A program made the position numbers and the translations under genes. The notes below the pieces were generated by a model. It worked only from the letters and a program-made list of their open reading frames with translations, was not told the origin of the DNA and ran no database searches. A stretch of 56,783 nucleotides of DNA, counting the filler, from a bacterium (lineage in GTDB: Bacteria > UBA9089 > CG2-30-40-21 > SBAY01): the NCBI GenBank assembly GCA_040757115.1. It is 4 parts of 4 records of this genome, joined end to end, with 100 filler letters (N's around TTAATTAATTAA, not from the genome) between each part and the next. Parts side by side here need not be neighbours in the genome. Positions count along the whole stretch, not along the records: positions 42,866 to 56,783 come from JBFLYA010000097.1; 3 more parts are not named here. One strand, written 5' to 3'. Below are positions 1-56,783 of this stretch, one piece after another (position 1 is the stretch's first letter; the number at the start of each line of letters is the position of its first letter).

Positions 1-170
1 TAATAGTCAAGAGTTTTTTATCTATCACTATAAGATTTTGACCCTACCAAAGACTTTCACTTTGTAACTTGTTCTAACTTATTAAAATATAAGAAGTTTC
101 TTTCCTAAGGATACCAAAATTTTACCCAAAATATCCATTTTTGCATGAACTTGGGTTAAGCCTAATTTCT

Positions 171-950
171 CTAATCGGAGACTAATTTTGTTATATCCTT
201 AAGAATCACATTGGGTTTAAAGATGCCATTTGCTTGTTGGGCCTCCTCGAATGTAGTAACACCTGTAAGAACTAAAACTGTTCGCGCCCCTATGCGATTC
301 CCTGCCAAGATATCAGTTTGCAAAGTGTCACCTACCAATATCACTTCACCAGTGTCTTTTCTACCATTCAATATCAATTCTAATGTAAAAATTTCCGGTT
401 TGCCCAGTATAATTGGTGAACAACCTGTGGCAGATTGTATTGCAGATACTAAAGTCCCTGCCCCTGGCAAAAAGAGGTTTTCTTTAGGAGATAGAAAATC
501 ATTATTAGTGGCAATAAAATTTGCACCCGAAAGAATTAATTGTTGGGCACTCACTAATTTTTTATAGTTAAATGTCTTATCTAATCCTACTATTACATAA
601 TCAACCTTTTTTTTACAATCTGAATTCTCAATGATTTCGACACAAACATTTTTTAATTCCTCTTTAAGTCCCTTTCCACCGATTACAAAAGCGCTTGTAT
701 TTAAAATGTTATTTCGCTCAAAGTAAATCGCAGTAGCATATGCAGCGGTCATGATCTCTTCAATAACACATTGAACGCCCATTCTTTTTAGAAAAGCTAC
801 ATAACCTTCTCTTGTCTTCGAGGTATCATTAGTTAGAAAGAATAGATTATGTCCTCTTTCCCTTAGAATTTTTAATGTCTCTGGGGCCCCGTCAATTACC
901 TTTTTACCACGATAAATAACCCCATCTAAATCAAAGATATATATTGCCAT
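171..950 (-). CDS. HAD-IIA family hydrolase (NagD-like phosphatase)
   Basis: FDLDGVIY motif I, FLTN, ATN, GKP and VGDTLQTDI motifs; start placed at the ATG of MAIYIFD (950). Confidence 0.9.
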   Translation of the reverse strand: MAIYIFDLDGVIYRGKKVIDGAPETLKILRERGHNLFFLTNDTSKTREGYVAFLKRMGVQCVIEEIMTAAYATAIYFERNNILNTSAFVIGGKGLKEELKNVCVEIIENSDCKKKVDYVIVGLDKTFNYKKLVSAQQLILSGANFIATNNDFLSPKENLFLPGAGTLVSAIQSATGCSPIILGKPEIFTLELILNGRKDTGEVILVGDTLQTDILAGNRIGARTVLVLTGVTTFEEAQQANGIFKPNVILKDITKLVSD

Positions 951-965
951 AATTCCCTTGAACAA

Positions 966-2654
966 TTAAAGTGAGCATAGAGTAGCTCCTTCTGATGTTT
1001 TCTGCACATTCCTTTTATAGACTGATAAGAAACCTCTTCTTATCCTCATTTTCGGTCTATAATTCTTAAGCCTCTCTCTAATTATGGATTCCTCCACTTC
1101 AAGGTTAATGCTTTTATTTCTTATGTCTATCTTTATCATATCACCGTTCTTGATGATTCCTATAGCACCTTTTTCTGCTGCCTCGGGACAAATATGTCCT
1201 ATTGCCAGGCCTTTCGTAGCGCCGGAAAATCTCCCGTCGGTTACAACCGCCATGTGCTGATCAAATCCCTTGGCACATAAAGCAGCGGTAACCCCTAACA
1301 TCTCTCTCATGCCAGGCCCACCTTTTGGTCCCTCATTTCTGACAACCACCACTTCTTTCCTGGGTTCTTTTAAGGTATAAAGATATCTTACAGCTTCCTC
1401 TTCAGATTCAAAAACTTTTGCCTTTGCTTTAAAAATCAGCATACTTTCACTGACCGCACTCTTTTTTACAACAGCGCCACATTCTGCTATATTCCCTTTA
1501 AGCACAACAATTCCACCATCTTTTGTAATAAGGTCATCTATGTTCCTTATCACTCTTCTATTTTTGATTTCGGCTTTTTTTATATGGGAATCGATGGTTA
1601 TACCATCTACTGTCATAACCCCTTTGTTAACTAACGGGCCAAGTGCCTTTAAAATCGCCGGGACCCCGCCAGCCCTTTCCAAATTACTCAAAGTATATAC
1701 ACCACTTGGCGTTAATGAGCAGAGATATGGAGTATTTTCACTCAATTTATCAAAATCCTCCAAATCAATACTAATGCCGTTTTCTTTTGCTATTGCTGTC
1801 AGGTGCAAAATCGCATTCGTGGAACCTCCAGTAGATAAAATAACTCTTATAGAATTTTCTATAGATTCTTTTTTTACTATTTTCTTTGGGGTAATATTTC
1901 TCTTCAGCAGATACATGATTTTGCTTCCACTTTCAAAAGCATATTTCAGCCGTCTTTTACTCGTTGCAAGTGGCGTGCTACCTCCTGACAAGATCATTCC
2001 CATCGCTTCTGCCGCTAATGCCATCGTATTAGCTGTAGCCATGTGTGAACATGACCCCGGGGCAGGACATACAGACTTCTCAAATACCTTTAATTCTTCC
2101 TTTGTAATTTCTTTATTAAAATAACGCCAAGCCATTTCATATGCATCTCCACTGCAAAGATTTCTTTTCTCACCAAAAACCCCTGCTTTCATTGGACCGC
2201 CATTTAGTAAAATGGCAGGGATATCGAGTCTCATTGCTGCCATCAACATTCCTGGGATAGCCTTATCACAAGAGGCGACCATAACCATTGCGTCGAAACC
2301 GTGGGCACGGATCATAATCTCTACACTTGCAGCTATAACCTCTCTGCTTGGTAAGGAATACCTCATACCATTATGCATCATCGCGATCCCATCACATATT
2401 CCAATAGTATTAAATTCAAGAGGAGTTCCTCCTAAATCGATAATTCCTTTCTTTATGAATTTGGCTAACCTTCTTAAATGGACATGACCAGGGTTGACTT
2501 CGCTCCATGAGTTGGCTATAGCTATTAAAGGCCTTCTAATTTGATCTTCAGTTAAACCTGTTGCCATTAATAAGGCTCTATGAGCAACTCGTTCTATCCC
2601 TCCAAATACTGCGTCGCTGTTTTTTTTATAATTCTTTACTCTCATTTTCTTCAC
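966..2654 (-). CDS. ilvD: Dihydroxy-acid dehydratase (IlvD/Edd family)
   Basis: NPGHVHL, ICDGIAM, SCDKAIPG, GGSTNAILHL, EGPKGGPGMREM and TDGRFSG motifs. Confidence 0.93.
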   Translation of the reverse strand: MKKMRVKNYKKNSDAVFGGIERVAHRALLMATGLTEDQIRRPLIAIANSWSEVNPGHVHLRRLAKFIKKGIIDLGGTPLEFNTIGICDGIAMMHNGMRYSLPSREVIAASVEIMIRAHGFDAMVMVASCDKAIPGMLMAAMRLDIPAILLNGGPMKAGVFGEKRNLCSGDAYEMAWRYFNKEITKEELKVFEKSVCPAPGSCSHMATANTMALAAEAMGMILSGGSTPLATSKRRLKYAFESGSKIMYLLKRNITPKKIVKKESIENSIRVILSTGGSTNAILHLTAIAKENGISIDLEDFDKLSENTPYLCSLTPSGVYTLSNLERAGGVPAILKALGPLVNKGVMTVDGITIDSHIKKAEIKNRRVIRNIDDLITKDGGIVVLKGNIAECGAVVKKSAVSESMLIFKAKAKVFESEEEAVRYLYTLKEPRKEVVVVRNEGPKGGPGMREMLGVTAALCAKGFDQHMAVVTDGRFSGATKGLAIGHICPEAAEKGAIGIIKNGDMIKIDIRNKSINLEVEESIIRERLKNYRPKMRIRRGFLSVYKRNVQKTSEGATLCSL

Positions 2655-2693
2655 CCTAATTCATCCGTTAATTACCTGGAATAGATCCGTGAT

Positions 2694-3353
2694 CTACCTC
2701 GTATCACCTAAAATAACGCACGGAGTTCCATCCAGACCGATAAAGAGAGGATAAACATGTACGGTATGTATCTTTTCGATGTAATAGGATAATCTCATAT
2801 CTTCAATGATATATATAGGCGCTTTACTATCACGGGCAAGCAATATTTCATGGACTCTGTGGTTTTCCTCAGGGTAAAGGGAACTCCCTATGGAGATCGT
2901 ATCTATTCCGACAGATTTCAAAGCAGGAAAGGTTTTCTTTAAGTACTGTGCAGCATCCTCCGATATGCCTGGATTCTTCTTAATGTACTTTTCTGGATCT
3001 GAAAATCGATGTTCACCAAATCCTGTTCTGATCAAAAGTAGGTCGCATTTTTTGATTTCACTTTCATATCTCTTCAAATGCTTTCTTTCAATGATTTGTC
3101 TCTCTTTTACAGTAATATCAAGAAAGGCAACTTCATAGTAGGAGAATTCTTCAATGGCTTCTTTGGTATCTCGTTCTTCATATACATGGAGAGGATAATC
3201 AATATGGGTTCCTGTATGGGTGTTCAGCGTTAAACCATAAATGTTCTTTCTATCTCCCTTTTGTATACTGCGAACTGTATGTATAGATAGTCTTTTCAGT
3301 GAGGGATATACAGGCGTATTTTTATATATCGGATAAGAAAGTTTTACGAGCAT
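2694..3353 (-). CDS. Cyclase / kynurenine formamidase-like metal hydrolase
   Basis: HTGTHIDxP, LLIRTG, GIDTIS and VHEILL motifs. Confidence 0.85.
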   Translation of the reverse strand: MLVKLSYPIYKNTPVYPSLKRLSIHTVRSIQKGDRKNIYGLTLNTHTGTHIDYPLHVYEERDTKEAIEEFSYYEVAFLDITVKERQIIERKHLKRYESEIKKCDLLLIRTGFGEHRFSDPEKYIKKNPGISEDAAQYLKKTFPALKSVGIDTISIGSSLYPEENHRVHEILLARDSKAPIYIIEDMRLSYYIEKIHTVHVYPLFIGLDGTPCVILGDTR

Positions 3354-4522
3354 GACTCTGTCCTTTTCTTCATAAAAGCCTCAAACCTGTTCATTGTCTC
3401 ATTGAGATACTTTTCTTCTAACAAGAAACTCATTCGAAAATACCCTTCTCCCTTTTCTCCAAATGCATTTCCTGGAACGACCACAATTCCTGCTTCTTTA
3501 AGCAGAACTTGTGAAAATTCCCTTGACGAGGAAAATCCCATAGGTACTTTTGCCCAAATATAAAACCCTCCTTCACTTTCAAAAAAATCAATCCCCATTC
3601 GTCTTAACCTATCATTTACCAGATTCCTTCGTTTGTTATATATATCCAGATGTTTCTCTATGTAGTCATCACATCTCAATAGTACTTCGGCGCCAGCATA
3701 CTGAATTGGTAAAAATATTCCGTCATCGATATATGCTTTGACCCTTTGGAGTCCTAATATTATCTCTTGATTCCCGACAATAAATCCTAATCTCCATCCA
3801 GTCATACTATAGCTTTTGGAAAGTGAATGGAACTCTACACAAAATTCTTTTGTATCATTGAATTGTAAGGGAGATATCCTTTCTCTTACAAATGTAATTT
3901 CCGAATAAACATTATCATAGCAGATGATAAGATTATGCTCTCTCGCAAATTCTAAACAGGTTTCCAATCGATCTTTCCGTATTAAAGCACCTGTGGGATT
4001 ATGAGGATAATTAAGAATCATTAATTTTGCTTTTCTGGCGACATCATGAGGAATGTCTTCTGGACATGGTTGAAAGTGTTTATCAAGTGGCATCAGATAC
4101 TGCTGTCCACCCGATAGAATAACTCCTGCATGGTACATCGGATGAGCTATCTCTGGTAGAATTACAATTTCATCTTCTTCAACTAATATTATCATAAGAT
4201 GTATGATACCTTCTTTCGAACCAAGTAAAGGGGTTATTTCACTCTGAGGATCAAGTATTATATTGAATCTTTTGTGATACCACTGTGCGATTGCCTCTCT
4301 TAAGAGCAAAAGCCCATTGCCGAGAGCATAGCGATGATTCTCTTTAATTTCAACCTGTTCTTGCAACTTCCTTACTGCTTCCTCAGGTGCTGCAAAATCA
4401 GGATCACCCAATGATAGATCATAGGTTGGAATTTTCATAATTTCCATTGTACTCTTCTGATTTTTTAATTCGATGAAGGGATATTCTTGCAATCTGTCAT
4501 AACGTCTGTTGAATTTTATCAT
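3344..4522 (-). CDS. PLP-dependent aminotransferase class I/II (LL-DAP aminotransferase-like)
   Basis: LGDPD, GSKEG, NYPHNPTG, DNVY and SLSKSYSMTGWRLG (PLP lysine). Confidence 0.9.
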   Translation of the reverse strand: MIKFNRRYDRLQEYPFIELKNQKSTMEIMKIPTYDLSLGDPDFAAPEEAVRKLQEQVEIKENHRYALGNGLLLLREAIAQWYHKRFNIILDPQSEITPLLGSKEGIIHLMIILVEEDEIVILPEIAHPMYHAGVILSGGQQYLMPLDKHFQPCPEDIPHDVARKAKLMILNYPHNPTGALIRKDRLETCLEFAREHNLIICYDNVYSEITFVRERISPLQFNDTKEFCVEFHSLSKSYSMTGWRLGFIVGNQEIILGLQRVKAYIDDGIFLPIQYAGAEVLLRCDDYIEKHLDIYNKRRNLVNDRLRRMGIDFFESEGGFYIWAKVPMGFSSSREFSQVLLKEAGIVVVPGNAFGEKGEGYFRMSFLLEEKYLNETMNRFEAFMKKRTESCS

Positions 4523-4546
4523 GATACCTTTCTCCTTTATAATTCA

Positions 4547-6145
4547 TTAGCATATTCCGAAAATACGTTCTTTGTCTCTGATTTTTTTTACCGCGTATTT
4601 ATATTTTTTTTGAATATGCTTATCTACCCACTCATATAAATCCTTATCATCCCTCTTTCCCCACCCCATCCTCACATTGTATGGTTTAATAAAATGATAA
4701 TTGTTTAAGATATCTGCAAGTAATCCCTCAATCAATCGGATTTCCTTTAAATCATTGGTGAATGAGCTTTTCTTAGTAGCCATTTTTAAAATATCCAAAA
4801 GTATTTTTTCTCTTATCATCGCGATTCCCGAGAAATCCTGTTTCCCTCTCAATATCATCAGAAGTTGCTCATCATTGATTTTGAGATTAAGAGGACCATT
4901 AATTATTTTTGATTTTTCGGTCTCAATGATATCCATGTAGCTACACAGATTCATTTCACTCTCTTGTAAAACAATTGGGAGATTGGCCCTTCTTAAAAAG
5001 AACTTAATGAAGTTTTCAATATAATCAATAACTTTATTTATTAGTTCACCTTGTTCATTAGTAGTCGTAGGAATGTGAAAAATTTCGCTTAACCTTTGTA
5101 GCTTCTGGACGGCACTCGTGGATTCTTGCACTAAGAAACGAAGGGTGCTGGGGAGTAATATGGCAACCATGTTCCCATGCATTATTTTGTATTTGTTGCA
5201 AAGATGCACTAAACTGTGTGCGAGTCCTAATCCACCCTTTTCATATGTAACATTAAAGTTAGAAATTGCATGAAGATAGCCTGCGATACTTAACTCCCAC
5301 AAAATATTTTCATTTATGTTTCCTTCTAAGTACGATGGCAAATTTTTATCAAAGAGTCTGATGGCTTCCAACGACAAAAGGTCATTGAATGTATTTGAAT
5401 TGGGGTTCACGAATGTTTCTATTGACTGGCAAAATCCATCAAGTCCGGTTATGGTTGCCTGCCTTACAGAGACTGACGAGAGAAAAAGAGGGTCAATGAG
5501 CACAAAAGGGACTTTTAGTCCTCTAACACTTGTCTTAATATCACCATTACCAATATATACAGCACAATCATTTCCCTCAGATCCTGAGCTCACAATGGTC
5601 GGCACAGCAATCATCTGTATTCTCTTTTCACTATTGAATGGTTGTTTATCTATTAAATAGTCTTCAATCTCACCCTCTTGAAGAGCAAGAGATGCTGTAC
5701 ACTTAGCCACGTCGATAACCGTTCCTCCACCTAACGCAATCAAGACATCCACCGCCTCTCTGCATATTATATCAGTGAGTTCTTTTATTGCAGTAATTGA
5801 AGGTTCTTGAATTTTATTAAAGTAAATAAACTTATTATTTAAATTATTAAGTGATCTTCTGATCATTGGTAAATATGTATTTGAGAAATGAATATCTTTA
5901 TATGTTGCAATAAGAATAGATTTTGCTGTCTTAATCTCAGGAATAATATCAGCCATACGCAATAGAATATTATTTCCGATGAATGCTCTTCCCAAAAATC
6001 GGACGTGTTTCTTTATTTCCTCCGTGAAAAGTATTTCTCCTGTTACCGAATCAATATCAAACAGTGATTTAAACCCATTTACTAAATCTTTCATCCTTTT
6101 TTTCCTTGGTATATTTACTCTGTTTACTTTAGATTGCACCTTCAC
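4547..6145 (-). CDS. Iron-containing alcohol dehydrogenase family protein with N- and C-terminal extensions
   Basis: ALGGGTVIDVAK, AVPTxxSSGSE, LIDP, GLAHSLVH and MHG motifs; 532 aa, longer than typical members. Confidence 0.8.
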   Translation of the reverse strand: MKVQSKVNRVNIPRKKRMKDLVNGFKSLFDIDSVTGEILFTEEIKKHVRFLGRAFIGNNILLRMADIIPEIKTAKSILIATYKDIHFSNTYLPMIRRSLNNLNNKFIYFNKIQEPSITAIKELTDIICREAVDVLIALGGGTVIDVAKCTASLALQEGEIEDYLIDKQPFNSEKRIQMIAVPTIVSSGSEGNDCAVYIGNGDIKTSVRGLKVPFVLIDPLFLSSVSVRQATITGLDGFCQSIETFVNPNSNTFNDLLSLEAIRLFDKNLPSYLEGNINENILWELSIAGYLHAISNFNVTYEKGGLGLAHSLVHLCNKYKIMHGNMVAILLPSTLRFLVQESTSAVQKLQRLSEIFHIPTTTNEQGELINKVIDYIENFIKFFLRRANLPIVLQESEMNLCSYMDIIETEKSKIINGPLNLKINDEQLLMILRGKQDFSGIAMIREKILLDILKMATKKSSFTNDLKEIRLIEGLLADILNNYHFIKPYNVRMGWGKRDDKDLYEWVDKHIQKKYKYAVKKIRDKERIFGIC

Positions 6146-6803
6146 TCTTTAGAAGTTTGTGAAGTGATTCTATAAAGAATATGATGCTAAAAATAATTAA
6201 TATCACCGATAAAATGATAACCAGAACTTTATATTTCTTTTGGATAATTCTGCTGAATTTGTCTTTTGTAATCAAATACACAATTGTTCCAAATATGGAG
6301 AACAGAGCACTCAGAAAACCTAGCTCAAAGGATACTACATATCCTTGTCCCCTTTGTTTTAACTCCCACAGGGTCTTCAGACCTATTGTGCTCGTCCACA
6401 CGACGGCATAGGGGTTAAAAATAGTGATGTAAAAACCCTTCCACATTGTGCTTTCAAAAGACTTTTTTTCGTCTGAATTGTTGAACGGATACTTTGATTT
6501 TCTAATCCCTTCCATTCCTATAAGGAGCAACAGGACCGAACTGACGAAACCTAACGAAATTATAAAATGTTTGTTTCCTATATTTTGGATACCCAGCGTT
6601 AAAATAATTCCCATTATAATGATTGCACCTGTTGTACCTACTATGAATTTGATTCCTGATCTTCTTCCTTTGTGAATTGTTTCAGCTACTAACAGTGCCA
6701 TATGGGGACCCGGCATTAGAAATATGGGTGCCCCCAGGAGATACCCTTTTATATAAACTATAATTAATGCCTTATATGATATTTCCATTTGCAACAGTTC
6801 CAA
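6129..6803 (-). CDS. LysE/RhtB family exporter
   Basis: MPGP, GFYITIFNPY motifs and about six hydrophobic segments; true start probably a few codons downstream. Confidence 0.82.
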   Translation of the reverse strand: MELLQMEISYKALIIVYIKGYLLGAPIFLMPGPHMALLVAETIHKGRRSGIKFIVGTTGAIIIMGIILTLGIQNIGNKHFIISLGFVSSVLLLLIGMEGIRKSKYPFNNSDEKKSFESTMWKGFYITIFNPYAVVWTSTIGLKTLWELKQRGQGYVVSFELGFLSALFSIFGTIVYLITKDKFSRIIQKKYKVLVIILSVILIIFSIIFFIESLHKLLKSEGAI

Positions 6804-7968
6804 TATGGTTCCATGGAAAATGTCGAGGTGGCATTTGATTGTCCTTTATCCTCTCAGAAATATCCACCGTATTGAATTTATATATCCACTTTACCTTCAC
6901 AATATCGATGCGCATATGATTGGGATATAATGAAAAAATATTTTTCTCAATATAGTCAAGCAATATACTTTCATTGCGGGTGTGTGCTGCCAGCACAAAA
7001 TTATAATTGTTGCCTTCTAAAGATACAACTACGCAAAACAAGTCTAGGTTCAATAAATGTGTTTTGATTTTTTTCTGCACTTCCTCCGAAACAAAATCAC
7101 ATATTTTAATGTAAAGTTGAAACCGTTCGGTACCACTCTCGTCCTTTATAATCACTGTAGGACTAATTATCTTCTTTTTTATAAGTAAATACAATAATAC
7201 TTTTACCCTCAGTTTTGATAAGTTGGTCTCTTTCGATAGGCGGTGTACAGATGGTATAGGATTATTGCCAAGTGCCTCTATTAATTTTTTTTCATTCTCA
7301 CTCAAGTGATAAGTCTTGCATCTTTTTTTGTAGTATTCTATTTTCCTATGTGATAATTTAGGCGGGTCATAGCTTCTTATAAAAAGACTATCTCCCGTAT
7401 CATTCTCGCTGAAGTAATAACGTACTGCCCCATGATATTTAGGAGAATCAAACCTTCCTGCCTCTTTAAATATCATATCCACTCTGTCATATATAATTTT
7501 CTCAACAAGAGAACTTTCTTTTAGCAAACAGAATATAGGATTCTCCTCAATTGGCTCATTGTGTCCAAATATTCCCACACTAAGTTGAAATTGACTATAA
7601 TTTTCATAGACATAGAGTGTTAGATGACTCTCAGATAATCTCTTTATTAACTGTACTATCGCTGTTTTCTCATTTTCAGTGGAAACATCCTTTATGATGA
7701 TTAATGTTGCATAGATTTGATAGGGAAGGACATTCCAATTAATATGCACAATCGGCAAAAGATATCGTTTCTGAAATAGGTTCTTTATACGCTGTTTTGT
7801 CTCAGAGATATTCAAACCTATCTTTTTCGACAGTTTCTCAGGCCTTATGTAAAGGCATGATTTTAGATGTATGGCAATATCAACATCCTTCTTATCTAAA
7901 TTTATCCAAAGTAAGTTATCCTGTATTGTAATATTAACATCCTTCTTATCTAAAAATAAGTCATCCAT
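6772..7968 (-). CDS. Tandem (two-module) Lrp/AsnC-like regulator
   Basis: Two HTH-like segments (LDKKDVDIA...LSKKIGLNISETKQRIKNL; LSENEKKLIEAL...LSKETNLSKLRV), each followed by a RAM-like region. Confidence 0.55.
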   Translation of the reverse strand: MDDLFLDKKDVNITIQDNLLWINLDKKDVDIAIHLKSCLYIRPEKLSKKIGLNISETKQRIKNLFQKRYLLPIVHINWNVLPYQIYATLIIIKDVSTENEKTAIVQLIKRLSESHLTLYVYENYSQFQLSVGIFGHNEPIEENPIFCLLKESSLVEKIIYDRVDMIFKEAGRFDSPKYHGAVRYYFSENDTGDSLFIRSYDPPKLSHRKIEYYKKRCKTYHLSENEKKLIEALGNNPIPSVHRLSKETNLSKLRVKVLLYLLIKKKIISPTVIIKDESGTERFQLYIKICDFVSEEVQKKIKTHLLNLDLFCVVVSLEGNNYNFVLAAHTRNESILLDYIEKNIFSLYPNHMRIDIVKVKWIYKFNTVDISERIKDNQMPPRHFPWNHIGTVANGNII

Positions 7969-7984
7969 ATTATATCCTTATATC

Positions 7985-9415
7985 TTATTGATGGGGTCTA
8001 CTGCGATTAATGGTCCGGCATTTTCTATACATCTCAATATAATAAAACAGCCATCCTATACCCATAACTGCAGTCCAGAAGGCTGCCATTTTAATGACTG
8101 TATAATATAATCCAATAAGTATTATGAGATAAACCAGCATACTAATTACTCCCATTATACGCATAAGTTTTAATATATTTCTTGTGTTCTTAGGAAATAT
8201 GTTACTCAACTCCTCTTCCCTTATCTTGAAAGGCATATAGCTAGTCACCAGCAGACCAAAACTATATGAGAAATTGGCATAAAAACCCAAGACAGGATTA
8301 GTAATAAATATTAATATAAGGAAGGCAATAGTATATACAATAACAAGTTGTACCACTGGGGTGGAAAATGTTCGAGATACGTAAGTCAGCCCTTTTACTT
8401 TATTGAAAAAGCCATCTATTGATACTGCATACCCGTGCCTTGCAGAGCGGAATCCTAACATGAACATATTATCGAAGACAGCAACAAACAAGAGGAATGT
8501 AATAAATGCATATACTGATGCCGGCATATAGATTGAGAGAGCATCAATAGCGGTGAAATCTTTGTTTATCCCGACTTTGATATATATATATTGCCAAGGA
8601 ACCGCATTATAAAGAACATAACTGACTATGATATAGAAAATAGTGGCAAGGGTTAATGCAATGATGATTACTTTCCAAATCTTTCTCCTTACTTCAGTAT
8701 GTATTTCTGCTCCAGCATTCTGAGTGAATGTAACACCTCCGTAGCTAAACATCAGGATAGCTATTCCCATCAAAAGTCCCTTCCAGGTAATCGGAGGATA
8801 ATTTGAATTTTCGAGGATTTTTATAAGTGATTCCTGACTTTCTATTGTGCTAAGGAAGTCGTTATAATTATGCCCGATAGCATAATAGGTAAATAAAAGT
8901 AGCAAAACAAGTGTTATTCCTGAAGTAATCAGAGTTGCTTTTCCCTCCATTCCCGTATAATTTACGAAGAAACTTATTCCCATCAGAATTGTTGAGACAA
9001 CCAGTAAATTATCAATGATGAAGTTTGAAAGTTCAAGAAATCCCATAAGTTTGAACAACTGGGCTAAAATGACCGTGCCTGTGATTGCAGCGCCCTGTAA
9101 CTGCATAGGAATTACAAACCAATATCCCCATGTGTTAATAGCTCCCCAGAAGGGGCTTACCTTTCGTGTCAAATAAGTATAGTCTCCTCCATAGCTCGGC
9201 CAAATTGATGATGAAACTCCCGCAATAAATGCTGAAAAAAATGCAGGGATGGCACCAATTATAAGTGCCAAATATACAAAATTCCCTATAGTTTCTTTCT
9301 GTAATTTACCCAATACCTGAACAGAGATAATAAATATCCCCAGTCCAACACATACTGAAAAAGACATTGAGATTAATTCAAGAAAACTATACTTTGGGGT
9401 TTTAATATCACTCAT
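7985..9415 (-). CDS. APC family amino acid/polyamine permease
   Basis: VGLGIF, PSYGGDYTY, FSYGG and TP motifs; about 12 transmembrane segments. Confidence 0.85.
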   Translation of the reverse strand: MSDIKTPKYSFLELISMSFSVCVGLGIFIISVQVLGKLQKETIGNFVYLALIIGAIPAFFSAFIAGVSSSIWPSYGGDYTYLTRKVSPFWGAINTWGYWFVIPMQLQGAAITGTVILAQLFKLMGFLELSNFIIDNLLVVSTILMGISFFVNYTGMEGKATLITSGITLVLLLLFTYYAIGHNYNDFLSTIESQESLIKILENSNYPPITWKGLLMGIAILMFSYGGVTFTQNAGAEIHTEVRRKIWKVIIIALTLATIFYIIVSYVLYNAVPWQYIYIKVGINKDFTAIDALSIYMPASVYAFITFLLFVAVFDNMFMLGFRSARHGYAVSIDGFFNKVKGLTYVSRTFSTPVVQLVIVYTIAFLILIFITNPVLGFYANFSYSFGLLVTSYMPFKIREEELSNIFPKNTRNILKLMRIMGVISMLVYLIILIGLYYTVIKMAAFWTAVMGIGWLFYYIEMYRKCRTINRSRPHQ

Positions 9416-9442
9416 ATGGACACTCCTTTTCTCTGGAAGTTA

Positions 9443-10870
9443 TCATTCCTTTTGTTTCTTCCTTAAGTCTACAATTCTGTTTCCTTTTAATGACCCTTCT
9501 ATTATATCGGTAGATATGTCATCCTTATCTTTTACGATTACTTCTGGAGTTATTTCTGTCAATGATTTGACTTCATTTTTAATATTTCTGATTAGTTCGT
9601 TATGATCTTTTTCTTTACTCGCTATTTCAATCAACAATTTATCTAATGAATAAATATCCTTTTCGTTCTGTTTTGTAATGACAATTCGAAATTCTTGCAA
9701 ATAGCTTGTTGAATTAAGAAAATCTAATAAAGAATTCAAATTTATTGTAGTCCCTTTGATTTTCGTAATATTGAGTGATCTACAATATTCATCACTTCTT
9801 CCCAATGGCCCAAGAATTCGAGGGAGCGTTAATTCGCAGTGAGGACATTTTCTATATGATATCCCTCCTTCTGCTTGATCCCCGATTAAATAGCGTAGTA
9901 AGATAGTTCCATGACCATCGAGATGAGTAAAAGCTATGTCCCCCCCTTTTTCCCATCCTATATTTTTTCCTGTTTTAGGGTCGACACATTCCCAAAAAAT
10001 AACCTCAGGATTAGCATGGTAGCCGCTATATGGCGCACATTCCATTGCGACTAGCTTAGTTTCCACTACGCCATAACCATCCCTCACACATTTTTTCTCT
10101 TTTCCACCAAGTTGTTCCACCATTTCCTCTATTTTCTGTCTTAAGCCATCAGATAATCTTTCCCCCCCAGTGATAATTCCCTTTAACTGCTTGAATTTTA
10201 CTCCTTGTTCTAAAGCTTTAGAAAGGAAGTAATTTATATAACTAGTTGTGCCGGCCAACCAGTTACATTCAAATTTCTCTGAAAGTTCTATTTGGCGTTT
10301 AGTCCCCAGAACAGATCCTGTGTGCACGCCGGTAAGACCCATCTCTTCAGTAGCAAAATATACAATCCAGAAGGCAAGATGAGGTGCATAGGGAAACAAT
10401 GAAATAAATTTATCTTCTAAGGAAACACCGGCGATCTGGGCATTCTTTGCATAAATCTGCTTGAATATTGTCAGATCATACTTCGTAAAAAAAATTGGTG
10501 TTGAATTACTGGTCCTTCCAGATGTTGCAGTAAAAAAGGAGGGACGATATTTAGATTGAAGAAGGGATTTCACCTTTGTTTTCCCCATGAGTATCCATTT
10601 TATCTTTGTTGGAAAATGGAGGCTCGATTTTATTGTTTTTTCTGAAGGTTGGAGAATAAAAGATCTTGGGGAATTAATAAGATCCTCTTTTGTCGTAAAG
10701 GGAAGCATTTCAAGATCATTTATAGATCGTATACTGTAAGGATTTATTTTCATTTTTTTGAACATTTCCTTATAGAACGGATGAAAATGAACAATTTTAT
10801 TTTGGACCATATCTTGCAGTTTATAATTCTGTAACCTAATTACTTCTTCTTTAGATTTAAATTTGTACAT
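9443..10870 (-). CDS. Phenylacetate-CoA ligase (PaaK)-like AMP-forming ligase
   Basis: LPFTTKEDL, ATSGRTS P-loop, ITGGE, GYGVVE, LLRYLIGD and GRSD motifs. Confidence 0.85.
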   Translation of the reverse strand: MYKFKSKEEVIRLQNYKLQDMVQNKIVHFHPFYKEMFKKMKINPYSIRSINDLEMLPFTTKEDLINSPRSFILQPSEKTIKSSLHFPTKIKWILMGKTKVKSLLQSKYRPSFFTATSGRTSNSTPIFFTKYDLTIFKQIYAKNAQIAGVSLEDKFISLFPYAPHLAFWIVYFATEEMGLTGVHTGSVLGTKRQIELSEKFECNWLAGTTSYINYFLSKALEQGVKFKQLKGIITGGERLSDGLRQKIEEMVEQLGGKEKKCVRDGYGVVETKLVAMECAPYSGYHANPEVIFWECVDPKTGKNIGWEKGGDIAFTHLDGHGTILLRYLIGDQAEGGISYRKCPHCELTLPRILGPLGRSDEYCRSLNITKIKGTTINLNSLLDFLNSTSYLQEFRIVITKQNEKDIYSLDKLLIEIASKEKDHNELIRNIKNEVKSLTEITPEVIVKDKDDISTDIIEGSLKGNRIVDLRKKQKE

Positions 10871-12177
10871 TGCCTTTGCTCTCTCGAAGTTATGGCTCTT
10901 ATCATAGCAGCCATTTTGTATTTCGTCTCATTAAATTCATCCAACGGGTTGGAAGCACCTACAATGCCTGCACCGGACCTGATATAGTAATTGTTTGGAC
11001 TCTCTGAAAAAATGCATCTTATAGCAATAGGAAATTCACCTTGCCCTTCTGAATTAAAATATCCTACTACTCCAGCATACAAATCACGTGGAGTATCTTC
11101 TATTTTATTTATATACTTTATTGCAATGTCCTTTGGCACGCCTGAAACAGTAATAGCAGGGAAAAGTATTTGTAGTGCATCAAAAATATCTTTTCCTTTT
11201 TGATATATTCCTGAGATTTGCGAAAAAATATGTCTAACACTTTTATACTCCTTAATTTCCATGAATCGTTTCACATTTACTTTTTCGGGGACACAAAACA
11301 TTTTCATCTCTCTGTACGCAGCCATTACTGAAATTGCATGTTCGAATATTTCCTTTTCATTAGTAAGAAGTTCATTCCTAAGATGTAAATCCCTAATTGG
11401 ATTGGAACTCCTCTGTTTTGTGCCTGCAAGGACATTTGTAAAGACTTGTTTTGAATCAGATGACAATAATATTTCAGGACTGCAGCCGATTATTTTTATA
11501 TTTGAATATTCTAACAAGAAATTCGTTAATGAGTTATTAAACTGCTTATAATAAAAATATAGTTCTATAGGCTTTAATTGTATTTCAAAATGCCTTATTC
11601 GCGAAATGATTATCTTTTTTAAAATATTTTTTTCAATCAAATTTTGACAAGAGTATATTTTCCTGATAAAATCATCTTTTCCTTCCTCATCATTTATATC
11701 ACATTCAACAACTTTTACGATCTCCTGCTTTTCACGTGAACTATCCACTAGATAGTCGGCATAATATTCAGGATTGTCGCTTATTATTTGACAATAGTTA
11801 GTGTAGAAAAGCATCTGCACACCAGGCTGAATAAATTCTATTAACGGCAAAGTGTTGGTTTTCGTGTAATCGTAATAATATTTCGATAGATCAAAAGAAA
11901 TATATCCAAACAGTTTCAACTCATTACCTAATTTCTTTAGTATATGTCTAAATTCGCTGTAGGGAGATTCCGATGGCATTTCTTCTATTGTTATATCATA
12001 TCTTTTTAAGTGCCATTTATCATTTTGTAACTTTATTGTGTACGTCGGTATAGATCCTACGACAGACACATTATTATTCTCATAAATAAACGAATATTCT
12101 CCTCCTAATGAGTGTTCCTGCAATTTTTCATATGTTTTTATAGGGTCAAAGTACCCACCAATTGTAATCGTTTTCAT
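10840..12177 (-). CDS. Chorismate-utilising MST enzyme, salicylate synthase-like (MbtI/Irp9 type)
   Basis: GCSPE, LAGT, KEIFEHAISV, SVRH, LFPAITVSGVPK, PRDLYAG, SGAGIV and EFNETKYK; EHAISV and FPAxTxSGxPK read as salicylate-synthase rather than TrpE variants. Confidence 0.78.
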   Translation of the reverse strand: MKTITIGGYFDPIKTYEKLQEHSLGGEYSFIYENNNVSVVGSIPTYTIKLQNDKWHLKRYDITIEEMPSESPYSEFRHILKKLGNELKLFGYISFDLSKYYYDYTKTNTLPLIEFIQPGVQMLFYTNYCQIISDNPEYYADYLVDSSREKQEIVKVVECDINDEEGKDDFIRKIYSCQNLIEKNILKKIIISRIRHFEIQLKPIELYFYYKQFNNSLTNFLLEYSNIKIIGCSPEILLSSDSKQVFTNVLAGTKQRSSNPIRDLHLRNELLTNEKEIFEHAISVMAAYREMKMFCVPEKVNVKRFMEIKEYKSVRHIFSQISGIYQKGKDIFDALQILFPAITVSGVPKDIAIKYINKIEDTPRDLYAGVVGYFNSEGQGEFPIAIRCIFSESPNNYYIRSGAGIVGASNPLDEFNETKYKMAAMIRAITSREQRQCTNLNLKKK

Positions 12178-12212
12178 TATTATATTCCTTTACAGTTTGT
12201 TTCATTTTCTTT

Positions 12213-13112
12213 TCATTTAAACTTAATTAATCCAAGGATATAACTTCCATATAAAATTGTTGATGCAACGATATTTGTCGATAAAGTCTTCCATCCCATG
12301 AATGACGATGGGAATACCACAGTTTTAATCGCAGAGGGAAGACTAATTAACAGGCTTATAATCACTAATAATACATAATAAGGAGATAACCATTTTAGAT
12401 ATGCTGGTATTATTGCGATTAAATATCCTGCCGATAGAAAAAATACCCCGACCAGTGATGCTCTTTTTATACCAATGTTGACTGCAAAAGTATTAATGTT
12501 TAATTGCTTATCTGAGTCATAATCCTTAATACAACCAAATATATGCACACCTGTGTGATAGAAAATTGTTGATAAAATGATTAGGAGATGTAATTTCGTT
12601 ACATGATTTGCACCCAAACTGCCCATTAAATATGACGAGGATATGAGGCTCGCAAAAAAGAGGCTTCCCCATAATGACATAAACTTGAAATATTTATTAT
12701 AGATTTGAGTGAAAAAGCATATAGTAATAGCTACCACAAAACACCATATGTTTAAATAATAAGCAATAAAAAAGGATAGCAAATAAATTATTATCGTAAG
12801 TATCATAGATTCCTTAATACTTATTGCTCCCCGAGCAATTGGGAAGTTCTCTTTAATGGCACCAATATCATATGCACCGTCCTTTGCAATAGATATGGCC
12901 TTTCGGTCAATCTGCACATCCAAAATCTGATTAGTTACCATTCCACCCCACCATAGAAGTAAGATAACAATTGTGGACAGGAGAATTTTATTGAAGTCAT
13001 AATCTCCCATATCATGTATTCCTATCAGAGTTCCCGTGAGAGATGCTACCATTGGGTATGTTGAATACCTTATCCTTAGTAAATCTTTATAGACGTATAA
13101 TCTCCTCATCAT
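12213..13112 (-). CDS. UbiA family prenyltransferase
   Basis: Asp-rich motifs NQILDVQID and IKDYDSD, FPIARG, multiple transmembrane helices. Confidence 0.88.
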   Translation of the reverse strand: MMRRLYVYKDLLRIRYSTYPMVASLTGTLIGIHDMGDYDFNKILLSTIVILLLWWGGMVTNQILDVQIDRKAISIAKDGAYDIGAIKENFPIARGAISIKESMILTIIIYLLSFFIAYYLNIWCFVVAITICFFTQIYNKYFKFMSLWGSLFFASLISSSYLMGSLGANHVTKLHLLIILSTIFYHTGVHIFGCIKDYDSDKQLNINTFAVNIGIKRASLVGVFFLSAGYLIAIIPAYLKWLSPYYVLLVIISLLISLPSAIKTVVFPSSFMGWKTLSTNIVASTILYGSYILGLIKFK

Positions 13113-13173
13113 CTCTTTCCCTCTTCAATATAGTATGTCTCTATGTATCATTGCCTAATATTCCTGTTCTTGA

Positions 13174-13695
13174 TCATTGCTTCATTTTTCGTTTAATAAA
13201 GTCCTTAATCTTATGCCTCCAAGATGCTGTTGTGTCAGATTTTTGAGAACAGATTTTGCATTCCATACCATTAATTTCAACCCGAATTAGGGGCGTTCTT
13301 GCTATATTAAATAGGGCATTAAAAATGTCTTTTTGATAAAGCATCCCTGATAAGCAATCTTCTTCAACTACTGGAAAGTTATAAAGTCCTGTTTTTATAA
13401 CAAGGTCAACTACATCTATCAAACTCATTGTTGGTGTTACGGTGACAGGTTTTGTCATAAACTCTTCTACGAATATCTCATCAAGCCAGTAAGCAATCTC
13501 GTGTTTGCTTAAAGTGGTTGCAATAGACGGAAGAGCTCGCGCAATGTTTCCTCTTGTTACCACACCAACAAGTTTACCATTACTGGTGACCGGGAGTATC
13601 TTTATTTCTTGCATTTGAAATGTTCTTTCGGCTTCACGAATTGAAGTCTTTTTACTCACAGAGTTGCATTTACTCATAATTTCACTCACTATCAT
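13174..13695 (-). CDS. CBS-domain protein (AcuB-like)
   Basis: Paired CBS repeats with LPSIATTLSKHEI linker. Confidence 0.85.
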   Translation of the reverse strand: MIVSEIMSKCNSVSKKTSIREAERTFQMQEIKILPVTSNGKLVGVVTRGNIARALPSIATTLSKHEIAYWLDEIFVEEFMTKPVTVTPTMSLIDVVDLVIKTGLYNFPVVEEDCLSGMLYQKDIFNALFNIARTPLIRVEINGMECKICSQKSDTTASWRHKIKDFIKRKMKQ

Positions 13696-13803
13696 AACGC
13701 AGCACCTTTAAGGGTTAGATAAATTTTATTACTCATCATATCACCTAATTTGAATTTTAGCCTCCCATTATAGATGTTGTTAATAAAAGCATTTCACTCG
13801 CAC

Positions 13804-14160
13804 CTATTTGTTCATCCTACGATATTCAATAGGTGAATATTTTACTCTTTCTTTAAATCTTCTAGTAAAACTGCTCCAGTGTGAATAACCAACTTCATAG
13901 GCTATCTGGTCGATTGTTAAATTAGTATTTTTTAATAACTTTTTTGCATATTCCATTTTTATTTCTATACACAAATGGTTGAAACTTTTACTATTATTTT
14001 TCTTAAATGTCCTGCTTAGATGTCTTAGACTTAATCCCACTTTATTGGCTATCTCGTATAACCTATACTTACCATTGCTTGTCTTAAGTAATTCTTTTGC
14101 CTTCTCTATTCGATTATCTAAATCTAATGGATATTTGCTACATAGCATAACATCGTGCAC
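13804..14160 (-). CDS. AraC-family HTH-only regulator (possibly 5'-truncated)
   Basis: IANKVGLSLRHLSRTFK and IAYEVGYSHWSSFTRRFK...SPIEYR; no sensor domain; GTG start lies inside a repeat. Confidence 0.8.
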   Translation of the reverse strand: MHDVMLCSKYPLDLDNRIEKAKELLKTSNGKYRLYEIANKVGLSLRHLSRTFKKNNSKSFNHLCIEIKMEYAKKLLKNTNLTIDQIAYEVGYSHWSSFTRRFKERVKYSPIEYRRMNK

Positions 14161-14258
14161 CCTATTTTAATACAAATTTATAGCAGGACATCGTGCACTC
14201 TCACCCCATGGGGTGAGCGAAATTCTAATCCTCAAAAATAGCAGGACATCGTGCACCT
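14150..14258. repeat. Three direct copies of ACATCGTGCAC (two as ATAGCAGGACATCGTGCAC) with a CTCACCCCATGGGGTGAG palindrome
   Basis: Copies near 14150, 14188 and 14246, running into the contig end. Confidence 0.75.
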
Positions 14259-14358
14259 NNNNNNNNNNNNNNNNNNNNNNNNNNNNNNNNNNNNNNNNNN
14301 NNTTAATTAATTAANNNNNNNNNNNNNNNNNNNNNNNNNNNNNNNNNNNNNNNNNNNN
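14259..14358. other. Artificial contig linker
   Basis: 44 N + TTAATTAATTAA (stops in all six frames) + 44 N. Confidence 0.97.
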
Positions 14359-14483
14359 ATAGCATCCTTAATATTTTCCAAAGATTCTTTTTCAGTTTGT
14401 CCTTGTGACCAACAACCTGGCAAACCAGGTACCCACACAGAATAACCCTCATCAGTTTTTTTAAGATTAACTTTGTATTTCAT
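14359..14483 (-). CDS. hicB: HicB-family antitoxin, 3' end cut by contig edge
   Basis: Manual translation MKYKVNLKKTDEGYSVWVPGLPGCWSQGQTEKESLENIKDA; AGGAGG RBS upstream; absent from ORF track. Confidence 0.82.
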
Positions 14484-14505
14484 AATTTTATCTTCCTCCT
14501 TCCTT

Positions 14506-14981
14506 GTAACCGTTCAGCCACAGAGGCACAGAGTTCACAGAGAATTAAGGAAAGTAGCCACAAATGGACACGATTAACCTCTGACATCCCATAAATGTAG
14601 GGCGAACCTTATTGCTTTTTCATAAATAGGTTCCTCTTTTGGGGAGAGCGATAGCAAGAAGAACTTTAATGTAAATATCAAAATGCAAATATCAAAATTA
14701 CAATGCAAAATGCAAAAATACTTGTAAATTAACAAAGTAGCTGGAGAATATTTTGATTTTTGATTTGTAATTTTACATTTTGATGTTTGATTTTTAATTT
14801 ATTTTATGGTATTCCAGAAAAGTGGAAGTTAATTTTGCAAAAACCATTAGGTTCGCTTTCCTGCTTGCCAGAAGCGAGGCTAAAGCCTCACACTACAAAT
14901 CTCTTTATTATTTGTTCATTCGTGGTTATATATTCGCTCTGTGTTCTCTGTGACTCTGTGGCTATATCCCTGAACGGTTAC
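14506..14981. mobile_element. GTAAC-ended miniature inverted-repeat element carrying a nested 235-bp MITE
   Basis: Ends GTAACCGTTCAG and CTGAACGGTTAC; inner CACAGAG/CTCTGTG repeats; homologous partial copy at 28405-28552. Confidence 0.8.
14612..14846. mobile_element. 235-bp MITE with TTA target duplication
   Basis: TTA on both sides; same-length reverse copy at 41792-42026; partial copy from 28512; imperfect TIRs TTGCTTTTTCATAAA / TGGTTTTTGCAAAA. Confidence 0.85.
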
Positions 14982-14999
14982 CGATATTTTTTGCTAAGG

Positions 15000-15773
15000 T
15001 CAAAGGCCTGGGGATAATCTTCTTAATGTGATTATGTCTGATTGTAATCGTGATTGTTGATAAAACGGTGTATTAGTCCCTTTTGATTTACTTCTGCCTG
15101 CCTCGGTAATTACATAGACGCCCATAGATACACTATTTACTGGAGTAGTTTCATTTCCTGCACTATCCCAATACTTAAATTGTAATCCTGAAGTTCCTAA
15201 CATAATATTAGAGGCAACTATTGCGGTCGTCATACTTCCTGCATAAAAACAAGTCCAGCTACCGTTTAGTGGGTTATTATCCCTGGTATTTAATGCCTCA
15301 TATTTTTCTTCTCGCAGTTCATTACATTTTTCCACACCTTGCTCGATTAATCTATATCGATATATGTTCCAGACAATTGTATCAGTTCCCACATCAGGAT
15401 TCAATCTCATCACAATATCACCTTTTTGATTAGTTGAATATGAAATCAGGCTCATTGTTCCATAGGGTTGACTTTCAAATTTTACACCAGCTATTGTTTC
15501 ATTATCTATTATCTGATATGCTCCTCTTATTCTTGCGGTTAACCACGATACCGCACATCTGGCATTTTGTTCAGCAATCATATAATTAAGCTGGATTTTC
15601 ATAGACTTTTGAGCGGAGATAAAGAAAGGAATTAGCAGTATACCGACTAAAATTCCCAATATTCCCACAACAATTAATATCTCAATTAGCGTAACGCCTT
15701 TTTCTGTTTTTATATGTCTTCTGGAATGGTTCATTTTCATCATTTTTTCTAAATTTCCCATTGCTAATTTCAA
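15000..15773 (-). CDS. Prepilin-type N-terminal cleavage/methylation protein (PilW-like minor pilin)
   Basis: KG|VTLIEILIVVGIL class III signal; true start probably a later Met (~15740). Confidence 0.8.
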   Translation of the reverse strand: MKLAMGNLEKMMKMNHSRRHIKTEKGVTLIEILIVVGILGILVGILLIPFFISAQKSMKIQLNYMIAEQNARCAVSWLTARIRGAYQIIDNETIAGVKFESQPYGTMSLISYSTNQKGDIVMRLNPDVGTDTIVWNIYRYRLIEQGVEKCNELREEKYEALNTRDNNPLNGSWTCFYAGSMTTAIVASNIMLGTSGLQFKYWDSAGNETTPVNSVSMGVYVITEAGRSKSKGTNTPFYQQSRLQSDIITLRRLSPGL

Positions 15774-15827
15774 ACGGATAGACCCATCAATCTTTCACCC
15801 TGAAGGTAATCATCTTCCTGTTCTCAC

Positions 15828-16316
15828 TCAGCGTGTTCTAACACTAATTGTTCCACTATTATTATAAAGGCATCTTGTCAAACTAATACTCCCGAGGGCA
15901 TTTATTCTCTGCATATCAATACCCTCCTTTGGGTAAGTGACGGAAACTACTATTTCTTTATAATCAGAGGTTGTGATGGGTGTGGCATAATCATCATAGA
16001 TGTCATTATGGTCAGTTACCGTAACTTCTGGAAAATATGGTGTCTTTTCTCGCCTGGTAACCGTTCCAAATAAAGGTGGGATGTTTATCGTATATGTGCC
16101 GGTGGTCGTAATACTTCCATAAGGTTGAGTTAATATCCATTCTAATCTTTCAATCGCAATTTGTCTTGCCTCATTCTTTGTTTCTGTTATTATCTTACTC
16201 TTTGTGAATTGGAGTTGGAGGAATAATATCCCCATTATTCCTATAATCAATACCGCAAAACTTATAACTAATTCTATTATTCCTATTCCGTTTTGTTTAT
16301 TAAATATTCTGTTCAT
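15828..16316 (-). CDS. PilV-like minor pilin
   Basis: NG|IGIIELVISFAVLIIGI prepilin motif. Confidence 0.75.
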   Translation of the reverse strand: MNRIFNKQNGIGIIELVISFAVLIIGIMGILFLQLQFTKSKIITETKNEARQIAIERLEWILTQPYGSITTTGTYTINIPPLFGTVTRREKTPYFPEVTVTDHNDIYDDYATPITTSDYKEIVVSVTYPKEGIDMQRINALGSISLTRCLYNNSGTISVRTR

Positions 16317-16319
16317 TTT

Positions 16320-18731
16320 TTACCACCCAATATCTTCGACAGTCTTTGACTTCATCAGTATCTTTTTACTACCTGGATAAGACTCAACGGCGACATAAGC
16401 AATCATTTTCTTTATTACTGTGTTTTCTAACATCGGGACGGTCGAGGTAATTTTCAGGAGATGCCTGCGTCCACCGCCAGGCAAAGAATTTGTATTCATA
16501 AAAATAAGGGCACTTCTTTGACCCGGTTCAATTCTATTATCCGGGACACCATAATCACAGGTGCTAAATACTGCGGCCTGATATCCATCACTATCGACAA
16601 ATGGTACGGGCGGTGCCCAGATTCCATAGACACCACTCTTCTTCACTTCATCCTCAGTAACCTGGTCAACATTAGCCCACTCTGATACATATTGGGCTAA
16701 TGTCTCCGGCGTAGAAGAGTCCGGCGGCTTAAGTATATCATCACCACTATATAGAATTCTTGAATCATAAGTCTTGGCTCCCCTCCCTCCCCAGACAAGT
16801 TCGTTTTTTCCATCATTATCAACATCCAGCCACATAGCCCCTGAGAAGGCATCCTGGTCTTGTTCAAATGTATATCTATCTGGGTCTGCCTGTGTATTCC
16901 AGGTAATGTTACCAATAAAATTAACCTCCTTCTCACTATAACTGGCATTAACATCAGCATTAATATTAAAATTGTCCTGTGTATAGGGAATCACCATCAA
17001 AGATTCTAAATCAGTTCCTGCAATAATAGTATCATTTTTGTTATCTCCATCACGGTCAATTACCAGTGGAGCATGATGACTCCTCAGTCCTGGATAATCC
17101 TTCGATCTGTGATGAAAATACTTTTCCGCATCAGGATTAATATAGTTTGCTCTTATATTTGAAGCCGTTCCCATCGCTGTGTTATCTGGATTAACTATAT
17201 ACATCCAATCACCACCGTCGTTTGACCGTTCATATCCTTTCTGATATATCTCCAGTTTATTTGGGTCACTACCACCAAAAAAGAGTATTTCTTGGTCGCC
17301 GCTGTTATCTATATCTGCCAGACCGAGTTCTGGTTGAAGTAATCGTAATGCCTTCTGTGCATCTACCCAGCCGGTCTCTTGCGAAGCCAACACTTTTCCA
17401 TCATCTTTATCAAGAACAAAAATTTTACCTTTTACCCACCCAGCCGCCTTCGCATTTGTGTCAGAACCATCCGGAAGCGTCATAATGTCTACTCCCCACT
17501 GAATAACCTTTCCATAGACGGCGAAGGCGATGACTTCGTCACCCTCCGCCTCAGGTACCATATCCTCAGGTATTACATCCGCAAACTTTGGCTTTGAAAC
17601 AAATTGGTAGTGCATATCAGTTGAATTATTTTCAAATTCATCTGCACTTTTTTTTCCATCATATATCCACCGGACATTGCCATTATCGTCCAGGGCAATT
17701 ACATATCCGTCACTTGCAGGATGTCCGTCAGTTGAAATTAAATTTCTAAGGTGCTTATTATAGATGTCTGTCCAACTTGAGTCCGCCTCAGAAGGCACAT
17801 TAGGCTCCTTATGGGCAGTTAGAAGAATCATATTATTTTTTCTGACTAATCCCCAGGTTACATCCACGCCATTATCTACCGTAATATCCCTTTGTTGGTT
17901 CACATAGTTATGGCTAAGCGAGGAATTTAGCTTTACTTCGCCATTACTACCAAAATCCGAATACGAACTGCCGGTTTTTGCATCATAAGCATAAATAGAA
18001 TTTGGTTTGTAATTGTTTATATTTTCGTTTATGTTAGAAGTAGCAACGATTATTACTTTCTTTCCATTTATTTCTGTTATTAAAGGTGCCCCTAAAAGGG
18101 TATGGTCTAATCCCTCCCCTCCCACATCCTTAATGAATGGTTTGTCCCCCTCGACTTTATAGTATCCATCCCCGGTTGGAACCACTTTGTATATCATTCC
18201 ATTCTGTGTCGCGACATATATCTCCGGGATTCCATCATTATCAACATCCGCAATTACTGGTTCACCACTTATATTACCCGGTTCTTTTCCCTTATCGTCT
18301 GGTGGTAACCGTAAGACAATTCTTCCCTCTCTTTGCGGTTCCTGGGTAACTGCTCTTTCTATGGTCACTGTTCCTATTACTATATCTTTTAATCCTTGAT
18401 ATGCGACGGTGAAGACATAAGAATAAGTGCCTGCAGATTCATAATCATTTATTCCACAAATCTTTTCTAATATATCTGGTATGCCGTTTGGTGTAGTGGC
18501 CTGGCCCTCAAAATTTCCATCCTCTCCCCATAGGACTCGCCACAAACCCTGACTTATACCACTTTCAGATAAAGGTTGGGTAAATTTACTTTCCATACTG
18601 CGGTGGAACATTTTTAAATCATATCTAATGAGAGATATTAAACCTAACCCTAATGCTAATAAAAAAGCAGATATAAGTATCACCGTAATCAATGAAAGTC
18701 CTTTTTGATTTTTCACACAAACTTTTTTCAT
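16320..18731 (-). CDS. PilX-like minor pilin with a large FG-GAP/beta-propeller domain
   Basis: KG|LSLITVIL (no E5) then SESGI motif; repeated ADVDNDG, ADIDNSG, DRDGD and DVDNDG loops. Confidence 0.7.
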   Translation of the reverse strand: MKKVCVKNQKGLSLITVILISAFLLALGLGLISLIRYDLKMFHRSMESKFTQPLSESGISQGLWRVLWGEDGNFEGQATTPNGIPDILEKICGINDYESAGTYSYVFTVAYQGLKDIVIGTVTIERAVTQEPQREGRIVLRLPPDDKGKEPGNISGEPVIADVDNDGIPEIYVATQNGMIYKVVPTGDGYYKVEGDKPFIKDVGGEGLDHTLLGAPLITEINGKKVIIVATSNINENINNYKPNSIYAYDAKTGSSYSDFGSNGEVKLNSSLSHNYVNQQRDITVDNGVDVTWGLVRKNNMILLTAHKEPNVPSEADSSWTDIYNKHLRNLISTDGHPASDGYVIALDDNGNVRWIYDGKKSADEFENNSTDMHYQFVSKPKFADVIPEDMVPEAEGDEVIAFAVYGKVIQWGVDIMTLPDGSDTNAKAAGWVKGKIFVLDKDDGKVLASQETGWVDAQKALRLLQPELGLADIDNSGDQEILFFGGSDPNKLEIYQKGYERSNDGGDWMYIVNPDNTAMGTASNIRANYINPDAEKYFHHRSKDYPGLRSHHAPLVIDRDGDNKNDTIIAGTDLESLMVIPYTQDNFNINADVNASYSEKEVNFIGNITWNTQADPDRYTFEQDQDAFSGAMWLDVDNDGKNELVWGGRGAKTYDSRILYSGDDILKPPDSSTPETLAQYVSEWANVDQVTEDEVKKSGVYGIWAPPVPFVDSDGYQAAVFSTCDYGVPDNRIEPGQRSALIFMNTNSLPGGGRRHLLKITSTVPMLENTVIKKMIAYVAVESYPGSKKILMKSKTVEDIGW

Positions 18732-18790
18732 TTTCTTGCTCCTTTTAAAACATAGAGCACTGATTATGCGATGACATTTCTCTTTTTAAG

Positions 18791-18819
18791 ATTATACCAT
18801 AAAATATACTTATTGTCAA
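18791..18819 (-). promoter_or_regulatory. Consensus sigma70 promoter for the pilin cluster
   Basis: TTGACA-17 bp-TATAAT with extended -10 TG. Confidence 0.75.
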
Positions 18820-20150
18820 TATATTTTTTTGATTATTTCTTTAATGATTTTTGCCTCTGGGAAGTCGGGCTGTAATTGAAGGACTTTATTCAAAATTTCT
18901 TTTGCCTTAATATTATCTCCTTTTTTATAATAAGCCAGACCAAGATGATAAGTAATCATTGGTTGAGTTGGAGCACGCATAGCGGCCTGTTCTAAATTAG
19001 CGATTGCCTCGTCATATCTGGCTAATTGATAATACACCCAACCGAGTGTATCAAGGGTTCCTGCGGAATTAGGGGCTAATTTAACGGCAGTTATAGCTAA
19101 AGAAAGAGCAGATTTAAGATTAGTTCCTTGTTCTGCATAGAGATACGCAAGATTATTATATGGTTGTGCAAAATCAGGATTGAATTCAATTGCGGCTTTA
19201 TAAGTGGTTATTGCCTCTTCATATCTTTTTTCAATCTCATAAATTATCCCTAATCTTAAATATACCAGAGGTAATTTCTGGTTAATCGCTAATGCCTTTT
19301 TATAGGCATCTATGGATTCTTGATACATCTTTTGAGTAAAATAGACATTGCCCAGATGTTCATAGCCAGGGAAAAATTTTGGTTCTATGTCAATAGCCTT
19401 TTTAAATTGAGTTACCGCCTCTTCGGTTTTTCCTTGACTAAAAAACGCTGACCCTAAATAATCATATCCAACAGGATTATCCGGCAGTATTTTTATTACC
19501 TGACTAAATGTGGCAATGGCATCATCATAAGAACGAATCTCCATATAAACAGAGCCGAGTCTAAGGTAGGTGTCAGAATTACGGGGTTCTATTTTAATGA
19601 CTTTTTTATACTCATCAATTGCCTCATTTTTTCTTCCTTGAAGATAATAAAGATTAGCCAAATTATAGTGGGTATTTGCAGAATCAGGATTTAATTTTAG
19701 AGATTTTTCAAATTGAATTTCTGCGGCTTTTAGATTCTTTTCAGCTAAATATATATTGCCCAGCATATTATGTACTTGTGGATTTTCAGGCGAGATATTT
19801 TGAGCTCTATTAATTTTTTCTTTAGCAGAACTAATATCACCCTTTTGTAGGTCAATTGTGGCTAATCCTAATAAGGCATCTACATATTCAGGATTAATCT
19901 TTAATGCTTTTTCAAATTCTTCAATTGCCTGGATAACCAATCCTTTGCTAAAATATCTTATCCCTAATTTATAATGAGCATCTGCAGAGTCAGGTTTTTC
20001 CTGGACTTCTTTTTTTGCTATCAGGATTTGGTCATCTTCGAGTATTTTCTTGGCTTTGGGTGAATCTTTTATCCCGCCGGATGTCTTACTACAACCTTCT
20101 GGTGTTTGAGAGATGAGAAATAATAATATCAGACCTATTTTAATAAACAT
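18816..20150 (-). CDS. Exported tetratricopeptide-repeat protein
   Basis: N-terminal hydrophobic signal and about 11 TPR repeats; YNNLAY...DTLGWVYY C-terminal pattern. Confidence 0.9.
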   Translation of the reverse strand: MFIKIGLILLFLISQTPEGCSKTSGGIKDSPKAKKILEDDQILIAKKEVQEKPDSADAHYKLGIRYFSKGLVIQAIEEFEKALKINPEYVDALLGLATIDLQKGDISSAKEKINRAQNISPENPQVHNMLGNIYLAEKNLKAAEIQFEKSLKLNPDSANTHYNLANLYYLQGRKNEAIDEYKKVIKIEPRNSDTYLRLGSVYMEIRSYDDAIATFSQVIKILPDNPVGYDYLGSAFFSQGKTEEAVTQFKKAIDIEPKFFPGYEHLGNVYFTQKMYQESIDAYKKALAINQKLPLVYLRLGIIYEIEKRYEEAITTYKAAIEFNPDFAQPYNNLAYLYAEQGTNLKSALSLAITAVKLAPNSAGTLDTLGWVYYQLARYDEAIANLEQAAMRAPTQPMITYHLGLAYYKKGDNIKAKEILNKVLQLQPDFPEAKIIKEIIKKIY

Positions 20151-20170
20151 CTTTCTCCTGAAAATAGGTT

Positions 20171-20246
20171 ATGGGACGCAGATTTTCGCAGATTCTCAGG
20201 ATGTATATTTAAAAATCCTGAAAATCTGCGTTTATCTGCGTCCTAT
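20171..20246. repeat. Imperfect palindrome built from 9-mer units (CGCAGATTT / AAATCTGCG)
   Basis: ATGGGACGCAGATTTTCGCAGATT...AAAATCTGCGTTTATCTGCGTCCTAT. Confidence 0.7.
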
Positions 20247-20348
20247 ACTTTCCTCTGAAAATATCCGCAGATTTGGCCATAAAACAAAGAGCCGATTATA
20301 CTCCTTTATTATTATAATCGGCTATTTTGATGATTTTCTTTAGAAATT

Positions 20349-21005
20349 TTATAATTCTAATTTAAATCGCATTATTTCAAAGCATTCTGCAAATTCGCAT
20401 TTGGTTTGTCCGTCATACATTTCAAATCCGCGTAGTTTTGCTCTGGCTTCAACTGCCCCTAACCAGAATTCGCCGCCATATTTTTTAAATTGGGATTCAT
20501 GAGCCTTAAGTGCCTCCATTTTAATCTTGTTAAACTTACTAATATCTACATACACCTGGGCTCTAAATCCCTGGTATGACCTACCTGAAGGCATCATCGG
20601 TTCATACATTAATATGGTATTAAAATATCTTGCCGCAGAGATTGAAGATAAAGCGGAGGTGCGATGAGCCTGATGTGTATCATGAGGCCAATGAGTGAAT
20701 ATTATATCCGGGTTAAATTCATTAAAGATTTTATTTAATGCCTCAACACTCTGAGAATCATACGGTATATCTTTTGTTGGGAAGTCTAATGTTATTAATT
20801 TACTTCCCAATATCTCTGCGGCTTTTTTACCCTCTACTTCTGCTTCTTCTTTTGTTCGTAAAGTCTTACCCGTATAATCAGTATAGTCAGATTGACTCAT
20901 CACTATCATCAATACTTCATGTCCATTATTTACTGCTTTAGCAATAGTCCCTCCGCAACTTATTTCAATATCATCAGAATGTGCACCAATAGCGACAATT
21001 TTCAA
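20349..21005 (-). CDS. PIG-L/LmbE family deacetylase
   Basis: GAHSDDIE, CGGT, DTHQAH and ALKAHESQ motifs. Confidence 0.9.
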   Translation of the reverse strand: MKIVAIGAHSDDIEISCGGTIAKAVNNGHEVLMIVMSQSDYTDYTGKTLRTKEEAEVEGKKAAEILGSKLITLDFPTKDIPYDSQSVEALNKIFNEFNPDIIFTHWPHDTHQAHRTSALSSISAARYFNTILMYEPMMPSGRSYQGFRAQVYVDISKFNKIKMEALKAHESQFKKYGGEFWLGAVEARAKLRGFEMYDGQTKCEFAECFEIMRFKLEL

Positions 21006-21024
21006 GATAGTTTATCCTTTCTTT

Positions 21025-21816
21025 TTATAAAAAATATGGTATCCCTTCCTTCTTTATTTTGGAGATATGACTCGTCCCTTTTTCCTCCCAGATGTATTTT
21101 TTTATCTCTTCGTTTTTATGTCCATTGCCGTTTCCATTTCCATTTTTTAAGAGTATTGAGAAGTAATATTCACGAAGAAGTAGTTTCCATATCATAATAA
21201 CAGTAAGTTTTACATCATACCAGAAAGAGTATTTTTCAATATATTCCCGATCTAATCTCATTCTTTCTCTTTGTCCTTCTTCCTCATTAAGGTCAATTCC
21301 TCCATTCCCATTTCCGTTATCATCAGAAGTTCCATAGATAACCTCTGTTAAGCAAAATAATCCTGGTTTTACCGTTATTCTATCCTTTAAAATATCCATA
21401 TATCTGGGATAAAATATAGGTCGCTCTGACCTTGGACCAACAACACTCATTTCTCCACGCAAGACATTAAATAATTGAGGTAATTCATCTAAGGCTGTTT
21501 TCCGCAGTATTCTTCCTAAAAAGGTAATTCTTTTATCATTTTTCTCGGTTAGTATGGGTTCAATAATTACCTCTCCATTCGAATTTTTTTTAACCTCTGC
21601 TCCATTTTTCATCGTCCGGAATTTAGGTAAGGCAAAAAAATCTCCTCCTTTACCTACCCTTACCTGCTTAAATATAACCGGCTCATTCCATGCAGACAGT
21701 TTAATAGCCAGGGCAATTATAGCCATTAACGGAGCAAAAAAGATTAATGCTATGGTTGTCAGGATAATATCACAAATTCTTTTTCCTTTTTTTCGGTAGA
21801 AGGTATTGGCGTTCAC
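21025..21816 (-). CDS. Initiating sugar (phosphoglycosyl) transferase
   Basis: KRICDI, KFRTM, LDELPQLFNVLRGEMSVVGPR and VKPG motifs. Confidence 0.92.
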   Translation of the reverse strand: MNANTFYRKKGKRICDIILTTIALIFFAPLMAIIALAIKLSAWNEPVIFKQVRVGKGGDFFALPKFRTMKNGAEVKKNSNGEVIIEPILTEKNDKRITFLGRILRKTALDELPQLFNVLRGEMSVVGPRSERPIFYPRYMDILKDRITVKPGLFCLTEVIYGTSDDNGNGNGGIDLNEEEGQRERMRLDREYIEKYSFWYDVKLTVIMIWKLLLREYYFSILLKNGNGNGNGHKNEEIKKYIWEEKGTSHISKIKKEGIPYFL

Positions 21817-22514
21817 TTCTTTATTTCTTCCCCTCTTATTATTGATAGGCTCTTCTCTCCTTCATTGAAGATAAGGTCTATGACCGACATCTCTGGTATA
21901 AAAGGTTTAAATACCTGATTATACGCTGGATGAGTAAATTCTTGAAACACAACTTCAATATTTTCTTTCTTAAAAATTTCTGTGTCTAAGTAATCCTTCC
22001 CAAATTTGCCAGAAAGGTATGTTGTTGCCCCCACTTTTTTACAAATATCCAGTAACAAATCACTTCTTGTTCCCTTTACATCTAAAGAAGAACCAATTCT
22101 AATTTCTGTTTTAATCCCTAATATCTCTTTAATCGCATAAATAATATTTATATTAAAATCGGCTAATTTACTCCATTTTTTTAGATAAAATTTTTCAAAT
22201 ATGTTTTTATATTCTTTAAAACAAGGTGCTTTCGTATAATTTTGTTCAATTGTCTTCCAATGTTTTTTTTGCCAGGTAACATCAGTTAGATTGTTAATCT
22301 CAACTTCATTAATTAATTGTGTTGCTTTATCCTTTGTAATAATTGGGACTGTTAACCATGTCCACTCATTAGCGGTTCGTATTCTATTACGATTCTGGAA
22401 GTAATTTTTTCTAAATTGGGTGTTATCTAAGAGAACAAATAAATCACTTTTCTCTACTTTATCCCAAAATCCAAGCCATGGTAAATGTTCTGGTTGATGA
22501 ATTCCTACTATCAT
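21813..22514 (-). CDS. WbqC family protein
   Basis: IHQPEHLPWLG, QNRNRI, YLSG and SVIDLIFN motifs. Confidence 0.92.
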   Translation of the reverse strand: MIVGIHQPEHLPWLGFWDKVEKSDLFVLLDNTQFRKNYFQNRNRIRTANEWTWLTVPIITKDKATQLINEVEINNLTDVTWQKKHWKTIEQNYTKAPCFKEYKNIFEKFYLKKWSKLADFNINIIYAIKEILGIKTEIRIGSSLDVKGTRSDLLLDICKKVGATTYLSGKFGKDYLDTEIFKKENIEVVFQEFTHPAYNQVFKPFIPEMSVIDLIFNEGEKSLSIIRGEEIKK

Positions 22515-22680
22515 TATTATTTGTAAATGGACACAAAAAAACCACCATTCTCCTTTTCAAAGACATCAACGCTCTAAGTAGATATTTACTATCTTCTCCT
22601 TTAGCTCAACTTCTTCATTGGTGGTTTAGATTTTCATATATATTAAAGAGGATTTTTCATCCTCATATTTCTCTTATTAT

Positions 22681-22709
22681 AAGATACCACATTTTTTTAA
22701 TTTTGTCAA
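22681..22709 (-). promoter_or_regulatory. Putative sigma70 promoter for the wbqC operon
   Basis: TTGACA-17 bp-TATCTT with extended -10 TG. Confidence 0.55.
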
Positions 22710-22753
22710 GAGTTATTTTAAAAAAATTAATTTTTTTTAAAAAAAATACCATT

Positions 22754-24235
22754 TTACCCGGCATCATACCAACCGATATTTGCATAGGGTGATTCTTTAA
22801 CTTCATAAATAGGCATTAGTTTTTCAAGACCTTTAATTTCCTTAAGCCCCATACTTTCAATTTCAACTAACATTTTTTCCTCAATTAAAAGGACGATGTC
22901 TTTTGTAATTAATACCTGTCCTTTATCAGAGTAAGGGAGCATTCTGCAAGCAATAAGAAAAGGTTTAACTAATTGGTTTTCTTTTTCTATCTTTAATTTA
23001 CCATAACTTATGCCAATGCGGACACAAATTTCCTCATCAGGTGATTTATTTTGATTGTATTTAACAAATTCCGCCTGGATTTTGCGACCACATTCAACTG
23101 CTTTAATCGGGTCTGTAAATATAGTCAAATATGCCTCACAAACCTTTTTTATCAGGAGTCCTCCATCTTTAATAAGAGAGGAGAGAATATTTTCGTAGTC
23201 TTGTAATTTTCTCTTTCTTATCTCATTTTCTTCTTCAAGAAAAGGGGTGTAGTTTTGAATATCAGTTGTCATAACCGCTATTTCTTTGGGATATTGTTGA
23301 AGGATTTGTTGTTGATTTTTAATCAGTTCTTTTATCAAATATTCAATACTACTTTCAGGTTCTTTTATCATTTCCACCCGGCATTTAAACACATATACAT
23401 TTTTATCACTTGAGCCCGCCGCCAAATATCCTTCGGGAGTAAGAAATAGGCTAATAATTCCGAAGTTAGTTTCATATAAATAAGATAATTTACCACTTCT
23501 ATTTAAGAGATGGAAATTTTGCCAGGGAGAGGCAACGATAATACACTGGCCATCAGATGTAATAGACAAACCACTTATTTCATGGGGAAAATGATATTCC
23601 CATTTCAGGCGACATTTACGGTCATAGCAATACACATATTGATTATTACAGGCAACAACAATTTCATCTCCATCTTCAGAAATAGCGACTTTAACACCGC
23701 AGGCTTTTAATCTTGTCCGCCAGATAAGTGTTCCTTCTTTAGTTAAAAAATAAAGGTTGCGGTCATCCGCAGTCGCAATTATGGCATTATCCTGGGAGGC
23801 GATGGCGATTGAATTAACATAATCCATCGTTGTCCATCTCCACAGGAGTTTTCCGTAGCGAGTAAAAAGATATATATTACAATCATTCCCACCACAGGCA
23901 ATATATTTCAAATCAGCAGAGATAACAATAGTATTTGTACTTACATATTCTTCCCAGATTAAATGACTATTTTTATCTAATAGATATAAGGTGCTATCTT
24001 CTGCTCCTGCAAGTATATATCTTCCATCTGGAGAAATTGTAAGACATCGTATTGAGGCTTTTGTTTTATATCTCCATCTTAGTTGTCCCTGGCTAAGGAA
24101 ATATAGATTGGTATCTTGAGAAGAGCCCGCTAAGACAAATTCACCGTCATTACTTATAGCGACACTATCTACTTTATAACCTATTTCCTTTTTCCATAAC
24201 TTATGAACAATCTCCTCCACTTTATCTCCTCCCAA
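22754..24235 (-). CDS. WD40/PQQ-like beta-propeller fused to a degenerate class III nucleotide cyclase domain
   Basis: Repeats such as VAISNDG and LTISPDG; C-terminal TTDIQNYT, VRIGISYG and EIKGL. Confidence 0.75.
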   Translation of the reverse strand: MGGDKVEEIVHKLWKKEIGYKVDSVAISNDGEFVLAGSSQDTNLYFLSQGQLRWRYKTKASIRCLTISPDGRYILAGAEDSTLYLLDKNSHLIWEEYVSTNTIVISADLKYIACGGNDCNIYLFTRYGKLLWRWTTMDYVNSIAIASQDNAIIATADDRNLYFLTKEGTLIWRTRLKACGVKVAISEDGDEIVVACNNQYVYCYDRKCRLKWEYHFPHEISGLSITSDGQCIIVASPWQNFHLLNRSGKLSYLYETNFGIISLFLTPEGYLAAGSSDKNVYVFKCRVEMIKEPESSIEYLIKELIKNQQQILQQYPKEIAVMTTDIQNYTPFLEEENEIRKRKLQDYENILSSLIKDGGLLIKKVCEAYLTIFTDPIKAVECGRKIQAEFVKYNQNKSPDEEICVRIGISYGKLKIEKENQLVKPFLIACRMLPYSDKGQVLITKDIVLLIEEKMLVEIESMGLKEIKGLEKLMPIYEVKESPYANIGWYDAG

Positions 24236-25058
24236 CCATTCCTTTCATACATTTTACCACATTTTCATCCACAGTAACCATCCCAATTGAAATAGATTCT
24301 TTAAAGAGTCCATGGCAATCAGACCCACCCGTCATAACTAAATTATATTTTTGTGCCATTTTCTGGCAAAATTGTTGTCCTTTAATATTTTGTTGTGGAT
24401 GAAATACTTCTATTCCTTTCAATCCACATTTTACCAATTCTAAGATTAGATTTTCATTACATTTAGAGAAATAAGGATGGGCTAAGACAGGTATCCCTCC
24501 TGTCTTTAAAATCATTTCAATAGCTTGTTTTGGGGTAAGGCTAAATTTCGGGACATAAGCTTTTGCCCCATAGTTTAGATATTTTTCAAAGGCATCTTTA
24601 ATAGAATCTACCATTTTCCTTTGATGTAATACGGTGGCGATATGCAGTCGACTTATTGCCTCATTTCCCACATTTTTCTTTACTACCTGAATTACCTGTT
24701 CATAATCAATATTCACATTTAATTCTTTAAGTTTTGAAATAATCAAATGAGCCCGTTTTTCTCTTGTCTGGCGAAAGATTTTTAGTTCATCATTAAACCA
24801 TTTATTTTTCCAGTCAATAAAATACCCCAGGATGTGAAGTTCTCCATTTTCTCTTTCCGCACTTAATTCTACCCCCGGGATAACTTCAATATCATAAGGT
24901 TTGGCATATTTTAATGCCTCATCTATTCCCTCCACACTATCATGGTCAGTAATGCCAATTATCTTCAGACCTATCCCCTTTGCATATTCCACAATCTCTT
25001 CTGGTGACAGACTGCTATCAGAAAAATGGGTATGAATATGGAGATCAGCTTGAGCCAT
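24222..25058 (-). CDS. PHP-domain phosphoesterase (TrpH/YciV-like)
   Basis: DLHIHTHFSD, ITDHD, GVE, LAHP and GGSDCHG motifs. Confidence 0.92.
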   Translation of the reverse strand: MAQADLHIHTHFSDSSLSPEEIVEYAKGIGLKIIGITDHDSVEGIDEALKYAKPYDIEVIPGVELSAERENGELHILGYFIDWKNKWFNDELKIFRQTREKRAHLIISKLKELNVNIDYEQVIQVVKKNVGNEAISRLHIATVLHQRKMVDSIKDAFEKYLNYGAKAYVPKFSLTPKQAIEMILKTGGIPVLAHPYFSKCNENLILELVKCGLKGIEVFHPQQNIKGQQFCQKMAQKYNLVMTGGSDCHGLFKESISIGMVTVDENVVKCMKGMVGRR

Positions 25059-25360
25059 TACGCCTTAATCTTTTCTTCTAATTCTTCTTTTTTATGAAGC
25101 GCCGCTTCTTTAATAGTATTAGCAGTTGCTTTGAGGTGTTCTTTTGCCTCTTCCAAAGCCTTTTTAGATTGTTCCATTATCTCTTCTGCATGACCTTTTA
25201 CTTCTCCTATTTTTTCTTTGGCAATATCCCCTGCCTTTTTTAATCTCTCTCGTGCCTCTTCCCCAGTAATAGGGGCAATAAGTAACCCAACACCCAATCC
25301 AACTAAACCACCCAGTAAAAACGCAACTATACTTGAACCACCATTATGCTCTCGTTCCAT
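25058..25360 (-). CDS. YtxH-domain protein
   Basis: FLLGGLVGLGVGLLIAPxTGEExR followed by a charged helix. Confidence 0.9.
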   Translation of the reverse strand: MEREHNGGSSIVAFLLGGLVGLGVGLLIAPITGEEARERLKKAGDIAKEKIGEVKGHAEEIMEQSKKALEEAKEHLKATANTIKEAALHKKEELEEKIKA

Positions 25361-25389
25361 TTTTTGTTACCTCCTTTTGTCTGGTAATT

Positions 25390-25626
25390 TAGAGTTCTGC
25401 AAAACCAGGAAACTGTAGTTTTTAAGCGGGTATTTAACCTCTATTCTTATCAATTTCCTCCAAAGAGCAAAATGCAAAACTCGTTTATAGTTTATGGTTT
25501 ATAGTTTATAGTCCTTCAACTATCAACTATAAACTATCAACTATAAACTATCAACCCTGTTGCTATATATATCTGTTCTATGAGAAATTTTCGTTAATAA
25601 CTACTATATGTATTTAGAGAACGCTA
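25390..25626. repeat. Mosaic intergenic repeat (AACTATA/AACTATC heptamers)
   Basis: 25453-25545 is the reverse complement of ~43300-43407; 25545-25608 matches ~27665-27722; weak TAGxGTTCT terminal inverted repeats. Confidence 0.7.
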
Positions 25627-25638
25627 TACTATATCTTT

Positions 25639-25998
25639 TTAACTTTTTTTCTTTCCCAGAAGAAATCGTAAGCCATTACCTATTCCGGTAGCAACACTTA
25701 ACATTTTAATTAATGGTGTTGTAATCCCCTTGCTAATAATATCTGTAACTCCTTTTACTTTGTTCACAACATCATCAATTTTTTCTATATCTTCTTTAAG
25801 GCGATTTACTAAAGATTCTACGGTTTTATTTATTTCAACAAGACTCTTTTTTGCCTCTTCTGAGAGGCTATAAATTGACTTATAGGCTACTTCTATTTCT
25901 TTGGCAGTCCTTTTCATCTGGATGATGGTTGGGATAAGGACAGATATAAGCCACACCACTGCAATAGTTATGCACACAACACATACTTGAATAATCAT
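25639..25998 (-). CDS. DUF948/YoxC-like protein
   Basis: N-terminal TM helix plus coiled coil, in the usual pairing with ytxH; TTGACT-17-TAAAAT at 26046-26018. Confidence 0.75.
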   Translation of the reverse strand: MIIQVCVVCITIAVVWLISVLIPTIIQMKRTAKEIEVAYKSIYSLSEEAKKSLVEINKTVESLVNRLKEDIEKIDDVVNKVKGVTDIISKGITTPLIKMLSVATGIGNGLRFLLGKKKS

Positions 25999-26145
25999 TT
26001 TTTACCTCCTGCCTCAAATTTTAACATTAAACTTAAAAAAAGTCAAGAGATTAATTTTACTAATTGCTCCGGTGTCAGTTTTCAACCAGAAGTTAGTGAA
26101 GAGTAACTTCTGACTACTGATACCTGATGTGTGAACACTTACCCA

Positions 26146-26673
26146 TTACTCCACTACTCCCATTCTTTCTCCTTCCTCGAGTGCCTTTTTATTAAGAGCT
26201 GTATCTTTTTTAAAATACTCAAGTGCACAGAGCAGGCTTTTTAAAGATACGATTTTTGTTTTAGTTACATAGGCGCCTAAAATAACCATATTTGCCACGC
26301 GGACATCGCCAAGATTATTTGCAATTTGGGTCGCTGGAAGGTCTATAATCTTTATGTCTTCGCGAGTTGGTTTATCATTAATTAATGAAGAATTAATCAG
26401 CACTAACCCGTTGGTTCTAATCAGGGATTCATATTTAATTAAAGAACCTGCATCCATTGCAATTAGTGTTGTTAGTTCGGTAGCAATAGGCGAGGTAATT
26501 TCTTGTGATGAGATAATCAAAGAATACGCTGAGTGCCCGCCACGAACTTCGGCACTATAACTTGGCAAGCCCGTTACTTTTTTGCCTTCGGACATAGCCG
26601 CCTGAGCCAATAAATTACCGGCAAGAACAATTCCCTGTCCACCAAATCCTGAAATGATTAACTCCTCGTACAT
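26146..26673 (-). CDS. 2-oxoacid:ferredoxin oxidoreductase gamma subunit
   Basis: GFGGQG, PSYSAEVRGG and ANMVILGA motifs. Confidence 0.92.
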   Translation of the reverse strand: MYEELIISGFGGQGIVLAGNLLAQAAMSEGKKVTGLPSYSAEVRGGHSAYSLIISSQEITSPIATELTTLIAMDAGSLIKYESLIRTNGLVLINSSLINDKPTREDIKIIDLPATQIANNLGDVRVANMVILGAYVTKTKIVSLKSLLCALEYFKKDTALNKKALEEGERMGVVE

Positions 26674-26747
26674 TTTCCCCTCTTTTCTGTCAATGCTCTC
26701 GGATAAAATTAAATGTTTCTAAATACATATAACAATCAGACCTTTGG

Positions 26748-27515
26748 CTAAAGCCGGGTAGAAGTCTCTCTGTCTATTCTGTTTATAAATTCTCCTAACT
26801 TAAACACCGGTATCATTTTCTCTTCTATCCATTTTAAAGCTTCTTTTGGAGATAATCTCCAGATAGAAGGGCAGGGAGAGAGAATTTCTACCAAACCAAG
26901 TCCTAAATCATCTAATTGCACTTGAAAAGCCTTTTTTATTGCGGTTTTAGCCTTTAAGATATGTGCTGGGGTATTTAGAGCCACCCGCGATAAATAAGCA
27001 ATTCCATCTAAAGAAGACAGTAATTCGCACATCTTAATTGGGTAGCCTGCCTCTTTAGCCGACCGACCATAAGGAGATGTAGCCGTTTTTTGGTCTAAAA
27101 GTGTTGTGGGTGCCATCTGCCCACCAGTCATTCCATAAACCGCATTATTAATAAAGATAACCGTAATCCGTTCACCCCTGGCGGCAGAATGAATAGTTTC
27201 AGCCATACCAATTGCGGCTAAATCACCATCTCCTTGATAAGTGAAAACCGTTTTTTTAGGATTTACTCGTTTGATTCCTGTGGCAACAGCAGGAGGTCTG
27301 CCATGGGCAACTTCAGCCATATCCAGATTAAAGAATTCATGAGCAAATACGGCACAGCCAACCGGGGCAATTCCAATTACCTCCTCACGAATATTAAGTT
27401 CATCAATGACTTCTGCCACTAATCGATGGGCAATCCCATGTCCACAACCCGGACAGTAACGCATCGGAACATTTCTTAGACTCACGGGTCTTTTAAATAC
27501 GAGATTCACCTGCAA
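26748..27515 (-). CDS. 2-oxoacid:ferredoxin oxidoreductase beta (TPP-binding) subunit, VorA-like
   Basis: YCPGCGHG, GDGDLAAIG, NNAVYGMTGGQ and SPCP motifs. Confidence 0.92.
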   Translation of the reverse strand: MQVNLVFKRPVSLRNVPMRYCPGCGHGIAHRLVAEVIDELNIREEVIGIAPVGCAVFAHEFFNLDMAEVAHGRPPAVATGIKRVNPKKTVFTYQGDGDLAAIGMAETIHSAARGERITVIFINNAVYGMTGGQMAPTTLLDQKTATSPYGRSAKEAGYPIKMCELLSSLDGIAYLSRVALNTPAHILKAKTAIKKAFQVQLDDLGLGLVEILSPCPSIWRLSPKEALKWIEEKMIPVFKLGEFINRIDRETSTRL

Positions 27516-27524
27516 CCTCCATTA

Positions 27525-27859
27525 GTAACCGTTCAAGTGGTAATTTACCGCAGAGACGCAGAGGAACAGAGAAGACATATAGTAAGTATTAACCAAAAGT
27601 TCACATTAGTATTGTTGATAGTTGATGGTTGATAATCTATGAAACTATCAACTATAAACTATCAACCATCAACCCTGTTGCTATATCTGTTCTATGAGAA
27701 ATTTTCGTTAATAACTACTATATTAATCTTTTAATACTTACTTTTGACTAACTGTTTTTACGCCTTTTTAAACACCGAAAAACGCGAAAAACACGAAAAA
27801 AAGACATTTTCCTCTCTGTTTCTCTGCTCTCTGCGGTAAAGGATTACCTGAACGGTTAC
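27525..27859. mobile_element. GTAAC-ended inverted-repeat element with a nested TA-bounded ~145-bp element (27578-27722)
   Basis: GTAACCGTTCA...TTTACCGCAGAGA versus TCTCTGCGGTAAA...TGAACGGTTAC; nested ends TATAGTAAGTATTAAC / GTTAATAACTACTATA. Confidence 0.78.
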
Positions 27860-27865
27860 CTTTTT

Positions 27866-28393
27866 TCATAGTTCCTCGACTATTATCTGCTCATTGGTAT
27901 AGACGCAGATTTGAGCAGTGATTTTCATTGCCTCTTCCACAATCTCTTTTGTGGTTAAATTGGTATATTTAATCAATGCCCTGGCTGCGGCTAAGGCATA
28001 CGGTCCTCCAGAACCAATGGCAACAATGCCATCATCAGGTTCAATTACTTCGCCGTTACCAGAGATAATCAAAGAATGGTCTTTATCTACAACCGCTAAT
28101 AATGCCTCTAATCGGCGTAAGAATTTATCAGTGCGCCATTCTTTGGCTAATTCGACAGCCGCTCTTGGTAAATTTCCACGATATTCATCGAGTTTTCCTT
28201 CAAACTTCTCAAATAGGGTGAATGCATCAGCCGCCGCTCCTGCAAAACCAGCCAAAACCTTATCTTTATACATTCTCCTTATCTTTTTTGCGTTTTGCTT
28301 CATTATGGTATTATTAAAAGTTACCTGCCCATCCCCGGCAATGGCAACCTTACCATTATGTCTGACGGCTAATATTGTTGTTGAATGAAACAT
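27866..28393 (-). CDS. hslV: ATP-dependent protease peptidase subunit HslV
   Basis: [10 protein letters not shown] (catalytic Thr), AGDGQVT, DAFTLFE and IGSGG; start corrected to 28393 after GGAGG. Confidence 0.96.
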
Positions 28394-28404
28394 TATTTCC
28401 CTCC

Positions 28405-28552
28405 GTAACCGTTCAGCCACAGTGGCACAGAGTTCACAGAGAATTAGAGAAATTAGCCACACATGGACACGAATTAACCTGTGACATTCGATAAATGTAG
28501 TGCGAACCTTATTGCTTTTTCATAAATAGGTTCCTCTTTTGGGGAGAGCGAT
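28405..28552. mobile_element. GTAAC-ended element with nested TTA-MITE, cut by contig end
   Basis: Near-identical to 14506-14652. Confidence 0.8.
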
Positions 28553-28652
28553 NNNNNNNNNNNNNNNNNNNNNNNNNNNNNNNNNNNNNNNNNNNNTTAA
28601 TTAATTAANNNNNNNNNNNNNNNNNNNNNNNNNNNNNNNNNNNNNNNNNNNN
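28553..28652. other. Artificial contig linker
   Basis: 44 N + TTAATTAATTAA + 44 N. Confidence 0.97.
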
Positions 28653-30149
28653 TAATAACTTTTTATTCACCAATCGTTGGAGGTATTTACCAATATTACC
28701 AGAGCTGATTCTACTGCCTCTTTCTGAAAGAAGTTGAGTTATTTCCTGTTTCGTCAAGGGTGTTTCTTGAAAGGAAAAGACTTTAAGCACCTCTGCCTCT
28801 CCTTTACTTGCTTCATTAAACCAGTGGTCAAATATCGCTGTTCCTAAATCCACTAAGGTATTCTGTAAGGCCTTCTCCCAAACTGCTAAATCAACTTTAC
28901 CTGCTATCTGAGTCTCATATAGATTTCTGCATAATACCTGCATTTCAAAAGGATGACCATGAGTATAAAGATATACCCTCTCAATTACCTCTGGTGAAAA
29001 GGTAACACCTGTATTCTCAAGGGTCTTTTCTACTGTATAAACTAACTCTTCCTTTGATAGAGGAGGAAGGTTTATCTTGGAAAGAAAATATCTGCCCACA
29101 GGGTGATGTCTCTTTAAGCTAATAAATTCATTCCATTTCTCAGGAAGACAGGTAATTACAAATAATATCTTTGTCTTTTTAACAATGGTTTCATTGCTTA
29201 AAACTTGTTTAATGGTAGTTAAAATCCCTGAGATAGGCTCAAAGTAATGGGCATCATCCAACATTACTACCATTAATTTCCCTTTATTTTTCTTTATATC
29301 TTCCCACAGACTCAAAAGTGTATCATAGAGAAGTCCTTGAGGCTGTAATTTCGATTTAGATAACTCTCGACTATATTGAAATCCAGTACCCACAATAGTA
29401 ACTCCTAAACCTGTAAGCTGCTTAGTGAATGTCTCTAATTTAGAACTTGTAAAGGGTAAATCCCTAAATATTCCCTGGATGATGCATTCAACACCATCTA
29501 AAACAGTACTATCCTTCCCAAACTCATCCAATGGAACTATAGAGGCAATGTATCCTTTCTTTTGAGCTAACATCTTAAACTCTCGCAATAGCATAGTTTT
29601 ACCAATACCCCAATCACCTAAGACTAAGAAATGGTCACAGACAGCCTCCTCAGCCTCCTTAAGTTTATTCTCAAAGAATCTCAACTCCTTAAATCTTCCT
29701 CCAAATACCTTTGGTTCAACACCTGTTTTGGGACAGAAAGGATTTATCTTCTGCACCTTAGTCCTGCTTTCTAAGATGGCATTCTTAATTATCCTTCTAA
29801 GTTCATCATAATCTATAGGCTTATCAATAAAATCATAGACTCCTTCTTTAAATGCTTCTCTGGCTAACTTTGAGGTTCCATAGCCAGTAACCACAATTAT
29901 CTGGGTACTAGGACTACTCTCCAATATCTCCTCCATAACCTCTAATCCACCCATCTCTGAGGGTCTAAGTCCTGGCATCTTTAAGTCTATAATTACCACA
30001 TCATAAGTCCCTCTTTTTATCTTTTTGAATGCCTCGACAACTGTATCAGAGGTATCAGTAAGATAATCTTCCCCTTTTAATTCACGACAATAAATATCTA
30101 ACATATCCCGATTATCTTCAACAATTAGTATCAAAGCCTTATCTGCCAT
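28653..30149 (-). CDS. Response regulator: receiver + P-loop ATPase (AAA_16/STAND-like) + wHTH, 3' end truncated
   Basis: IVED, IDLKMP, VTG and KP receiver motifs; NPF..FGGR, GDWGIGKT, VMLDDAH and THGHPF; start MADK at 30149. Confidence 0.8.
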
Positions 30150-31512
30150 ACTTTTCACTTCCTTTGATTGGTAATTCAACCATAAAAGTAGTTCCTTTAC
30201 CTTCTTCACTCATAACTCTCATAACTCCGCCGTGTCGGTTAACTATTCCTCTGCTAATATATAATCCTAACCCATAACTCTTTCTTTTCGTAGTAAACGA
30301 TAAATCAAATATCTTACTCAAATTATCCTCTGAAATTCCAACTCCTGTATCACTAAATTCGATACATATAAATTTTGCTTCAGGAAAATATTCAATTACT
30401 CTACTTAGAACTTTTAACTTTCCTCCCATTGGCATTGCCTGTATTGCATTATTTATTATATTCATGAATACCTGTTTTAACTGATCTTTATCAGCAAGCA
30501 CTAAAGATAATGACGATTTTAGGGTTTTAGTCAATTTTACATTTGAGGGAACTCGATATTTAATTAATAATAAAACCTCTTTCAGTACTTTATGAACATC
30601 AACTTCAGTAATGTTAGACTTCTCTTGAGAAACTACCTCTAAGAGATTGTTTAATAATATCTTGGAATAGTTAACACTTCGTGTTATTACCCTTATTTCT
30701 TTAGCATTTGGATTATTCTGATCAATGTTAGATGCCAGATAATTTATTGCCTTATCAATAACTTCCAATTCGTTTGTTAAAGTGTGTGCAATTTTATCTG
30801 TTGATTTTCCTAATTTACTTTTGAGCACTCTATGAACATCAATTTCGGCAAAATCTGATTTATCACGAAAGGACAAATCTGAGATATTGCTTAACAATTT
30901 CTTACAATGATTAGCCCTTCGCGCTATTACATCTATTTCTGTAGTATTTGGATTACTCTTCTCAATATTAGATAGCGGATAATTCACTGTGTTATCAATA
31001 ATTTCAAATTCATTCGTCAGATCGTGTATAATCCCAGCTATTACTTCTCCCAATTTAGTCAATTTCGGTAATTTCTTTGAATCAACTTGCTTCTTTTTTC
31101 CAGTAGTCTTGGAATAAACAGGTTGTTTTTTAGAAAGGGTATTTTCTAAAAGAGAATTAACCGTATTTAATATTTGTCTTGGGAAAAAAGGCTTGAATAT
31201 AACTGCTGTTGGTCTAAGTTCTTTTAACTCTTCCTGTTCTTCTCCTAATGCAGTAAGAAAGATAACCGGGATCTTTTGAGTCTGAGGATTTTTTTGTAAT
31301 TCATGGTATACACCAAAACCATCTAATTTAGGCATCATAATATCAGTAATGACTAAATCTGGTCTTTCTGCAAATGCCTTTTGTACTCCTTCTTCCCCAT
31401 CAATAGCTGTGAGAACCTCTAAACCACCACTAGTTAGCCTAGTTAGCTTAGTTTTGATAACCCGTAGAATAACACTATCATCATCTATGACTAAAACTTT
31501 TTTCTTGGGAAT
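30139..31512 (-). CDS. Hybrid histidine kinase: receiver + two tandem HisKA-like domains + HATPase
   Basis: Frame stays open upstream of 31338 (IPKKKVLVIDDD...PDLVITDIMMP) to an ATT 7 nt after GAGGTG; N, G1, F and G2 boxes present. Confidence 0.8.
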   Translation of the reverse strand: MPKKKVLVIDDDSVILRVIKTKLTRLTSGGLEVLTAIDGEEGVQKAFAERPDLVITDIMMPKLDGFGVYHELQKNPQTQKIPVIFLTALGEEQEELKELRPTAVIFKPFFPRQILNTVNSLLENTLSKKQPVYSKTTGKKKQVDSKKLPKLTKLGEVIAGIIHDLTNEFEIIDNTVNYPLSNIEKSNPNTTEIDVIARRANHCKKLLSNISDLSFRDKSDFAEIDVHRVLKSKLGKSTDKIAHTLTNELEVIDKAINYLASNIDQNNPNAKEIRVITRSVNYSKILLNNLLEVVSQEKSNITEVDVHKVLKEVLLLIKYRVPSNVKLTKTLKSSLSLVLADKDQLKQVFMNIINNAIQAMPMGGKLKVLSRVIEYFPEAKFICIEFSDTGVGISEDNLSKIFDLSFTTKRKSYGLGLYISRGIVNRHGGVMRVMSEEGKGTTFMVELPIKGSEKYGR

Positions 31513-31646
31513 CTTAAATCACCTCTTGTGTCAGATTCTTCTTATGTTCCTCAGGCTAGTCTATATCAACCTTTTCAAATCGCCCTTAGATTGCAATCTT
31601 TGAGGTAGATATTCTCTTCCCGGCCATTAAATTGATCGAGATTTCT

Positions 31647-31930
31647 GCTATCGGGATGCGGATGAGCGAAGTGCCCCGAAAGGGGCATAGGTTCGACAGG
31701 CTCACTACAAGTTTTGGCTTCAGCCCCGACCTGCAAGCGCGACCCACTTCGTGGGTGCCCCGCCGCTGCTGATAGCCAAAGTGACGCAGAGCAACTTCTC
31801 TTTTTCAAAAATTCCCCTTGAGTTACATAAAGCTTCCGCCTTTCGCTCATCCGCATCCCCGACCCACTTCGTGGGTGCCCCGCAAAATGCGAATCCCAAA
31901 GGGGTTCGCGCGAAGCGACATTTTGGTTAT
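31647..31930. repeat. GC-rich multi-hairpin repeat 'E', copy 1
   Basis: GGGATGCGGATGAGCGAA...TTCGCTCATCCGCATCCC; two CGACCCACTTCGTGGGTGCCCCG units; homologous to 41758-42220. Confidence 0.8.
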
Positions 31931-32004
31931 TGTTTTGCGGATAAAAGAAGTTGCCAAAGGCAATTTGAGTGAAGCGAAGCGAAACCTTTTATCCGTTGTT
32001 ATCT
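31930..32004 (-). other. attC site (R' end fused to repeat E)
   Basis: Minus-strand AGATAAC overlaps the HEPN stop; CGGATAAAAG/CTTTTATCCG arms; closely similar to 35734-35819. Confidence 0.75.
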
Positions 32005-32457
32005 GCCGTTTGTGGGCATTTTGCTTTTTTGTCTTCGCTCAATCTCTTTAATTTTTTGTTCCACAAATTCATAAATCTCTGTTGCTATTGCTACAGATTC
32101 ATCTGCCATTTCAGGGGTAAAGTCATATATTGGTAGTTCAGGATACCGTGCTTCATGTTGATAAGGATGGAGAATCAAAGACTTAGACCGTAATCTAAGA
32201 AATTCCTTATCTCCCTGGCCACATAGATCAATCAATGTCCGCAAAGAATGAAGTTCAGGGGCTGATTTGCCCATCGCTTCAAGAAAGGCTTTTAGGCTTT
32301 TTTCTACACATTCACGAGCCTCAAAACATGGCTTATGGTAAAAGTATGTTCTATCTTCCAAACCACTCCTTGCCCATTCAAGGTCACTCTTTGCATAAAA
32401 CAATAATTGCTTGTAGTACTTATCAGGATAACCCGGCTTTATCTCTTTGTTTCTCAT
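31999..32457 (-). CDS. HEPN domain protein (MNT-HEPN pair)
   Basis: CFEARECVEKSLKAFL, HSL and ARYP motifs. Confidence 0.88.
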   Translation of the reverse strand: MRNKEIKPGYPDKYYKQLLFYAKSDLEWARSGLEDRTYFYHKPCFEARECVEKSLKAFLEAMGKSAPELHSLRTLIDLCGQGDKEFLRLRSKSLILHPYQHEARYPELPIYDFTPEMADESVAIATEIYEFVEQKIKEIERRQKSKMPTNGR

Positions 32458-32824
32458 ATAACACTTTCCCTTTATTTATAATCTCTTGTTTCAGAAAGGA
32501 ATTACCACTTTTTATACCCTTTTCTATTTGTTTGGGAGTTCTAACTATTACATCCAGAGCAAAAAACCTTCCAGAAAATAATTCATCAATCTTGCGTTCA
32601 GCTTCTCGTACATTTCTAATCCTTTGTTTAACAATATAGAGGTCTATATCGTGAGAATTTTGCATATTCCTGGCAGCTGAACCAAAAAGGATTATTTTCT
32701 CAGGATTAAAATATTTTACTATCTTATCCCGAATCTCCTCTATAAGTGAAGAAGTAATGGGTTCAAGAATTACCTTTTCTTTCCTTTTCATTGGTTCTGC
32801 TTCATATTTACCCATGGTTTGCAT
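32423..32824 (-). CDS. Minimal nucleotidyltransferase (MNT)
   Basis: ILFGSAAR...DIDL and GKVLYE; overlaps the HEPN gene. Confidence 0.9.
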   Translation of the reverse strand: MQTMGKYEAEPMKRKEKVILEPITSSLIEEIRDKIVKYFNPEKIILFGSAARNMQNSHDIDLYIVKQRIRNVREAERKIDELFSGRFFALDVIVRTPKQIEKGIKSGNSFLKQEIINKGKVLYEKQRDKAGLS

Positions 32825-32848
32825 CCTCTCCTTTTACCCACAATGAGC

Positions 32849-32936
32849 AGATAACGGCTCTAGCATATACGACGTTGCCAAAGGCAATGTCCCGAAGGGC
32901 AAGGGCGAAACCCGCAACGTATATGCTGTGTTAGTC
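32849..32936 (-). other. attC site
   Basis: Minus strand GACTAAC...AGCATATACG...CGTATATGCT...GTTATCT; overlaps the stop of 32931-33731. Confidence 0.82.
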
Positions 32937-33731
32937 GAAGTTTGGCTCATCTTCTTTGATGATATCATAAATATATTTCTTTAAGGTTTCTTTGAGCTTC
33001 TCACAACCTTCAGAGTTGTCAGAATATATTATGTGTCTAAATCGTAGTAGATCGAATGGTATCTCTTTGACATCTTGAGTAATCAGTATTACACGTTTCC
33101 CTAAAGTGTGTGCTATTCCAAGTTCATAAAACACATTTGGATTTTGTCCCGTGATATCTGCAATAATTATTTTGGCCTTAACTATACTTTCATAGATGTC
33201 GATCATTACGTCTTGTCCACATAAGTCATCAGCTCTTTGACAAATTAGAGGGGGTGTCAAATCGAGTCCTGTAACCGAAGGACGAATATGTTTCTTCCAA
33301 ACTCTCTCAGACCAGTTTGTAGAAAATGGCATTAGTACGAATATAAGGTTATTACATTCATCAATTCTTCTTATATGGAAAGGGCACTTTTTCTCTATGT
33401 AATCTCTTTCATGGTATTTAACCTGAGCCAGTTTGATTTCCGATGAAAGAATAATCTCAAGTGCTCCGATTCTCTGTTGAAATACAGTTATCCTTTCACT
33501 TTTGTTTTTGGGAGTATTTCCTTTAAAATATTGGGCGTGATCCCAAATACAATAGGGGGTACCATAAGTAATACAACTTCCAGCAGGATCTAGAGAGTGC
33601 ACATAATTCCCAGTCATTGATTCCCATTTTGAGATTTCGTTTAAGTTAAAAGTGCCAGATTGCAGTAATTGATTTCCTCTTTCCAATTGCTTTTTAAGTT
33701 TCTCTACCAAATCTTGATTCAATTTAATCAT
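32931..33731 (-). CDS. TIR-like / nucleoside 2-deoxyribosyltransferase-like protein
   Basis: FVLMPF, RADD, IADITGQNPNVFYELGIAH and IPFDL motifs. Confidence 0.7.
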   Translation of the reverse strand: MIKLNQDLVEKLKKQLERGNQLLQSGTFNLNEISKWESMTGNYVHSLDPAGSCITYGTPYCIWDHAQYFKGNTPKNKSERITVFQQRIGALEIILSSEIKLAQVKYHERDYIEKKCPFHIRRIDECNNLIFVLMPFSTNWSERVWKKHIRPSVTGLDLTPPLICQRADDLCGQDVMIDIYESIVKAKIIIADITGQNPNVFYELGIAHTLGKRVILITQDVKEIPFDLLRFRHIIYSDNSEGCEKLKETLKKYIYDIIKEDEPNFD

Positions 33732-33982
33732 CGCTTAATCTCGTATAATAGAAATTACCAAATTTCGCCTACCTTATTTATATCCGAACAGGTTCGGATA
33801 TACCCCCAATTTTGACTCTGGCTGAAAAAGCCAAAACACTCCTTCTATTAACTTTTGTCTCCCATCACTTCCCTTTCTTCAGGCTCAAGGTATCCAGTGG
33901 ACTCTTTTATTAAACTGAACTAATAGGAATTTGCTTTTTGGACATTTTGGATGTTAATTTCTCTTTTATTCATTATGGAGAT

Positions 33983-34011
33983 ATTTTACCAAAAATTTTA
34001 TCTTGTCTCAA
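33983..34011 (-). promoter_or_regulatory. Putative promoter facing the downstream cassettes, partly duplicated at 34040-34062
   Basis: TTGAGA-17 bp-TAAAAT with TG; direct repeat GATATT(T/C)TACCAAAAATTTTATCTT. Confidence 0.45.
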
Positions 34012-34056
34012 TAAAAATTTGCTTTTTTAGATCTCAGGGATATTCTACCAAAAATT

Positions 34057-34644
34057 TTATCTTAGGGGTATTGCAACCGCCTTATATTTTTTAAATTTCC
34101 AGCATATGGCTGTTTTGTATGGTTTTTCTACTTGTCTTTTTCTTTTTATATCTTTCTTACCCCCTTCCTTCTTACTGACTACCTCTTTACCCCTCTTTAC
34201 TTCACCCCTTTTTCTATAGGTATTCTTTGTGTCAAGGATTACCCCTCCGATAAGGAAGTATTGCTGTGTCCAGGTTCCGCTGTGTATTTCCCTAACCATC
34301 TCTTTATATAGAAGGTGTCTTTGATGGTGTATCAATGGGTTTTATTGGATAATCTGCTAATGCCAAATTCTGAAGATAGCCCCTATCCTTAAGCCACCTT
34401 GCAATCGCAACAAACTTTGCTATTCTAATAAGCTCTTTGTAAATAGGCACCTCCTTTGCAAATTCTTCATAATTATTTTCAAAGAAAGAGGCAAATTCCT
34501 CTGGTGCTTGATATTTACTTTCACTTTCAACCCCCATTACAATCTTATCAAACATAATGCTTTCTCCTTCCTCTATGAGGACAACCTCTTTTGGCTTAAA
34601 CCAGATTCTGCTGAAATGCCCTATTTTTATATTCTCATCTTTCG
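34057..34644 (-). pseudogene. 5'-truncated, frameshifted gene remnant
   Basis: Frame of 34304-34555 stays open up to the junction near 34644 with no proper start and appears to continue in the overlapping 34057-34335 frame. Confidence 0.5.
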
Positions 34645-34661
34645 GTTAGGTGAAGTCGCTA

Positions 34662-35150
34662 TCATTTTTTCACTGTTTCATATAGACGCTGTGTACCACT
34701 GTCATATTTTATTTCTATTAGTTCATTGCTTAAGCACGTGTGAAAAGAAATAACAACCATTTCTCGTCCTTTCGGGTAAAATTCATGAGTTACACCCTTA
34801 TCTATCACATACCAGCAATCTTCATTTTGCTGGTCGAATAATCTCATCTCCTCGCAACGGCCGGCAATTTTGACCTCTCCCTTCCCTTCGACTATTACCG
34901 TGTGTTGAGTACTATTTGGATGATAATGAGCAATAGAAGGAACATTCTTTTTGTTAACGAATATCCAAATAGATTTGATGTTCTGTGGTAGTCTCTCACG
35001 AAAAGACTCTATTCTTATGGCCCTCCCTATGAATGGTTCATTAGACTTCCGAAGCTGTAATTTGAGATTTTCAATAGTTTCTTTGATTGATGCGTCTTCT
35101 AATAATATTTTAACCACAACACTTAGATCCTTCAAATACTCCTTTTCCAT
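34662..35150 (-). CDS. Cupin-like protein
   Basis: HYHPNSTQH and GVTHEF motifs. Confidence 0.6.
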   Translation of the reverse strand: MEKEYLKDLSVVVKILLEDASIKETIENLKLQLRKSNEPFIGRAIRIESFRERLPQNIKSIWIFVNKKNVPSIAHYHPNSTQHTVIVEGKGEVKIAGRCEEMRLFDQQNEDCWYVIDKGVTHEFYPKGREMVVISFHTCLSNELIEIKYDSGTQRLYETVKK

Positions 35151-35201
35151 AAAGTTTCTCCTAAGAATACGCCTCTTTCAACATAAACATTTGCCAAATC
35201 T

Positions 35202-35654
35202 CTAATCTATAAAATATTTTACAAAGCCAGTTTTAACTCCTTTTTCAAATCCAGCATTACCATAAAATCGTAATGTATTTTCATCTTTTCTACTGGTCAT
35301 AAGCATAACCTTATAACAATTCTTTTCTTTGGCAATTTCAATTGCTCTTTTTAGTATGGCTGTTCCATATCCTTTTTTTCTATAATTCTTATGAGTTACT
35401 ACATTTTCAATTAATGCATAAGGACATGCATTCCTTGTTAAATTTCTTATTATGATTAAATTACATGAGGATATAATTTTTCCATTTTCTTCAATCACTA
35501 AACAAAAATGATTAGGGTCTTCAAATATTTCTTTCCATAGTTTTTTCAATGTCTCATCAATTTCAATCTTGGGATCATTTACATGCAAATGTTTATAAAG
35601 TTCTAATAATTGTTCAATCTCATTAAATTTTATCATTCTCACTTTTTCAATCAT
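35202..35654 (-). CDS. GNAT family N-acetyltransferase
   Basis: IENVVTHKNYRKKGYG, CYKVML and FYxxxGF motifs. Confidence 0.92.
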   Translation of the reverse strand: MIEKVRMIKFNEIEQLLELYKHLHVNDPKIEIDETLKKLWKEIFEDPNHFCLVIEENGKIISSCNLIIIRNLTRNACPYALIENVVTHKNYRKKGYGTAILKRAIEIAKEKNCYKVMLMTSRKDENTLRFYGNAGFEKGVKTGFVKYFID

Positions 35655-35733
35655 ATTTTAAGACCTCAAATTTAGTTAAAGCGATGGGCAAGACAGTAAA
35701 CGTATATTTAATCAAAATTGGACAGGGCATTTC

Positions 35734-35819
35734 ACCTAACGTTCTGCGGATAAAAGAAGTTGCCCAAGGCAATTTGGGCGAAGGTGCGAAGCACCGTAGC
35801 CTTTTATCCGCTGTTAGGC
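35734..35819 (-). other. attC site
   Basis: Minus strand GCCTAAC-AGCGGATAAAAG...CTTTTATCCGCAGAAC-GTTAGGT. Confidence 0.85.
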
Positions 35820-35834
35820 GATAGTGCAATACCA

Positions 35835-35936
35835 TTAGAGATACCTCCTTACTTTTTTCATATAATCCTTATATTCTTTGCCATACTGTTCTATTAAAAA
35901 CTCTCTTTCATCTCTTTCCACATCGTAATAAGTATA
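35835..35936 (-). pseudogene. 3' remnant of an isoprenylcysteine carboxyl methyltransferase-family gene
   Basis: Manual translation YTYYDVERDEREFLIEQYGKEYKDYMKKVRRYL*, just before an attC, with an in-frame stop upstream. Confidence 0.55.
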
Positions 35937-35970
35937 TCATAAGGCAAGGTAAAAGCTATCAATTTTTTTC

Positions 35971-37299
35971 TCACCACCCTTTTTCGGATAACAGCCATTG
36001 CCATAGTGGTAAAAATCTAATTTTTTTACCCTCTATCTTTTCTTCAAATTCATCATCTTCAGTAATAACCAGGCCTTCTTTAAGACCAAATTCCTCCATT
36101 GCCTTAATGAGTGCCTTGATTTCTCTCTGCTTAGTCTTCTCATCGTAGACATTGGAGCAAACCTGAATAAGTTGCTTTGTCTTTAGTTTTTCTTTCAAAA
36201 CAAAATCTACTTCTCTGTGAAATTGGTCTTTCCAGTAAAAGATTTCTAACTCTGGTGTTTCTCTTATTTTTTCTTTTAATTTTAAGTAAGTTATATTCTC
36301 TAATAATCTGCCTGAATTTTCGCTCGTCCTGAAACCTATCATATTTGCTAACCCTGTATCTATGCAGTAGACTTTTTTGGGACTTTTATCCTGTTCCTTT
36401 ACCTTAAAAGAAAACCTCTTCAAAAAAAATAAAATATAGGCATCTTCAAAATAAGTAGAGAATTTTTCTATTGTATCAGCAGAGAGATTTAAATATTTTT
36501 CAATAGAGTTAAAGGTTATCAAATTTGATATGTTGGTGAGGTAATATTTGGCTAAACTTTTTATGGCTTCTTTTTTTCTTATATTGAATCTCTTTATCAG
36601 GTCTTTATTTAACACATCCTCATAATACCTTAGTAATATATCCTTTTTTTGTTGGTGTAAAACAACCTCCGGAAATGAGCCAAATTCAATATATTTCCTT
36701 AACAAAGCTTTGATTTCGTTCTGTTTGTTTATCATCTCAAGTTTATCTTTTAATTGCAGATTGTTAAAAAGCAAATGTTCTCTAAAGGAAAGTGGATATA
36801 CAGTCATATCAAGGTGCATTCCGGTCAATAAGCTGGAAAGTTCACGACTTAATAATTTTGCGTTTGAACCGGAAATAACAATTTTTGCCTTTTGTAATTC
36901 TCGTGTGGTTCTAACCCATTTTTCCCATCCAGTAACCTCCTGAACCTCATCAAGAAAGATATAGGGCTTCCCTTTTGGACTCAAAAACTCTAAATATGTT
37001 TCATAAATCCTTTGCAGGACTTCTACATCCAATTGAGTAAATCTGGGGTCTTCAAAATTTATGATGAGAATTTCATTCTTATTGACCCCACTACTTACTA
37101 ATCTTTTAGCCACCTGCCTCATAATGAATGATTTGCCACTTCTTCTTGCACCGGTTATGACCGTAATAAGCCCAGTATTTAAAAATTCTATTAACTTATT
37201 GACATAAGAATCTCTGTTAATGCCGGTTTCTATATCCTTTTCCCAGAAGTTCCAATCAGAAAGGATTCGGACAATCTCGTTTTTCTTCATTATTTTCAC
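35971..37299 (-). CDS. ATP-binding protein (AAA_14 + DUF4143)
   Basis: GARRSGKS, FLDEVQ, SGSN, GSFPE, KVYCIDTG and EVDF; own promoter TTGACA-17-TATACT at 37363-37335. Confidence 0.9.
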   Translation of the reverse strand: MKIMKKNEIVRILSDWNFWEKDIETGINRDSYVNKLIEFLNTGLITVITGARRSGKSFIMRQVAKRLVSSGVNKNEILIINFEDPRFTQLDVEVLQRIYETYLEFLSPKGKPYIFLDEVQEVTGWEKWVRTTRELQKAKIVISGSNAKLLSRELSSLLTGMHLDMTVYPLSFREHLLFNNLQLKDKLEMINKQNEIKALLRKYIEFGSFPEVVLHQQKKDILLRYYEDVLNKDLIKRFNIRKKEAIKSLAKYYLTNISNLITFNSIEKYLNLSADTIEKFSTYFEDAYILFFLKRFSFKVKEQDKSPKKVYCIDTGLANMIGFRTSENSGRLLENITYLKLKEKIRETPELEIFYWKDQFHREVDFVLKEKLKTKQLIQVCSNVYDEKTKQREIKALIKAMEEFGLKEGLVITEDDEFEEKIEGKKIRFLPLWQWLLSEKGW

Positions 37300-37451
37300 C
37301 TTTATTAGTCAAAATTTACAAATTTTACCTAATAAGTATACAAAAATTTGGTAAAGATGTCAACTAAAACTTTTCCGATTAGCAACCAATGAGCCAGGGC
37401 AAGGTTGCAAAGCAATCGCAAAGTTCTTAAACCCCGCCTATCAAAAAAATA

Positions 37452-38648
37452 TTATTTCAGCCATTGTTGCATAGCATTTTTATAGCTTTGTGAATATCCC
37501 GTATGAGCTGTACACAGTATAGAAATATTTTCAAGTTCTGCTAATTTCTTAATAGATTCCTTCTGTGTTTCAGTATCTATATTATGAAAAGGACTGAAAA
37601 TCTCAACTTTTCCGTCTTTTAATGTTAGTGTATCTCCACTACAAAGAATCTTATCGTTGATTAAGTAAGCCATATGTCCAGGAGTATGTCCTGGTGTAGC
37701 AATCGCCTCGACTTTAATTTTCCCAACATTAACTACATCTTTATCTTTAAGAAGATTATATTTTTTGTATATCTTTACAGGATTGTGTGCGAAAAACAAT
37801 CTGGCCGTAGTTCCATTAATCATTTGTTCTTCTTCTTTGCCTATATATAATTTCGCACCTTTGAATAAATCAAACTTGCCAAAAAAATCGACCCCGCCAG
37901 CATGATCTGGATCAGCATGGGTTAGAAACAAATGAGTAATTGAATCAGGATCAATATTTATCTTTCTAAACTCATTTCTAAGATCATCATATTTATATCC
38001 TGCATCAATACAAATGGTATTTTCTCTATCTGAATAGATAAATAGATTAGCATCTCTATCTTTGATAACATATAGACCCTCAGTTAGTTTTCCTGTTTCT
38101 ACAGGATACCACGTCTTACTTGGTAATGATGCAATCCAGACAAACAACTCTGCGATTGCAAATTCTATTCTAGGAAAAAGGCAAGGGACTTCCTTTTTAT
38201 AGTGCAAATAATCCTGGCCAAATTTTCTCTCCAAATATTTTTCCTCTTTAACTATGAGAATTCTAAATACAAGGTACATAAAGAGAGGAATTGAAATCCC
38301 TAATAAAGAACCAAAAATTAGAACTATTCCTGGAACAATAAAGACTATCCACGCTGCATATATTGGGTGTCGGAAGAAAGAGTATATTCCACTTTTATAT
38401 AATTTTCCTTCATAAAAATATTTATCAATTGTAAACGCAGGTATCAAAAAGATAGGAACTCCCAAAATGAGAAGGATAATGCCTAATATAACATTTACAG
38501 ATCCAGATATTACCTCAAATGTAAGTGAAGGGTAATAAACAAAATGCAAAATAAAAATTATAATTCCATAAATAACCGATATTAGAGCGAATTTGGGTCC
38601 AACTCCCCATTTTGTCATTTCCTTGTTCATAGATGAATAACCTTTCAT
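37452..38648 (-). CDS. Fusion of an ICMT/PEMT-like membrane methyltransferase and an MBL-fold hydrolase
   Basis: GIYSFFRHPIY and EEKYLERKFG then THADPDHAGG, TPGHTPGH, GD and TAH. Confidence 0.82.
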   Translation of the reverse strand: MKGYSSMNKEMTKWGVGPKFALISVIYGIIIFILHFVYYPSLTFEVISGSVNVILGIILLILGVPIFLIPAFTIDKYFYEGKLYKSGIYSFFRHPIYAAWIVFIVPGIVLIFGSLLGISIPLFMYLVFRILIVKEEKYLERKFGQDYLHYKKEVPCLFPRIEFAIAELFVWIASLPSKTWYPVETGKLTEGLYVIKDRDANLFIYSDRENTICIDAGYKYDDLRNEFRKINIDPDSITHLFLTHADPDHAGGVDFFGKFDLFKGAKLYIGKEEEQMINGTTARLFFAHNPVKIYKKYNLLKDKDVVNVGKIKVEAIATPGHTPGHMAYLINDKILCSGDTLTLKDGKVEIFSPFHNIDTETQKESIKKLAELENISILCTAHTGYSQSYKNAMQQWLK

Positions 38649-38673
38649 ATTTTTTAGGTTGAATTCATACTTT

Positions 38674-39333
38674 TTATTTCTTTAGCCATATTTCCAAATC
38701 AATAGGATTTTCTTTGACTTGGCATGTCTTAAATTTAGTTTTAGACACAAGTTCTATAATTTCTTCTTTATTATAGGAATCCTTTATCGAGTGCTTAAGC
38801 CCCCATCTCATAATGAATGAATCAATCTTTTCTAAGAGTTTACTTATCTCTTCTCTAGAAATATCTTTTCTTAAGTCACATATCAGAGCTCTTCCTTTGC
38901 TATTAAGTATTCTGCATGCTTCATTAAATACCTTAATAGGTTTTTTCCAATGATGAAGAGAACCACTACTAACTACAAAATCAAAAGTGTTATCCTCAAA
39001 TGGCATATTTGATGCATCTCCCAGTTCAAATTTAAGTTCTGCACCAGCATCTTTTGCGTTCCTTTTTGCGATCTCTATCATTGTTTCACTAATATCCAAT
39101 CCTATTATTTGGAAAGCACCAAGTTTTGAAAGCTCTATTGATATATAGCCTGGACCGGGTCCTATCTCAAGGACTTTTCCGTTTTTAAGCTGCTCAGTAA
39201 CGCTGCATGCAATTCTTTTATATTCATCCATTAATACTTTCTTTGCAAATTTATCATACTTTTCTGCAAACCAGCCTTCGATTCCACCTTTTGAGGTAAA
39301 CTGCTTTATTGTTCTGAATAAGTTTCTTGTCAT
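38674..39333 (-). CDS. Class I SAM-dependent methyltransferase
   Basis: VLEIGPGPG, GLDIS, GDASNMPFEDNTFD and SLHHW motifs. Confidence 0.92.
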   Translation of the reverse strand: MTRNLFRTIKQFTSKGGIEGWFAEKYDKFAKKVLMDEYKRIACSVTEQLKNGKVLEIGPGPGYISIELSKLGAFQIIGLDISETMIEIAKRNAKDAGAELKFELGDASNMPFEDNTFDFVVSSGSLHHWKKPIKVFNEACRILNSKGRALICDLRKDISREEISKLLEKIDSFIMRWGLKHSIKDSYNKEEIIELVSKTKFKTCQVKENPIDLEIWLKK

Positions 39334-39377
39334 CTTATCGTCTCTATACCTATTATTAATGTGGGGTTCGGAATTTC

Positions 39378-39441
39378 ATCTAACGACTGAGCTCACCTGT
39401 CCGCCTTAGTTAGGCGGGTCAGGTGCAGCGATTGGTTAGAC
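39378..39441 (-). other. attC site (64 bp, canonical)
   Basis: Minus strand GTCTAAC-CAATCGCTGCACCTGACC...CAGGTGAGCTCAGTC-GTTAGAT; overlaps the MBL gene stop. Confidence 0.9.
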
Positions 39442-40113
39442 AAATAGCTCCCTTATTAATTTTGCACCCTTCTCCAAGATTGCTTGACCATGACCAACAC
39501 AAATAATGTCTATCTCAATATCTCTTAATTTCTTCACCGATTCAGAGAGCTCATGGTCATCAATATTATAGAACCCTTGACAAACCGCTAATTTGCCTTC
39601 ATTGATTAGACTATCCCCTGAGAATAAGACTTTTCTATCGGGTTGATATAATGCCATGCTTCCAGGAGTATGTCCAGGAGTATGAATGACTTGCAACCCA
39701 CCAAATATCTCTAATATATCACCATCGTCGACAGTTTTATCAACCCGAATGCCTTTTATCGCGAATAAAGTATTGAGTATCCCCCAGCCAACTCTTTTTC
39801 CAAAAGATGAATATTGAAGTTTTGCTGTTTGTTCAATATACGGCTTTTCGGCTTCATGAGCAATAAGGGTAGCATGTGAGATGTCTTGTATTTTTTTGAC
39901 ATTTGCTGTGTGATCACTATGACAATGGGTTAAAATGATATAGTTGATATCTTCAATTTGAAAACCTTGCTGTTTCATCTGTGAGGCAATTTTTTTATAA
40001 TCTCCCATCATTCCTGTATCAATAAGGGCAACTCCATTGTTCTCTACTATCAGATAACATTGCCCACTTTTTAATTCGTCAAATTGATAAACATCTTGTG
40101 TAATTTTATGCAT
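39436..40113 (-). CDS. MBL-fold metallo-hydrolase (cassette gene)
   Basis: IDTG, THCHSDH, HTPGHTPGS, SGD and VGHG motifs. Confidence 0.92.
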   Translation of the reverse strand: MHKITQDVYQFDELKSGQCYLIVENNGVALIDTGMMGDYKKIASQMKQQGFQIEDINYIILTHCHSDHTANVKKIQDISHATLIAHEAEKPYIEQTAKLQYSSFGKRVGWGILNTLFAIKGIRVDKTVDDGDILEIFGGLQVIHTPGHTPGSMALYQPDRKVLFSGDSLINEGKLAVCQGFYNIDDHELSESVKKLRDIEIDIICVGHGQAILEKGAKLIRELFV

Positions 40114-40152
40114 AAAGTTTTTCTCCTTTTATTCTATCATTTTGCCGTTGTT

Positions 40153-40284
40153 GTTTAACGATAAAGTTCAGGTGCGGCAGGGAGAATTACCACAAAAGTT
40201 TGATAGCAAGATAAAACTTTGAGAGAACACAAAACTCTGACCACGGCACAATCCCCCGCCCTCAACTGCAACGCAGGGTTAGAC
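40153..40284 (-). other. attC site (132 bp)
   Basis: Minus strand GTCTAAC-CCTGCGTTGCAGTTGA...CACCTGAACTTTATC-GTTAAAC. Confidence 0.8.
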
Positions 40285-40391
40285 AAAAGCTTTGATTCGC
40301 TGTCTTTTCCTTTTCCTCTGCCTCACCGAATTATTGTGCATTCCACATTCACGGTTTGACCCTCATATCTCCCCACCGACTTGACCTAAAT

Positions 40392-41222
40392 TTAAATTAT
40401 CCCTTGCACATCCATTTTTGTTATCTCATAATTTGCAACCAACAACTCTTTCCCTTTTTGTGCTGTCTGTTGTTTATAATTGTTCATCCCGTATTGCAAT
40501 TCCCACTCAACCTGATAAAAGTCTTTAAACAATGCTCGGATATATTCGTTATTATCATAGGTTATTAACCATTTATGCTTTAATTGTTTGAGATTTTCAA
40601 AAAATACTTCGTGATTAAAATCTACATGAAGATACCCATTTTTTCCATATAATCTTGACTGTGTAGTTGAATAATATGGTGGATCCAAAAAAATAAATAC
40701 ACCTTTACCTTCTTTACCTAATAGGTCAGTATAGTCTTTTGGGCTGAATTCTATGTGTTTGATAACCTCATAAGCATGTTTTAATCGTTGGATAGAAGAT
40801 ATTGTAAAGCGTTTTTGAAATGCCTGTTCTGAATATCCTCCACTATCCACAACACCGGAAAATGTAATTCTGTTTAGCACAAAAAAATCAACTGCTCGCT
40901 GAAAATCTGATAACGGCTGTTTTCGTTTGGCAACAAGTTCCTGAAATAATTCTTTTCCATTAACATATCCTTGCCTCACCCTAAGAATTTCTCTGATTAA
41001 CTCATCCTTGTTCGATTGTAATTCCTTCCAGAAACAATACAAATCATAGTTTATATCACTTGCATAATACTTGGCATACGGATTTTTCTGAACACAGTAA
41101 AACGAAAATGACCCTCCTCCAAAAAATGGTTCTCGGAATTCCTCATATTGAGGAATAAATCTGTAAAGATAGCCTACTGCCCTGGATTTTCCACCTGGAT
41201 AACGTAAAGGACTTTTAATCAT
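40392..41222 (-). CDS. DNA adenine methyltransferase (Dam/D12 class)
   Basis: PLRYPGGKS, EPFFGGGS and FLDPPY; start MIKSP at 41222. Confidence 0.92.
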   Translation of the reverse strand: MIKSPLRYPGGKSRAVGYLYRFIPQYEEFREPFFGGGSFSFYCVQKNPYAKYYASDINYDLYCFWKELQSNKDELIREILRVRQGYVNGKELFQELVAKRKQPLSDFQRAVDFFVLNRITFSGVVDSGGYSEQAFQKRFTISSIQRLKHAYEVIKHIEFSPKDYTDLLGKEGKGVFIFLDPPYYSTTQSRLYGKNGYLHVDFNHEVFFENLKQLKHKWLITYDNNEYIRALFKDFYQVEWELQYGMNNYKQQTAQKGKELLVANYEITKMDVQGII

Positions 41223-41390
41223 CTTTGTTTCCCTCACCGTATTCGATTATGACCTCAAAGTTGTTTGCTCTTGCTTCTTTGAAGAGAGCGTTAATAAATT
41301 CTTCTTTGTTTTTCCTGAAGCAATTTTGCTGGAAGAATGTTGTAATTTCATTTTCATATTTTATGGACTCTAATCTTTTCTTGTGTCCAT
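41215..41390 (-). pseudogene. Startless C-terminal gene remnant coupled to the methyltransferase (possible restriction endonuclease)
   Basis: Manual translation GHKKRLESIKYENEITTFF...EYGEGNKDD*; stop overlaps the methyltransferase start. Confidence 0.45.
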
Positions 41391-41656
41391 TTGAATCGTT
41401 TTCCTAATTCTAATGCTGAAATAATTTGTAACGCTTTCGTGGTTCCAATTCCAGGGAATTCGCTTAATTGTTCTATAGAAATTGAATTATTTAGATTTGT
41501 GCGAATATATTCAACTAGTTCTTTGCTTAAATCAAAGACATTTTTTTCCTTGGAACCATGCCCCAAAATAATAGCAATCAAATCTTCAGTAGTTATTTGA
41601 GCAGGATTTTTAATCTCAAGCAATTTTTCCCTTGGTCTTTTAGATTCATTATTCAT
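41354..41656 (-). pseudogene. radC: RadC N-terminal fragment (JAB domain missing)
   Basis: RPREKL, LIAIILGHG and GIGTTKALQIISALELGKR, then premature stop. Confidence 0.8.
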
Positions 41657-41757
41657 CCCTTAATTCCTCAATAACCTTCATTTTTATTCGGACAACGACC
41701 ATTTTTATTTTTTCCTCGGTTTTTTCCTTATCCATTTTCTTTCTGCTTGCAATTGCA

Positions 41758-42220
41758 ACTAGCGGGATGTGGATGAGCGAAGTGCCCCTTATGGTTTTTG
41801 CAAAATTAACTTCCACTTTTCTGGAATACCATAAAATAAATTAAAAATCAAACATCAAAATGTAAAATTACAAATCAAAAATCAAAATATTCTCCAGCTA
41901 CTTTGTTAATTTACAAGTATTTTTGCATTTTGCATTGTAATTTTGATATTTGCATTTTGATATTTACATTAAAGTTCTTCTTGCTATCGCTCTCCCCAAA
42001 AGAGGAACCTATTTATGAAAAAGCAATTAGGGGCATTTGGGTTTCAGCCCCGACCCGCAAGCGCGACCCACTTCGTGGGTGCCCCGCCGCCGCTGATAGC
42101 CGAAGTAACGCAGAGCCACTTCCCTTTTTCAAAAAATCCCCTTTGAGTTACATAAAGCTTCCGCCTTTCGTTCATCCGCATCCCGATAACCAAAATGGAG
42201 CGAAGCGACATTTTGGTTAT
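41758..42220. repeat. GC-rich multi-hairpin repeat 'E', copy 2, interrupted by the TTA-MITE
   Basis: Aligns with 31647-31930; ends in hairpin CGATAACCAAAATG...CATTTTGGTTATCG. Confidence 0.8.
41792..42026. mobile_element. 235-bp MITE with TTA target duplication (reverse copy)
   Basis: GTGCCCC-TTA-[element]-TTA-GGGGCAT. Confidence 0.85.
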
Positions 42221-42295
42221 CGTTCTGATGAAAAAGAAGTTTTGCGAAGCAAAATTTGGACGAAGTGAAACGAAGTCTTTTACATCGTGTTATAC
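42219..42295 (-). other. attC site (R' end fused to repeat E)
   Basis: Minus strand GTATAAC-ACGATGTAAAAGA...TCTTTTTCATCAGAAC-GATAACC; same family as 35734-35819. Confidence 0.72.
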
Positions 42296-42312
42296 GCTGT
42301 GCCGTGCCTATT

Positions 42313-42690
42313 TTACCATATAATCTTTACCCCAATCTCATTTAGAGATTTATCCCGACTTATTAGAGGAAGATCTAAATGCATCGAGGTAGCAACTATT
42401 AATCTATCCCAAGGATCTGCAACTATCTCTCTTGGGATCATTCTACTTTTCCTAATTATTGGTAAACATATTGGTTCTATCTGATAATTTCTTGAAGAAG
42501 ATATCATCATAAGAAGGTCGTCAAATTTAACGGTAATCTTTTTCTTTTCAATAAGATAAAGCAACTCAAAGAAGAAAATACATGGAATGACAATATTTTC
42601 TTCACTCAAAATTCTTCTTGCCTCTTGAGAAAGTTTAGGATTATCCGTCATATGCCATATTAAAGTGTGGGTATCAGTAACATATTTCAT
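42313..42690 (-). CDS. PIN-domain (VapC) toxin
   Basis: MKYVTDTHTLIW, DPWDRLIVAT and LISRD; a probable antitoxin C-terminus overlaps its start at 42674-42765. Confidence 0.9.
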   Translation of the reverse strand: MKYVTDTHTLIWHMTDNPKLSQEARRILSEENIVIPCIFFFELLYLIEKKKITVKFDDLLMMISSSRNYQIEPICLPIIRKSRMIPREIVADPWDRLIVATSMHLDLPLISRDKSLNEIGVKIIW

Positions 42691-42765
42691 TACCATTCTC
42701 CCCATTTCTCTTCAAGTTTTTTTAGTAATTCATGACGTGTTTCTTTAATATCTTTCTCTGTAATA

Positions 42766-42865
42766 NNNNNNNNNNNNNNNNNNNNNNNNNNNNNNNNNNN
42801 NNNNNNNNNTTAATTAATTAANNNNNNNNNNNNNNNNNNNNNNNNNNNNNNNNNNNNNNNNNNNN
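42766..42865. other. Artificial contig linker
   Basis: 44 N + TTAATTAATTAA + 44 N. Confidence 0.97.
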
Positions 42866-43127
42866 GTAACACGTTCTCCTTTAGAGAGTAACAATATGAT
42901 CTTATATCGTAGAGAGATACGAAGTTCTGTTTTCCTTTTAGACAGAACAGCTTGTATAGTTTTGAGAACTTCTTCTGATAAATCAAATGAATTTGGTTTT
43001 GGACCACGTGGATATCTTTTTTGCATAATTCTTTCCTCCTTAAAATTTCTATGCCCACGTGGAATTATCGTCATTTTATCAGCAAAACTTTAGAAAAAAC
43101 TGTGAAAAAATTTACTTAACACAGTAC
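42866..43127 (-). mobile_element. IS630-family insertion sequence end with transposase N-terminus (ATG 43026)
   Basis: MQKRYPRGPKP...LRYKIILLLSKG HTH pattern, AGGAGG RBS; boundary at the TA of a CTAG inside a MITE. Confidence 0.65.
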
Positions 43128-43466
43128 TAGCATAAAGGTTAAAATAGTGTATAGGGTTCTGCAAAATAGGATTTGGGGGAGACAACAAATAAATATCAAA
43201 TATAAATATCAAAATGCAAAATTACAAATCAAATTTCAAAAAGGACTTCAAGTATTTTAACGCTGAAAGGAAAGAGATAATTTTACTGAACTTTGGCAAA
43301 GATAGTTTATAGTTGATAGTAGATAGTTGAAGAACTATAGACTATAAACTATAAACCATAAACTATAAACTATAAACGAGTTTTGCATTTTGCTCTTTGG
43401 AGGAAATCCCTTTTGGACACCAAATCTGCATAGATTTCACTATTAGAGTTATTTTGAGACACCACC
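43128..43466. mobile_element. GGTGGTGTCT-type MITE, left end displaced by the IS630-like element
   Basis: Homologous to 47919-48259; right end AGACACCACC. Confidence 0.8.
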
Positions 43467-43558
43467 TCATTCTTCTGCAATTTCTGCCCGTTTTAGTCTG
43501 AAGTCTGATGTCTATAGTCTATTGTCTGAATCACAGTTGGAAATTGGCAAGGTTCAAA

Positions 43559-45811
43559 TCAGTTCTTTATTCCATAATCCATTTTTCCGGTTACAACTCC
43601 AATAACCATAAGGATTAAAGTTAATAAACTCCCAAATAATCCTGTTTTAAAACTTAGCGGAAAATACACAAATTCAACCTGATGATTACCTTTTGGGAAT
43701 TTGATAGCCCGAAAGATGTAATTCGCCCGATAAATTTCAGTTTTTTGCCCATCTACATACGCCTTCCAACCAGGATAATATGTCTCACTCATGAATAAAA
43801 AGCAATCAACAGACGATGAGGCGTTAAGAATAATTTTATTCGGTTGATAATTTATTATCTCAACTCGGGATTGGAGATTGGAGATTGGAGATTGAGGATT
43901 GGAGATTGGGGATTCTAAAATTACTTCTTTTGTCGGGTCGAACGACGCTGAAATCACCGCCTTAAAAGCCTCCTTCCGATTCTTCACTACTCTAACTTTA
44001 GCCACTAAATATGCCCGCGGTAAAACCCCTTTATTTTCATATATTCTGACTATTCTATCTTTATCTTTAATCACACAAACCAGATTTAGTCCTTTAATAA
44101 TATCTTCTGAAATAATATATTTAACATTTATCATTGAAATGAGTTTCCAGGTATTTGGTAATGGCACATTTTTAAGGAAATATATAAACCTGTCATAATC
44201 AACAATCGGGATTGCCTCATAACCGTATGCATCAAAAAGGAAATAATACATACCCATATTAGGTGCTAAAACAGATTGCATCTTTTCGGATGCCTCAAGA
44301 AAAGATTTAGCCGTAACTTCCCGATACCTTTTCTCGGTCTTCGGTTCTAATAAAAATCTATAAAATCCATCTTTACTTTTGATAACCTTAACTGTCTCAG
44401 GAACATAGTTATAAATATTCTGGTTAATAACCGGGTTAAGCGGCCATCCAAAAATCATTAATTCAAAACTCACCAGACTAATGACCACCGCAGAAAATAG
44501 CCATAATTTCATTCTGTTACCAACATAAATTAAAAAACAAAAGATACACAGAAGAAAAATACCCAGGCACGGGCTGTGGAAATAACCGAATAGTTCATTG
44601 ACTTCTTTAAATAAGAAAAAGCCTCCCTTAATCCAGCAAAGGATACAAACAACCATCAGGCTAATGGCAGGTAAAACCAAAAGAGAGCGTTTTTTTTGTT
44701 CTAAATTTCCTAATAGATATTGAAATCCAAATCCAGCTAAAATACTGATTGAGAAATTTATGATACAGAAAGATTTTATGGGGTAACGCATCATATTAAA
44801 AAGTGGTATGTGCTTATAGAAAAACTTATATAAGTTTCCACCATAAGATACCGTGATAAAACTTATGAGTATTATTATCCAGAAGATAACGAGTTTCCTT
44901 TGTTGTCTAAAAAATATGGCAATTAATGAGAACAAAAGGGGTAAAATCCCCAAATGTAGGCTTTTAAAGAATTGTTGGTGCAAAAGAGTATTTGCCTCGT
45001 TAAAAAAAGGGACGATTAGATTTAAAAATTCATATTGAGAAAAAGCCCATTTAGTTGCTTCATTAAGACCAACTCCTTTTCCCCGCGTAGATAAAAGAGT
45101 TAACTCAAAAAAGGGTAAGGTTTGAAACAGGGTTAAGCCAAGAGCAATGAGCACCACAAGAAAATATCTCCGCATTGCCTTAAATGAAAAATACCAGAGT
45201 GTCCAAAGAAATAAGGTAATTAAGCTCAGATAAAAGACCACCGGGTCTCCACCAAGGAGTTGAATCCCGAGTGCAGTTCCACTCAACAGGGTGAAAATAA
45301 GCCCATTTGATTTTATAGCGATTGAATAAAGAAAAAAGATTATTGGAATCCAGGTCACAGAGGTTAAGGTATTAGTCAGGTCAATGCAAGATAGCATATA
45401 CCCACTAAAGATATAGGTGAGACTGCTGATTAATGCAGAGGATATGCACAAATTCCAGTGTCGCATCAGGAAATAAACAAATACACCAGCTAAAAAGTAA
45501 TGGATAACAATAAATAATTTAAGCGAAAGCATAAAAGGGAAGAGATAAAAAATAATTGAGATGGGATAAAAGATAGCCAGTTGAATTAAGGCAAAAAAAG
45601 GCATTCCACAATAAACATAAGGATTCCAGAATGGGAGGATGCCTTGTTTAAGACATAAAACGCCGTAGTGATAAAGTGGATAAAAATATCGGCTAAAATC
45701 ACGATAAACAAAGGTTAAGTCCGTGAATAGAACATAGCCAAAGAAAAAAATGATTAATAATCCGATAATTAATATTGCTAAAATATCCTTTTTATTCAAT
45801 TTTAGTTCCAT
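43559..45811 (-). CDS. YfhO-family membrane protein (GT-C glycosyltransferase-like)
   Basis: PFWNPYVYCGMP, many TM helices, LPRAYL and YYPGWKAYVDG...RANYIFRA motifs. Confidence 0.88.
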   Translation of the reverse strand: MELKLNKKDILAILIIGLLIIFFFGYVLFTDLTFVYRDFSRYFYPLYHYGVLCLKQGILPFWNPYVYCGMPFFALIQLAIFYPISIIFYLFPFMLSLKLFIVIHYFLAGVFVYFLMRHWNLCISSALISSLTYIFSGYMLSCIDLTNTLTSVTWIPIIFFLYSIAIKSNGLIFTLLSGTALGIQLLGGDPVVFYLSLITLFLWTLWYFSFKAMRRYFLVVLIALGLTLFQTLPFFELTLLSTRGKGVGLNEATKWAFSQYEFLNLIVPFFNEANTLLHQQFFKSLHLGILPLLFSLIAIFFRQQRKLVIFWIIILISFITVSYGGNLYKFFYKHIPLFNMMRYPIKSFCIINFSISILAGFGFQYLLGNLEQKKRSLLVLPAISLMVVCILCWIKGGFFLFKEVNELFGYFHSPCLGIFLLCIFCFLIYVGNRMKLWLFSAVVISLVSFELMIFGWPLNPVINQNIYNYVPETVKVIKSKDGFYRFLLEPKTEKRYREVTAKSFLEASEKMQSVLAPNMGMYYFLFDAYGYEAIPIVDYDRFIYFLKNVPLPNTWKLISMINVKYIISEDIIKGLNLVCVIKDKDRIVRIYENKGVLPRAYLVAKVRVVKNRKEAFKAVISASFDPTKEVILESPISNPQSPISNLQSRVEIINYQPNKIILNASSSVDCFLFMSETYYPGWKAYVDGQKTEIYRANYIFRAIKFPKGNHQVEFVYFPLSFKTGLFGSLLTLILMVIGVVTGKMDYGIKN

Positions 45812-45860
45812 TTGTTTAGAGTAGAGGTCAGAAGACAGAGGACGGATGTTAAGGTAATAT

Positions 45861-46057
45861 ATAACTATTCAGCCACAGATGAATACGGATGAAACACTGA
45901 AAATTCGTGAATCGTGTCCGGTATCCGTGTCCGTAATTAGGCTCAAGGGTTTTTCTCCTGTTGTCCTCTGCCCTCTGCCTTCTGCCCTCTGCCTTCTGCC
46001 CTCTGCCCTCTGTATTTATCCGTGCTAATCCGTATCAATCAGTGGCTGAATAGTTAC
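45861..46057. mobile_element. TAACTATTCAGCCAC-ended inverted-repeat element with heptamer array
   Basis: ATAACTATTCAGCCAC...GTGGCTGAATAGTTAC; (GCCCTCT/GCCTTCT)n at ~45963-46012; overlaps the 3' end of the DegT gene. Confidence 0.78.
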
Positions 46058-47227
46058 CTGATTTAATTCATCCCGATGTTGGTAAATCTGGCAAATAACC
46101 TCACAAATCTTATTTAACTCCTCTGGTTGCAATTCGTCATAAATAGGCAGACAGAGAATATTATTTGATATTTTCAGGGTATTGTCAAGGTCTTCTTTAT
46201 ATTTAGGGTAGAAATGGCGATATGCCTTCTGGATGTGGACAGGTGGATAAAAGTATTTTCGGGTCTGGATATTTTCCATTTCTAATGCTCTGGCTAATTG
46301 GTCACGATTTAAACCAAATAATTCCTCATTGATTAAAATAGCAAAATCTTTAAATGTGCACAGACAATCTTTATTTATTTCCTGAAATTCAATTCCTGGA
46401 ATTTCGGATAACTTTGTTTTATAATCCTGGGCTAATTTATTTCTAATATTTATTAAATCTTCTATCCTAACTAAGTTTTTTAACCCTAATATGGCAGAAA
46501 ATTCAAGCATTCTGGCATTTAGGCCAATTAATTCACAATCATAATCCGAGTCAATGCCGTAATTCCTCATTAATCGTAATTTTTGTGCCAGGTCTTTATT
46601 ATTTGTCGTGATTAACCCTCCTTCGCCAGTAGTCAATGTTTTAGTTGGGGTTAAACTAAATATCTCTGCATCTCCAAAACCACCAATTAATTTAGATTTA
46701 TATTTAGCTCCAAATCCGTGAGCAGAATCAAATATTAGACTTAATCTATAATCTTTGGCTAAATTATCCAATTCATCTATCTGAGGGGGATTGCCAAATA
46801 TGGATACGGCTAATATTGCACAGGTATTTCCAGTGATTGCTTCCTCTACCTTAACCGGGTCAAGCGTAAATGATCTGGGGTCGCAATCAACATATCGCGG
46901 TTCAAGATTATTCCATTTTAATGAAAGGCAGGTGGCAGTAAAGGTAAAACTGGGGACAAGCACTTCACCGATTAATCCTAATGCCTTTTCAACTAAGATT
47001 AATCCAGAGGTCGCATTTGATACAGCAATGACATTTTCTACACCTAAATATTGAGCACATCGTTGTTCAAATTCGGCAACATATCTGCCATTAGTGATAA
47101 TTCCTGAATCAAATGTTTCTTGTAATTCAGATTTTATCTCCTCTAATTTTGGCAGACCTGGTCGAGTAATTGGGAATAGTTTCTGAAATGCTGGGTTACC
47201 ACCTAAAATAGCGGGTTTATAATTCAT
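46025..47227 (-). CDS. DegT/DnrJ/EryC1/StrS family sugar aminotransferase
   Basis: VPSFTFTAT, DSAH, FSLTPTKTLTTGEGG and GLNARM motifs. Confidence 0.93.
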   Translation of the reverse strand: MNYKPAILGGNPAFQKLFPITRPGLPKLEEIKSELQETFDSGIITNGRYVAEFEQRCAQYLGVENVIAVSNATSGLILVEKALGLIGEVLVPSFTFTATCLSLKWNNLEPRYVDCDPRSFTLDPVKVEEAITGNTCAILAVSIFGNPPQIDELDNLAKDYRLSLIFDSAHGFGAKYKSKLIGGFGDAEIFSLTPTKTLTTGEGGLITTNNKDLAQKLRLMRNYGIDSDYDCELIGLNARMLEFSAILGLKNLVRIEDLINIRNKLAQDYKTKLSEIPGIEFQEINKDCLCTFKDFAILINEELFGLNRDQLARALEMENIQTRKYFYPPVHIQKAYRHFYPKYKEDLDNTLKISNNILCLPIYDELQPEELNKICEVICQIYQHRDELNQVTIQPLIDTD

Positions 47228-47864
47228 TACTCCTCCTTATTATTCTGCCCGGGATACCTACAACCGTCACATTATCAGGCACATCTCTAATTATGACTGC
47301 GCCCGCACCAATGATGGAATTCTCACCAATAGTCAAGTCATCAATCACTGTTGCTCCAATGCCAACGAAGGCATTTTTTTTAACCTTTACGCCACCAGCT
47401 AAATGCACCCCTGGGGCAATATGAACACCATCTTCGATAATACAATCATGCTCAACAATTGCCCCGGTATTGATAATAGCATTATTGCCAATTTTTACAT
47501 CAGGATTGATGGAGACATTAGGCGAGATGACGATGCCTTCACCTAAAATAGCACATCTTGAGATAACTGCGGAGGGATGAATCGCATTGATAAGTAAATA
47601 ACCTATTTTTTTTGCCGCATCAGATAGTTCTACCCTTCTTTTATTATCTCCAAAGGCAACAATACAACCATCTGCCTTATTTTTATACAATTCTGGTAAA
47701 AGAGATAATCCTCCTAAAATCTTAATTCCTTTAACTTCTGTTTCCCAGATTTGAGGATTATTACAAACATCAATAAAACCTATGATTTGAATATCTTTAT
47801 TATACTGGAGAATATTTAATACCACCCGTCCTTGTTCCCCAGCACCTAAAATTATAGCACGCAT
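47217..47864 (-). CDS. NeuD/PglD-type sugar acetyltransferase
   Basis: LGAGEQG, IHPSA, VEHDC and hexapeptide repeats. Confidence 0.92.
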   Translation of the reverse strand: MRAIILGAGEQGRVVLNILQYNKDIQIIGFIDVCNNPQIWETEVKGIKILGGLSLLPELYKNKADGCIVAFGDNKRRVELSDAAKKIGYLLINAIHPSAVISRCAILGEGIVISPNVSINPDVKIGNNAIINTGAIVEHDCIIEDGVHIAPGVHLAGGVKVKKNAFVGIGATVIDDLTIGENSIIGAGAVIIRDVPDNVTVVGIPGRIIRRSNEL

Positions 47865-47903
47865 AAATCACCCATTTATGAAAGCTTTTTTATCCCGAAT
47901 TCC

Positions 47904-48259
47904 GGTGGTGTCTTAATCTAGCATAAAGGTTAAAATAGTGTATAGGATCCTGCAAAATAGGATTTGAGAGAGACAATAAATAAATATCAAATATCAAATA
48001 TTAAATATCAAACATAAATATCAAAATGCAAAATTACAAATCAAATTTCAAAGAGGAAGTAGCAGGGTTTCTCAAAGAGTTGGAGGAATTTGGTAATATC
48101 TTTGCTTCAAGTATTTTAACGCTGAAAGGAAAGAGATAATTTTACATTTTGATATGTAATTTTTATATTTGCTTTTTGCATTTTGCTCTTTGGAGGAAAT
48201 CCCTTTTGGACACCAAATCTGCATAGATTTCACTATTAGAGTTATTTTCAGACACCACC
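47904..48259. mobile_element. 356-bp MITE with IS1/IS1595-like ends and an 8-bp target duplication
   Basis: TIR GGTGGTGTCT/AGACACCACC; CGAATTCC at 47896-47903 and 48260-48267. Confidence 0.88.
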
Positions 48260-48341
48260 CGAATTCCGACCCCCAAATACTTCTATATCCACTATAATTT
48301 TCTTGTCTTTCTAATCTGCGAAATCTGCGGATATTATTTAT

Positions 48342-48390
48342 AAAACAAGACCCCACTATTTATATTTTTATAGCAGGGTCTTATTTTTTT
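48342..48390. terminator. Probable intrinsic terminator downstream of the Flp pilin gene
   Basis: AAGACCC...GGGTCTT stem flanked by A/T tracts. Confidence 0.5.
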
Positions 48391-48434
48391 CATATTTTAA
48401 GTTTTTTTCTTCTTATCAACGATAATTTTCATTG

Positions 48435-48641
48435 TTATTTCATTGCACTTTCCATCTTTTCGATATGTCCACTTGAGACTGCACCTTCAAATAACTTTTT
48501 AATTTGAGGTCCTAAGGCGATAAAAATAGCCACCACAATCACCGCAATCAAACCTATAATTAACCCATATTCCACCATTCCCTGACCTCTTTCTTTTCCT
48601 CCAAACCATTTTTTCAACAGGCTTTTCATCTCTTTCCCCAC
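48435..48641 (-). CDS. flp: Flp/Fap family type IVc pilin
   Basis: RG|QGMVEYGLII motif; promoter TTGACA-17-TATAGT at 48726-48698. Confidence 0.9.
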   Translation of the reverse strand: MGKEMKSLLKKWFGGKERGQGMVEYGLIIGLIAVIVVAIFIALGPQIKKLFEGAVSSGHIEKMESAMK

Positions 48642-48727
48642 CTCCTTTAGATTTGGTAATTGGTTAAATAGATACTACTTACCAATTCCTTGAATTTACT
48701 ATATCATACTTTTAATTAATTGTCAAG

Positions 48728-49798
48728 TTAATTTTTTAGATATTCTAAAATTAACTCCTGCCAATTTGGGGTGATAATCTCAAATTCTATCATTAAATAA
48801 ATAATAGGAAGGTCATCTGGAATTAAATCTTGTAATCTGACCATATCCTTTTCAGTTGTAACAATAAAACTTACTCCTTGTAAATAATCTATTAATTTAT
48901 TAATATCATTTTTTGTATAAACATAATGGTCAGGGAATTTCAGGTGTATAAATTTTTTTGTGGTGAGTTTTTTTAGAATAGTTTCAAAAGAATCAGGGTC
49001 AGCAATACTTGATAAAGCCAAAATATCTAAATCTTTAATGAATTCTAATGGGTATTCCTTTTTTGAATCAAACTCAATAAATTTTATTGGTTTATGAATA
49101 CTTTCTAATATTGGTGCTTTTAGATTAATCCTTTTTAAGTTCTGAATAATCTCGTTTCTATTTAAAGATTGGTCTATTTTTGTAATAATAAAGATATCTG
49201 CCCTTTTTAAATTTTTAATTGGCTCTCTCATAATTCCCATTGGGAAAAGGGCATTATTACCAAAGGGATTTTTGCCGTCTATTAAAACTATGTCCAGATT
49301 CCGTCTAAGTCGCCAGTACTGAAACCCGTCGTCAAGGATGATTATCTCTGCTTTAAATCTGTCCCTGGCGTAGGTGGCAGACTTAATCCTATTCTTTCCA
49401 ATTATAACCGGGATATGTGGTAATTTTTTTGCTAAAAGATATGGTTCGTCTCCTGCTTCTGATGGTGTAAGAAATATTTGCTTCCCATCTGAAACAACAG
49501 CCATTTTATGTTCGTAGGAACTTTTATATCCTCTACTTAAAATAACAACCTTCTTATCTTGAAATAAGTTGGCTATTTGAATCACCGCCGGTGTTTTTCC
49601 CGTGCCACCTAAGGTAATATTCCCAATACTTACAACTTTTGCCCGACCGTGATGTTGGTTCATTATTCCTGTTTTATATAACAATAGTTTTATTTCTATA
49701 ACGATATAGTAAAAAAAAGACAAAATATCCAGAACAAATAGGATTAGTTTATTACCTCTTTCTTTTCCAAAGATAATTTCTTGAATATAATTAACCAT
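48728..49798 (-). CDS. lpxK: Tetraacyldisaccharide 4'-kinase
   Basis: GNITLGGTGKTP, SRGY, GDEP, LDDGFQ, FPDH and TTEKD motifs. Confidence 0.95.
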   Translation of the reverse strand: MVNYIQEIIFGKERGNKLILFVLDILSFFYYIVIEIKLLLYKTGIMNQHHGRAKVVSIGNITLGGTGKTPAVIQIANLFQDKKVVILSRGYKSSYEHKMAVVSDGKQIFLTPSEAGDEPYLLAKKLPHIPVIIGKNRIKSATYARDRFKAEIIILDDGFQYWRLRRNLDIVLIDGKNPFGNNALFPMGIMREPIKNLKRADIFIITKIDQSLNRNEIIQNLKRINLKAPILESIHKPIKFIEFDSKKEYPLEFIKDLDILALSSIADPDSFETILKKLTTKKFIHLKFPDHYVYTKNDINKLIDYLQGVSFIVTTEKDMVRLQDLIPDDLPIIYLMIEFEIITPNWQELILEYLKN

Positions 49799-49801
49799 TT
49801 T

Positions 49802-50905
49802 TTAACCTTTTCTTTTATATGGGAAAATGGTCAGCCGTGCCCCAAAGTAGCCGATTACAGAAAATCCATCTTTTGTTTTTATAAAACCTAAATCAAATCC
49901 TATAAATCGCTCAATAGAGGTGTTTATGACTAAAGTAGAACCAGAATCAAGTGGGCTAAAACCTTCGATATTAATCCGACGGTTAAAAAGTTTTGTTTCA
50001 AAGCCAAATATAAGTGTTTTATTAGAGGTTACAGCCATATACTTTGATAACGGATTTACCAATTTCCCGATTTCACCAGACATCACACCTAAATGATATT
50101 TTTTGTTTTTGAATTCTTTACTAAAGATAAGATATGGGAATCCAAATCTATCTGACTTACCTGAGAATTCACCACCCATTTGAGCCGGAGTAGATGCCGC
50201 CCCCTGAAGGACTAAAAACCACTCATATCCACATCCAACATTGGGGATTTGTGTTTTCTCTTTCAGCAAAGAGAATTTAAAATCAGCGGATAAAAATAAA
50301 AATTTAATTGGTTCAAAAAGTCCACTATCTTTTTTCCTTCCTTCATCATACTTATATTTATACCATAATTCCCCAATATAATAAGCAATTAAAAAATCTG
50401 TATTAAATCCTAATTTATCATCCCTTCTATAAGCCGTGGGGATGAGCATCAATCCTGTATCTAAAAGAGTATCTGTGCCAGGTTCAGCCGTTACCGTTCC
50501 AATAGTCAAAGTGCCGGATAAAGGTGCAGTTGTTTGAGTTCCTGCAGACAAAGTTATTGTTGCTGGTATAATTTCCTGGGTTGAACTACCTACTGGCGTC
50601 CGTGTGCCACTATCAAGACCTGTTGTTCCCACAACTTCTATGGTTGTTACAGTCCCTTTGAGTTCTTGAGATTCTAATGTGGTGGTTGTTGTTACATCTG
50701 GAGATGAGGTAGTTTCAGGCTCGCTGGGAAGATTTACATCTTCTTCTTGTATGGTTGGTGTGCCCGTCTGAATTGTCTCCGTCCCTGTCAACACACTAAT
50801 TTCCTCTTCTTCTTCTTTCAATGGCATCTTCTCATCTAATTCTTGACAAAAAGATACCCCTGCCATTGAAATAAAAAGGCATAAACATAAAATTTTATGA
50901 AACAT
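49802..50905 (-). CDS. Exported hypothetical protein with Thr/Glu-rich N-terminal region and beta-rich C-terminal domain
   Basis: Signal peptide and low-complexity GT/T-rich stretch. Confidence 0.6.
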   Translation of the reverse strand: MFHKILCLCLFISMAGVSFCQELDEKMPLKEEEEEISVLTGTETIQTGTPTIQEEDVNLPSEPETTSSPDVTTTTTLESQELKGTVTTIEVVGTTGLDSGTRTPVGSSTQEIIPATITLSAGTQTTAPLSGTLTIGTVTAEPGTDTLLDTGLMLIPTAYRRDDKLGFNTDFLIAYYIGELWYKYKYDEGRKKDSGLFEPIKFLFLSADFKFSLLKEKTQIPNVGCGYEWFLVLQGAASTPAQMGGEFSGKSDRFGFPYLIFSKEFKNKKYHLGVMSGEIGKLVNPLSKYMAVTSNKTLIFGFETKLFNRRINIEGFSPLDSGSTLVINTSIERFIGFDLGFIKTKDGFSVIGYFGARLTIFPYKRKG

Positions 50906-50912
50906 ATTATAT

Positions 50913-50941
50913 ATTTTACACCTTAATCATCACTTTGTCAA
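50913..50941 (-). promoter_or_regulatory. sigma70 promoter predicting a leaderless transcript
   Basis: TTGACA-17 bp-TAAAAT ending 7 nt before the ATG at 50905. Confidence 0.6.
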
Positions 50942-50958
50942 CAAACTTTTGCACAAAA

Positions 50959-51417
50959 GTAACTATTCACCGCAGAGACACGGAGACACAGAGAAAAAAT
51001 TAAAATCTATTGGCTATACGCTTAATTCCATCTCTTAGAACAGAAACATTAAAATTGATCAATAAACCTATCCTTTTATTCATCATTTTTAGATAGGTTA
51101 AAAGTTGAGCTTCGTGAATCGGAAGTAGTTGCTCGACTGCTTTTAATTCTACGATAACTTTTTCTTCAACTAAAAGATCTATCCGGTATCCACAATCTAA
51201 TTTAAATCCTTTATATATTACAGGTAATTCAACTTGTCTTTTGAAAGCTAACCCCACCATAGATAGTTCATAACATAAACACTCTTCATATGCAGATTCT
51301 AATAGACCTGGACCTAATGTCTTATGTATTTCAATTGCTGCACCAATAATTTTTTCTGTTATCTGATTTATTTCCATGTTTTCTCTGTTCCTCTGCGTCT
51401 CTGCGGTGAATAGTTAC
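50959..51417. mobile_element. GTAAC-ended inverted-repeat element enclosing a GxxExxY gene
   Basis: 21-bp perfect inverted repeat GTAACTATTCACCGCAGAGAC, imperfect out to ~35 bp. Confidence 0.82.
51000..51377 (-). CDS. GxxExxY protein (PD-(D/E)XK nuclease-like)
   Basis: [32 protein letters not shown] and GLLINF motifs. Confidence 0.93.
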
Positions 51418-51436
51418 CAATAAGTATTCAAAAATA

Positions 51437-51465
51437 TTGACAATATTAAAATTTTGTGGTATAAT
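51437..51465 (+). promoter_or_regulatory. Consensus sigma70 promoter of etfA
   Basis: TTGACA-17 bp-TATAAT with extended -10 TG. Confidence 0.75.
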
Positions 51466-51475
51466 ACAGGTCAAG

Positions 51476-52660
51476 ATGAATAATATTTTGGTTATGGAAG
51501 ATAAATGTATCAGTTGTGAAGAATGTATCAAGGTGTGTCCTTTTGGTATAATTGCGTTAGCGGCGGATAAAGCGACAATAGGAGCGGGGTGCAATTTATG
51601 TGGAATATGTGTTGATGCCTGTCCTACAGGGGCTATTGTGATGACAGGGAAGGTTGAGGTAAAAAGCACGAATGATTATAAAGGTGTGTGGATATTTGCA
51701 GAACAACATTTTAACAATTTAGCCACGGTATCATTAGAACTCCTTGGAGTAGGAAGGAAATTAGCCGATAATTTACAGGTAGAGCTGAGTGCTGTGTTTT
51801 TAGGAAGTAGAATCGAAGAATTTTGTCCTCAATTAATTGCCTCAGGAGCAGATAAGGTTTATTTATTGGATTCGGAGATTCTGGCAAATTATTGTGAAGA
51901 TACATATACAAAGGCAATAGTTGATTTAATTTTAGAGTATAAACCAGAGATTTTTTTGTTGGGCGCAACTAATAGTGGACGGGCTTTGGCGCCAGGAATA
52001 GCGGCAAGATTAAAAACAGGACTAACCGCTGATTGCACTGAACTTAAAATAGATGAAGAAGGTAAATTTCTTCAAACAAGACCAGCATTTGGTGGTAATT
52101 TGATGGCAACTATTATCACCCCCAATCATAGACCACAAATGGCAACAGTCCGACCAAGGGTAATGAGCAAACCTATCCCGATAGTTGAACGAACTGGAGA
52201 GATTATTAGAATAAAACCCAATGTTATGCAGGAAGATATGAGAACTAAGATAGTAAATTGGGTTAAGGAGATAAATGAAGATGTAAATTTAGAAGAGGCT
52301 GATATTGTCGTTGCCGGAGGAAGGGGATTACAGGAGGCAAAGAACTTTGAATTAATTTCAGACCTGGCTAAGGTTTTAGGGGGAGCAGTAGCGGCCTCAC
52401 GAGCCGCAGTAGATGCCGGCTGGATTTCTCATCATCATCAGGTTGGTCAAACAGGAAAAACTATCTGCCCAAAACTTTATATTGCTTGTGGTATCTCCGG
52501 AGCTATTCAACACTTAGTTGGAATGCAAACTTCAGATTGTATTGTGGCTATAAATAAAGATAAAGACGCCCCTATCTTTGATGTCGCCAGCTATGGAATC
52601 GTGGGTAACCTATTTGAAATACTTCCGGTTTTAATTGAAGAATTTAAAAAAAATCTGTAA
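51476..52660 (+). CDS. etfA: Electron transfer flavoprotein alpha subunit with N-terminal 2[4Fe-4S] ferredoxin domain
   Basis: Two CxxCxxCxxxCP motifs; GLTADCT, RPAFGGN and QVGQTG...GISGAIQH; start corrected to ATG 51476. Confidence 0.92.
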   Translation: MNNILVMEDKCISCEECIKVCPFGIIALAADKATIGAGCNLCGICVDACPTGAIVMTGKVEVKSTNDYKGVWIFAEQHFNNLATVSLELLGVGRKLADNLQVELSAVFLGSRIEEFCPQLIASGADKVYLLDSEILANYCEDTYTKAIVDLILEYKPEIFLLGATNSGRALAPGIAARLKTGLTADCTELKIDEEGKFLQTRPAFGGNLMATIITPNHRPQMATVRPRVMSKPIPIVERTGEIIRIKPNVMQEDMRTKIVNWVKEINEDVNLEEADIVVAGGRGLQEAKNFELISDLAKVLGGAVAASRAAVDAGWISHHHQVGQTGKTICPKLYIACGISGAIQHLVGMQTSDCIVAINKDKDAPIFDVASYGIVGNLFEILPVLIEEFKKNL

Positions 52661-52864
52661 CCGTTCAGGTAGTCCTTTACCGCAGAGACGCAGAGGAACA
52701 GAGAAAACATAGAAATAAAGTAACTATTCAGCCACTGATTAACACGGATTAGCACGGATAAAAAATAAAATCAGTGTTTCATCTGTGTCCATCTGTGGCT
52801 GAATAGTTATCAATAAATTTTAATTTTTTCTCTGCGTCTCTGTGTCTCTGCGGTGAACGGTTAC
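52657..52864. mobile_element. GTAAC-ended element with a second family member nested inside (52720-52810)
   Basis: Outer GTAACCGTTCA...TGAACGGTTAC; inner GTAACTATTCAGCCAC...GTGGCTGAATAGTTA; supplies the etfA stop codon. Confidence 0.8.
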
Positions 52865-52960
52865 GGCGAGGGATTAAGAAAAACAGAAAATAGCAGGCAG
52901 ATATAATTCTGACTACTAACTACTGTCTACTGACTACTATATTTAGTGAGGTAAGGAAAA

Positions 52961-53398
52961 ATGATTCATAAAGAAGATTCAATCTTAATTAATCAGAATA
53001 TAATTGCAACCTTTAAAGTCGCTAAAGATATTGAAAGACTCTCAAGTTTTATCCCGGAATATAAACAGGTGAAAATTATAAGTAAAGAAAACAATAAAAT
53101 GGTGCTTGAGGCAAAAATTAAAATCTTTGGATTTGTGCCAATTACCTATATATCTACCGGGCTAATTACGGAAAATAAATCAATCAAGTATGAACAGATT
53201 AAAGGACCTTTAAAGGGTTTGCAGACAGAATGGAAATTTGAAGAAATAGGAAATGCAACTAAACTAACTATAATCCATGATATTGATATAAAAATACATA
53301 GAATAGAAAAGTTGATTTATAATTTATGTATTAAAAAACTTGCTAATGAAGTATTAGTAAGTATGAAAAAAGAATTAGAAAGGGGTGATTTAAAATGA
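52961..53398 (+). CDS. SRPBCC / polyketide cyclase-dehydrase family protein
   Basis: DIERLSSFIP and EQIKGPLKGLQTEWKF motifs. Confidence 0.82.
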   Translation: MIHKEDSILINQNIIATFKVAKDIERLSSFIPEYKQVKIISKENNKMVLEAKIKIFGFVPITYISTGLITENKSIKYEQIKGPLKGLQTEWKFEEIGNATKLTIIHDIDIKIHRIEKLIYNLCIKKLANEVLVSMKKELERGDLK

Positions 53399-53973
53399 AT
53401 TTTACCTTTATCTATGTTGCCTTCCTCATTATATCAACTGTATATCGGTTGAGGAGAATAACCAAATCATATGCTGAAGAACCAAGACCAGGTAAGGTTT
53501 ATATGCCGATAAGTTATGCTATCTTACTTCTCCTTTACCTTTTAATCTGGACCGGTTCTGTGGTCGAATATTTTTATCTCCATATTCAGAAGGTTAATTT
53601 AATAATTAGTGGGATTGGTTTTTTAATGTATGTCAGTGTGATTCCATTACGCGATTATGCCGCACAAACCCTGGGTAAATATTTAAGTCCGGATATTAAA
53701 ATTGTAGAAGGGCATAAATTAATTAAGGAAGGACTTTATAAATACATAAGACATCCCCTGGCACTATCTGCTATCATTGAGGTTGTTGGCATTACCCTTA
53801 TTCCCAATTCTTACTATTCATTTCTTGCCGCCTTATTTATCTTTCTCCCATATATGCTTTTCAGAATCCACTTAGAAGAAAAAGCATTGACTGAAAAATT
53901 TGGTCAAGAATATATTGATTACAAAAAAGAAGTGTCGGCATTTTTACCTTTTAAAAAGAGGATTTCAAAATGA
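53395..53973 (+). CDS. Isoprenylcysteine carboxyl methyltransferase family protein
   Basis: GHKLIKEGLYKYIRHP and EEKALTEKFGQEY motifs. Confidence 0.9.
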   Translation: MNFTFIYVAFLIISTVYRLRRITKSYAEEPRPGKVYMPISYAILLLLYLLIWTGSVVEYFYLHIQKVNLIISGIGFLMYVSVIPLRDYAAQTLGKYLSPDIKIVEGHKLIKEGLYKYIRHPLALSAIIEVVGITLIPNSYYSFLAALFIFLPYMLFRIHLEEKALTEKFGQEYIDYKKEVSAFLPFKKRISK

Positions 53974-56504
53974 CTTTTTATCCAATTACATTAGGTTTGG
54001 TTAGCTTCATCAATCTATTTTTAGCTCTATTTGTTTTTACTAAAAATGTTCAATCTGAGAAAAATAAGTCATTTGCCTTCTTTGAAACCTGCCTTGCTGT
54101 CTGGGGTAGTGGGATGTTGATTATGACCGTTGCTAAAGATAAAGAAACAGCAATGTTGGGTGTAACTATTCTCCATCTTGGGCTTTTGTTTAGCTTTTCA
54201 AGCTTTCTTAATTTTGTCTTAGCCATTACAGATGACCAGACTAATCTAAATAGAAAGATATGTTTTCTCGCCTACCTCTTAGGTCTATTTTTTAACATTA
54301 TTGATAAAATACCTCTGTTGGCGGTAGTTTCGGATGTAACTATTACCTTTGGGACTTACCAACCTATTACCGGACCATCAGGACCTCTTTTCAACCTGAT
54401 GTTTCTCTCCTTTATGTCTTATGCAATTTTACTCCTCTACAAAAAATATAGAAAAACAGACTCATTCTTAGAAAAGAATCGTCTAAAATACATCTTTTTT
54501 GGTATGGTAGTGGTAATATTAAGTAGTCTATCTAATATCCTTTTAGTTATGGGAATAAAGATATATCCTCTGGCTCATCTGGGGCTTACCATTTATGCCT
54601 TAATGGTTACATATAGTATTGTTAAATATCGATTAATGGACATTACCATTATCATTCAGAAAGGACTTATCTATTCATTACTAACGGCATTAGTTACCGC
54701 TATCTGGCTATTAGCCATATTTACCTTTGAAGTGCTTTTGCACTTTGAGACACTCTCTGCTCGAATACTGACGATAATTATTATCATCCTTATATTTCAA
54801 CCCGTAAGAGAAAAAATCCAGCTAATTGTAGATAAGATGTTTTATCGGGAAAGACATGACCTGCAAGAACTCTTAAAAAAAGTAACCGGGGAAATATCTA
54901 CAATTATTAGCCGCGATACCTTGATGTCATCAATACTTAATACAATTAACCATACCCTTCACCCTGTCTTTGTCCAGTTATTACTTTTAGAGGAATCTGA
55001 AAGGGTCTATAAACCAGAATTTGGACTCGGTGAGAACGATAAATCTATTATTATACAACAGGATGAGCCTATCGTGGCGTGGTTTAAGAATGAAAAAAGG
55101 GAATTATTACAGGAAGAGGTAAGGGAGAATCCTGAATTTAACGGGATGAGGGCAGTAGTAACCCAGGCTATTGAAAGATTTAAAGCAATTGTTTCTATCC
55201 CAATTATTTTTAAAGAAAACTTAATTGGGATATTAAATTTAGGGCCGAAATTAAGTCAGACACCATATAATCAAGATGAATTGACCTTTCTTACTACCTT
55301 ATGTAATGAGGTTGCGGTTGCCTTAGAAAATACAAAACTATATACTGACCTTCAAAAAGAGACTATAAAACTACAAAATTTAACCCAGGACCTAAAAATA
55401 GCCAATAAATCTAAATCTGCCTTTTTGAATATTGTTTCCCATGAATTACGCACTCCACTAACGGTAATTATGGGTTATGCGAGTTTGTTGTCTAATAAAG
55501 CCCTCGGTGAAATCACAACAGAGCAAGAAAAATCTGTTAAAATTATGCTGGACAAATGCAGACACCTGAATGAACTAATCGGTGATATCTTAGACCTGTC
55601 TAAAATCGAACGAGGGAAAAAATATGAATTAAAAAAACAGCCTGTTGACTTTAGAAAGATAATCGAAGAAACTGTATTGATTTTTACCCCATCTGCCAGG
55701 GAAAAACAAATCTCTATTCAGACAGAAGTAGCCCCCAATATCCCTGTAGTGTGGTATGACCCGGAGATAGCAAAGGAGATTTTTAGTAAATTGGTCGATA
55801 ATGCAATAAAATTTACACCCGCTATGGGGAAAATAACCATCAGATTTGAAGATAAAGATAATTATTTGCAAGGTTGTGTAGAAGATACGGGAATTGGGAT
55901 TAAACCCGAAAATCTCAATAAGATATTTGAACGGTTTTATCAGGTGGATATGTCTGATACCAGGAAATATGAAGGCACAGGACTGGGACTATCCATCGTC
56001 AAAGAGGTATTGGAAGATTCTGGTGGCAGTATCAAAGTAGAATCACAAGAAGATATTGGTAGTAAGTTTATATTTACCATACCCAGAGAAGAAGTACCAG
56101 AAGAAGAACTACCGAAAATAAAATTAAAGGGGAAAATACCATCAGAAACAAAAATTTTAATGGCAGATGAGGATTATGATAATTTAAAACTCGCCGAGTT
56201 ATATTTAAAAACCAATGGTTATAAAATAGATATTGTCCAGGATGGTTTAGAGGCATTAAAAATGTTAGATAAAGAAAAACCTAATTTAGTCATAGTCAGC
56301 CTTAAACTTCCGAAGATAAATGGTTATAATATTGTCCATATCTTGAGAGAGCATAAAGAGACAAAGGATATTCCACTGATTATGTTGGTTCCGCTGGCAG
56401 AGGAGGAAAATTTACCCACGATTTACAAAGCCGGAGCAACCACCCACCTTTTTAAGCCTTTTGATTTTAAAAATTTGATGGAGAAGGTCGCAGAATTTTG
56501 TTGA
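53970..56504 (+). CDS. Hybrid sensor kinase: 7TM N-terminus + GAF + HisKA + HATPase + pseudo-receiver
   Basis: IVKYRLMDI, SHELRTPL, NAIKF, DTGIG and GTGLGL; receiver has Ser at the phospho-Asp position. Confidence 0.9.
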   Translation: MTFYPITLGLVSFINLFLALFVFTKNVQSEKNKSFAFFETCLAVWGSGMLIMTVAKDKETAMLGVTILHLGLLFSFSSFLNFVLAITDDQTNLNRKICFLAYLLGLFFNIIDKIPLLAVVSDVTITFGTYQPITGPSGPLFNLMFLSFMSYAILLLYKKYRKTDSFLEKNRLKYIFFGMVVVILSSLSNILLVMGIKIYPLAHLGLTIYALMVTYSIVKYRLMDITIIIQKGLIYSLLTALVTAIWLLAIFTFEVLLHFETLSARILTIIIIILIFQPVREKIQLIVDKMFYRERHDLQELLKKVTGEISTIISRDTLMSSILNTINHTLHPVFVQLLLLEESERVYKPEFGLGENDKSIIIQQDEPIVAWFKNEKRELLQEEVRENPEFNGMRAVVTQAIERFKAIVSIPIIFKENLIGILNLGPKLSQTPYNQDELTFLTTLCNEVAVALENTKLYTDLQKETIKLQNLTQDLKIANKSKSAFLNIVSHELRTPLTVIMGYASLLSNKALGEITTEQEKSVKIMLDKCRHLNELIGDILDLSKIERGKKYELKKQPVDFRKIIEETVLIFTPSAREKQISIQTEVAPNIPVVWYDPEIAKEIFSKLVDNAIKFTPAMGKITIRFEDKDNYLQGCVEDTGIGIKPENLNKIFERFYQVDMSDTRKYEGTGLGLSIVKEVLEDSGGSIKVESQEDIGSKFIFTIPREEVPEEELPKIKLKGKIPSETKILMADEDYDNLKLAELYLKTNGYKIDIVQDGLEALKMLDKEKPNLVIVSLKLPKINGYNIVHILREHKETKDIPLIMLVPLAEEENLPTIYKAGATTHLFKPFDFKNLMEKVAEFC

Positions 56505-56529
56505 CATAATCAATGATTAGTGATAAACT
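56501..56529 (+). promoter_or_regulatory. Putative sigma70 promoter facing a repeat element
   Basis: TTGACA-17 bp-TAAACT with TG. Confidence 0.5.
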
Positions 56530-56535
56530 TTACTC

Positions 56536-56636
56536 GTAACTATTCAGCTACTGATTAACACGGATTAGCACGGATAAATAGCAGAGGACAGAGGGCAGAA
56601 GGCAGAGAGCAGAAGGCAGAGGACAACAGGAGAAAC
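56536..56636. repeat. Half copy of the GTAACTATTCAG element with GCAGAGG-type heptamers
   Basis: Reverse complement of ~45951-46057. Confidence 0.75.
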
Positions 56637-56783
56637 GGACATGTCCACAGGGTGGACACAAAGTCTTACGGTAAAATGTCAAGTAAAAAATTAAGTTTTT
56701 TTAAAAATATTTTTCCTGACTTATATCCCTAAAAAGGCACAAAAATAGTATGTTCGGATACAAGTGAATTTTTTAAATATCCA

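Follow-up and report, generated by a model that had tools for sequence, protein, structure and literature searches.

A hairpin-rich repeat joined to attC sites at the integrase crossover is probably an ORF-less integron cassette with a non-canonical core

The stretch of DNA analyzed here, called the window (56,783 nucleotides), consists of contigs joined by N linkers, one of which (28653-42765) carries an array of integron cassettes. In the surrounding 32-43 kb, toxin-antitoxin, methyltransferase, GNAT and similar cassettes form a co-oriented array with attCs between them; the cassettes read along the minus strand, and all junctions are described in that direction. Two of about seven attCs in this array (manual count) are followed directly by a copy of a GC-rich, modular repeat built of stable hairpins, here named E. 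Intact, E-free attCs were found on the same strand at 32849..32936 (GACTAAC ... GTTATCT), 39377..39441 (GTCTAAC ... GTTAGAT) and 35734..35819 (GCCTAAC ... CAGAAC GTTAGGT), the last ending as the original prediction had described it. Behind the Dam methylase cassette, a long attC-like site (40153..40284, minus strand; GTCTAAC ... CGTTAAAC) was recognized by eye only and gave no match in the search with covariance model R1 (see below).

The copy E2 (41763..42220, minus strand; 458 nt including a terminal G) follows the attC of a PIN-domain cassette (42221..42295, minus strand; R'' GTATAAC at 42295..42289), which ends CAGAAC-G, its last base (42221) abutting the ATAACC that opens E2 (42220..42215). 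A 23-nt hairpin cargo comes next, followed by an outer R''-like box GGTTATC (42191..42185), an inverted-repeat arm (42184..42167), an inner R''-like box GGCTATC (42101..42095), an L'-like arm (41781..41764) and the final G (41763). Nested within E2 is an AT-rich repeat (about 41790..42029, unstranded; repeat families D2, D12, D14 and D20), which went unmentioned in the original prediction. The second copy, E1 (31652..31930, minus strand; 279 nt including the terminal G; repeat families D7, D10, D18 and D19), is the last unit of the array and follows the attC of a HEPN/nucleotidyltransferase cassette (31931..32004, minus strand; R'' AGATAAC at 32004..31998). This attC ends CAAAAC-A, with A 31931 abutting ATAACC (31930..31925); hairpin cargo follows, then a REP-like hairpin (about 31883..31861) that replaces the outer R'', an inverted-repeat arm (31859..31842), the inner GGCTATC (31777..31771), an L'-like arm (31670..31653) and the G (31652). 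Beyond the degenerate R' core after E1 lies GAAAT, as in other cassette starts, and then non-cassette genes encoding a histidine kinase and a response regulator (28605-31338).

The sites upstream of E have the features of attCs, namely an imperfect R''...R' palindrome, a co-varying L''/L' stem and a position at the 3' end of co-oriented ORFs. In all, 6 of 9 stem pairs are changed on both sides among 10 E-free attCs, and these 10 sites alone (alignment A1, which includes 35734..35819) were used to train R1. The model matched the PIN-cassette attC, on which it was not trained, at 34.0 bits (E-value 1.9e-5; 42215-42295) and the HEPN/nucleotidyltransferase-cassette attC at 58.4 bits (E-value 2.5e-11; 31925-32004). 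Over all E-adjacent loci, 13/22 upstream sites were matched at an E-value of at most 1 and 10/22 at no more than 0.05, while a box-plus-hairpin script recognized the upstream site in 19 of 23 rows, among which the window E2 locus appears twice, the second time as L063. At one locus (L029 1492) no attC was recognizable upstream of E.

Both window junctions, as originally predicted, place the attC/E fusion exactly on the integrase crossover position, and the observation extends well beyond the window. Relatives and public contigs contributed 20 further loci, giving 22 distinct attC|E junctions; E does not occur mostly without attC. From the crossover base onwards the sequence is ATA(A/G)CC in 22/22 junctions, with a different attC upstream each time; the crossover is invariably followed by A, the base preceding ATA is G at 19 loci and A at 3, and E lies in sense orientation at the 3' crossover throughout. 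The two window junctions do not derive from one duplication, since their upstream attCs differ, and 20 more attCs show the same junction. Within the window, the 21-nt start of E occurs only twice, at both junctions (shuffled-sequence expectation 0.00), and its 18-nt inverted repeat only twice, in both E copies (expectation 0.02).

The right end of E, a feature absent from the original prediction, reads ...CATCCC and is followed by an R' core. In 10 of 12 complete copies this core is a normal GTTA(G/T) directly 3' of E; the exceptions are both window copies, in which it has mutated to GCTAGTT (41763..41757, minus strand) and GATAGCA (31652..31646, minus strand). The former starts a radC-like/Dam cassette and reads GTTAGTT in the orthologous copy of genome G001. 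The attCs are not cut short at the crossover, because a normal R' core comes after E and matched empty attCs exist. Both ends of E therefore lie at the integrase crossover, as expected of a cassette, and its first six bases are complementary to its own internal R'' box, ATAACC pairing with GGTTAT of the outer box and ATAGCC with GGCTAT of the inner one. When a circular permutation, in which the end of E runs into its first six bases, was folded, 6-7 of 7 R-box positions were paired on both strands in 5/5 outer-box copies (7/7 in E2), and on the bottom strand the inner box paired in 5 of the 7 copies that have it.

A 3' attC of E's own is indicated by alignment and by model. In compact copies, the 74 nt at the 3' end can be aligned over their full length with local E-free attCs, and R1 matched the internal attC of both L067 copies over the full model length (1521-1594, 36.4 bits, E-value 5.1e-6; 3740-3813, 34.2 bits, E-value 1.7e-5). 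Among the complete E copies searched these were the only matches, with no internal attC detected in either window copy or in the others. In the non-matching complete copies the inner site is broken up by hairpin insertions (swollen copies) or deleted.

Canonical attCs follow the consensus RYYYAAC for R'' and GTTRRRY for R', and they use bulged bases for strand choice. It is in this core that E departs from a cassette. TAAC and GTTA are invariant in 10/10 local E-free attCs, and against this background no E copy has the canonical GTT/AAC core; every copy that keeps its boxes has TATC and G|ATA instead. The change is compensated, with R'' going from TAAC to TATC and R' from GTT to GAT. The outer stem of E is a perfect 25-bp duplex without bulged bases. 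Variant-B copies (W_E1, C579-2, C579-3, C552, C81 and the G012 copies) do not have the outer GGTTATC box, and some also lack the inner one; such copies would be immobile, or would move only with neighboring cassettes.

Apart from its ends (left end 12 nt, right end about 18-21 nt), E is variable, ranging from 44 to 700 nt; the shortest cargo consists of 23 nt and an inverted copy of the 3' arm of E's attC. No conserved ORF was found, as the frame opening at a common ATG encodes 13-101 aa with tails that differ in the 22 copies, and this frame had no Pfam match; nor did the two E copies scanned for promoter-like sites have one in common. REP-like hairpins (GGGGCACCCAC-N4-GTGGGTCG and compensatory variants) are present inside E, and some loops contain GCGAAGC, a DNA mini-hairpin of exceptional stability. 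By eye, the hairpin stems differ among copies by apparently compensatory changes. That these REP-like hairpins also occur alone elsewhere in related genomes is what one would expect if E simply belonged to the upstream attC, one host hairpin repeat after another having inserted between the L' arm and the R' core and enlarged the site. We consider this extremely unlikely, however, as the same ends recur in the same order behind 22 different attCs, both ends are kept even in the 44-nt forms, a complete second attC lies inside E, and E together with a nested passenger is common to unrelated attCs.

This last point emerges from a comparison of E2 with the E copy of G001:C552, which carries the nested insertion at the identical position and is identical to E2 over the shared aligned blocks. 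Similarity runs from ATAACC to just past CATCCCG, and the upstream attCs and downstream cassettes of the two copies are unrelated. Judged from these alignments, E with its nested passenger appears to have moved as a whole unit between unrelated attCs. Six attC subfamilies include both filled and empty members, and the empty attCs hold no E remnant. Empty relatives of the attC before E1 lie in the window (35734-35819) and in two other loci (L024 7264-7343; L064 2075-2155), and those of the PIN-cassette attC subfamily in G012:C187; conversely, the subfamily of the attC at 32849..32936 is E-filled in G001:C579 (1053) and L067 (1385). A filled and an empty member also coexist inside one genome (L024 3144 empty, L002 1602 filled). 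Neither a circular E nor an excision joint was seen in the run data, which comprise contigs only.

E was originally proposed to be a dispersed docking site for cassettes. It is not dispersed: across five genomes its end motifs are confined to cassette-array contigs, with 15/15 matches of the 13-nt left end and 18 of 20 matches of the 17-nt inverted-repeat core on E-bearing contigs, and each genome has 1-6 copies, all within arrays. Density can be high, with E carried by about 40% of attCs on one 15-kb contig; for G001:C579 the manual count was about 4 of 9-10 attCs. A resident site like attI or attG, at which cassettes land via a G|AT secondary site, would accord with three copies at an array edge (W_E1 beside non-cassette genes; G003:C281 next to ilvN; G020:C185 behind an MBL-fold gene, with no recognizable upstream attC), and E, containing an attC, could in principle receive cassettes. 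The G|AT crossover itself fits published integrase behavior, as had been predicted: IntI1 is described as requiring only an identical first nucleotide and tolerating the T2-to-A2 change that yields GAT (PMC2811028), a tolerance reported for IntI1 rather than for the enzyme of E's lineage, and the non-classical attG sites are described as keeping a GWT consensus (preprint 10.1101/2022.09.11.507474). Nevertheless, a docking site is very unlikely given that E also lies between cassettes with a canonical R' following, that empty attCs show no E remnant, that E has moved between attCs as a whole unit, and that integrase fragments are found without adjoining E-like sequence.

These fragments come from the nearest genome, G001. 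The window holds no integrase or other tyrosine recombinase, its array contig ending at 42765. In G001, two IntI fragments matched TIGR02249 (C745, 214.9 bits; C611, 208.1 bits, against 95.3 for XerC) over positions 143-315, including the IntI-specific region; cut off by contig ends, neither reaches the full-length cut-off of 265. An IntI-like recombinase, on whose presence the original proposal depended, is represented by these fragments in the nearest genome.

The other original suggestion, a non-coding element that targets attC, comes nearer the mark: E is non-coding and attC-associated, but probably more than this, a cassette with its own attC. An element mobilized independently of IntI deserves separate consideration, namely a miniature non-autonomous element (MITE, REPIN or PATE-like) that a dedicated transposase or recombinase inserts into a folded attC just before the R' core. 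Constancy restricted to the two ends around an interior of 44 to 700 nt would suit such an element, as would the 18-bp inverted repeat and the fold of attC plus E, in which the upstream R'' pairs with the R' beyond E in a nested topology. There are also known classes that target attCs, such as group IIC-attC introns and IS1111-attC elements (PMC3001079, PMC11187229), and the genomes concerned have Y1, IS110 and IS91-type genes. Yet the 19 transposase loci (12 Y1, 4 IS110, 3 IS91-type) have no sequence in common with E, and no E motif occurs on any of their contigs. E has no inverted repeats at its extreme ends and is not flanked by a target duplication. The internal inverted repeat is explained by the L'' and L' arms of an attC that is itself homologous to the local ones, and the known attC-targeting elements are described as inserting near the attC 5' end, antisense to the cassettes (PMC3001079), as opposed to the 3' crossover and constant sense orientation of E. 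This explanation therefore seems unlikely. As for particular candidates, a MITE of a DDE transposon was rejected since the ends (ATAACC... and ...CATCCC) are unrelated and the flanks share at most one ambiguous G.

Overall, we favor the reading of E as a family of integron gene cassettes that lack an ORF and have a non-canonical core, which we regard as probable. ATAACC would be what is left of a variant R' core belonging to E, and the six bases ATA(A/G)CC the share of that core that travels with the cassette. They would be followed by a short non-coding cargo of hairpins only and then by E's own attC, comprising the R''-like GGCTATC or GGTTATC, an L''/L' stem (GCGGATGA.../...TCATCCGC), the spacer ATCCC and the final G, after which the TTAGnn of the next cassette would start. 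If E is a cassette in its own right, attC included, the attC|E fusions are ordinary cassette boundaries. Within a triplet that is otherwise invariant, one base pair would have been flipped on both sides, such that the site of E is predicted still to pair in the excised circle. The integron integrase would presumably excise and insert E by bottom-strand exchange after G, as for other cassettes, and an integrated E would be flanked by two hybrid sites, with G|AT on the upstream side and G|TT on the downstream side. Small REP-like hairpins and an AT-rich repeat inserted later, together with internal deletions, may have produced the size variants from 44 to 700 nt, the two swollen window copies among them.

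It is conceivable, if rather doubtful, that E goes further and is a selfish, cargo-free mini-cassette, in effect an attC copying itself through arrays. If true, the flipped GAT/ATC core would alter recombination kinetics, and the two hybrid sites created by every insertion, in each of which the R box is mismatched, might support re-excision poorly, so that E would accumulate and lock or re-partition neighboring cassettes. E would then act in nature as a parasite or regulator of integrons and would offer a naturally occurring example of altered integrase site specificity.

Several known systems resemble E in part. The setting resembles that of CALIN or sedentary chromosomal integron arrays, with co-oriented cassettes separated by attCs and no integrase on the E-bearing array contig as far as its end. 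With REP, BIME and REPIN sequences mobilized by RAYT, E has in common its GC-rich, stable hairpins and modular build, but it is not scattered intergenically; this assignment was rejected on the array-confined end motifs and on the lack of any sequence shared with the 12 Y1 loci. Group IIC-attC introns and IS1111-attC elements (ISPa21, ISPst6, ISKpn4) are likewise repeated, attC-specific and fixed in orientation, and attC-targeting elements are often cited at array ends. They code for a reverse transcriptase or a DEDD transposase, however, while E is small and non-coding; with no conserved ORF, sense orientation and a 3' crossover position in 22/22 loci, E was rejected as a member of either class, and the IS110-type loci in relatives had no sequence in common with it. 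ORF-less cassettes, which are described as carrying a classical 3' attC and in some cases encoding regulatory RNAs or promoters (PMC8876359), come close to E in having no conserved ORF, crossover boundaries, a 3' attC and co-oriented arrays. E differs from them in its core triplet (in all 22 copies GAT/ATC, as against GTT/AAC), its cargo of down to 23 nt, its several copies per array and the absence of a shared promoter-like site in the two copies scanned. Finally, the non-canonical integrase sites share with E a crossover after G followed by AT, but they are either mutants made in the laboratory or genomic sites in double-stranded form, whereas the GAT core of E is natural, lies in a folded attC-type site, is matched by a compensating R'' change and has propagated.

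Runs of N around TTAATTAATTAA at 14259-14358, 28553-28652 and 42766-42865 divide the window into four separate contigs, and genes flanking a linker, such as PIN (42313-42705) and a small ORF (42814-43074) at the last one, are not established as neighbours. The contig bearing the attC-E junctions, E being the GC-rich structured repeat, spans 28653-42765. From ~32 to 42.7 kb every gene lies on the minus strand, and cassette-typical genes are found there (HEPN with nucleotidyltransferase, GNAT, cupin, AAA_14/DUF4143, MBL-fold proteins, methyltransferases, Dam and PIN), with imperfect palindromes of attC type between the array genes. The low-coordinate edge of the array adjoins a histidine kinase and a response regulator, and no tyrosine recombinase was found in the window. 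G001, the nearest genome among those compared, has 29% of sampled words in common with the window.

The original prediction of two attCs with odd ends, running at their crossover straight into one repeat, was borne out and then widened to 22 distinct loci. The intact attC of the window (35819..35734, minus strand) ends in ...CCGCAGAAC GTTAGGT. The attC before the copy E2 (42295..42221, minus strand) ends in ...CATCAGAAC G and continues with ATAACCAAAATG..., and the attC before the copy E1 (32004..31931, minus strand) ends in ...CCGCAAAAC A and runs onward as in E2. E's 21-nt start and 18-nt inverted repeat occur at only two places in the window (chance expectation 0.00 and 0.02), and contig C579 of G001 (15 kb, opposite orientation) carries four further E copies with a different attC ahead of each. 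Loci were drawn from the window, G001, its relatives G003, G012 and G020, five public MAG contigs and one metagenome contig. The 22 comprise 2 in the window, 6 in G001, 2 in G003, 4 in G012, 3 in G020, 4 on other public MAG contigs and 1 on the metagenome contig; a 23rd (L063), near-identical to the window's E2 locus, was left out. The attC-E junction is general and independent across loci.

The base preceding ATA is G at 19/22 loci and A at 3/22, and the first six bases of E are ATAACC at 17 loci and ATAGCC at 5. E ends in ...TTCGCTCATCCGCATCCC, after which a normal R' core with a variable tail follows in 10 of 12 complete copies (GTTAGAT, GTTATAC, GTTAGTT, GTTAGCC, GTTATAG, GTTATCT, GTTAGCT and GTTATAT); GAAAT often comes next, as it does behind E-free attCs. 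The cores behind the window copies carry point mutations (GCTAGTT and GATAGCA), the GCTAGTT behind E2 being GTTAGTT in the G001 orthologue. The attCs ahead of E are not truncated: six attC subfamilies include filled as well as empty members, whose sole difference is E between ...C-G and TTA, and one such pair exists within G001 alone (filled at 1602 of L002, empty at 3144 of L024, which is contig C579). At a single locus (L029, 1492) no attC could be recognised upstream.

Across loci, E ranges in size from 44 nt (L068 and L029) to 700 nt (contig C552 of G001), with both ends always kept. E2 (42220..41763, minus strand) consists of ATAACC, a 23-nt hairpin, an outer R''-like box GGTTATC (42191..42185), an arm (42184..42167), a body with an inner R''-like box GGCTATC (42101..42095) and a nested AT-rich repeat (~42029..41790), the closing arm (41781..41764) and a final G (41763). 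E1 (31930..31652, minus strand), the last unit of the array, follows the same plan with a REP-like hairpin in the place of the outer box. The outer box sits directly before the 18-nt arm, which complements the final 18 bases of E exactly, and the outer stem is a perfect duplex with no bulges; the inner box is the positional homologue of R'' in type-a attCs. As single-stranded DNA, the attC, E and R' of one locus on C579 (L024, 12990-13365) folded far better than shuffled sequences (z = -10.7 and -10.4 for the two strands). A small protein in E was considered and rejected, and E was taken as non-coding, because the frame from the shared ATG is not conserved (13-101 aa with unrelated tails across 22 copies) and has no Pfam match. 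A sigma-70-type scan of two E copies likewise gave no site common to both, and a promoter or terminator role was set aside. Against Rfam, the window as a whole had no match at gathering thresholds and E1 showed chance-level matches only (best E 0.49), and no tRNAs were found.

Two other repeats share the space of E. An AT-rich family, with CAAAATGCAAAT... tracts and ...AATAGGTTCCTCTTTTGGGGAGAGCGAT as its conserved end, sits within E2 and within the C552 copy and lies in the window at ~41790-42029, ~14573-14790, 28473-28552, 43127-43260 and 47918-48060; it has the look of another small mobile element. The REP-like hairpin GGGGCACCCAC-N4-GTGGGTCG is found both within E and by itself at other places in related genomes (window 31861-31883 and 31741-31763; L054 ~560-620; many contig ends of G019), and its stem variants show, by eye, seemingly compensatory changes.

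E is confined to cassette arrays. With up to 2 mismatches, the inverted-repeat core matched 20 times in five genomes, 18 of them on E-bearing contigs and the remaining two at 2 mismatches, while the reversed control gave 0 matches in the same genomes; all 15 matches of E's 13-nt left end were on E-bearing contigs. By whole-E BLAST, E was present in 5 of 24 genomes of the phylum, and 6 of 40 relatives matched, G019 and G023 among them by the short REP-like hairpin only. Comparison of E2 with the E of C552 indicates that E moved as a unit. Both contain the nested AT-rich insertion, placed identically within E, and their shared aligned blocks are identical (C552 has an extra insertion of ~240 nt within the nested repeat), the similarity starts at ATAACC and ends just past CATCCCG, and the attCs upstream and the cassettes downstream are unrelated. 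In the run data, which consist of Logan contigs, no circular E or excision joint was seen; contig joints at E were repeat joins among E copies or other E variants, and the depth over the E region, all organisms taken together, was ~8x the flank depth. In run X2, a contig of depth 2 leads from the attC preceding E1 to a canonical GTTAGGC core with another cassette, E being absent; this hints weakly that a relative has an E-free allele and was not counted as evidence.

The junctions could be read as insertions of E into attCs. This reading gave way to that of a cassette on account of the attC homology of distal E, a covariance-model test and the cassette logic of E's start. A match between the end of E and the starts of attCs had come out of the earlier repeat search (family D10). 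When four type-a attCs and the 3' 74 nt of three compact E copies were aligned with MAFFT, they matched over their whole length, through the R'' box, a one-base spacer, the GCGGAT... arm, CCAAA(A/T)TGCC, the ...CTTC..(T/C)ATCCGCA arm, a spacer and R'. The covariance model R1, trained on 10 E-free attCs only and with both-side changes in 6/9 pairs of its L''/L' stem, aligned in its entirety with the 3' 74 nt of the two L067 copies of E (36.4 and 34.2 bits; E 5.1e-6 and 1.7e-5). It also recovered 13 of the 22 upstream sites adjoining E at E<=1, including 10 at E<=0.05. Apart from those on L067, no complete copy, the two of the window included, gave R1 an internal attC; in these copies the segment is broken by inserted hairpins or has been deleted.

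In a cassette, the six bases past the crossover are part of its own R' core and complementary to its own R'', and this logic accounts for the odd start ATAACC or ATAGCC of E. In folds of E's end linked to its first six bases, all five outer-box copies had their R-box heptamers paired on both strands (6-7 of 7 positions); among seven inner-box copies folded as bottom strand, the R box paired in five (7/7 positions each) and was unpaired in the two window copies. A census script that required top-strand R-box pairing returned 5 sites only, a number too small for use. TAAC and GTTA are invariant in the 10 E-free attCs, from which the E core differs by one flipped base pair (TAAC to TATC, GTT to GAT). 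E lacks the defining GTT/AAC core. The alternative of the 5' mini-hairpin as E's attC, with the crossover (arrow) at its G↓TTATC, predicts a permutation present in 0/22 copies. The inner site is disrupted in many E copies, both window copies included, and the outer box is absent from several, so these copies may be fixed. These points and the non-canonical core count against the cassette reading, as do the bulge-free outer stem, the contigs' lack of circles or excision joints and the L029 locus. Overall, E is probably a family of ORF-less cassettes with a compensated, non-canonical core, a reading that replaces the landing pad for cassettes of the original prediction.

An integron integrase would be the parsimonious enzyme for E. 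Recombination of a GAT site with GTT sites, with exchange after the G, would yield attC...G↓ATAACC and ...CATCCC G↓TTAGnn, exactly the junctions observed. Two contig-end fragments in G001 match the integron-integrase model over its specific region, at 214.9 bits (C745, positions 181-315) and 208.1 bits (C611, positions 143-313; best Xer model 95.3), and G012 has one more IntI fragment cut by a contig end. Excerpts of earlier work report that with IntI1 a T2-to-A2 change raised recombination (PMC2811028) and that GWT is retained at non-classical genomic sites (preprint 10.1101/2022.09.11.507474).

Other origins of E were considered and rejected. An attI origin found no similarity in the flanks of six integrase-bearing loci in G001, G003 and G012; the integrase on G003:C250 is Xer-like and lacks the IntI-specific segment, and no clean attI lies upstream of the C220 integrase fragment. 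A parent element was sought in five E-bearing genomes, whose Y1 (PF01797), IS110 (PF01548) and IS91 (PF04986) genes share no sequence with E. Frameshifted C-terminal fragments of IntI-like tyrosine recombinases occur in cassette orientation in arrays, downstream of E copies at distances from a few hundred bases to 1 kb (G001:C579, L024 14447-14790; G001:C81, L005 ~855-1127); these fragments sit in cassettes that have decayed, with no join to E.

Several further features of the arrays were recorded. At 40002-40375 of the window, summed contig depth in run X1 is ~71,000 compared with ~300 in the flanks, so the long attC-like spacer behind the Dam cassette holds an extremely abundant community sequence. 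The motif GGGTCA(A/G)ACC.TGAAT.T.GAA lies repeatedly at breakpoints in L005 and L066. A common leader, GTTATCTGCTCATTG(T/C)GG..., opens several unrelated cassettes after the R' core and is followed by a ribosome-binding-like AGGAG (window 32855-32838; L024 ~14856; L002 ~150; L073 ~1700). A very short palindromic site, TATATCCGAAC-NN-GTTCGGATATA followed by AAACAA GTTATG..., occupies the expected place of an attC (window 33804-33766; L024 ~560-610; L065 ~380-400), filled with E in L065 and empty in L024 and the window. Elsewhere in the window, intergenic tandem heptamers (AACTATA/AACTATC and their complement) lie at 25460-25570, 27643-27686 and 43282-43390, and another intergenic family, starting with GTAACCGTTCAG and continuing in CACAGAG/GCAGAGA-type short repeats, at 14506, 27525, 28405, 45861, 50947, 52657, 52720 and 56536, and inverted at 51370 and 52817.

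If this reading of E is correct, these uncultivated bacteria from groundwater harbour a naturally occurring attC family propagated with GAT in place of GTT, a core whose behaviour has so far been reported for engineered IntI1 substrates and non-classical genomic sites. Such a family would be a natural test of how strict the cleavage triplet and R-box pairing must be, and a case for asking whether a nearly cargo-free attC can act as a selfish element and what effect hybrid sites have on the excision of cassettes. Programs that look for attCs by a strict GTT/AAC core would miss the boundary of E and merge it with its neighbours, so that cassettes in such arrays would be mis-delimited.

Full-text literature searches turned up neither a described attC family with a GAT core nor a described miniature element at the crossover of attCs, though supplements may hold cases. 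ORF-less cassettes with a classical attC are on record, as excerpted from PMC8876359. From the excerpted accounts (PMC3001079, PMC11187229), group IIC-attC introns and IS1111-attC elements are, like E, residents of attCs; unlike E, they lie near the attC 5' end, in antisense orientation, and encode enzymes.

Follow-up and report, generated by a model that had tools for sequence, protein, structure and literature searches.

A GxxExxY nuclease gene flanked by inverted word arrays within a probable IS66-type mobile shell

What moves a short element that carries a nuclease-like gene, and what does the gene do there? The question is raised by a 459-bp copy at positions 50959-51417 of the window, the 56,783-nt stretch of DNA (filler included) that we analysed, which consists of four contigs (C457-C460) of one bacterial genome with N spacers between them. 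A preliminary description of the locus had seen in this copy, and in gene-less relatives around it, a possibly undescribed mobile system in which the encoded protein is the mobiliser or dedicated cargo. The genome (G000) is metagenome-assembled, with 4.3 Mb in 462 contigs and a G+C content of 36.8%. For comparison we used a sister species (G001), whose flanking sequences are 96-100% identical to those of G000, and a genome of the same order (G007). An Rfam search over the whole window returned 0 families, rRNA included.

The gene-bearing copy and its GTAAC-ended relatives

The copy at 50959-51417 is built symmetrically around a single gene. As the preliminary description had stated, a perfect 21-nt inverted repeat, GTAACTATTCACCGCAGAGAC, stands at both of its ends (50959-50979 and 51397-51417) and encloses a gene of 125 codons on the minus strand (51000-51377), which was recognised as GxxExxY/PDDEXK_3 from its open reading frame (ORF) and profile matches. 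The repeat is the outermost part of inverted arms of 48 nt (50959-51006 and 51370-51417) that are 85% complementary over their length, and each arm consists of an 11-nt end (GTAACTATTCA) followed by three C(A/G)C(A/G)GAG words with a period of 8 nt. The left terminal inverted repeat (TIR) of this outer shell, GTAACTATTCA at 50959-50969, is of the IS66/ISBst12 type, and these 11-14 nt are also found at either end of IS66-family transposase genes, at C198:3061-4623 of G000 and L098:1339-2843 of G007. It is followed by the left word array (CGCAGAG, CACGGAG, CACAGAG; 50971-50993), which on the gene strand lies downstream of the stop codon. The right word array (CGCAGAG, CGCAGAG, AACAGAG on the gene strand; 51383-51405) lies immediately upstream of the ATG, contains a Shine-Dalgarno-like GAGGAA stretch, and is followed by the right TIR, TGAATAGTTAC (51407-51417). 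Both the start and the stop codon of the gene are thus inside the arms, and promoter scoring revealed no promoter of its own that scores well. The GxxExxY gene is the only family-matching ORF inside the copy, a transposase being absent from the interior. An outer-membrane-like gene is the neighbour on one side and an etfA-like gene on the other.

The window contains 12 matches to the end motif GTAACYRTTCA where 0.11 are expected, and none of 100 shuffles reached 12; the 4.3-Mb genome contains 1144. We indeed observed gene-less GTAAC relatives at all the places where they had been reported earlier, one of them with a degenerate end and two of them one-ended. The element at 14506-14981 carries GCCACAGAG words and a nested hairpin of another word family and has no target duplication. 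The copy at 27525-27859 has CGCAGAGA arms with other nested hairpins inside, and its site is occupied in G001 by a form that differs in the interior and the right arm. At 28405-28552 lies the left part of an element with GCCACAGAG words, one-ended in the window, where it is cut by the contig end, and with its right end on contig C202. The element at 45861-46057, with GCCAC and CACGGAT/CACAGAT words, has a degenerate left end (ATAAC), and G001 has a different GTAAC element, of 92 bp, at this site. At 56536-56783, a one-ended element with GCCAC and CACGGAT words has no right end before the window stops. The derivative at 52657-52864, whose arms are those of the gene-bearing copy, has kept about 11 nt from the start of the gene and about 14 nt from its end, with a nested GTAAC element (52720-52810) in place of the gene body, the nesting being as previously described. 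This composite recurs at least 10 times with identical junctions, and it folds into a single long hairpin (z = -13).

Genome-wide, simple bracket matching of the ends gave 328 pairs and 488 unpaired ends. The ends in the family read GTAACTATTCAGC or GTAACCGTTCAGG. The same GTAAC ends enclose at least 10 different inner modules, including four-helix-bundle genes with GTAGGAA words. A second end type in the genome is TTCGACCTGTGAAATAGG. A RAYT as mobiliser was considered and rejected; the Y1_Tnp/RAYT-like genes of G000 are flanked by other repeats. A comparison with integron attC sites, suggested by the AAC/GTT cores, was dropped.

Target duplications and an IS66 transposase with the same ends

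To count target duplications, we looked for a repeat directly outside GTAAC...GTTAC in the 276 paired elements that are no longer than 700 bp and have flanks. A perfect 8-bp direct duplication was present in 81 of them (29%), comprising 77 distinct 8-mers with an AT-rich centre. When up to two mismatches were allowed, the count rose to 98 of 276, compared with a mean of 8.9 and a maximum of 17 in the shuffled-partner control. Duplications were seen in 32 of 88 elements with CGCAGAGA arms, in 13 of 17 of the CACGAAG/CATTCAC family and in 6 of 9 of the four-helix-bundle family. None of the six complete copies of the window has a target duplication, so the earlier statement that the complete copies lack one stands for the window and fails for the genome as a whole. 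The gene-bearing copy at 50959-51417 is among those that have no 8-bp target duplication, its flanks being GCACAAAA and CAATAAGT. An empty site for it was not found: G001 shares the left junction but carries a different element there, together with a contig break, and in more distant relatives the synteny around the copy is absent. Joined to its right end on contig C202, the 28405 copy shows the duplication TTCCCTCC, and its site is empty in G001.

Filled and empty sites, whose comparison the preliminary description had proposed, were compared between the two sister species. Among the loci fetched from G001 there were 40 flanked elements, 17 of them with a perfect duplication. In 11 of these cases the site in G000 is empty, with a single copy of the 8-mer, an overlap of the flanks of exactly 8 bp and 96-100% identity; one more is at an occupied site, and the remaining five have no collinear match. 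None of the 23 G001 elements without duplication maps to an empty G000 site. These are insertions of a transposon that took place after the two close species had split.

A candidate source of this movement can be named. The IS66 DDE domain (PF03050) is present in G000 as one near-full-length broken gene and five fragments, some of them cut by contig ends, and an intact IS66 transposase was not found in the G000 contigs. The broken gene lies in the 1563-bp element at C198:3061-4623, which has the ends GTAACCGTTCAGGT...ACCTGAACGGTTAC and in which the transposase is split into three ORFs. The element at L098:1339-2843 of G007 (1505 bp, GTAACCGTTCA ends) has an intact ORF of 468 aa, which matches NF033517 ('IS66 family transposase') with 270 bits (cut-off 180) and contains the domains zf-IS66 and DDE_Tnp_IS66. 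A third such element, found in G018, has GTAACTATTCAGCA ends. According to PMC11946415, the inverted repeats of IS66 begin GTAAGCG and 8-bp direct repeats are produced, and PMC12898284 describes ISDge4 as a single-ORF member of the ISBst12 group with the TIR GTAACTGCTCAGCA and an 8-bp direct repeat. A cognate transposase can activate both MITEs and mobile insertion cassettes, according to PMC3129680.

The occurrence of the same ends on an IS66 transposase, together with the 8-bp duplications, implies that the GTAAC elements are IS66-type MITEs and the gene-bearing copies mobile insertion cassettes. On sequence grounds, the GTAAC family is to be classed as IS66-type MITEs that insert into AT-rich 8-bp targets. 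The assignment of GTAA termini, 8-bp duplications and a DDE transposase to IS66, which the preliminary description had given as background, agrees with these publications; the suggestion of a possibly undescribed mobile system has to be given up for the GTAAC-ended family, because the mover is probably the known IS66 family, of the ISBst12 type. One ordinary IS66-type MITE swarm, and not a new transposition system, would then lie behind about 570 element ends per 4.3 Mb, a large share of the breaks in the assembly and many of the differences from G001.

The derivatives of the gene-bearing copy bear on the part played by its protein. The gene-less copies of the CGCAGAGA family retain the first (ATGGAAATAAA...) and last (...ATAGATTTTAA) bases of the gene, indicating that they are deletion derivatives, and they form a shrinking series whose smallest member is 33 bp. 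A half-gene form of 292 bp, which is without the first 55 codons, has a duplication in 3 of 5 G000 copies, and several 292-bp copies inserted anew in G001. Since elements without the gene or with half of it have transposed with 8-bp duplications, movement does not require the 125-aa protein. The full-length GTAAC-ended GxxExxY copies show no duplication in either genome (0/4 in G000 and 0/2 in G001), and G000 has 4 of them, compared with 88 paired gene-less elements in the family. Among the 47 GxxExxY matches over cut-off in G000, copies and fragments together, GTAAC ends are present on both sides of 17, on one side of 15 and on neither side of 15. Movement of the full-length copies by the IS66 route, the one at 50959-51417 included, is thus what we infer from the family. 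Judged by these derivatives, the nuclease gene appears as a passenger whose product is not required as mobiliser.

Exchange between copies was also evident. At C34:8601-9059, G000 has a full 459-bp copy and G001 a 292-bp form that carries the family's exact deletion, with site-specific variants common to both. The shared site variants and the exact family deletion together point to conversion between the full and deleted forms, in one direction or the other. At 45817-46062, 47874-48339 and 27525-27859, G000 and G001 have different elements at the same outer junctions. Conversion between copies may also account for the loss of matching duplications in many copies, including the one at 50959-51417.

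The nuclease and its word arrays

The 125-aa ORF matches TIGR04256 (GxxExxY) with an E-value of 4e-48 and 162.6 bits (cut-off 35), and PF13366 (PDDEXK_3) with 1.4e-46 and 158 bits (cut-off 22). Invariant in eight paralogue lineages are G22, G24, E27, Y30, D67, E77, K79, Q91 and Y95, of which E27, D67, E77 and K79 form the PD-(D/E)XK core (E in helix 1, D, ExK). The predicted structure (pLDDT 94.9) is a minimal PD-(D/E)XK nuclease fold with the order alpha-alpha-beta-beta-beta-alpha-beta. The best Foldseek matches were the Cas4 proteins SSO0001 and Pcal_0546 (E-values from 4e-4 to 9e-4); the lambda exonuclease type was also near, and the Holliday-junction resolvase Hjc, of similar size, gave TM scores by target of 0.45-0.47. 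PADLOC returned a weak Cas4 match (E-value 3.7e-4). There were no matches in a sequence search against solved structure chains or in a PHROGs search. These data agree with the earlier reading of GxxExxY proteins as uncharacterised and PD-(D/E)XK-like, and the function of PF13366 is given as unknown in PMC3424549. It is likely, judging from the model and the intact core, that the protein is an active nuclease with predicted specificity for a structure or a word.

The gene is evidently maintained. We compared six 125-aa copies from four genomes, and dN/dS was between 0.06 and 0.14 in each of the 15 pairs, indicating strong purifying selection. Of the two roles first proposed for the protein, that of mobiliser falls with the transposed gene-less and half-gene copies, and that of cargo is retained, the gene being a passenger under selection that is accompanied by conserved word arrays of its own. 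The word arm is nearly invariant between copies at a dS of 0.7, and the outer end varies. To see whether other GxxExxY genes have such flanks, a check that the preliminary description had called for, we judged by eye the arms of 21 displayed GxxExxY genes of G000, and found phased inverted words on both sides of 14 and on one side of five, with one ambiguous and one cut by a contig end. The words differ by protein lineage within G000, being CGCAGAG, GGGGATAA/GGAGATA, GGAGAAA, CGCAAAG, CGCAGAT or CACGAAT. Inside one and the same IS66 shell, the words track the cargo gene and not the ends.

We further scanned one genome per species and obtained 80 loci at 55-71% identity; their sources are many bacterial phyla and two archaeal bins. 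Of the 78 loci with full flanks, 59 have two or more phased words of CRCRGAG type on at least one side, and 26 have them on both, and the conservation of the cross-phylum loci ends at TT(C/A)AC. In a second lineage, sampled in metagenome loci, GGRGAT words were found in 19 of the 20 loci with an identity of at least 62% and in none of the 32 loci with an identity of 52% or below, where other words are present; this count was made by eye on 52 of 80 fetched loci, after near-duplicate rows and part of the low-identity tail had been set aside. The IS66 ends seldom accompanied the unit in other phyla: GTAAC ends on both sides were seen in 1 of 26 GxxExxY loci from other phyla. The check on flanks has therefore a divided outcome, the inverted word arms being nearly universal and the GTAAC ends being present on both sides at 17 of 47 matches in G000 and at that single locus among the 26 of other phyla. 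A search for TIRs and target duplications around the cross-phylum cassettes had hits at 11 of 80 loci, compared with 7 of 68 controls, and no duplication of 2-8 bp was found at the TTMAC boundary in 26 other-phylum loci. When the search was relaxed, two of 26 loci were hit, against a control mean of 0.56; L105, one of the two, has GTAAG/GTACC ends and a 7-of-8 duplication. Taken together, these comparisons of sequence present the GxxExxY gene and its word arrays as a unit that is conserved across many phyla, mostly without IS66 ends and without target duplications. We found no description of such a cassette in the literature on GxxExxY, PDDEXK_3 and the family accessions. The clade-specific words would be candidate recognition sites of the cassette's own protein.

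The matching of words to clades could also stem from common descent of the whole cassette.

A second protein family shares this arrangement. TIGR02436, the 23S rRNA intervening sequence (IVS) protein family, has 27 matches in G000, and inverted arrays of lineage-specific words were recognised by eye around at least 12 of 16 displayed four-helix-bundle genes. GTAAC ends stand on both sides of 6 of the 27 matches, with a duplication in four of those six. The presence of this unrelated family in the same layout argues that the layout may be there for a host process and not for any one protein. ORF-bearing 23S IVSs, as described in PMC4990558, are about 430 nt long, have terminal inverted repeats that form a 28-bp stem, contain a small ORF and are excised by RNase III; by the same account they are sporadic, horizontally spread and long suspected to be mobile-element remnants. 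PF05635 resembles the diversity-generating retroelement (DGR) protein Avd, according to PMC10053308. We examined the pairing of the arms with a wobble test on the sense strand of 35 loci, which gave 32 G.T against 41 A.C mismatches (p = 0.35). This absence of a G.U-compatible excess gives no sign of selected RNA pairing, and the arms resemble sets of conserved words rather than stems kept for pairing.

A two-layer reading, its rivals and known systems

We propose, with considerable confidence, that the locus is a two-layer element, in which an IS66-type MITE or mobile insertion cassette shell moved in trans surrounds a conserved unit of gene and words. The outer layer is formed by the GTAACYRTTCA(G) ends, which correspond to the TIRs of a single-gene insertion sequence of the ISBst12 type within IS66. 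Its DDE transposase, supplied in trans, would cut and insert both the hundreds of short copies, its non-autonomous derivatives, and the gene-bearing cassette, and insertion would take place into AT-rich 8-bp targets that are duplicated on entry. Later nesting, internal deletion and exchange between copies would then erase many of the duplications, including that of the copy at 50959-51417. The inner layer consists of the nuclease gene and two inverted arrays of CRCRGAG (8-nt words) ending in TTCAC, which are kept under selection. The nuclease may act on these arms, either as duplex or as extruded hairpin, and so favour retention of the cassette or conversion from copy to copy. In this lineage the cassette would have gained IS66 ends, possibly helped by the likeness of TTCAC to positions 8-12 of the IS end, and would now hitch-hike on them. 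Because the cassette probably rides a borrowed and known transposase in G000, its mobility and its function need to be kept apart.

Several other explanations were weighed against this two-layer reading. If the GxxExxY nuclease itself mobilised the GTAAC hairpin elements, the exact position of the gene between the inverted repeats, its intact catalytic residues and the purifying selection on it would be accounted for, and TnsA of Tn7 is a PD-(D/E)XK nuclease with a part in transposition. However, gene-less and half-gene copies have inserted with 8-bp duplications and are polymorphic between the sister species, an IS66-family DDE transposase has the same ends, none of the four full-length copies has a duplication, and the same ends also surround four-helix-bundle genes. 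This explanation is largely refuted, and we regard it as scarcely tenable. A domesticated gene that is flanked by its own repeat and disperses gene-less hairpin doublets, in the manner of REP/REPIN-RAYT systems, is also very improbable. In REP/REPIN systems the RAYT gene is flanked by an inverted repeat that is far more numerous without the gene, and the repeats are lineage-specific; here, too, the flanking inverted repeat is far commoner without the gene and each clade has its own word. However, the protein has the PD-(D/E)XK fold and not that of a Y1/HUH enzyme, and the dispersed copies have transposon-type 8-bp duplications, which dispersed REPIN copies are not known to carry. Moreover, RAYTs are typically single-copy, and the 47 GxxExxY matches over cut-off comprise many copies and fragments.

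Two further explanations concern the inner unit. The nuclease could be a homing enzyme that cuts the word-bearing gene-less hairpins, so that repair copies the gene in from a full copy. The conversion implied at C34:8601-9059, where the full form in G000 stands against the 292-bp form in G001, and the clade-specific words would suit such a process, although this conversion could run in either direction, the remnants of the gene ends in the gene-less copies mark these as decay products and not virgin targets, and there are few full copies (4, compared with 88 paired gene-less elements); we consider homing quite unlikely. Alternatively, the arms may work as RNA, as in a 23S IVS, with a long stem cut by RNase III that releases or silences the ORF, so that insertion is tolerated in operons. 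The anatomy is that of an ORF-bearing IVS as described in PMC4990558, the IVS-type four-helix-bundle genes of G000 lie in the same kind of arms, and the arms overlap the ribosome-binding site, start and stop of a gene that has no well-scoring promoter of its own. The wobble test speaks against this explanation, and so does the near invariance of each arm between copies when the two arms are 85% complementary, which places words over pairing. It is therefore unlikely, even if it fits the anatomy, that the arms work as RNA.

Beyond the two-layer reading, a more speculative and rather doubtful possibility is that the gene and its arrays are an undescribed selfish cassette that is shared across phyla. 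Its minimal PD-(D/E)XK nuclease would recognise its own clade-specific inverted words of 7-9 nt, and the cassette would persist through hairpin copy-to-copy conversion and repeated wrapping in active IS ends, here those of IS66/ISBst12, with the four-helix-bundle 'IVS protein' cassettes as a sister solution. If this were true, the origin of ORF-bearing rRNA intervening sequences would be explained. What is of interest in any case is that a nuclease gene and its arrays are kept together across phyla, with one word per clade, and that an IVS-type protein shares the layout. If the words are binding sites of the protein, they would provide a compact natural set of matched protein-DNA word pairs and also a lead on the origin of rRNA intervening sequences.

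Compared with known systems, the outer layer is closest to IS66 elements of the ISBst12 group. The GTAAC TIRs of the family (GTAACTATTCAGC/GTAACCGTTCAGG) resemble the TIR of ISDge4 (GTAACTGCTCAGCA), and the 8-bp duplications are likewise shared (PMC12898284, PMC11946415). As in that group, there is an autonomous form with a single transposase of about 450-470 aa, and short non-autonomous copies would be moved in trans, in line with PMC3129680. Unlike in IS66 MITEs, however, the match to the IS end is limited to 11-14 nt and what lies inside is no internally deleted IS but a foreign cassette, consisting of a nuclease or four-helix-bundle gene and word arrays, which is itself conserved across phyla. 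We found no IS66-type mobile insertion cassette with GxxExxY or four-helix-bundle cargo in the literature on IS66 MITEs and ISBst12, on mobile insertion cassettes and on these families.

The inner unit, in turn, has parts in common with three other systems. It shares with the REP/REPIN-RAYT systems a flanked gene, a repeat whose gene-less copies far outnumber those with the gene, and lineage-specific repeat sequences, and differs from these Y1 HUH systems in the enzyme fold, the 8-bp duplications and the many gene copies. The protein resembles nucleases of the Cas4/Hjc type in its fold and in the catalytic D...ExK core, but it is half as large as Cas4, Fe-S cluster cysteines were not noted in it, and there is no CRISPR context at 50959-51417. 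A parallel in layout exists with the ORF-bearing IVSs of Coxiella and Leptospira (S23p/PF05635), which like the present copy comprise about 430-460 nt with terminal inverted repeats and one ORF of about 120 aa; the PF05635-type genes of G000 have the same word-arm layout, some of them with GTAAC ends and 8-bp duplications. In contrast to an IVS, the copy at 50959-51417 lies between protein-coding genes and not in rRNA, and its ORF encodes a PD-(D/E)XK nuclease.

Neighbouring genes and promoters

At two sites the stop codon of a neighbouring gene comes from an element end. In the window, the etfA-like open reading frame at 51437-52660 terminates at a TAA that lies inside a GTAAC element end (52657-52661), and in the sister species G001 an element is inserted at the 3' end of the outer-membrane-like gene (L032:1447-1455), where GGT TAA becomes GGG TAA. 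The flagged 459-bp GxxExxY element (50959-51417) itself sits between two divergent near-consensus promoters, at 50913-50941 on the minus strand (11/12 matches) and at 51437-51465 on the plus strand (12/12 matches), ~18-20 nt upstream of either -35 box. A good promoter belonging to the nuclease gene itself was looked for at this element and none was seen.

Element turnover between sister species

Comparison with G001 revealed differing occupancy at several orthologous positions. The remnant of a cassette with a four-helix-bundle (IVS-type) gene at window 47874-48339, which bears AAATATCAAA/AAATGCAAAA words, corresponds to junctions that in G001 hold a different hairpin, with AAATTCCAAAT words. 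Window 48676 is the empty site of a 146-bp MITE of another type in G001 (C11:9374-9519), whose TACT...AGTA ends and apparent TA duplication are IS630/Tc1-like. A 1.6-kb block with an Rpn/YhgA-like PDDEXK_2 gene in G001 (C301:5176-6780) has as its counterpart 248 bp of hairpin remnants at window 25388-25635; such genes, annotated as 'putative transposase', occur in eight copies (G000 C101:26215-27153 and seven other places).

At one orthologous site, the source genome G000 carries a full-length GxxExxY element (C34:8601-9059), whereas G001 carries the 292-bp half-gene form (L056:1505-1796). Because the two copies have site-specific variants in common and the deletion is exactly that of the family, this site indicates gene conversion between full-length and 292-bp copies, in one direction or the other.

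Related cassettes and known systems

A second GxxExxY lineage is present in G000 (C256:23520-24066, C437:1616-2194, C133:474-1018 and contig C386), with GGGGATAA/GGAGATA words and TTCGACCTGTGAAATAGG as the cassette end; its cassettes adjoin small CACAGGTCGAA...TTCGACCTGTG hairpins. Beyond the G000 lineage, in another phylum, a GxxExxY cassette of a Syntrophobacteraceae metagenome-assembled genome (L105, ~1100-1700) has GTAAGAT/GTACCCA ends together with TTCACCGCAGAG, and its 8-bp flanks match at 7/8 positions (GAAAGGTG / GAAAAGTG). This cassette shows the same IS66-type wrapping.

G000 also encodes three RAYT-like Y1 transposases, at C200:6339-6974, at C430:13372-13842 and on C333 (29270-29770 as oriented). 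Two of the three genes lie between inverted repeats of their own, GGGGACGCACAC and GTAGTGAGGGTCTTTAGACCC, and these repeat-flanked genes are genuine REP/RAYT-type pairs, separate from the GTAAC family.
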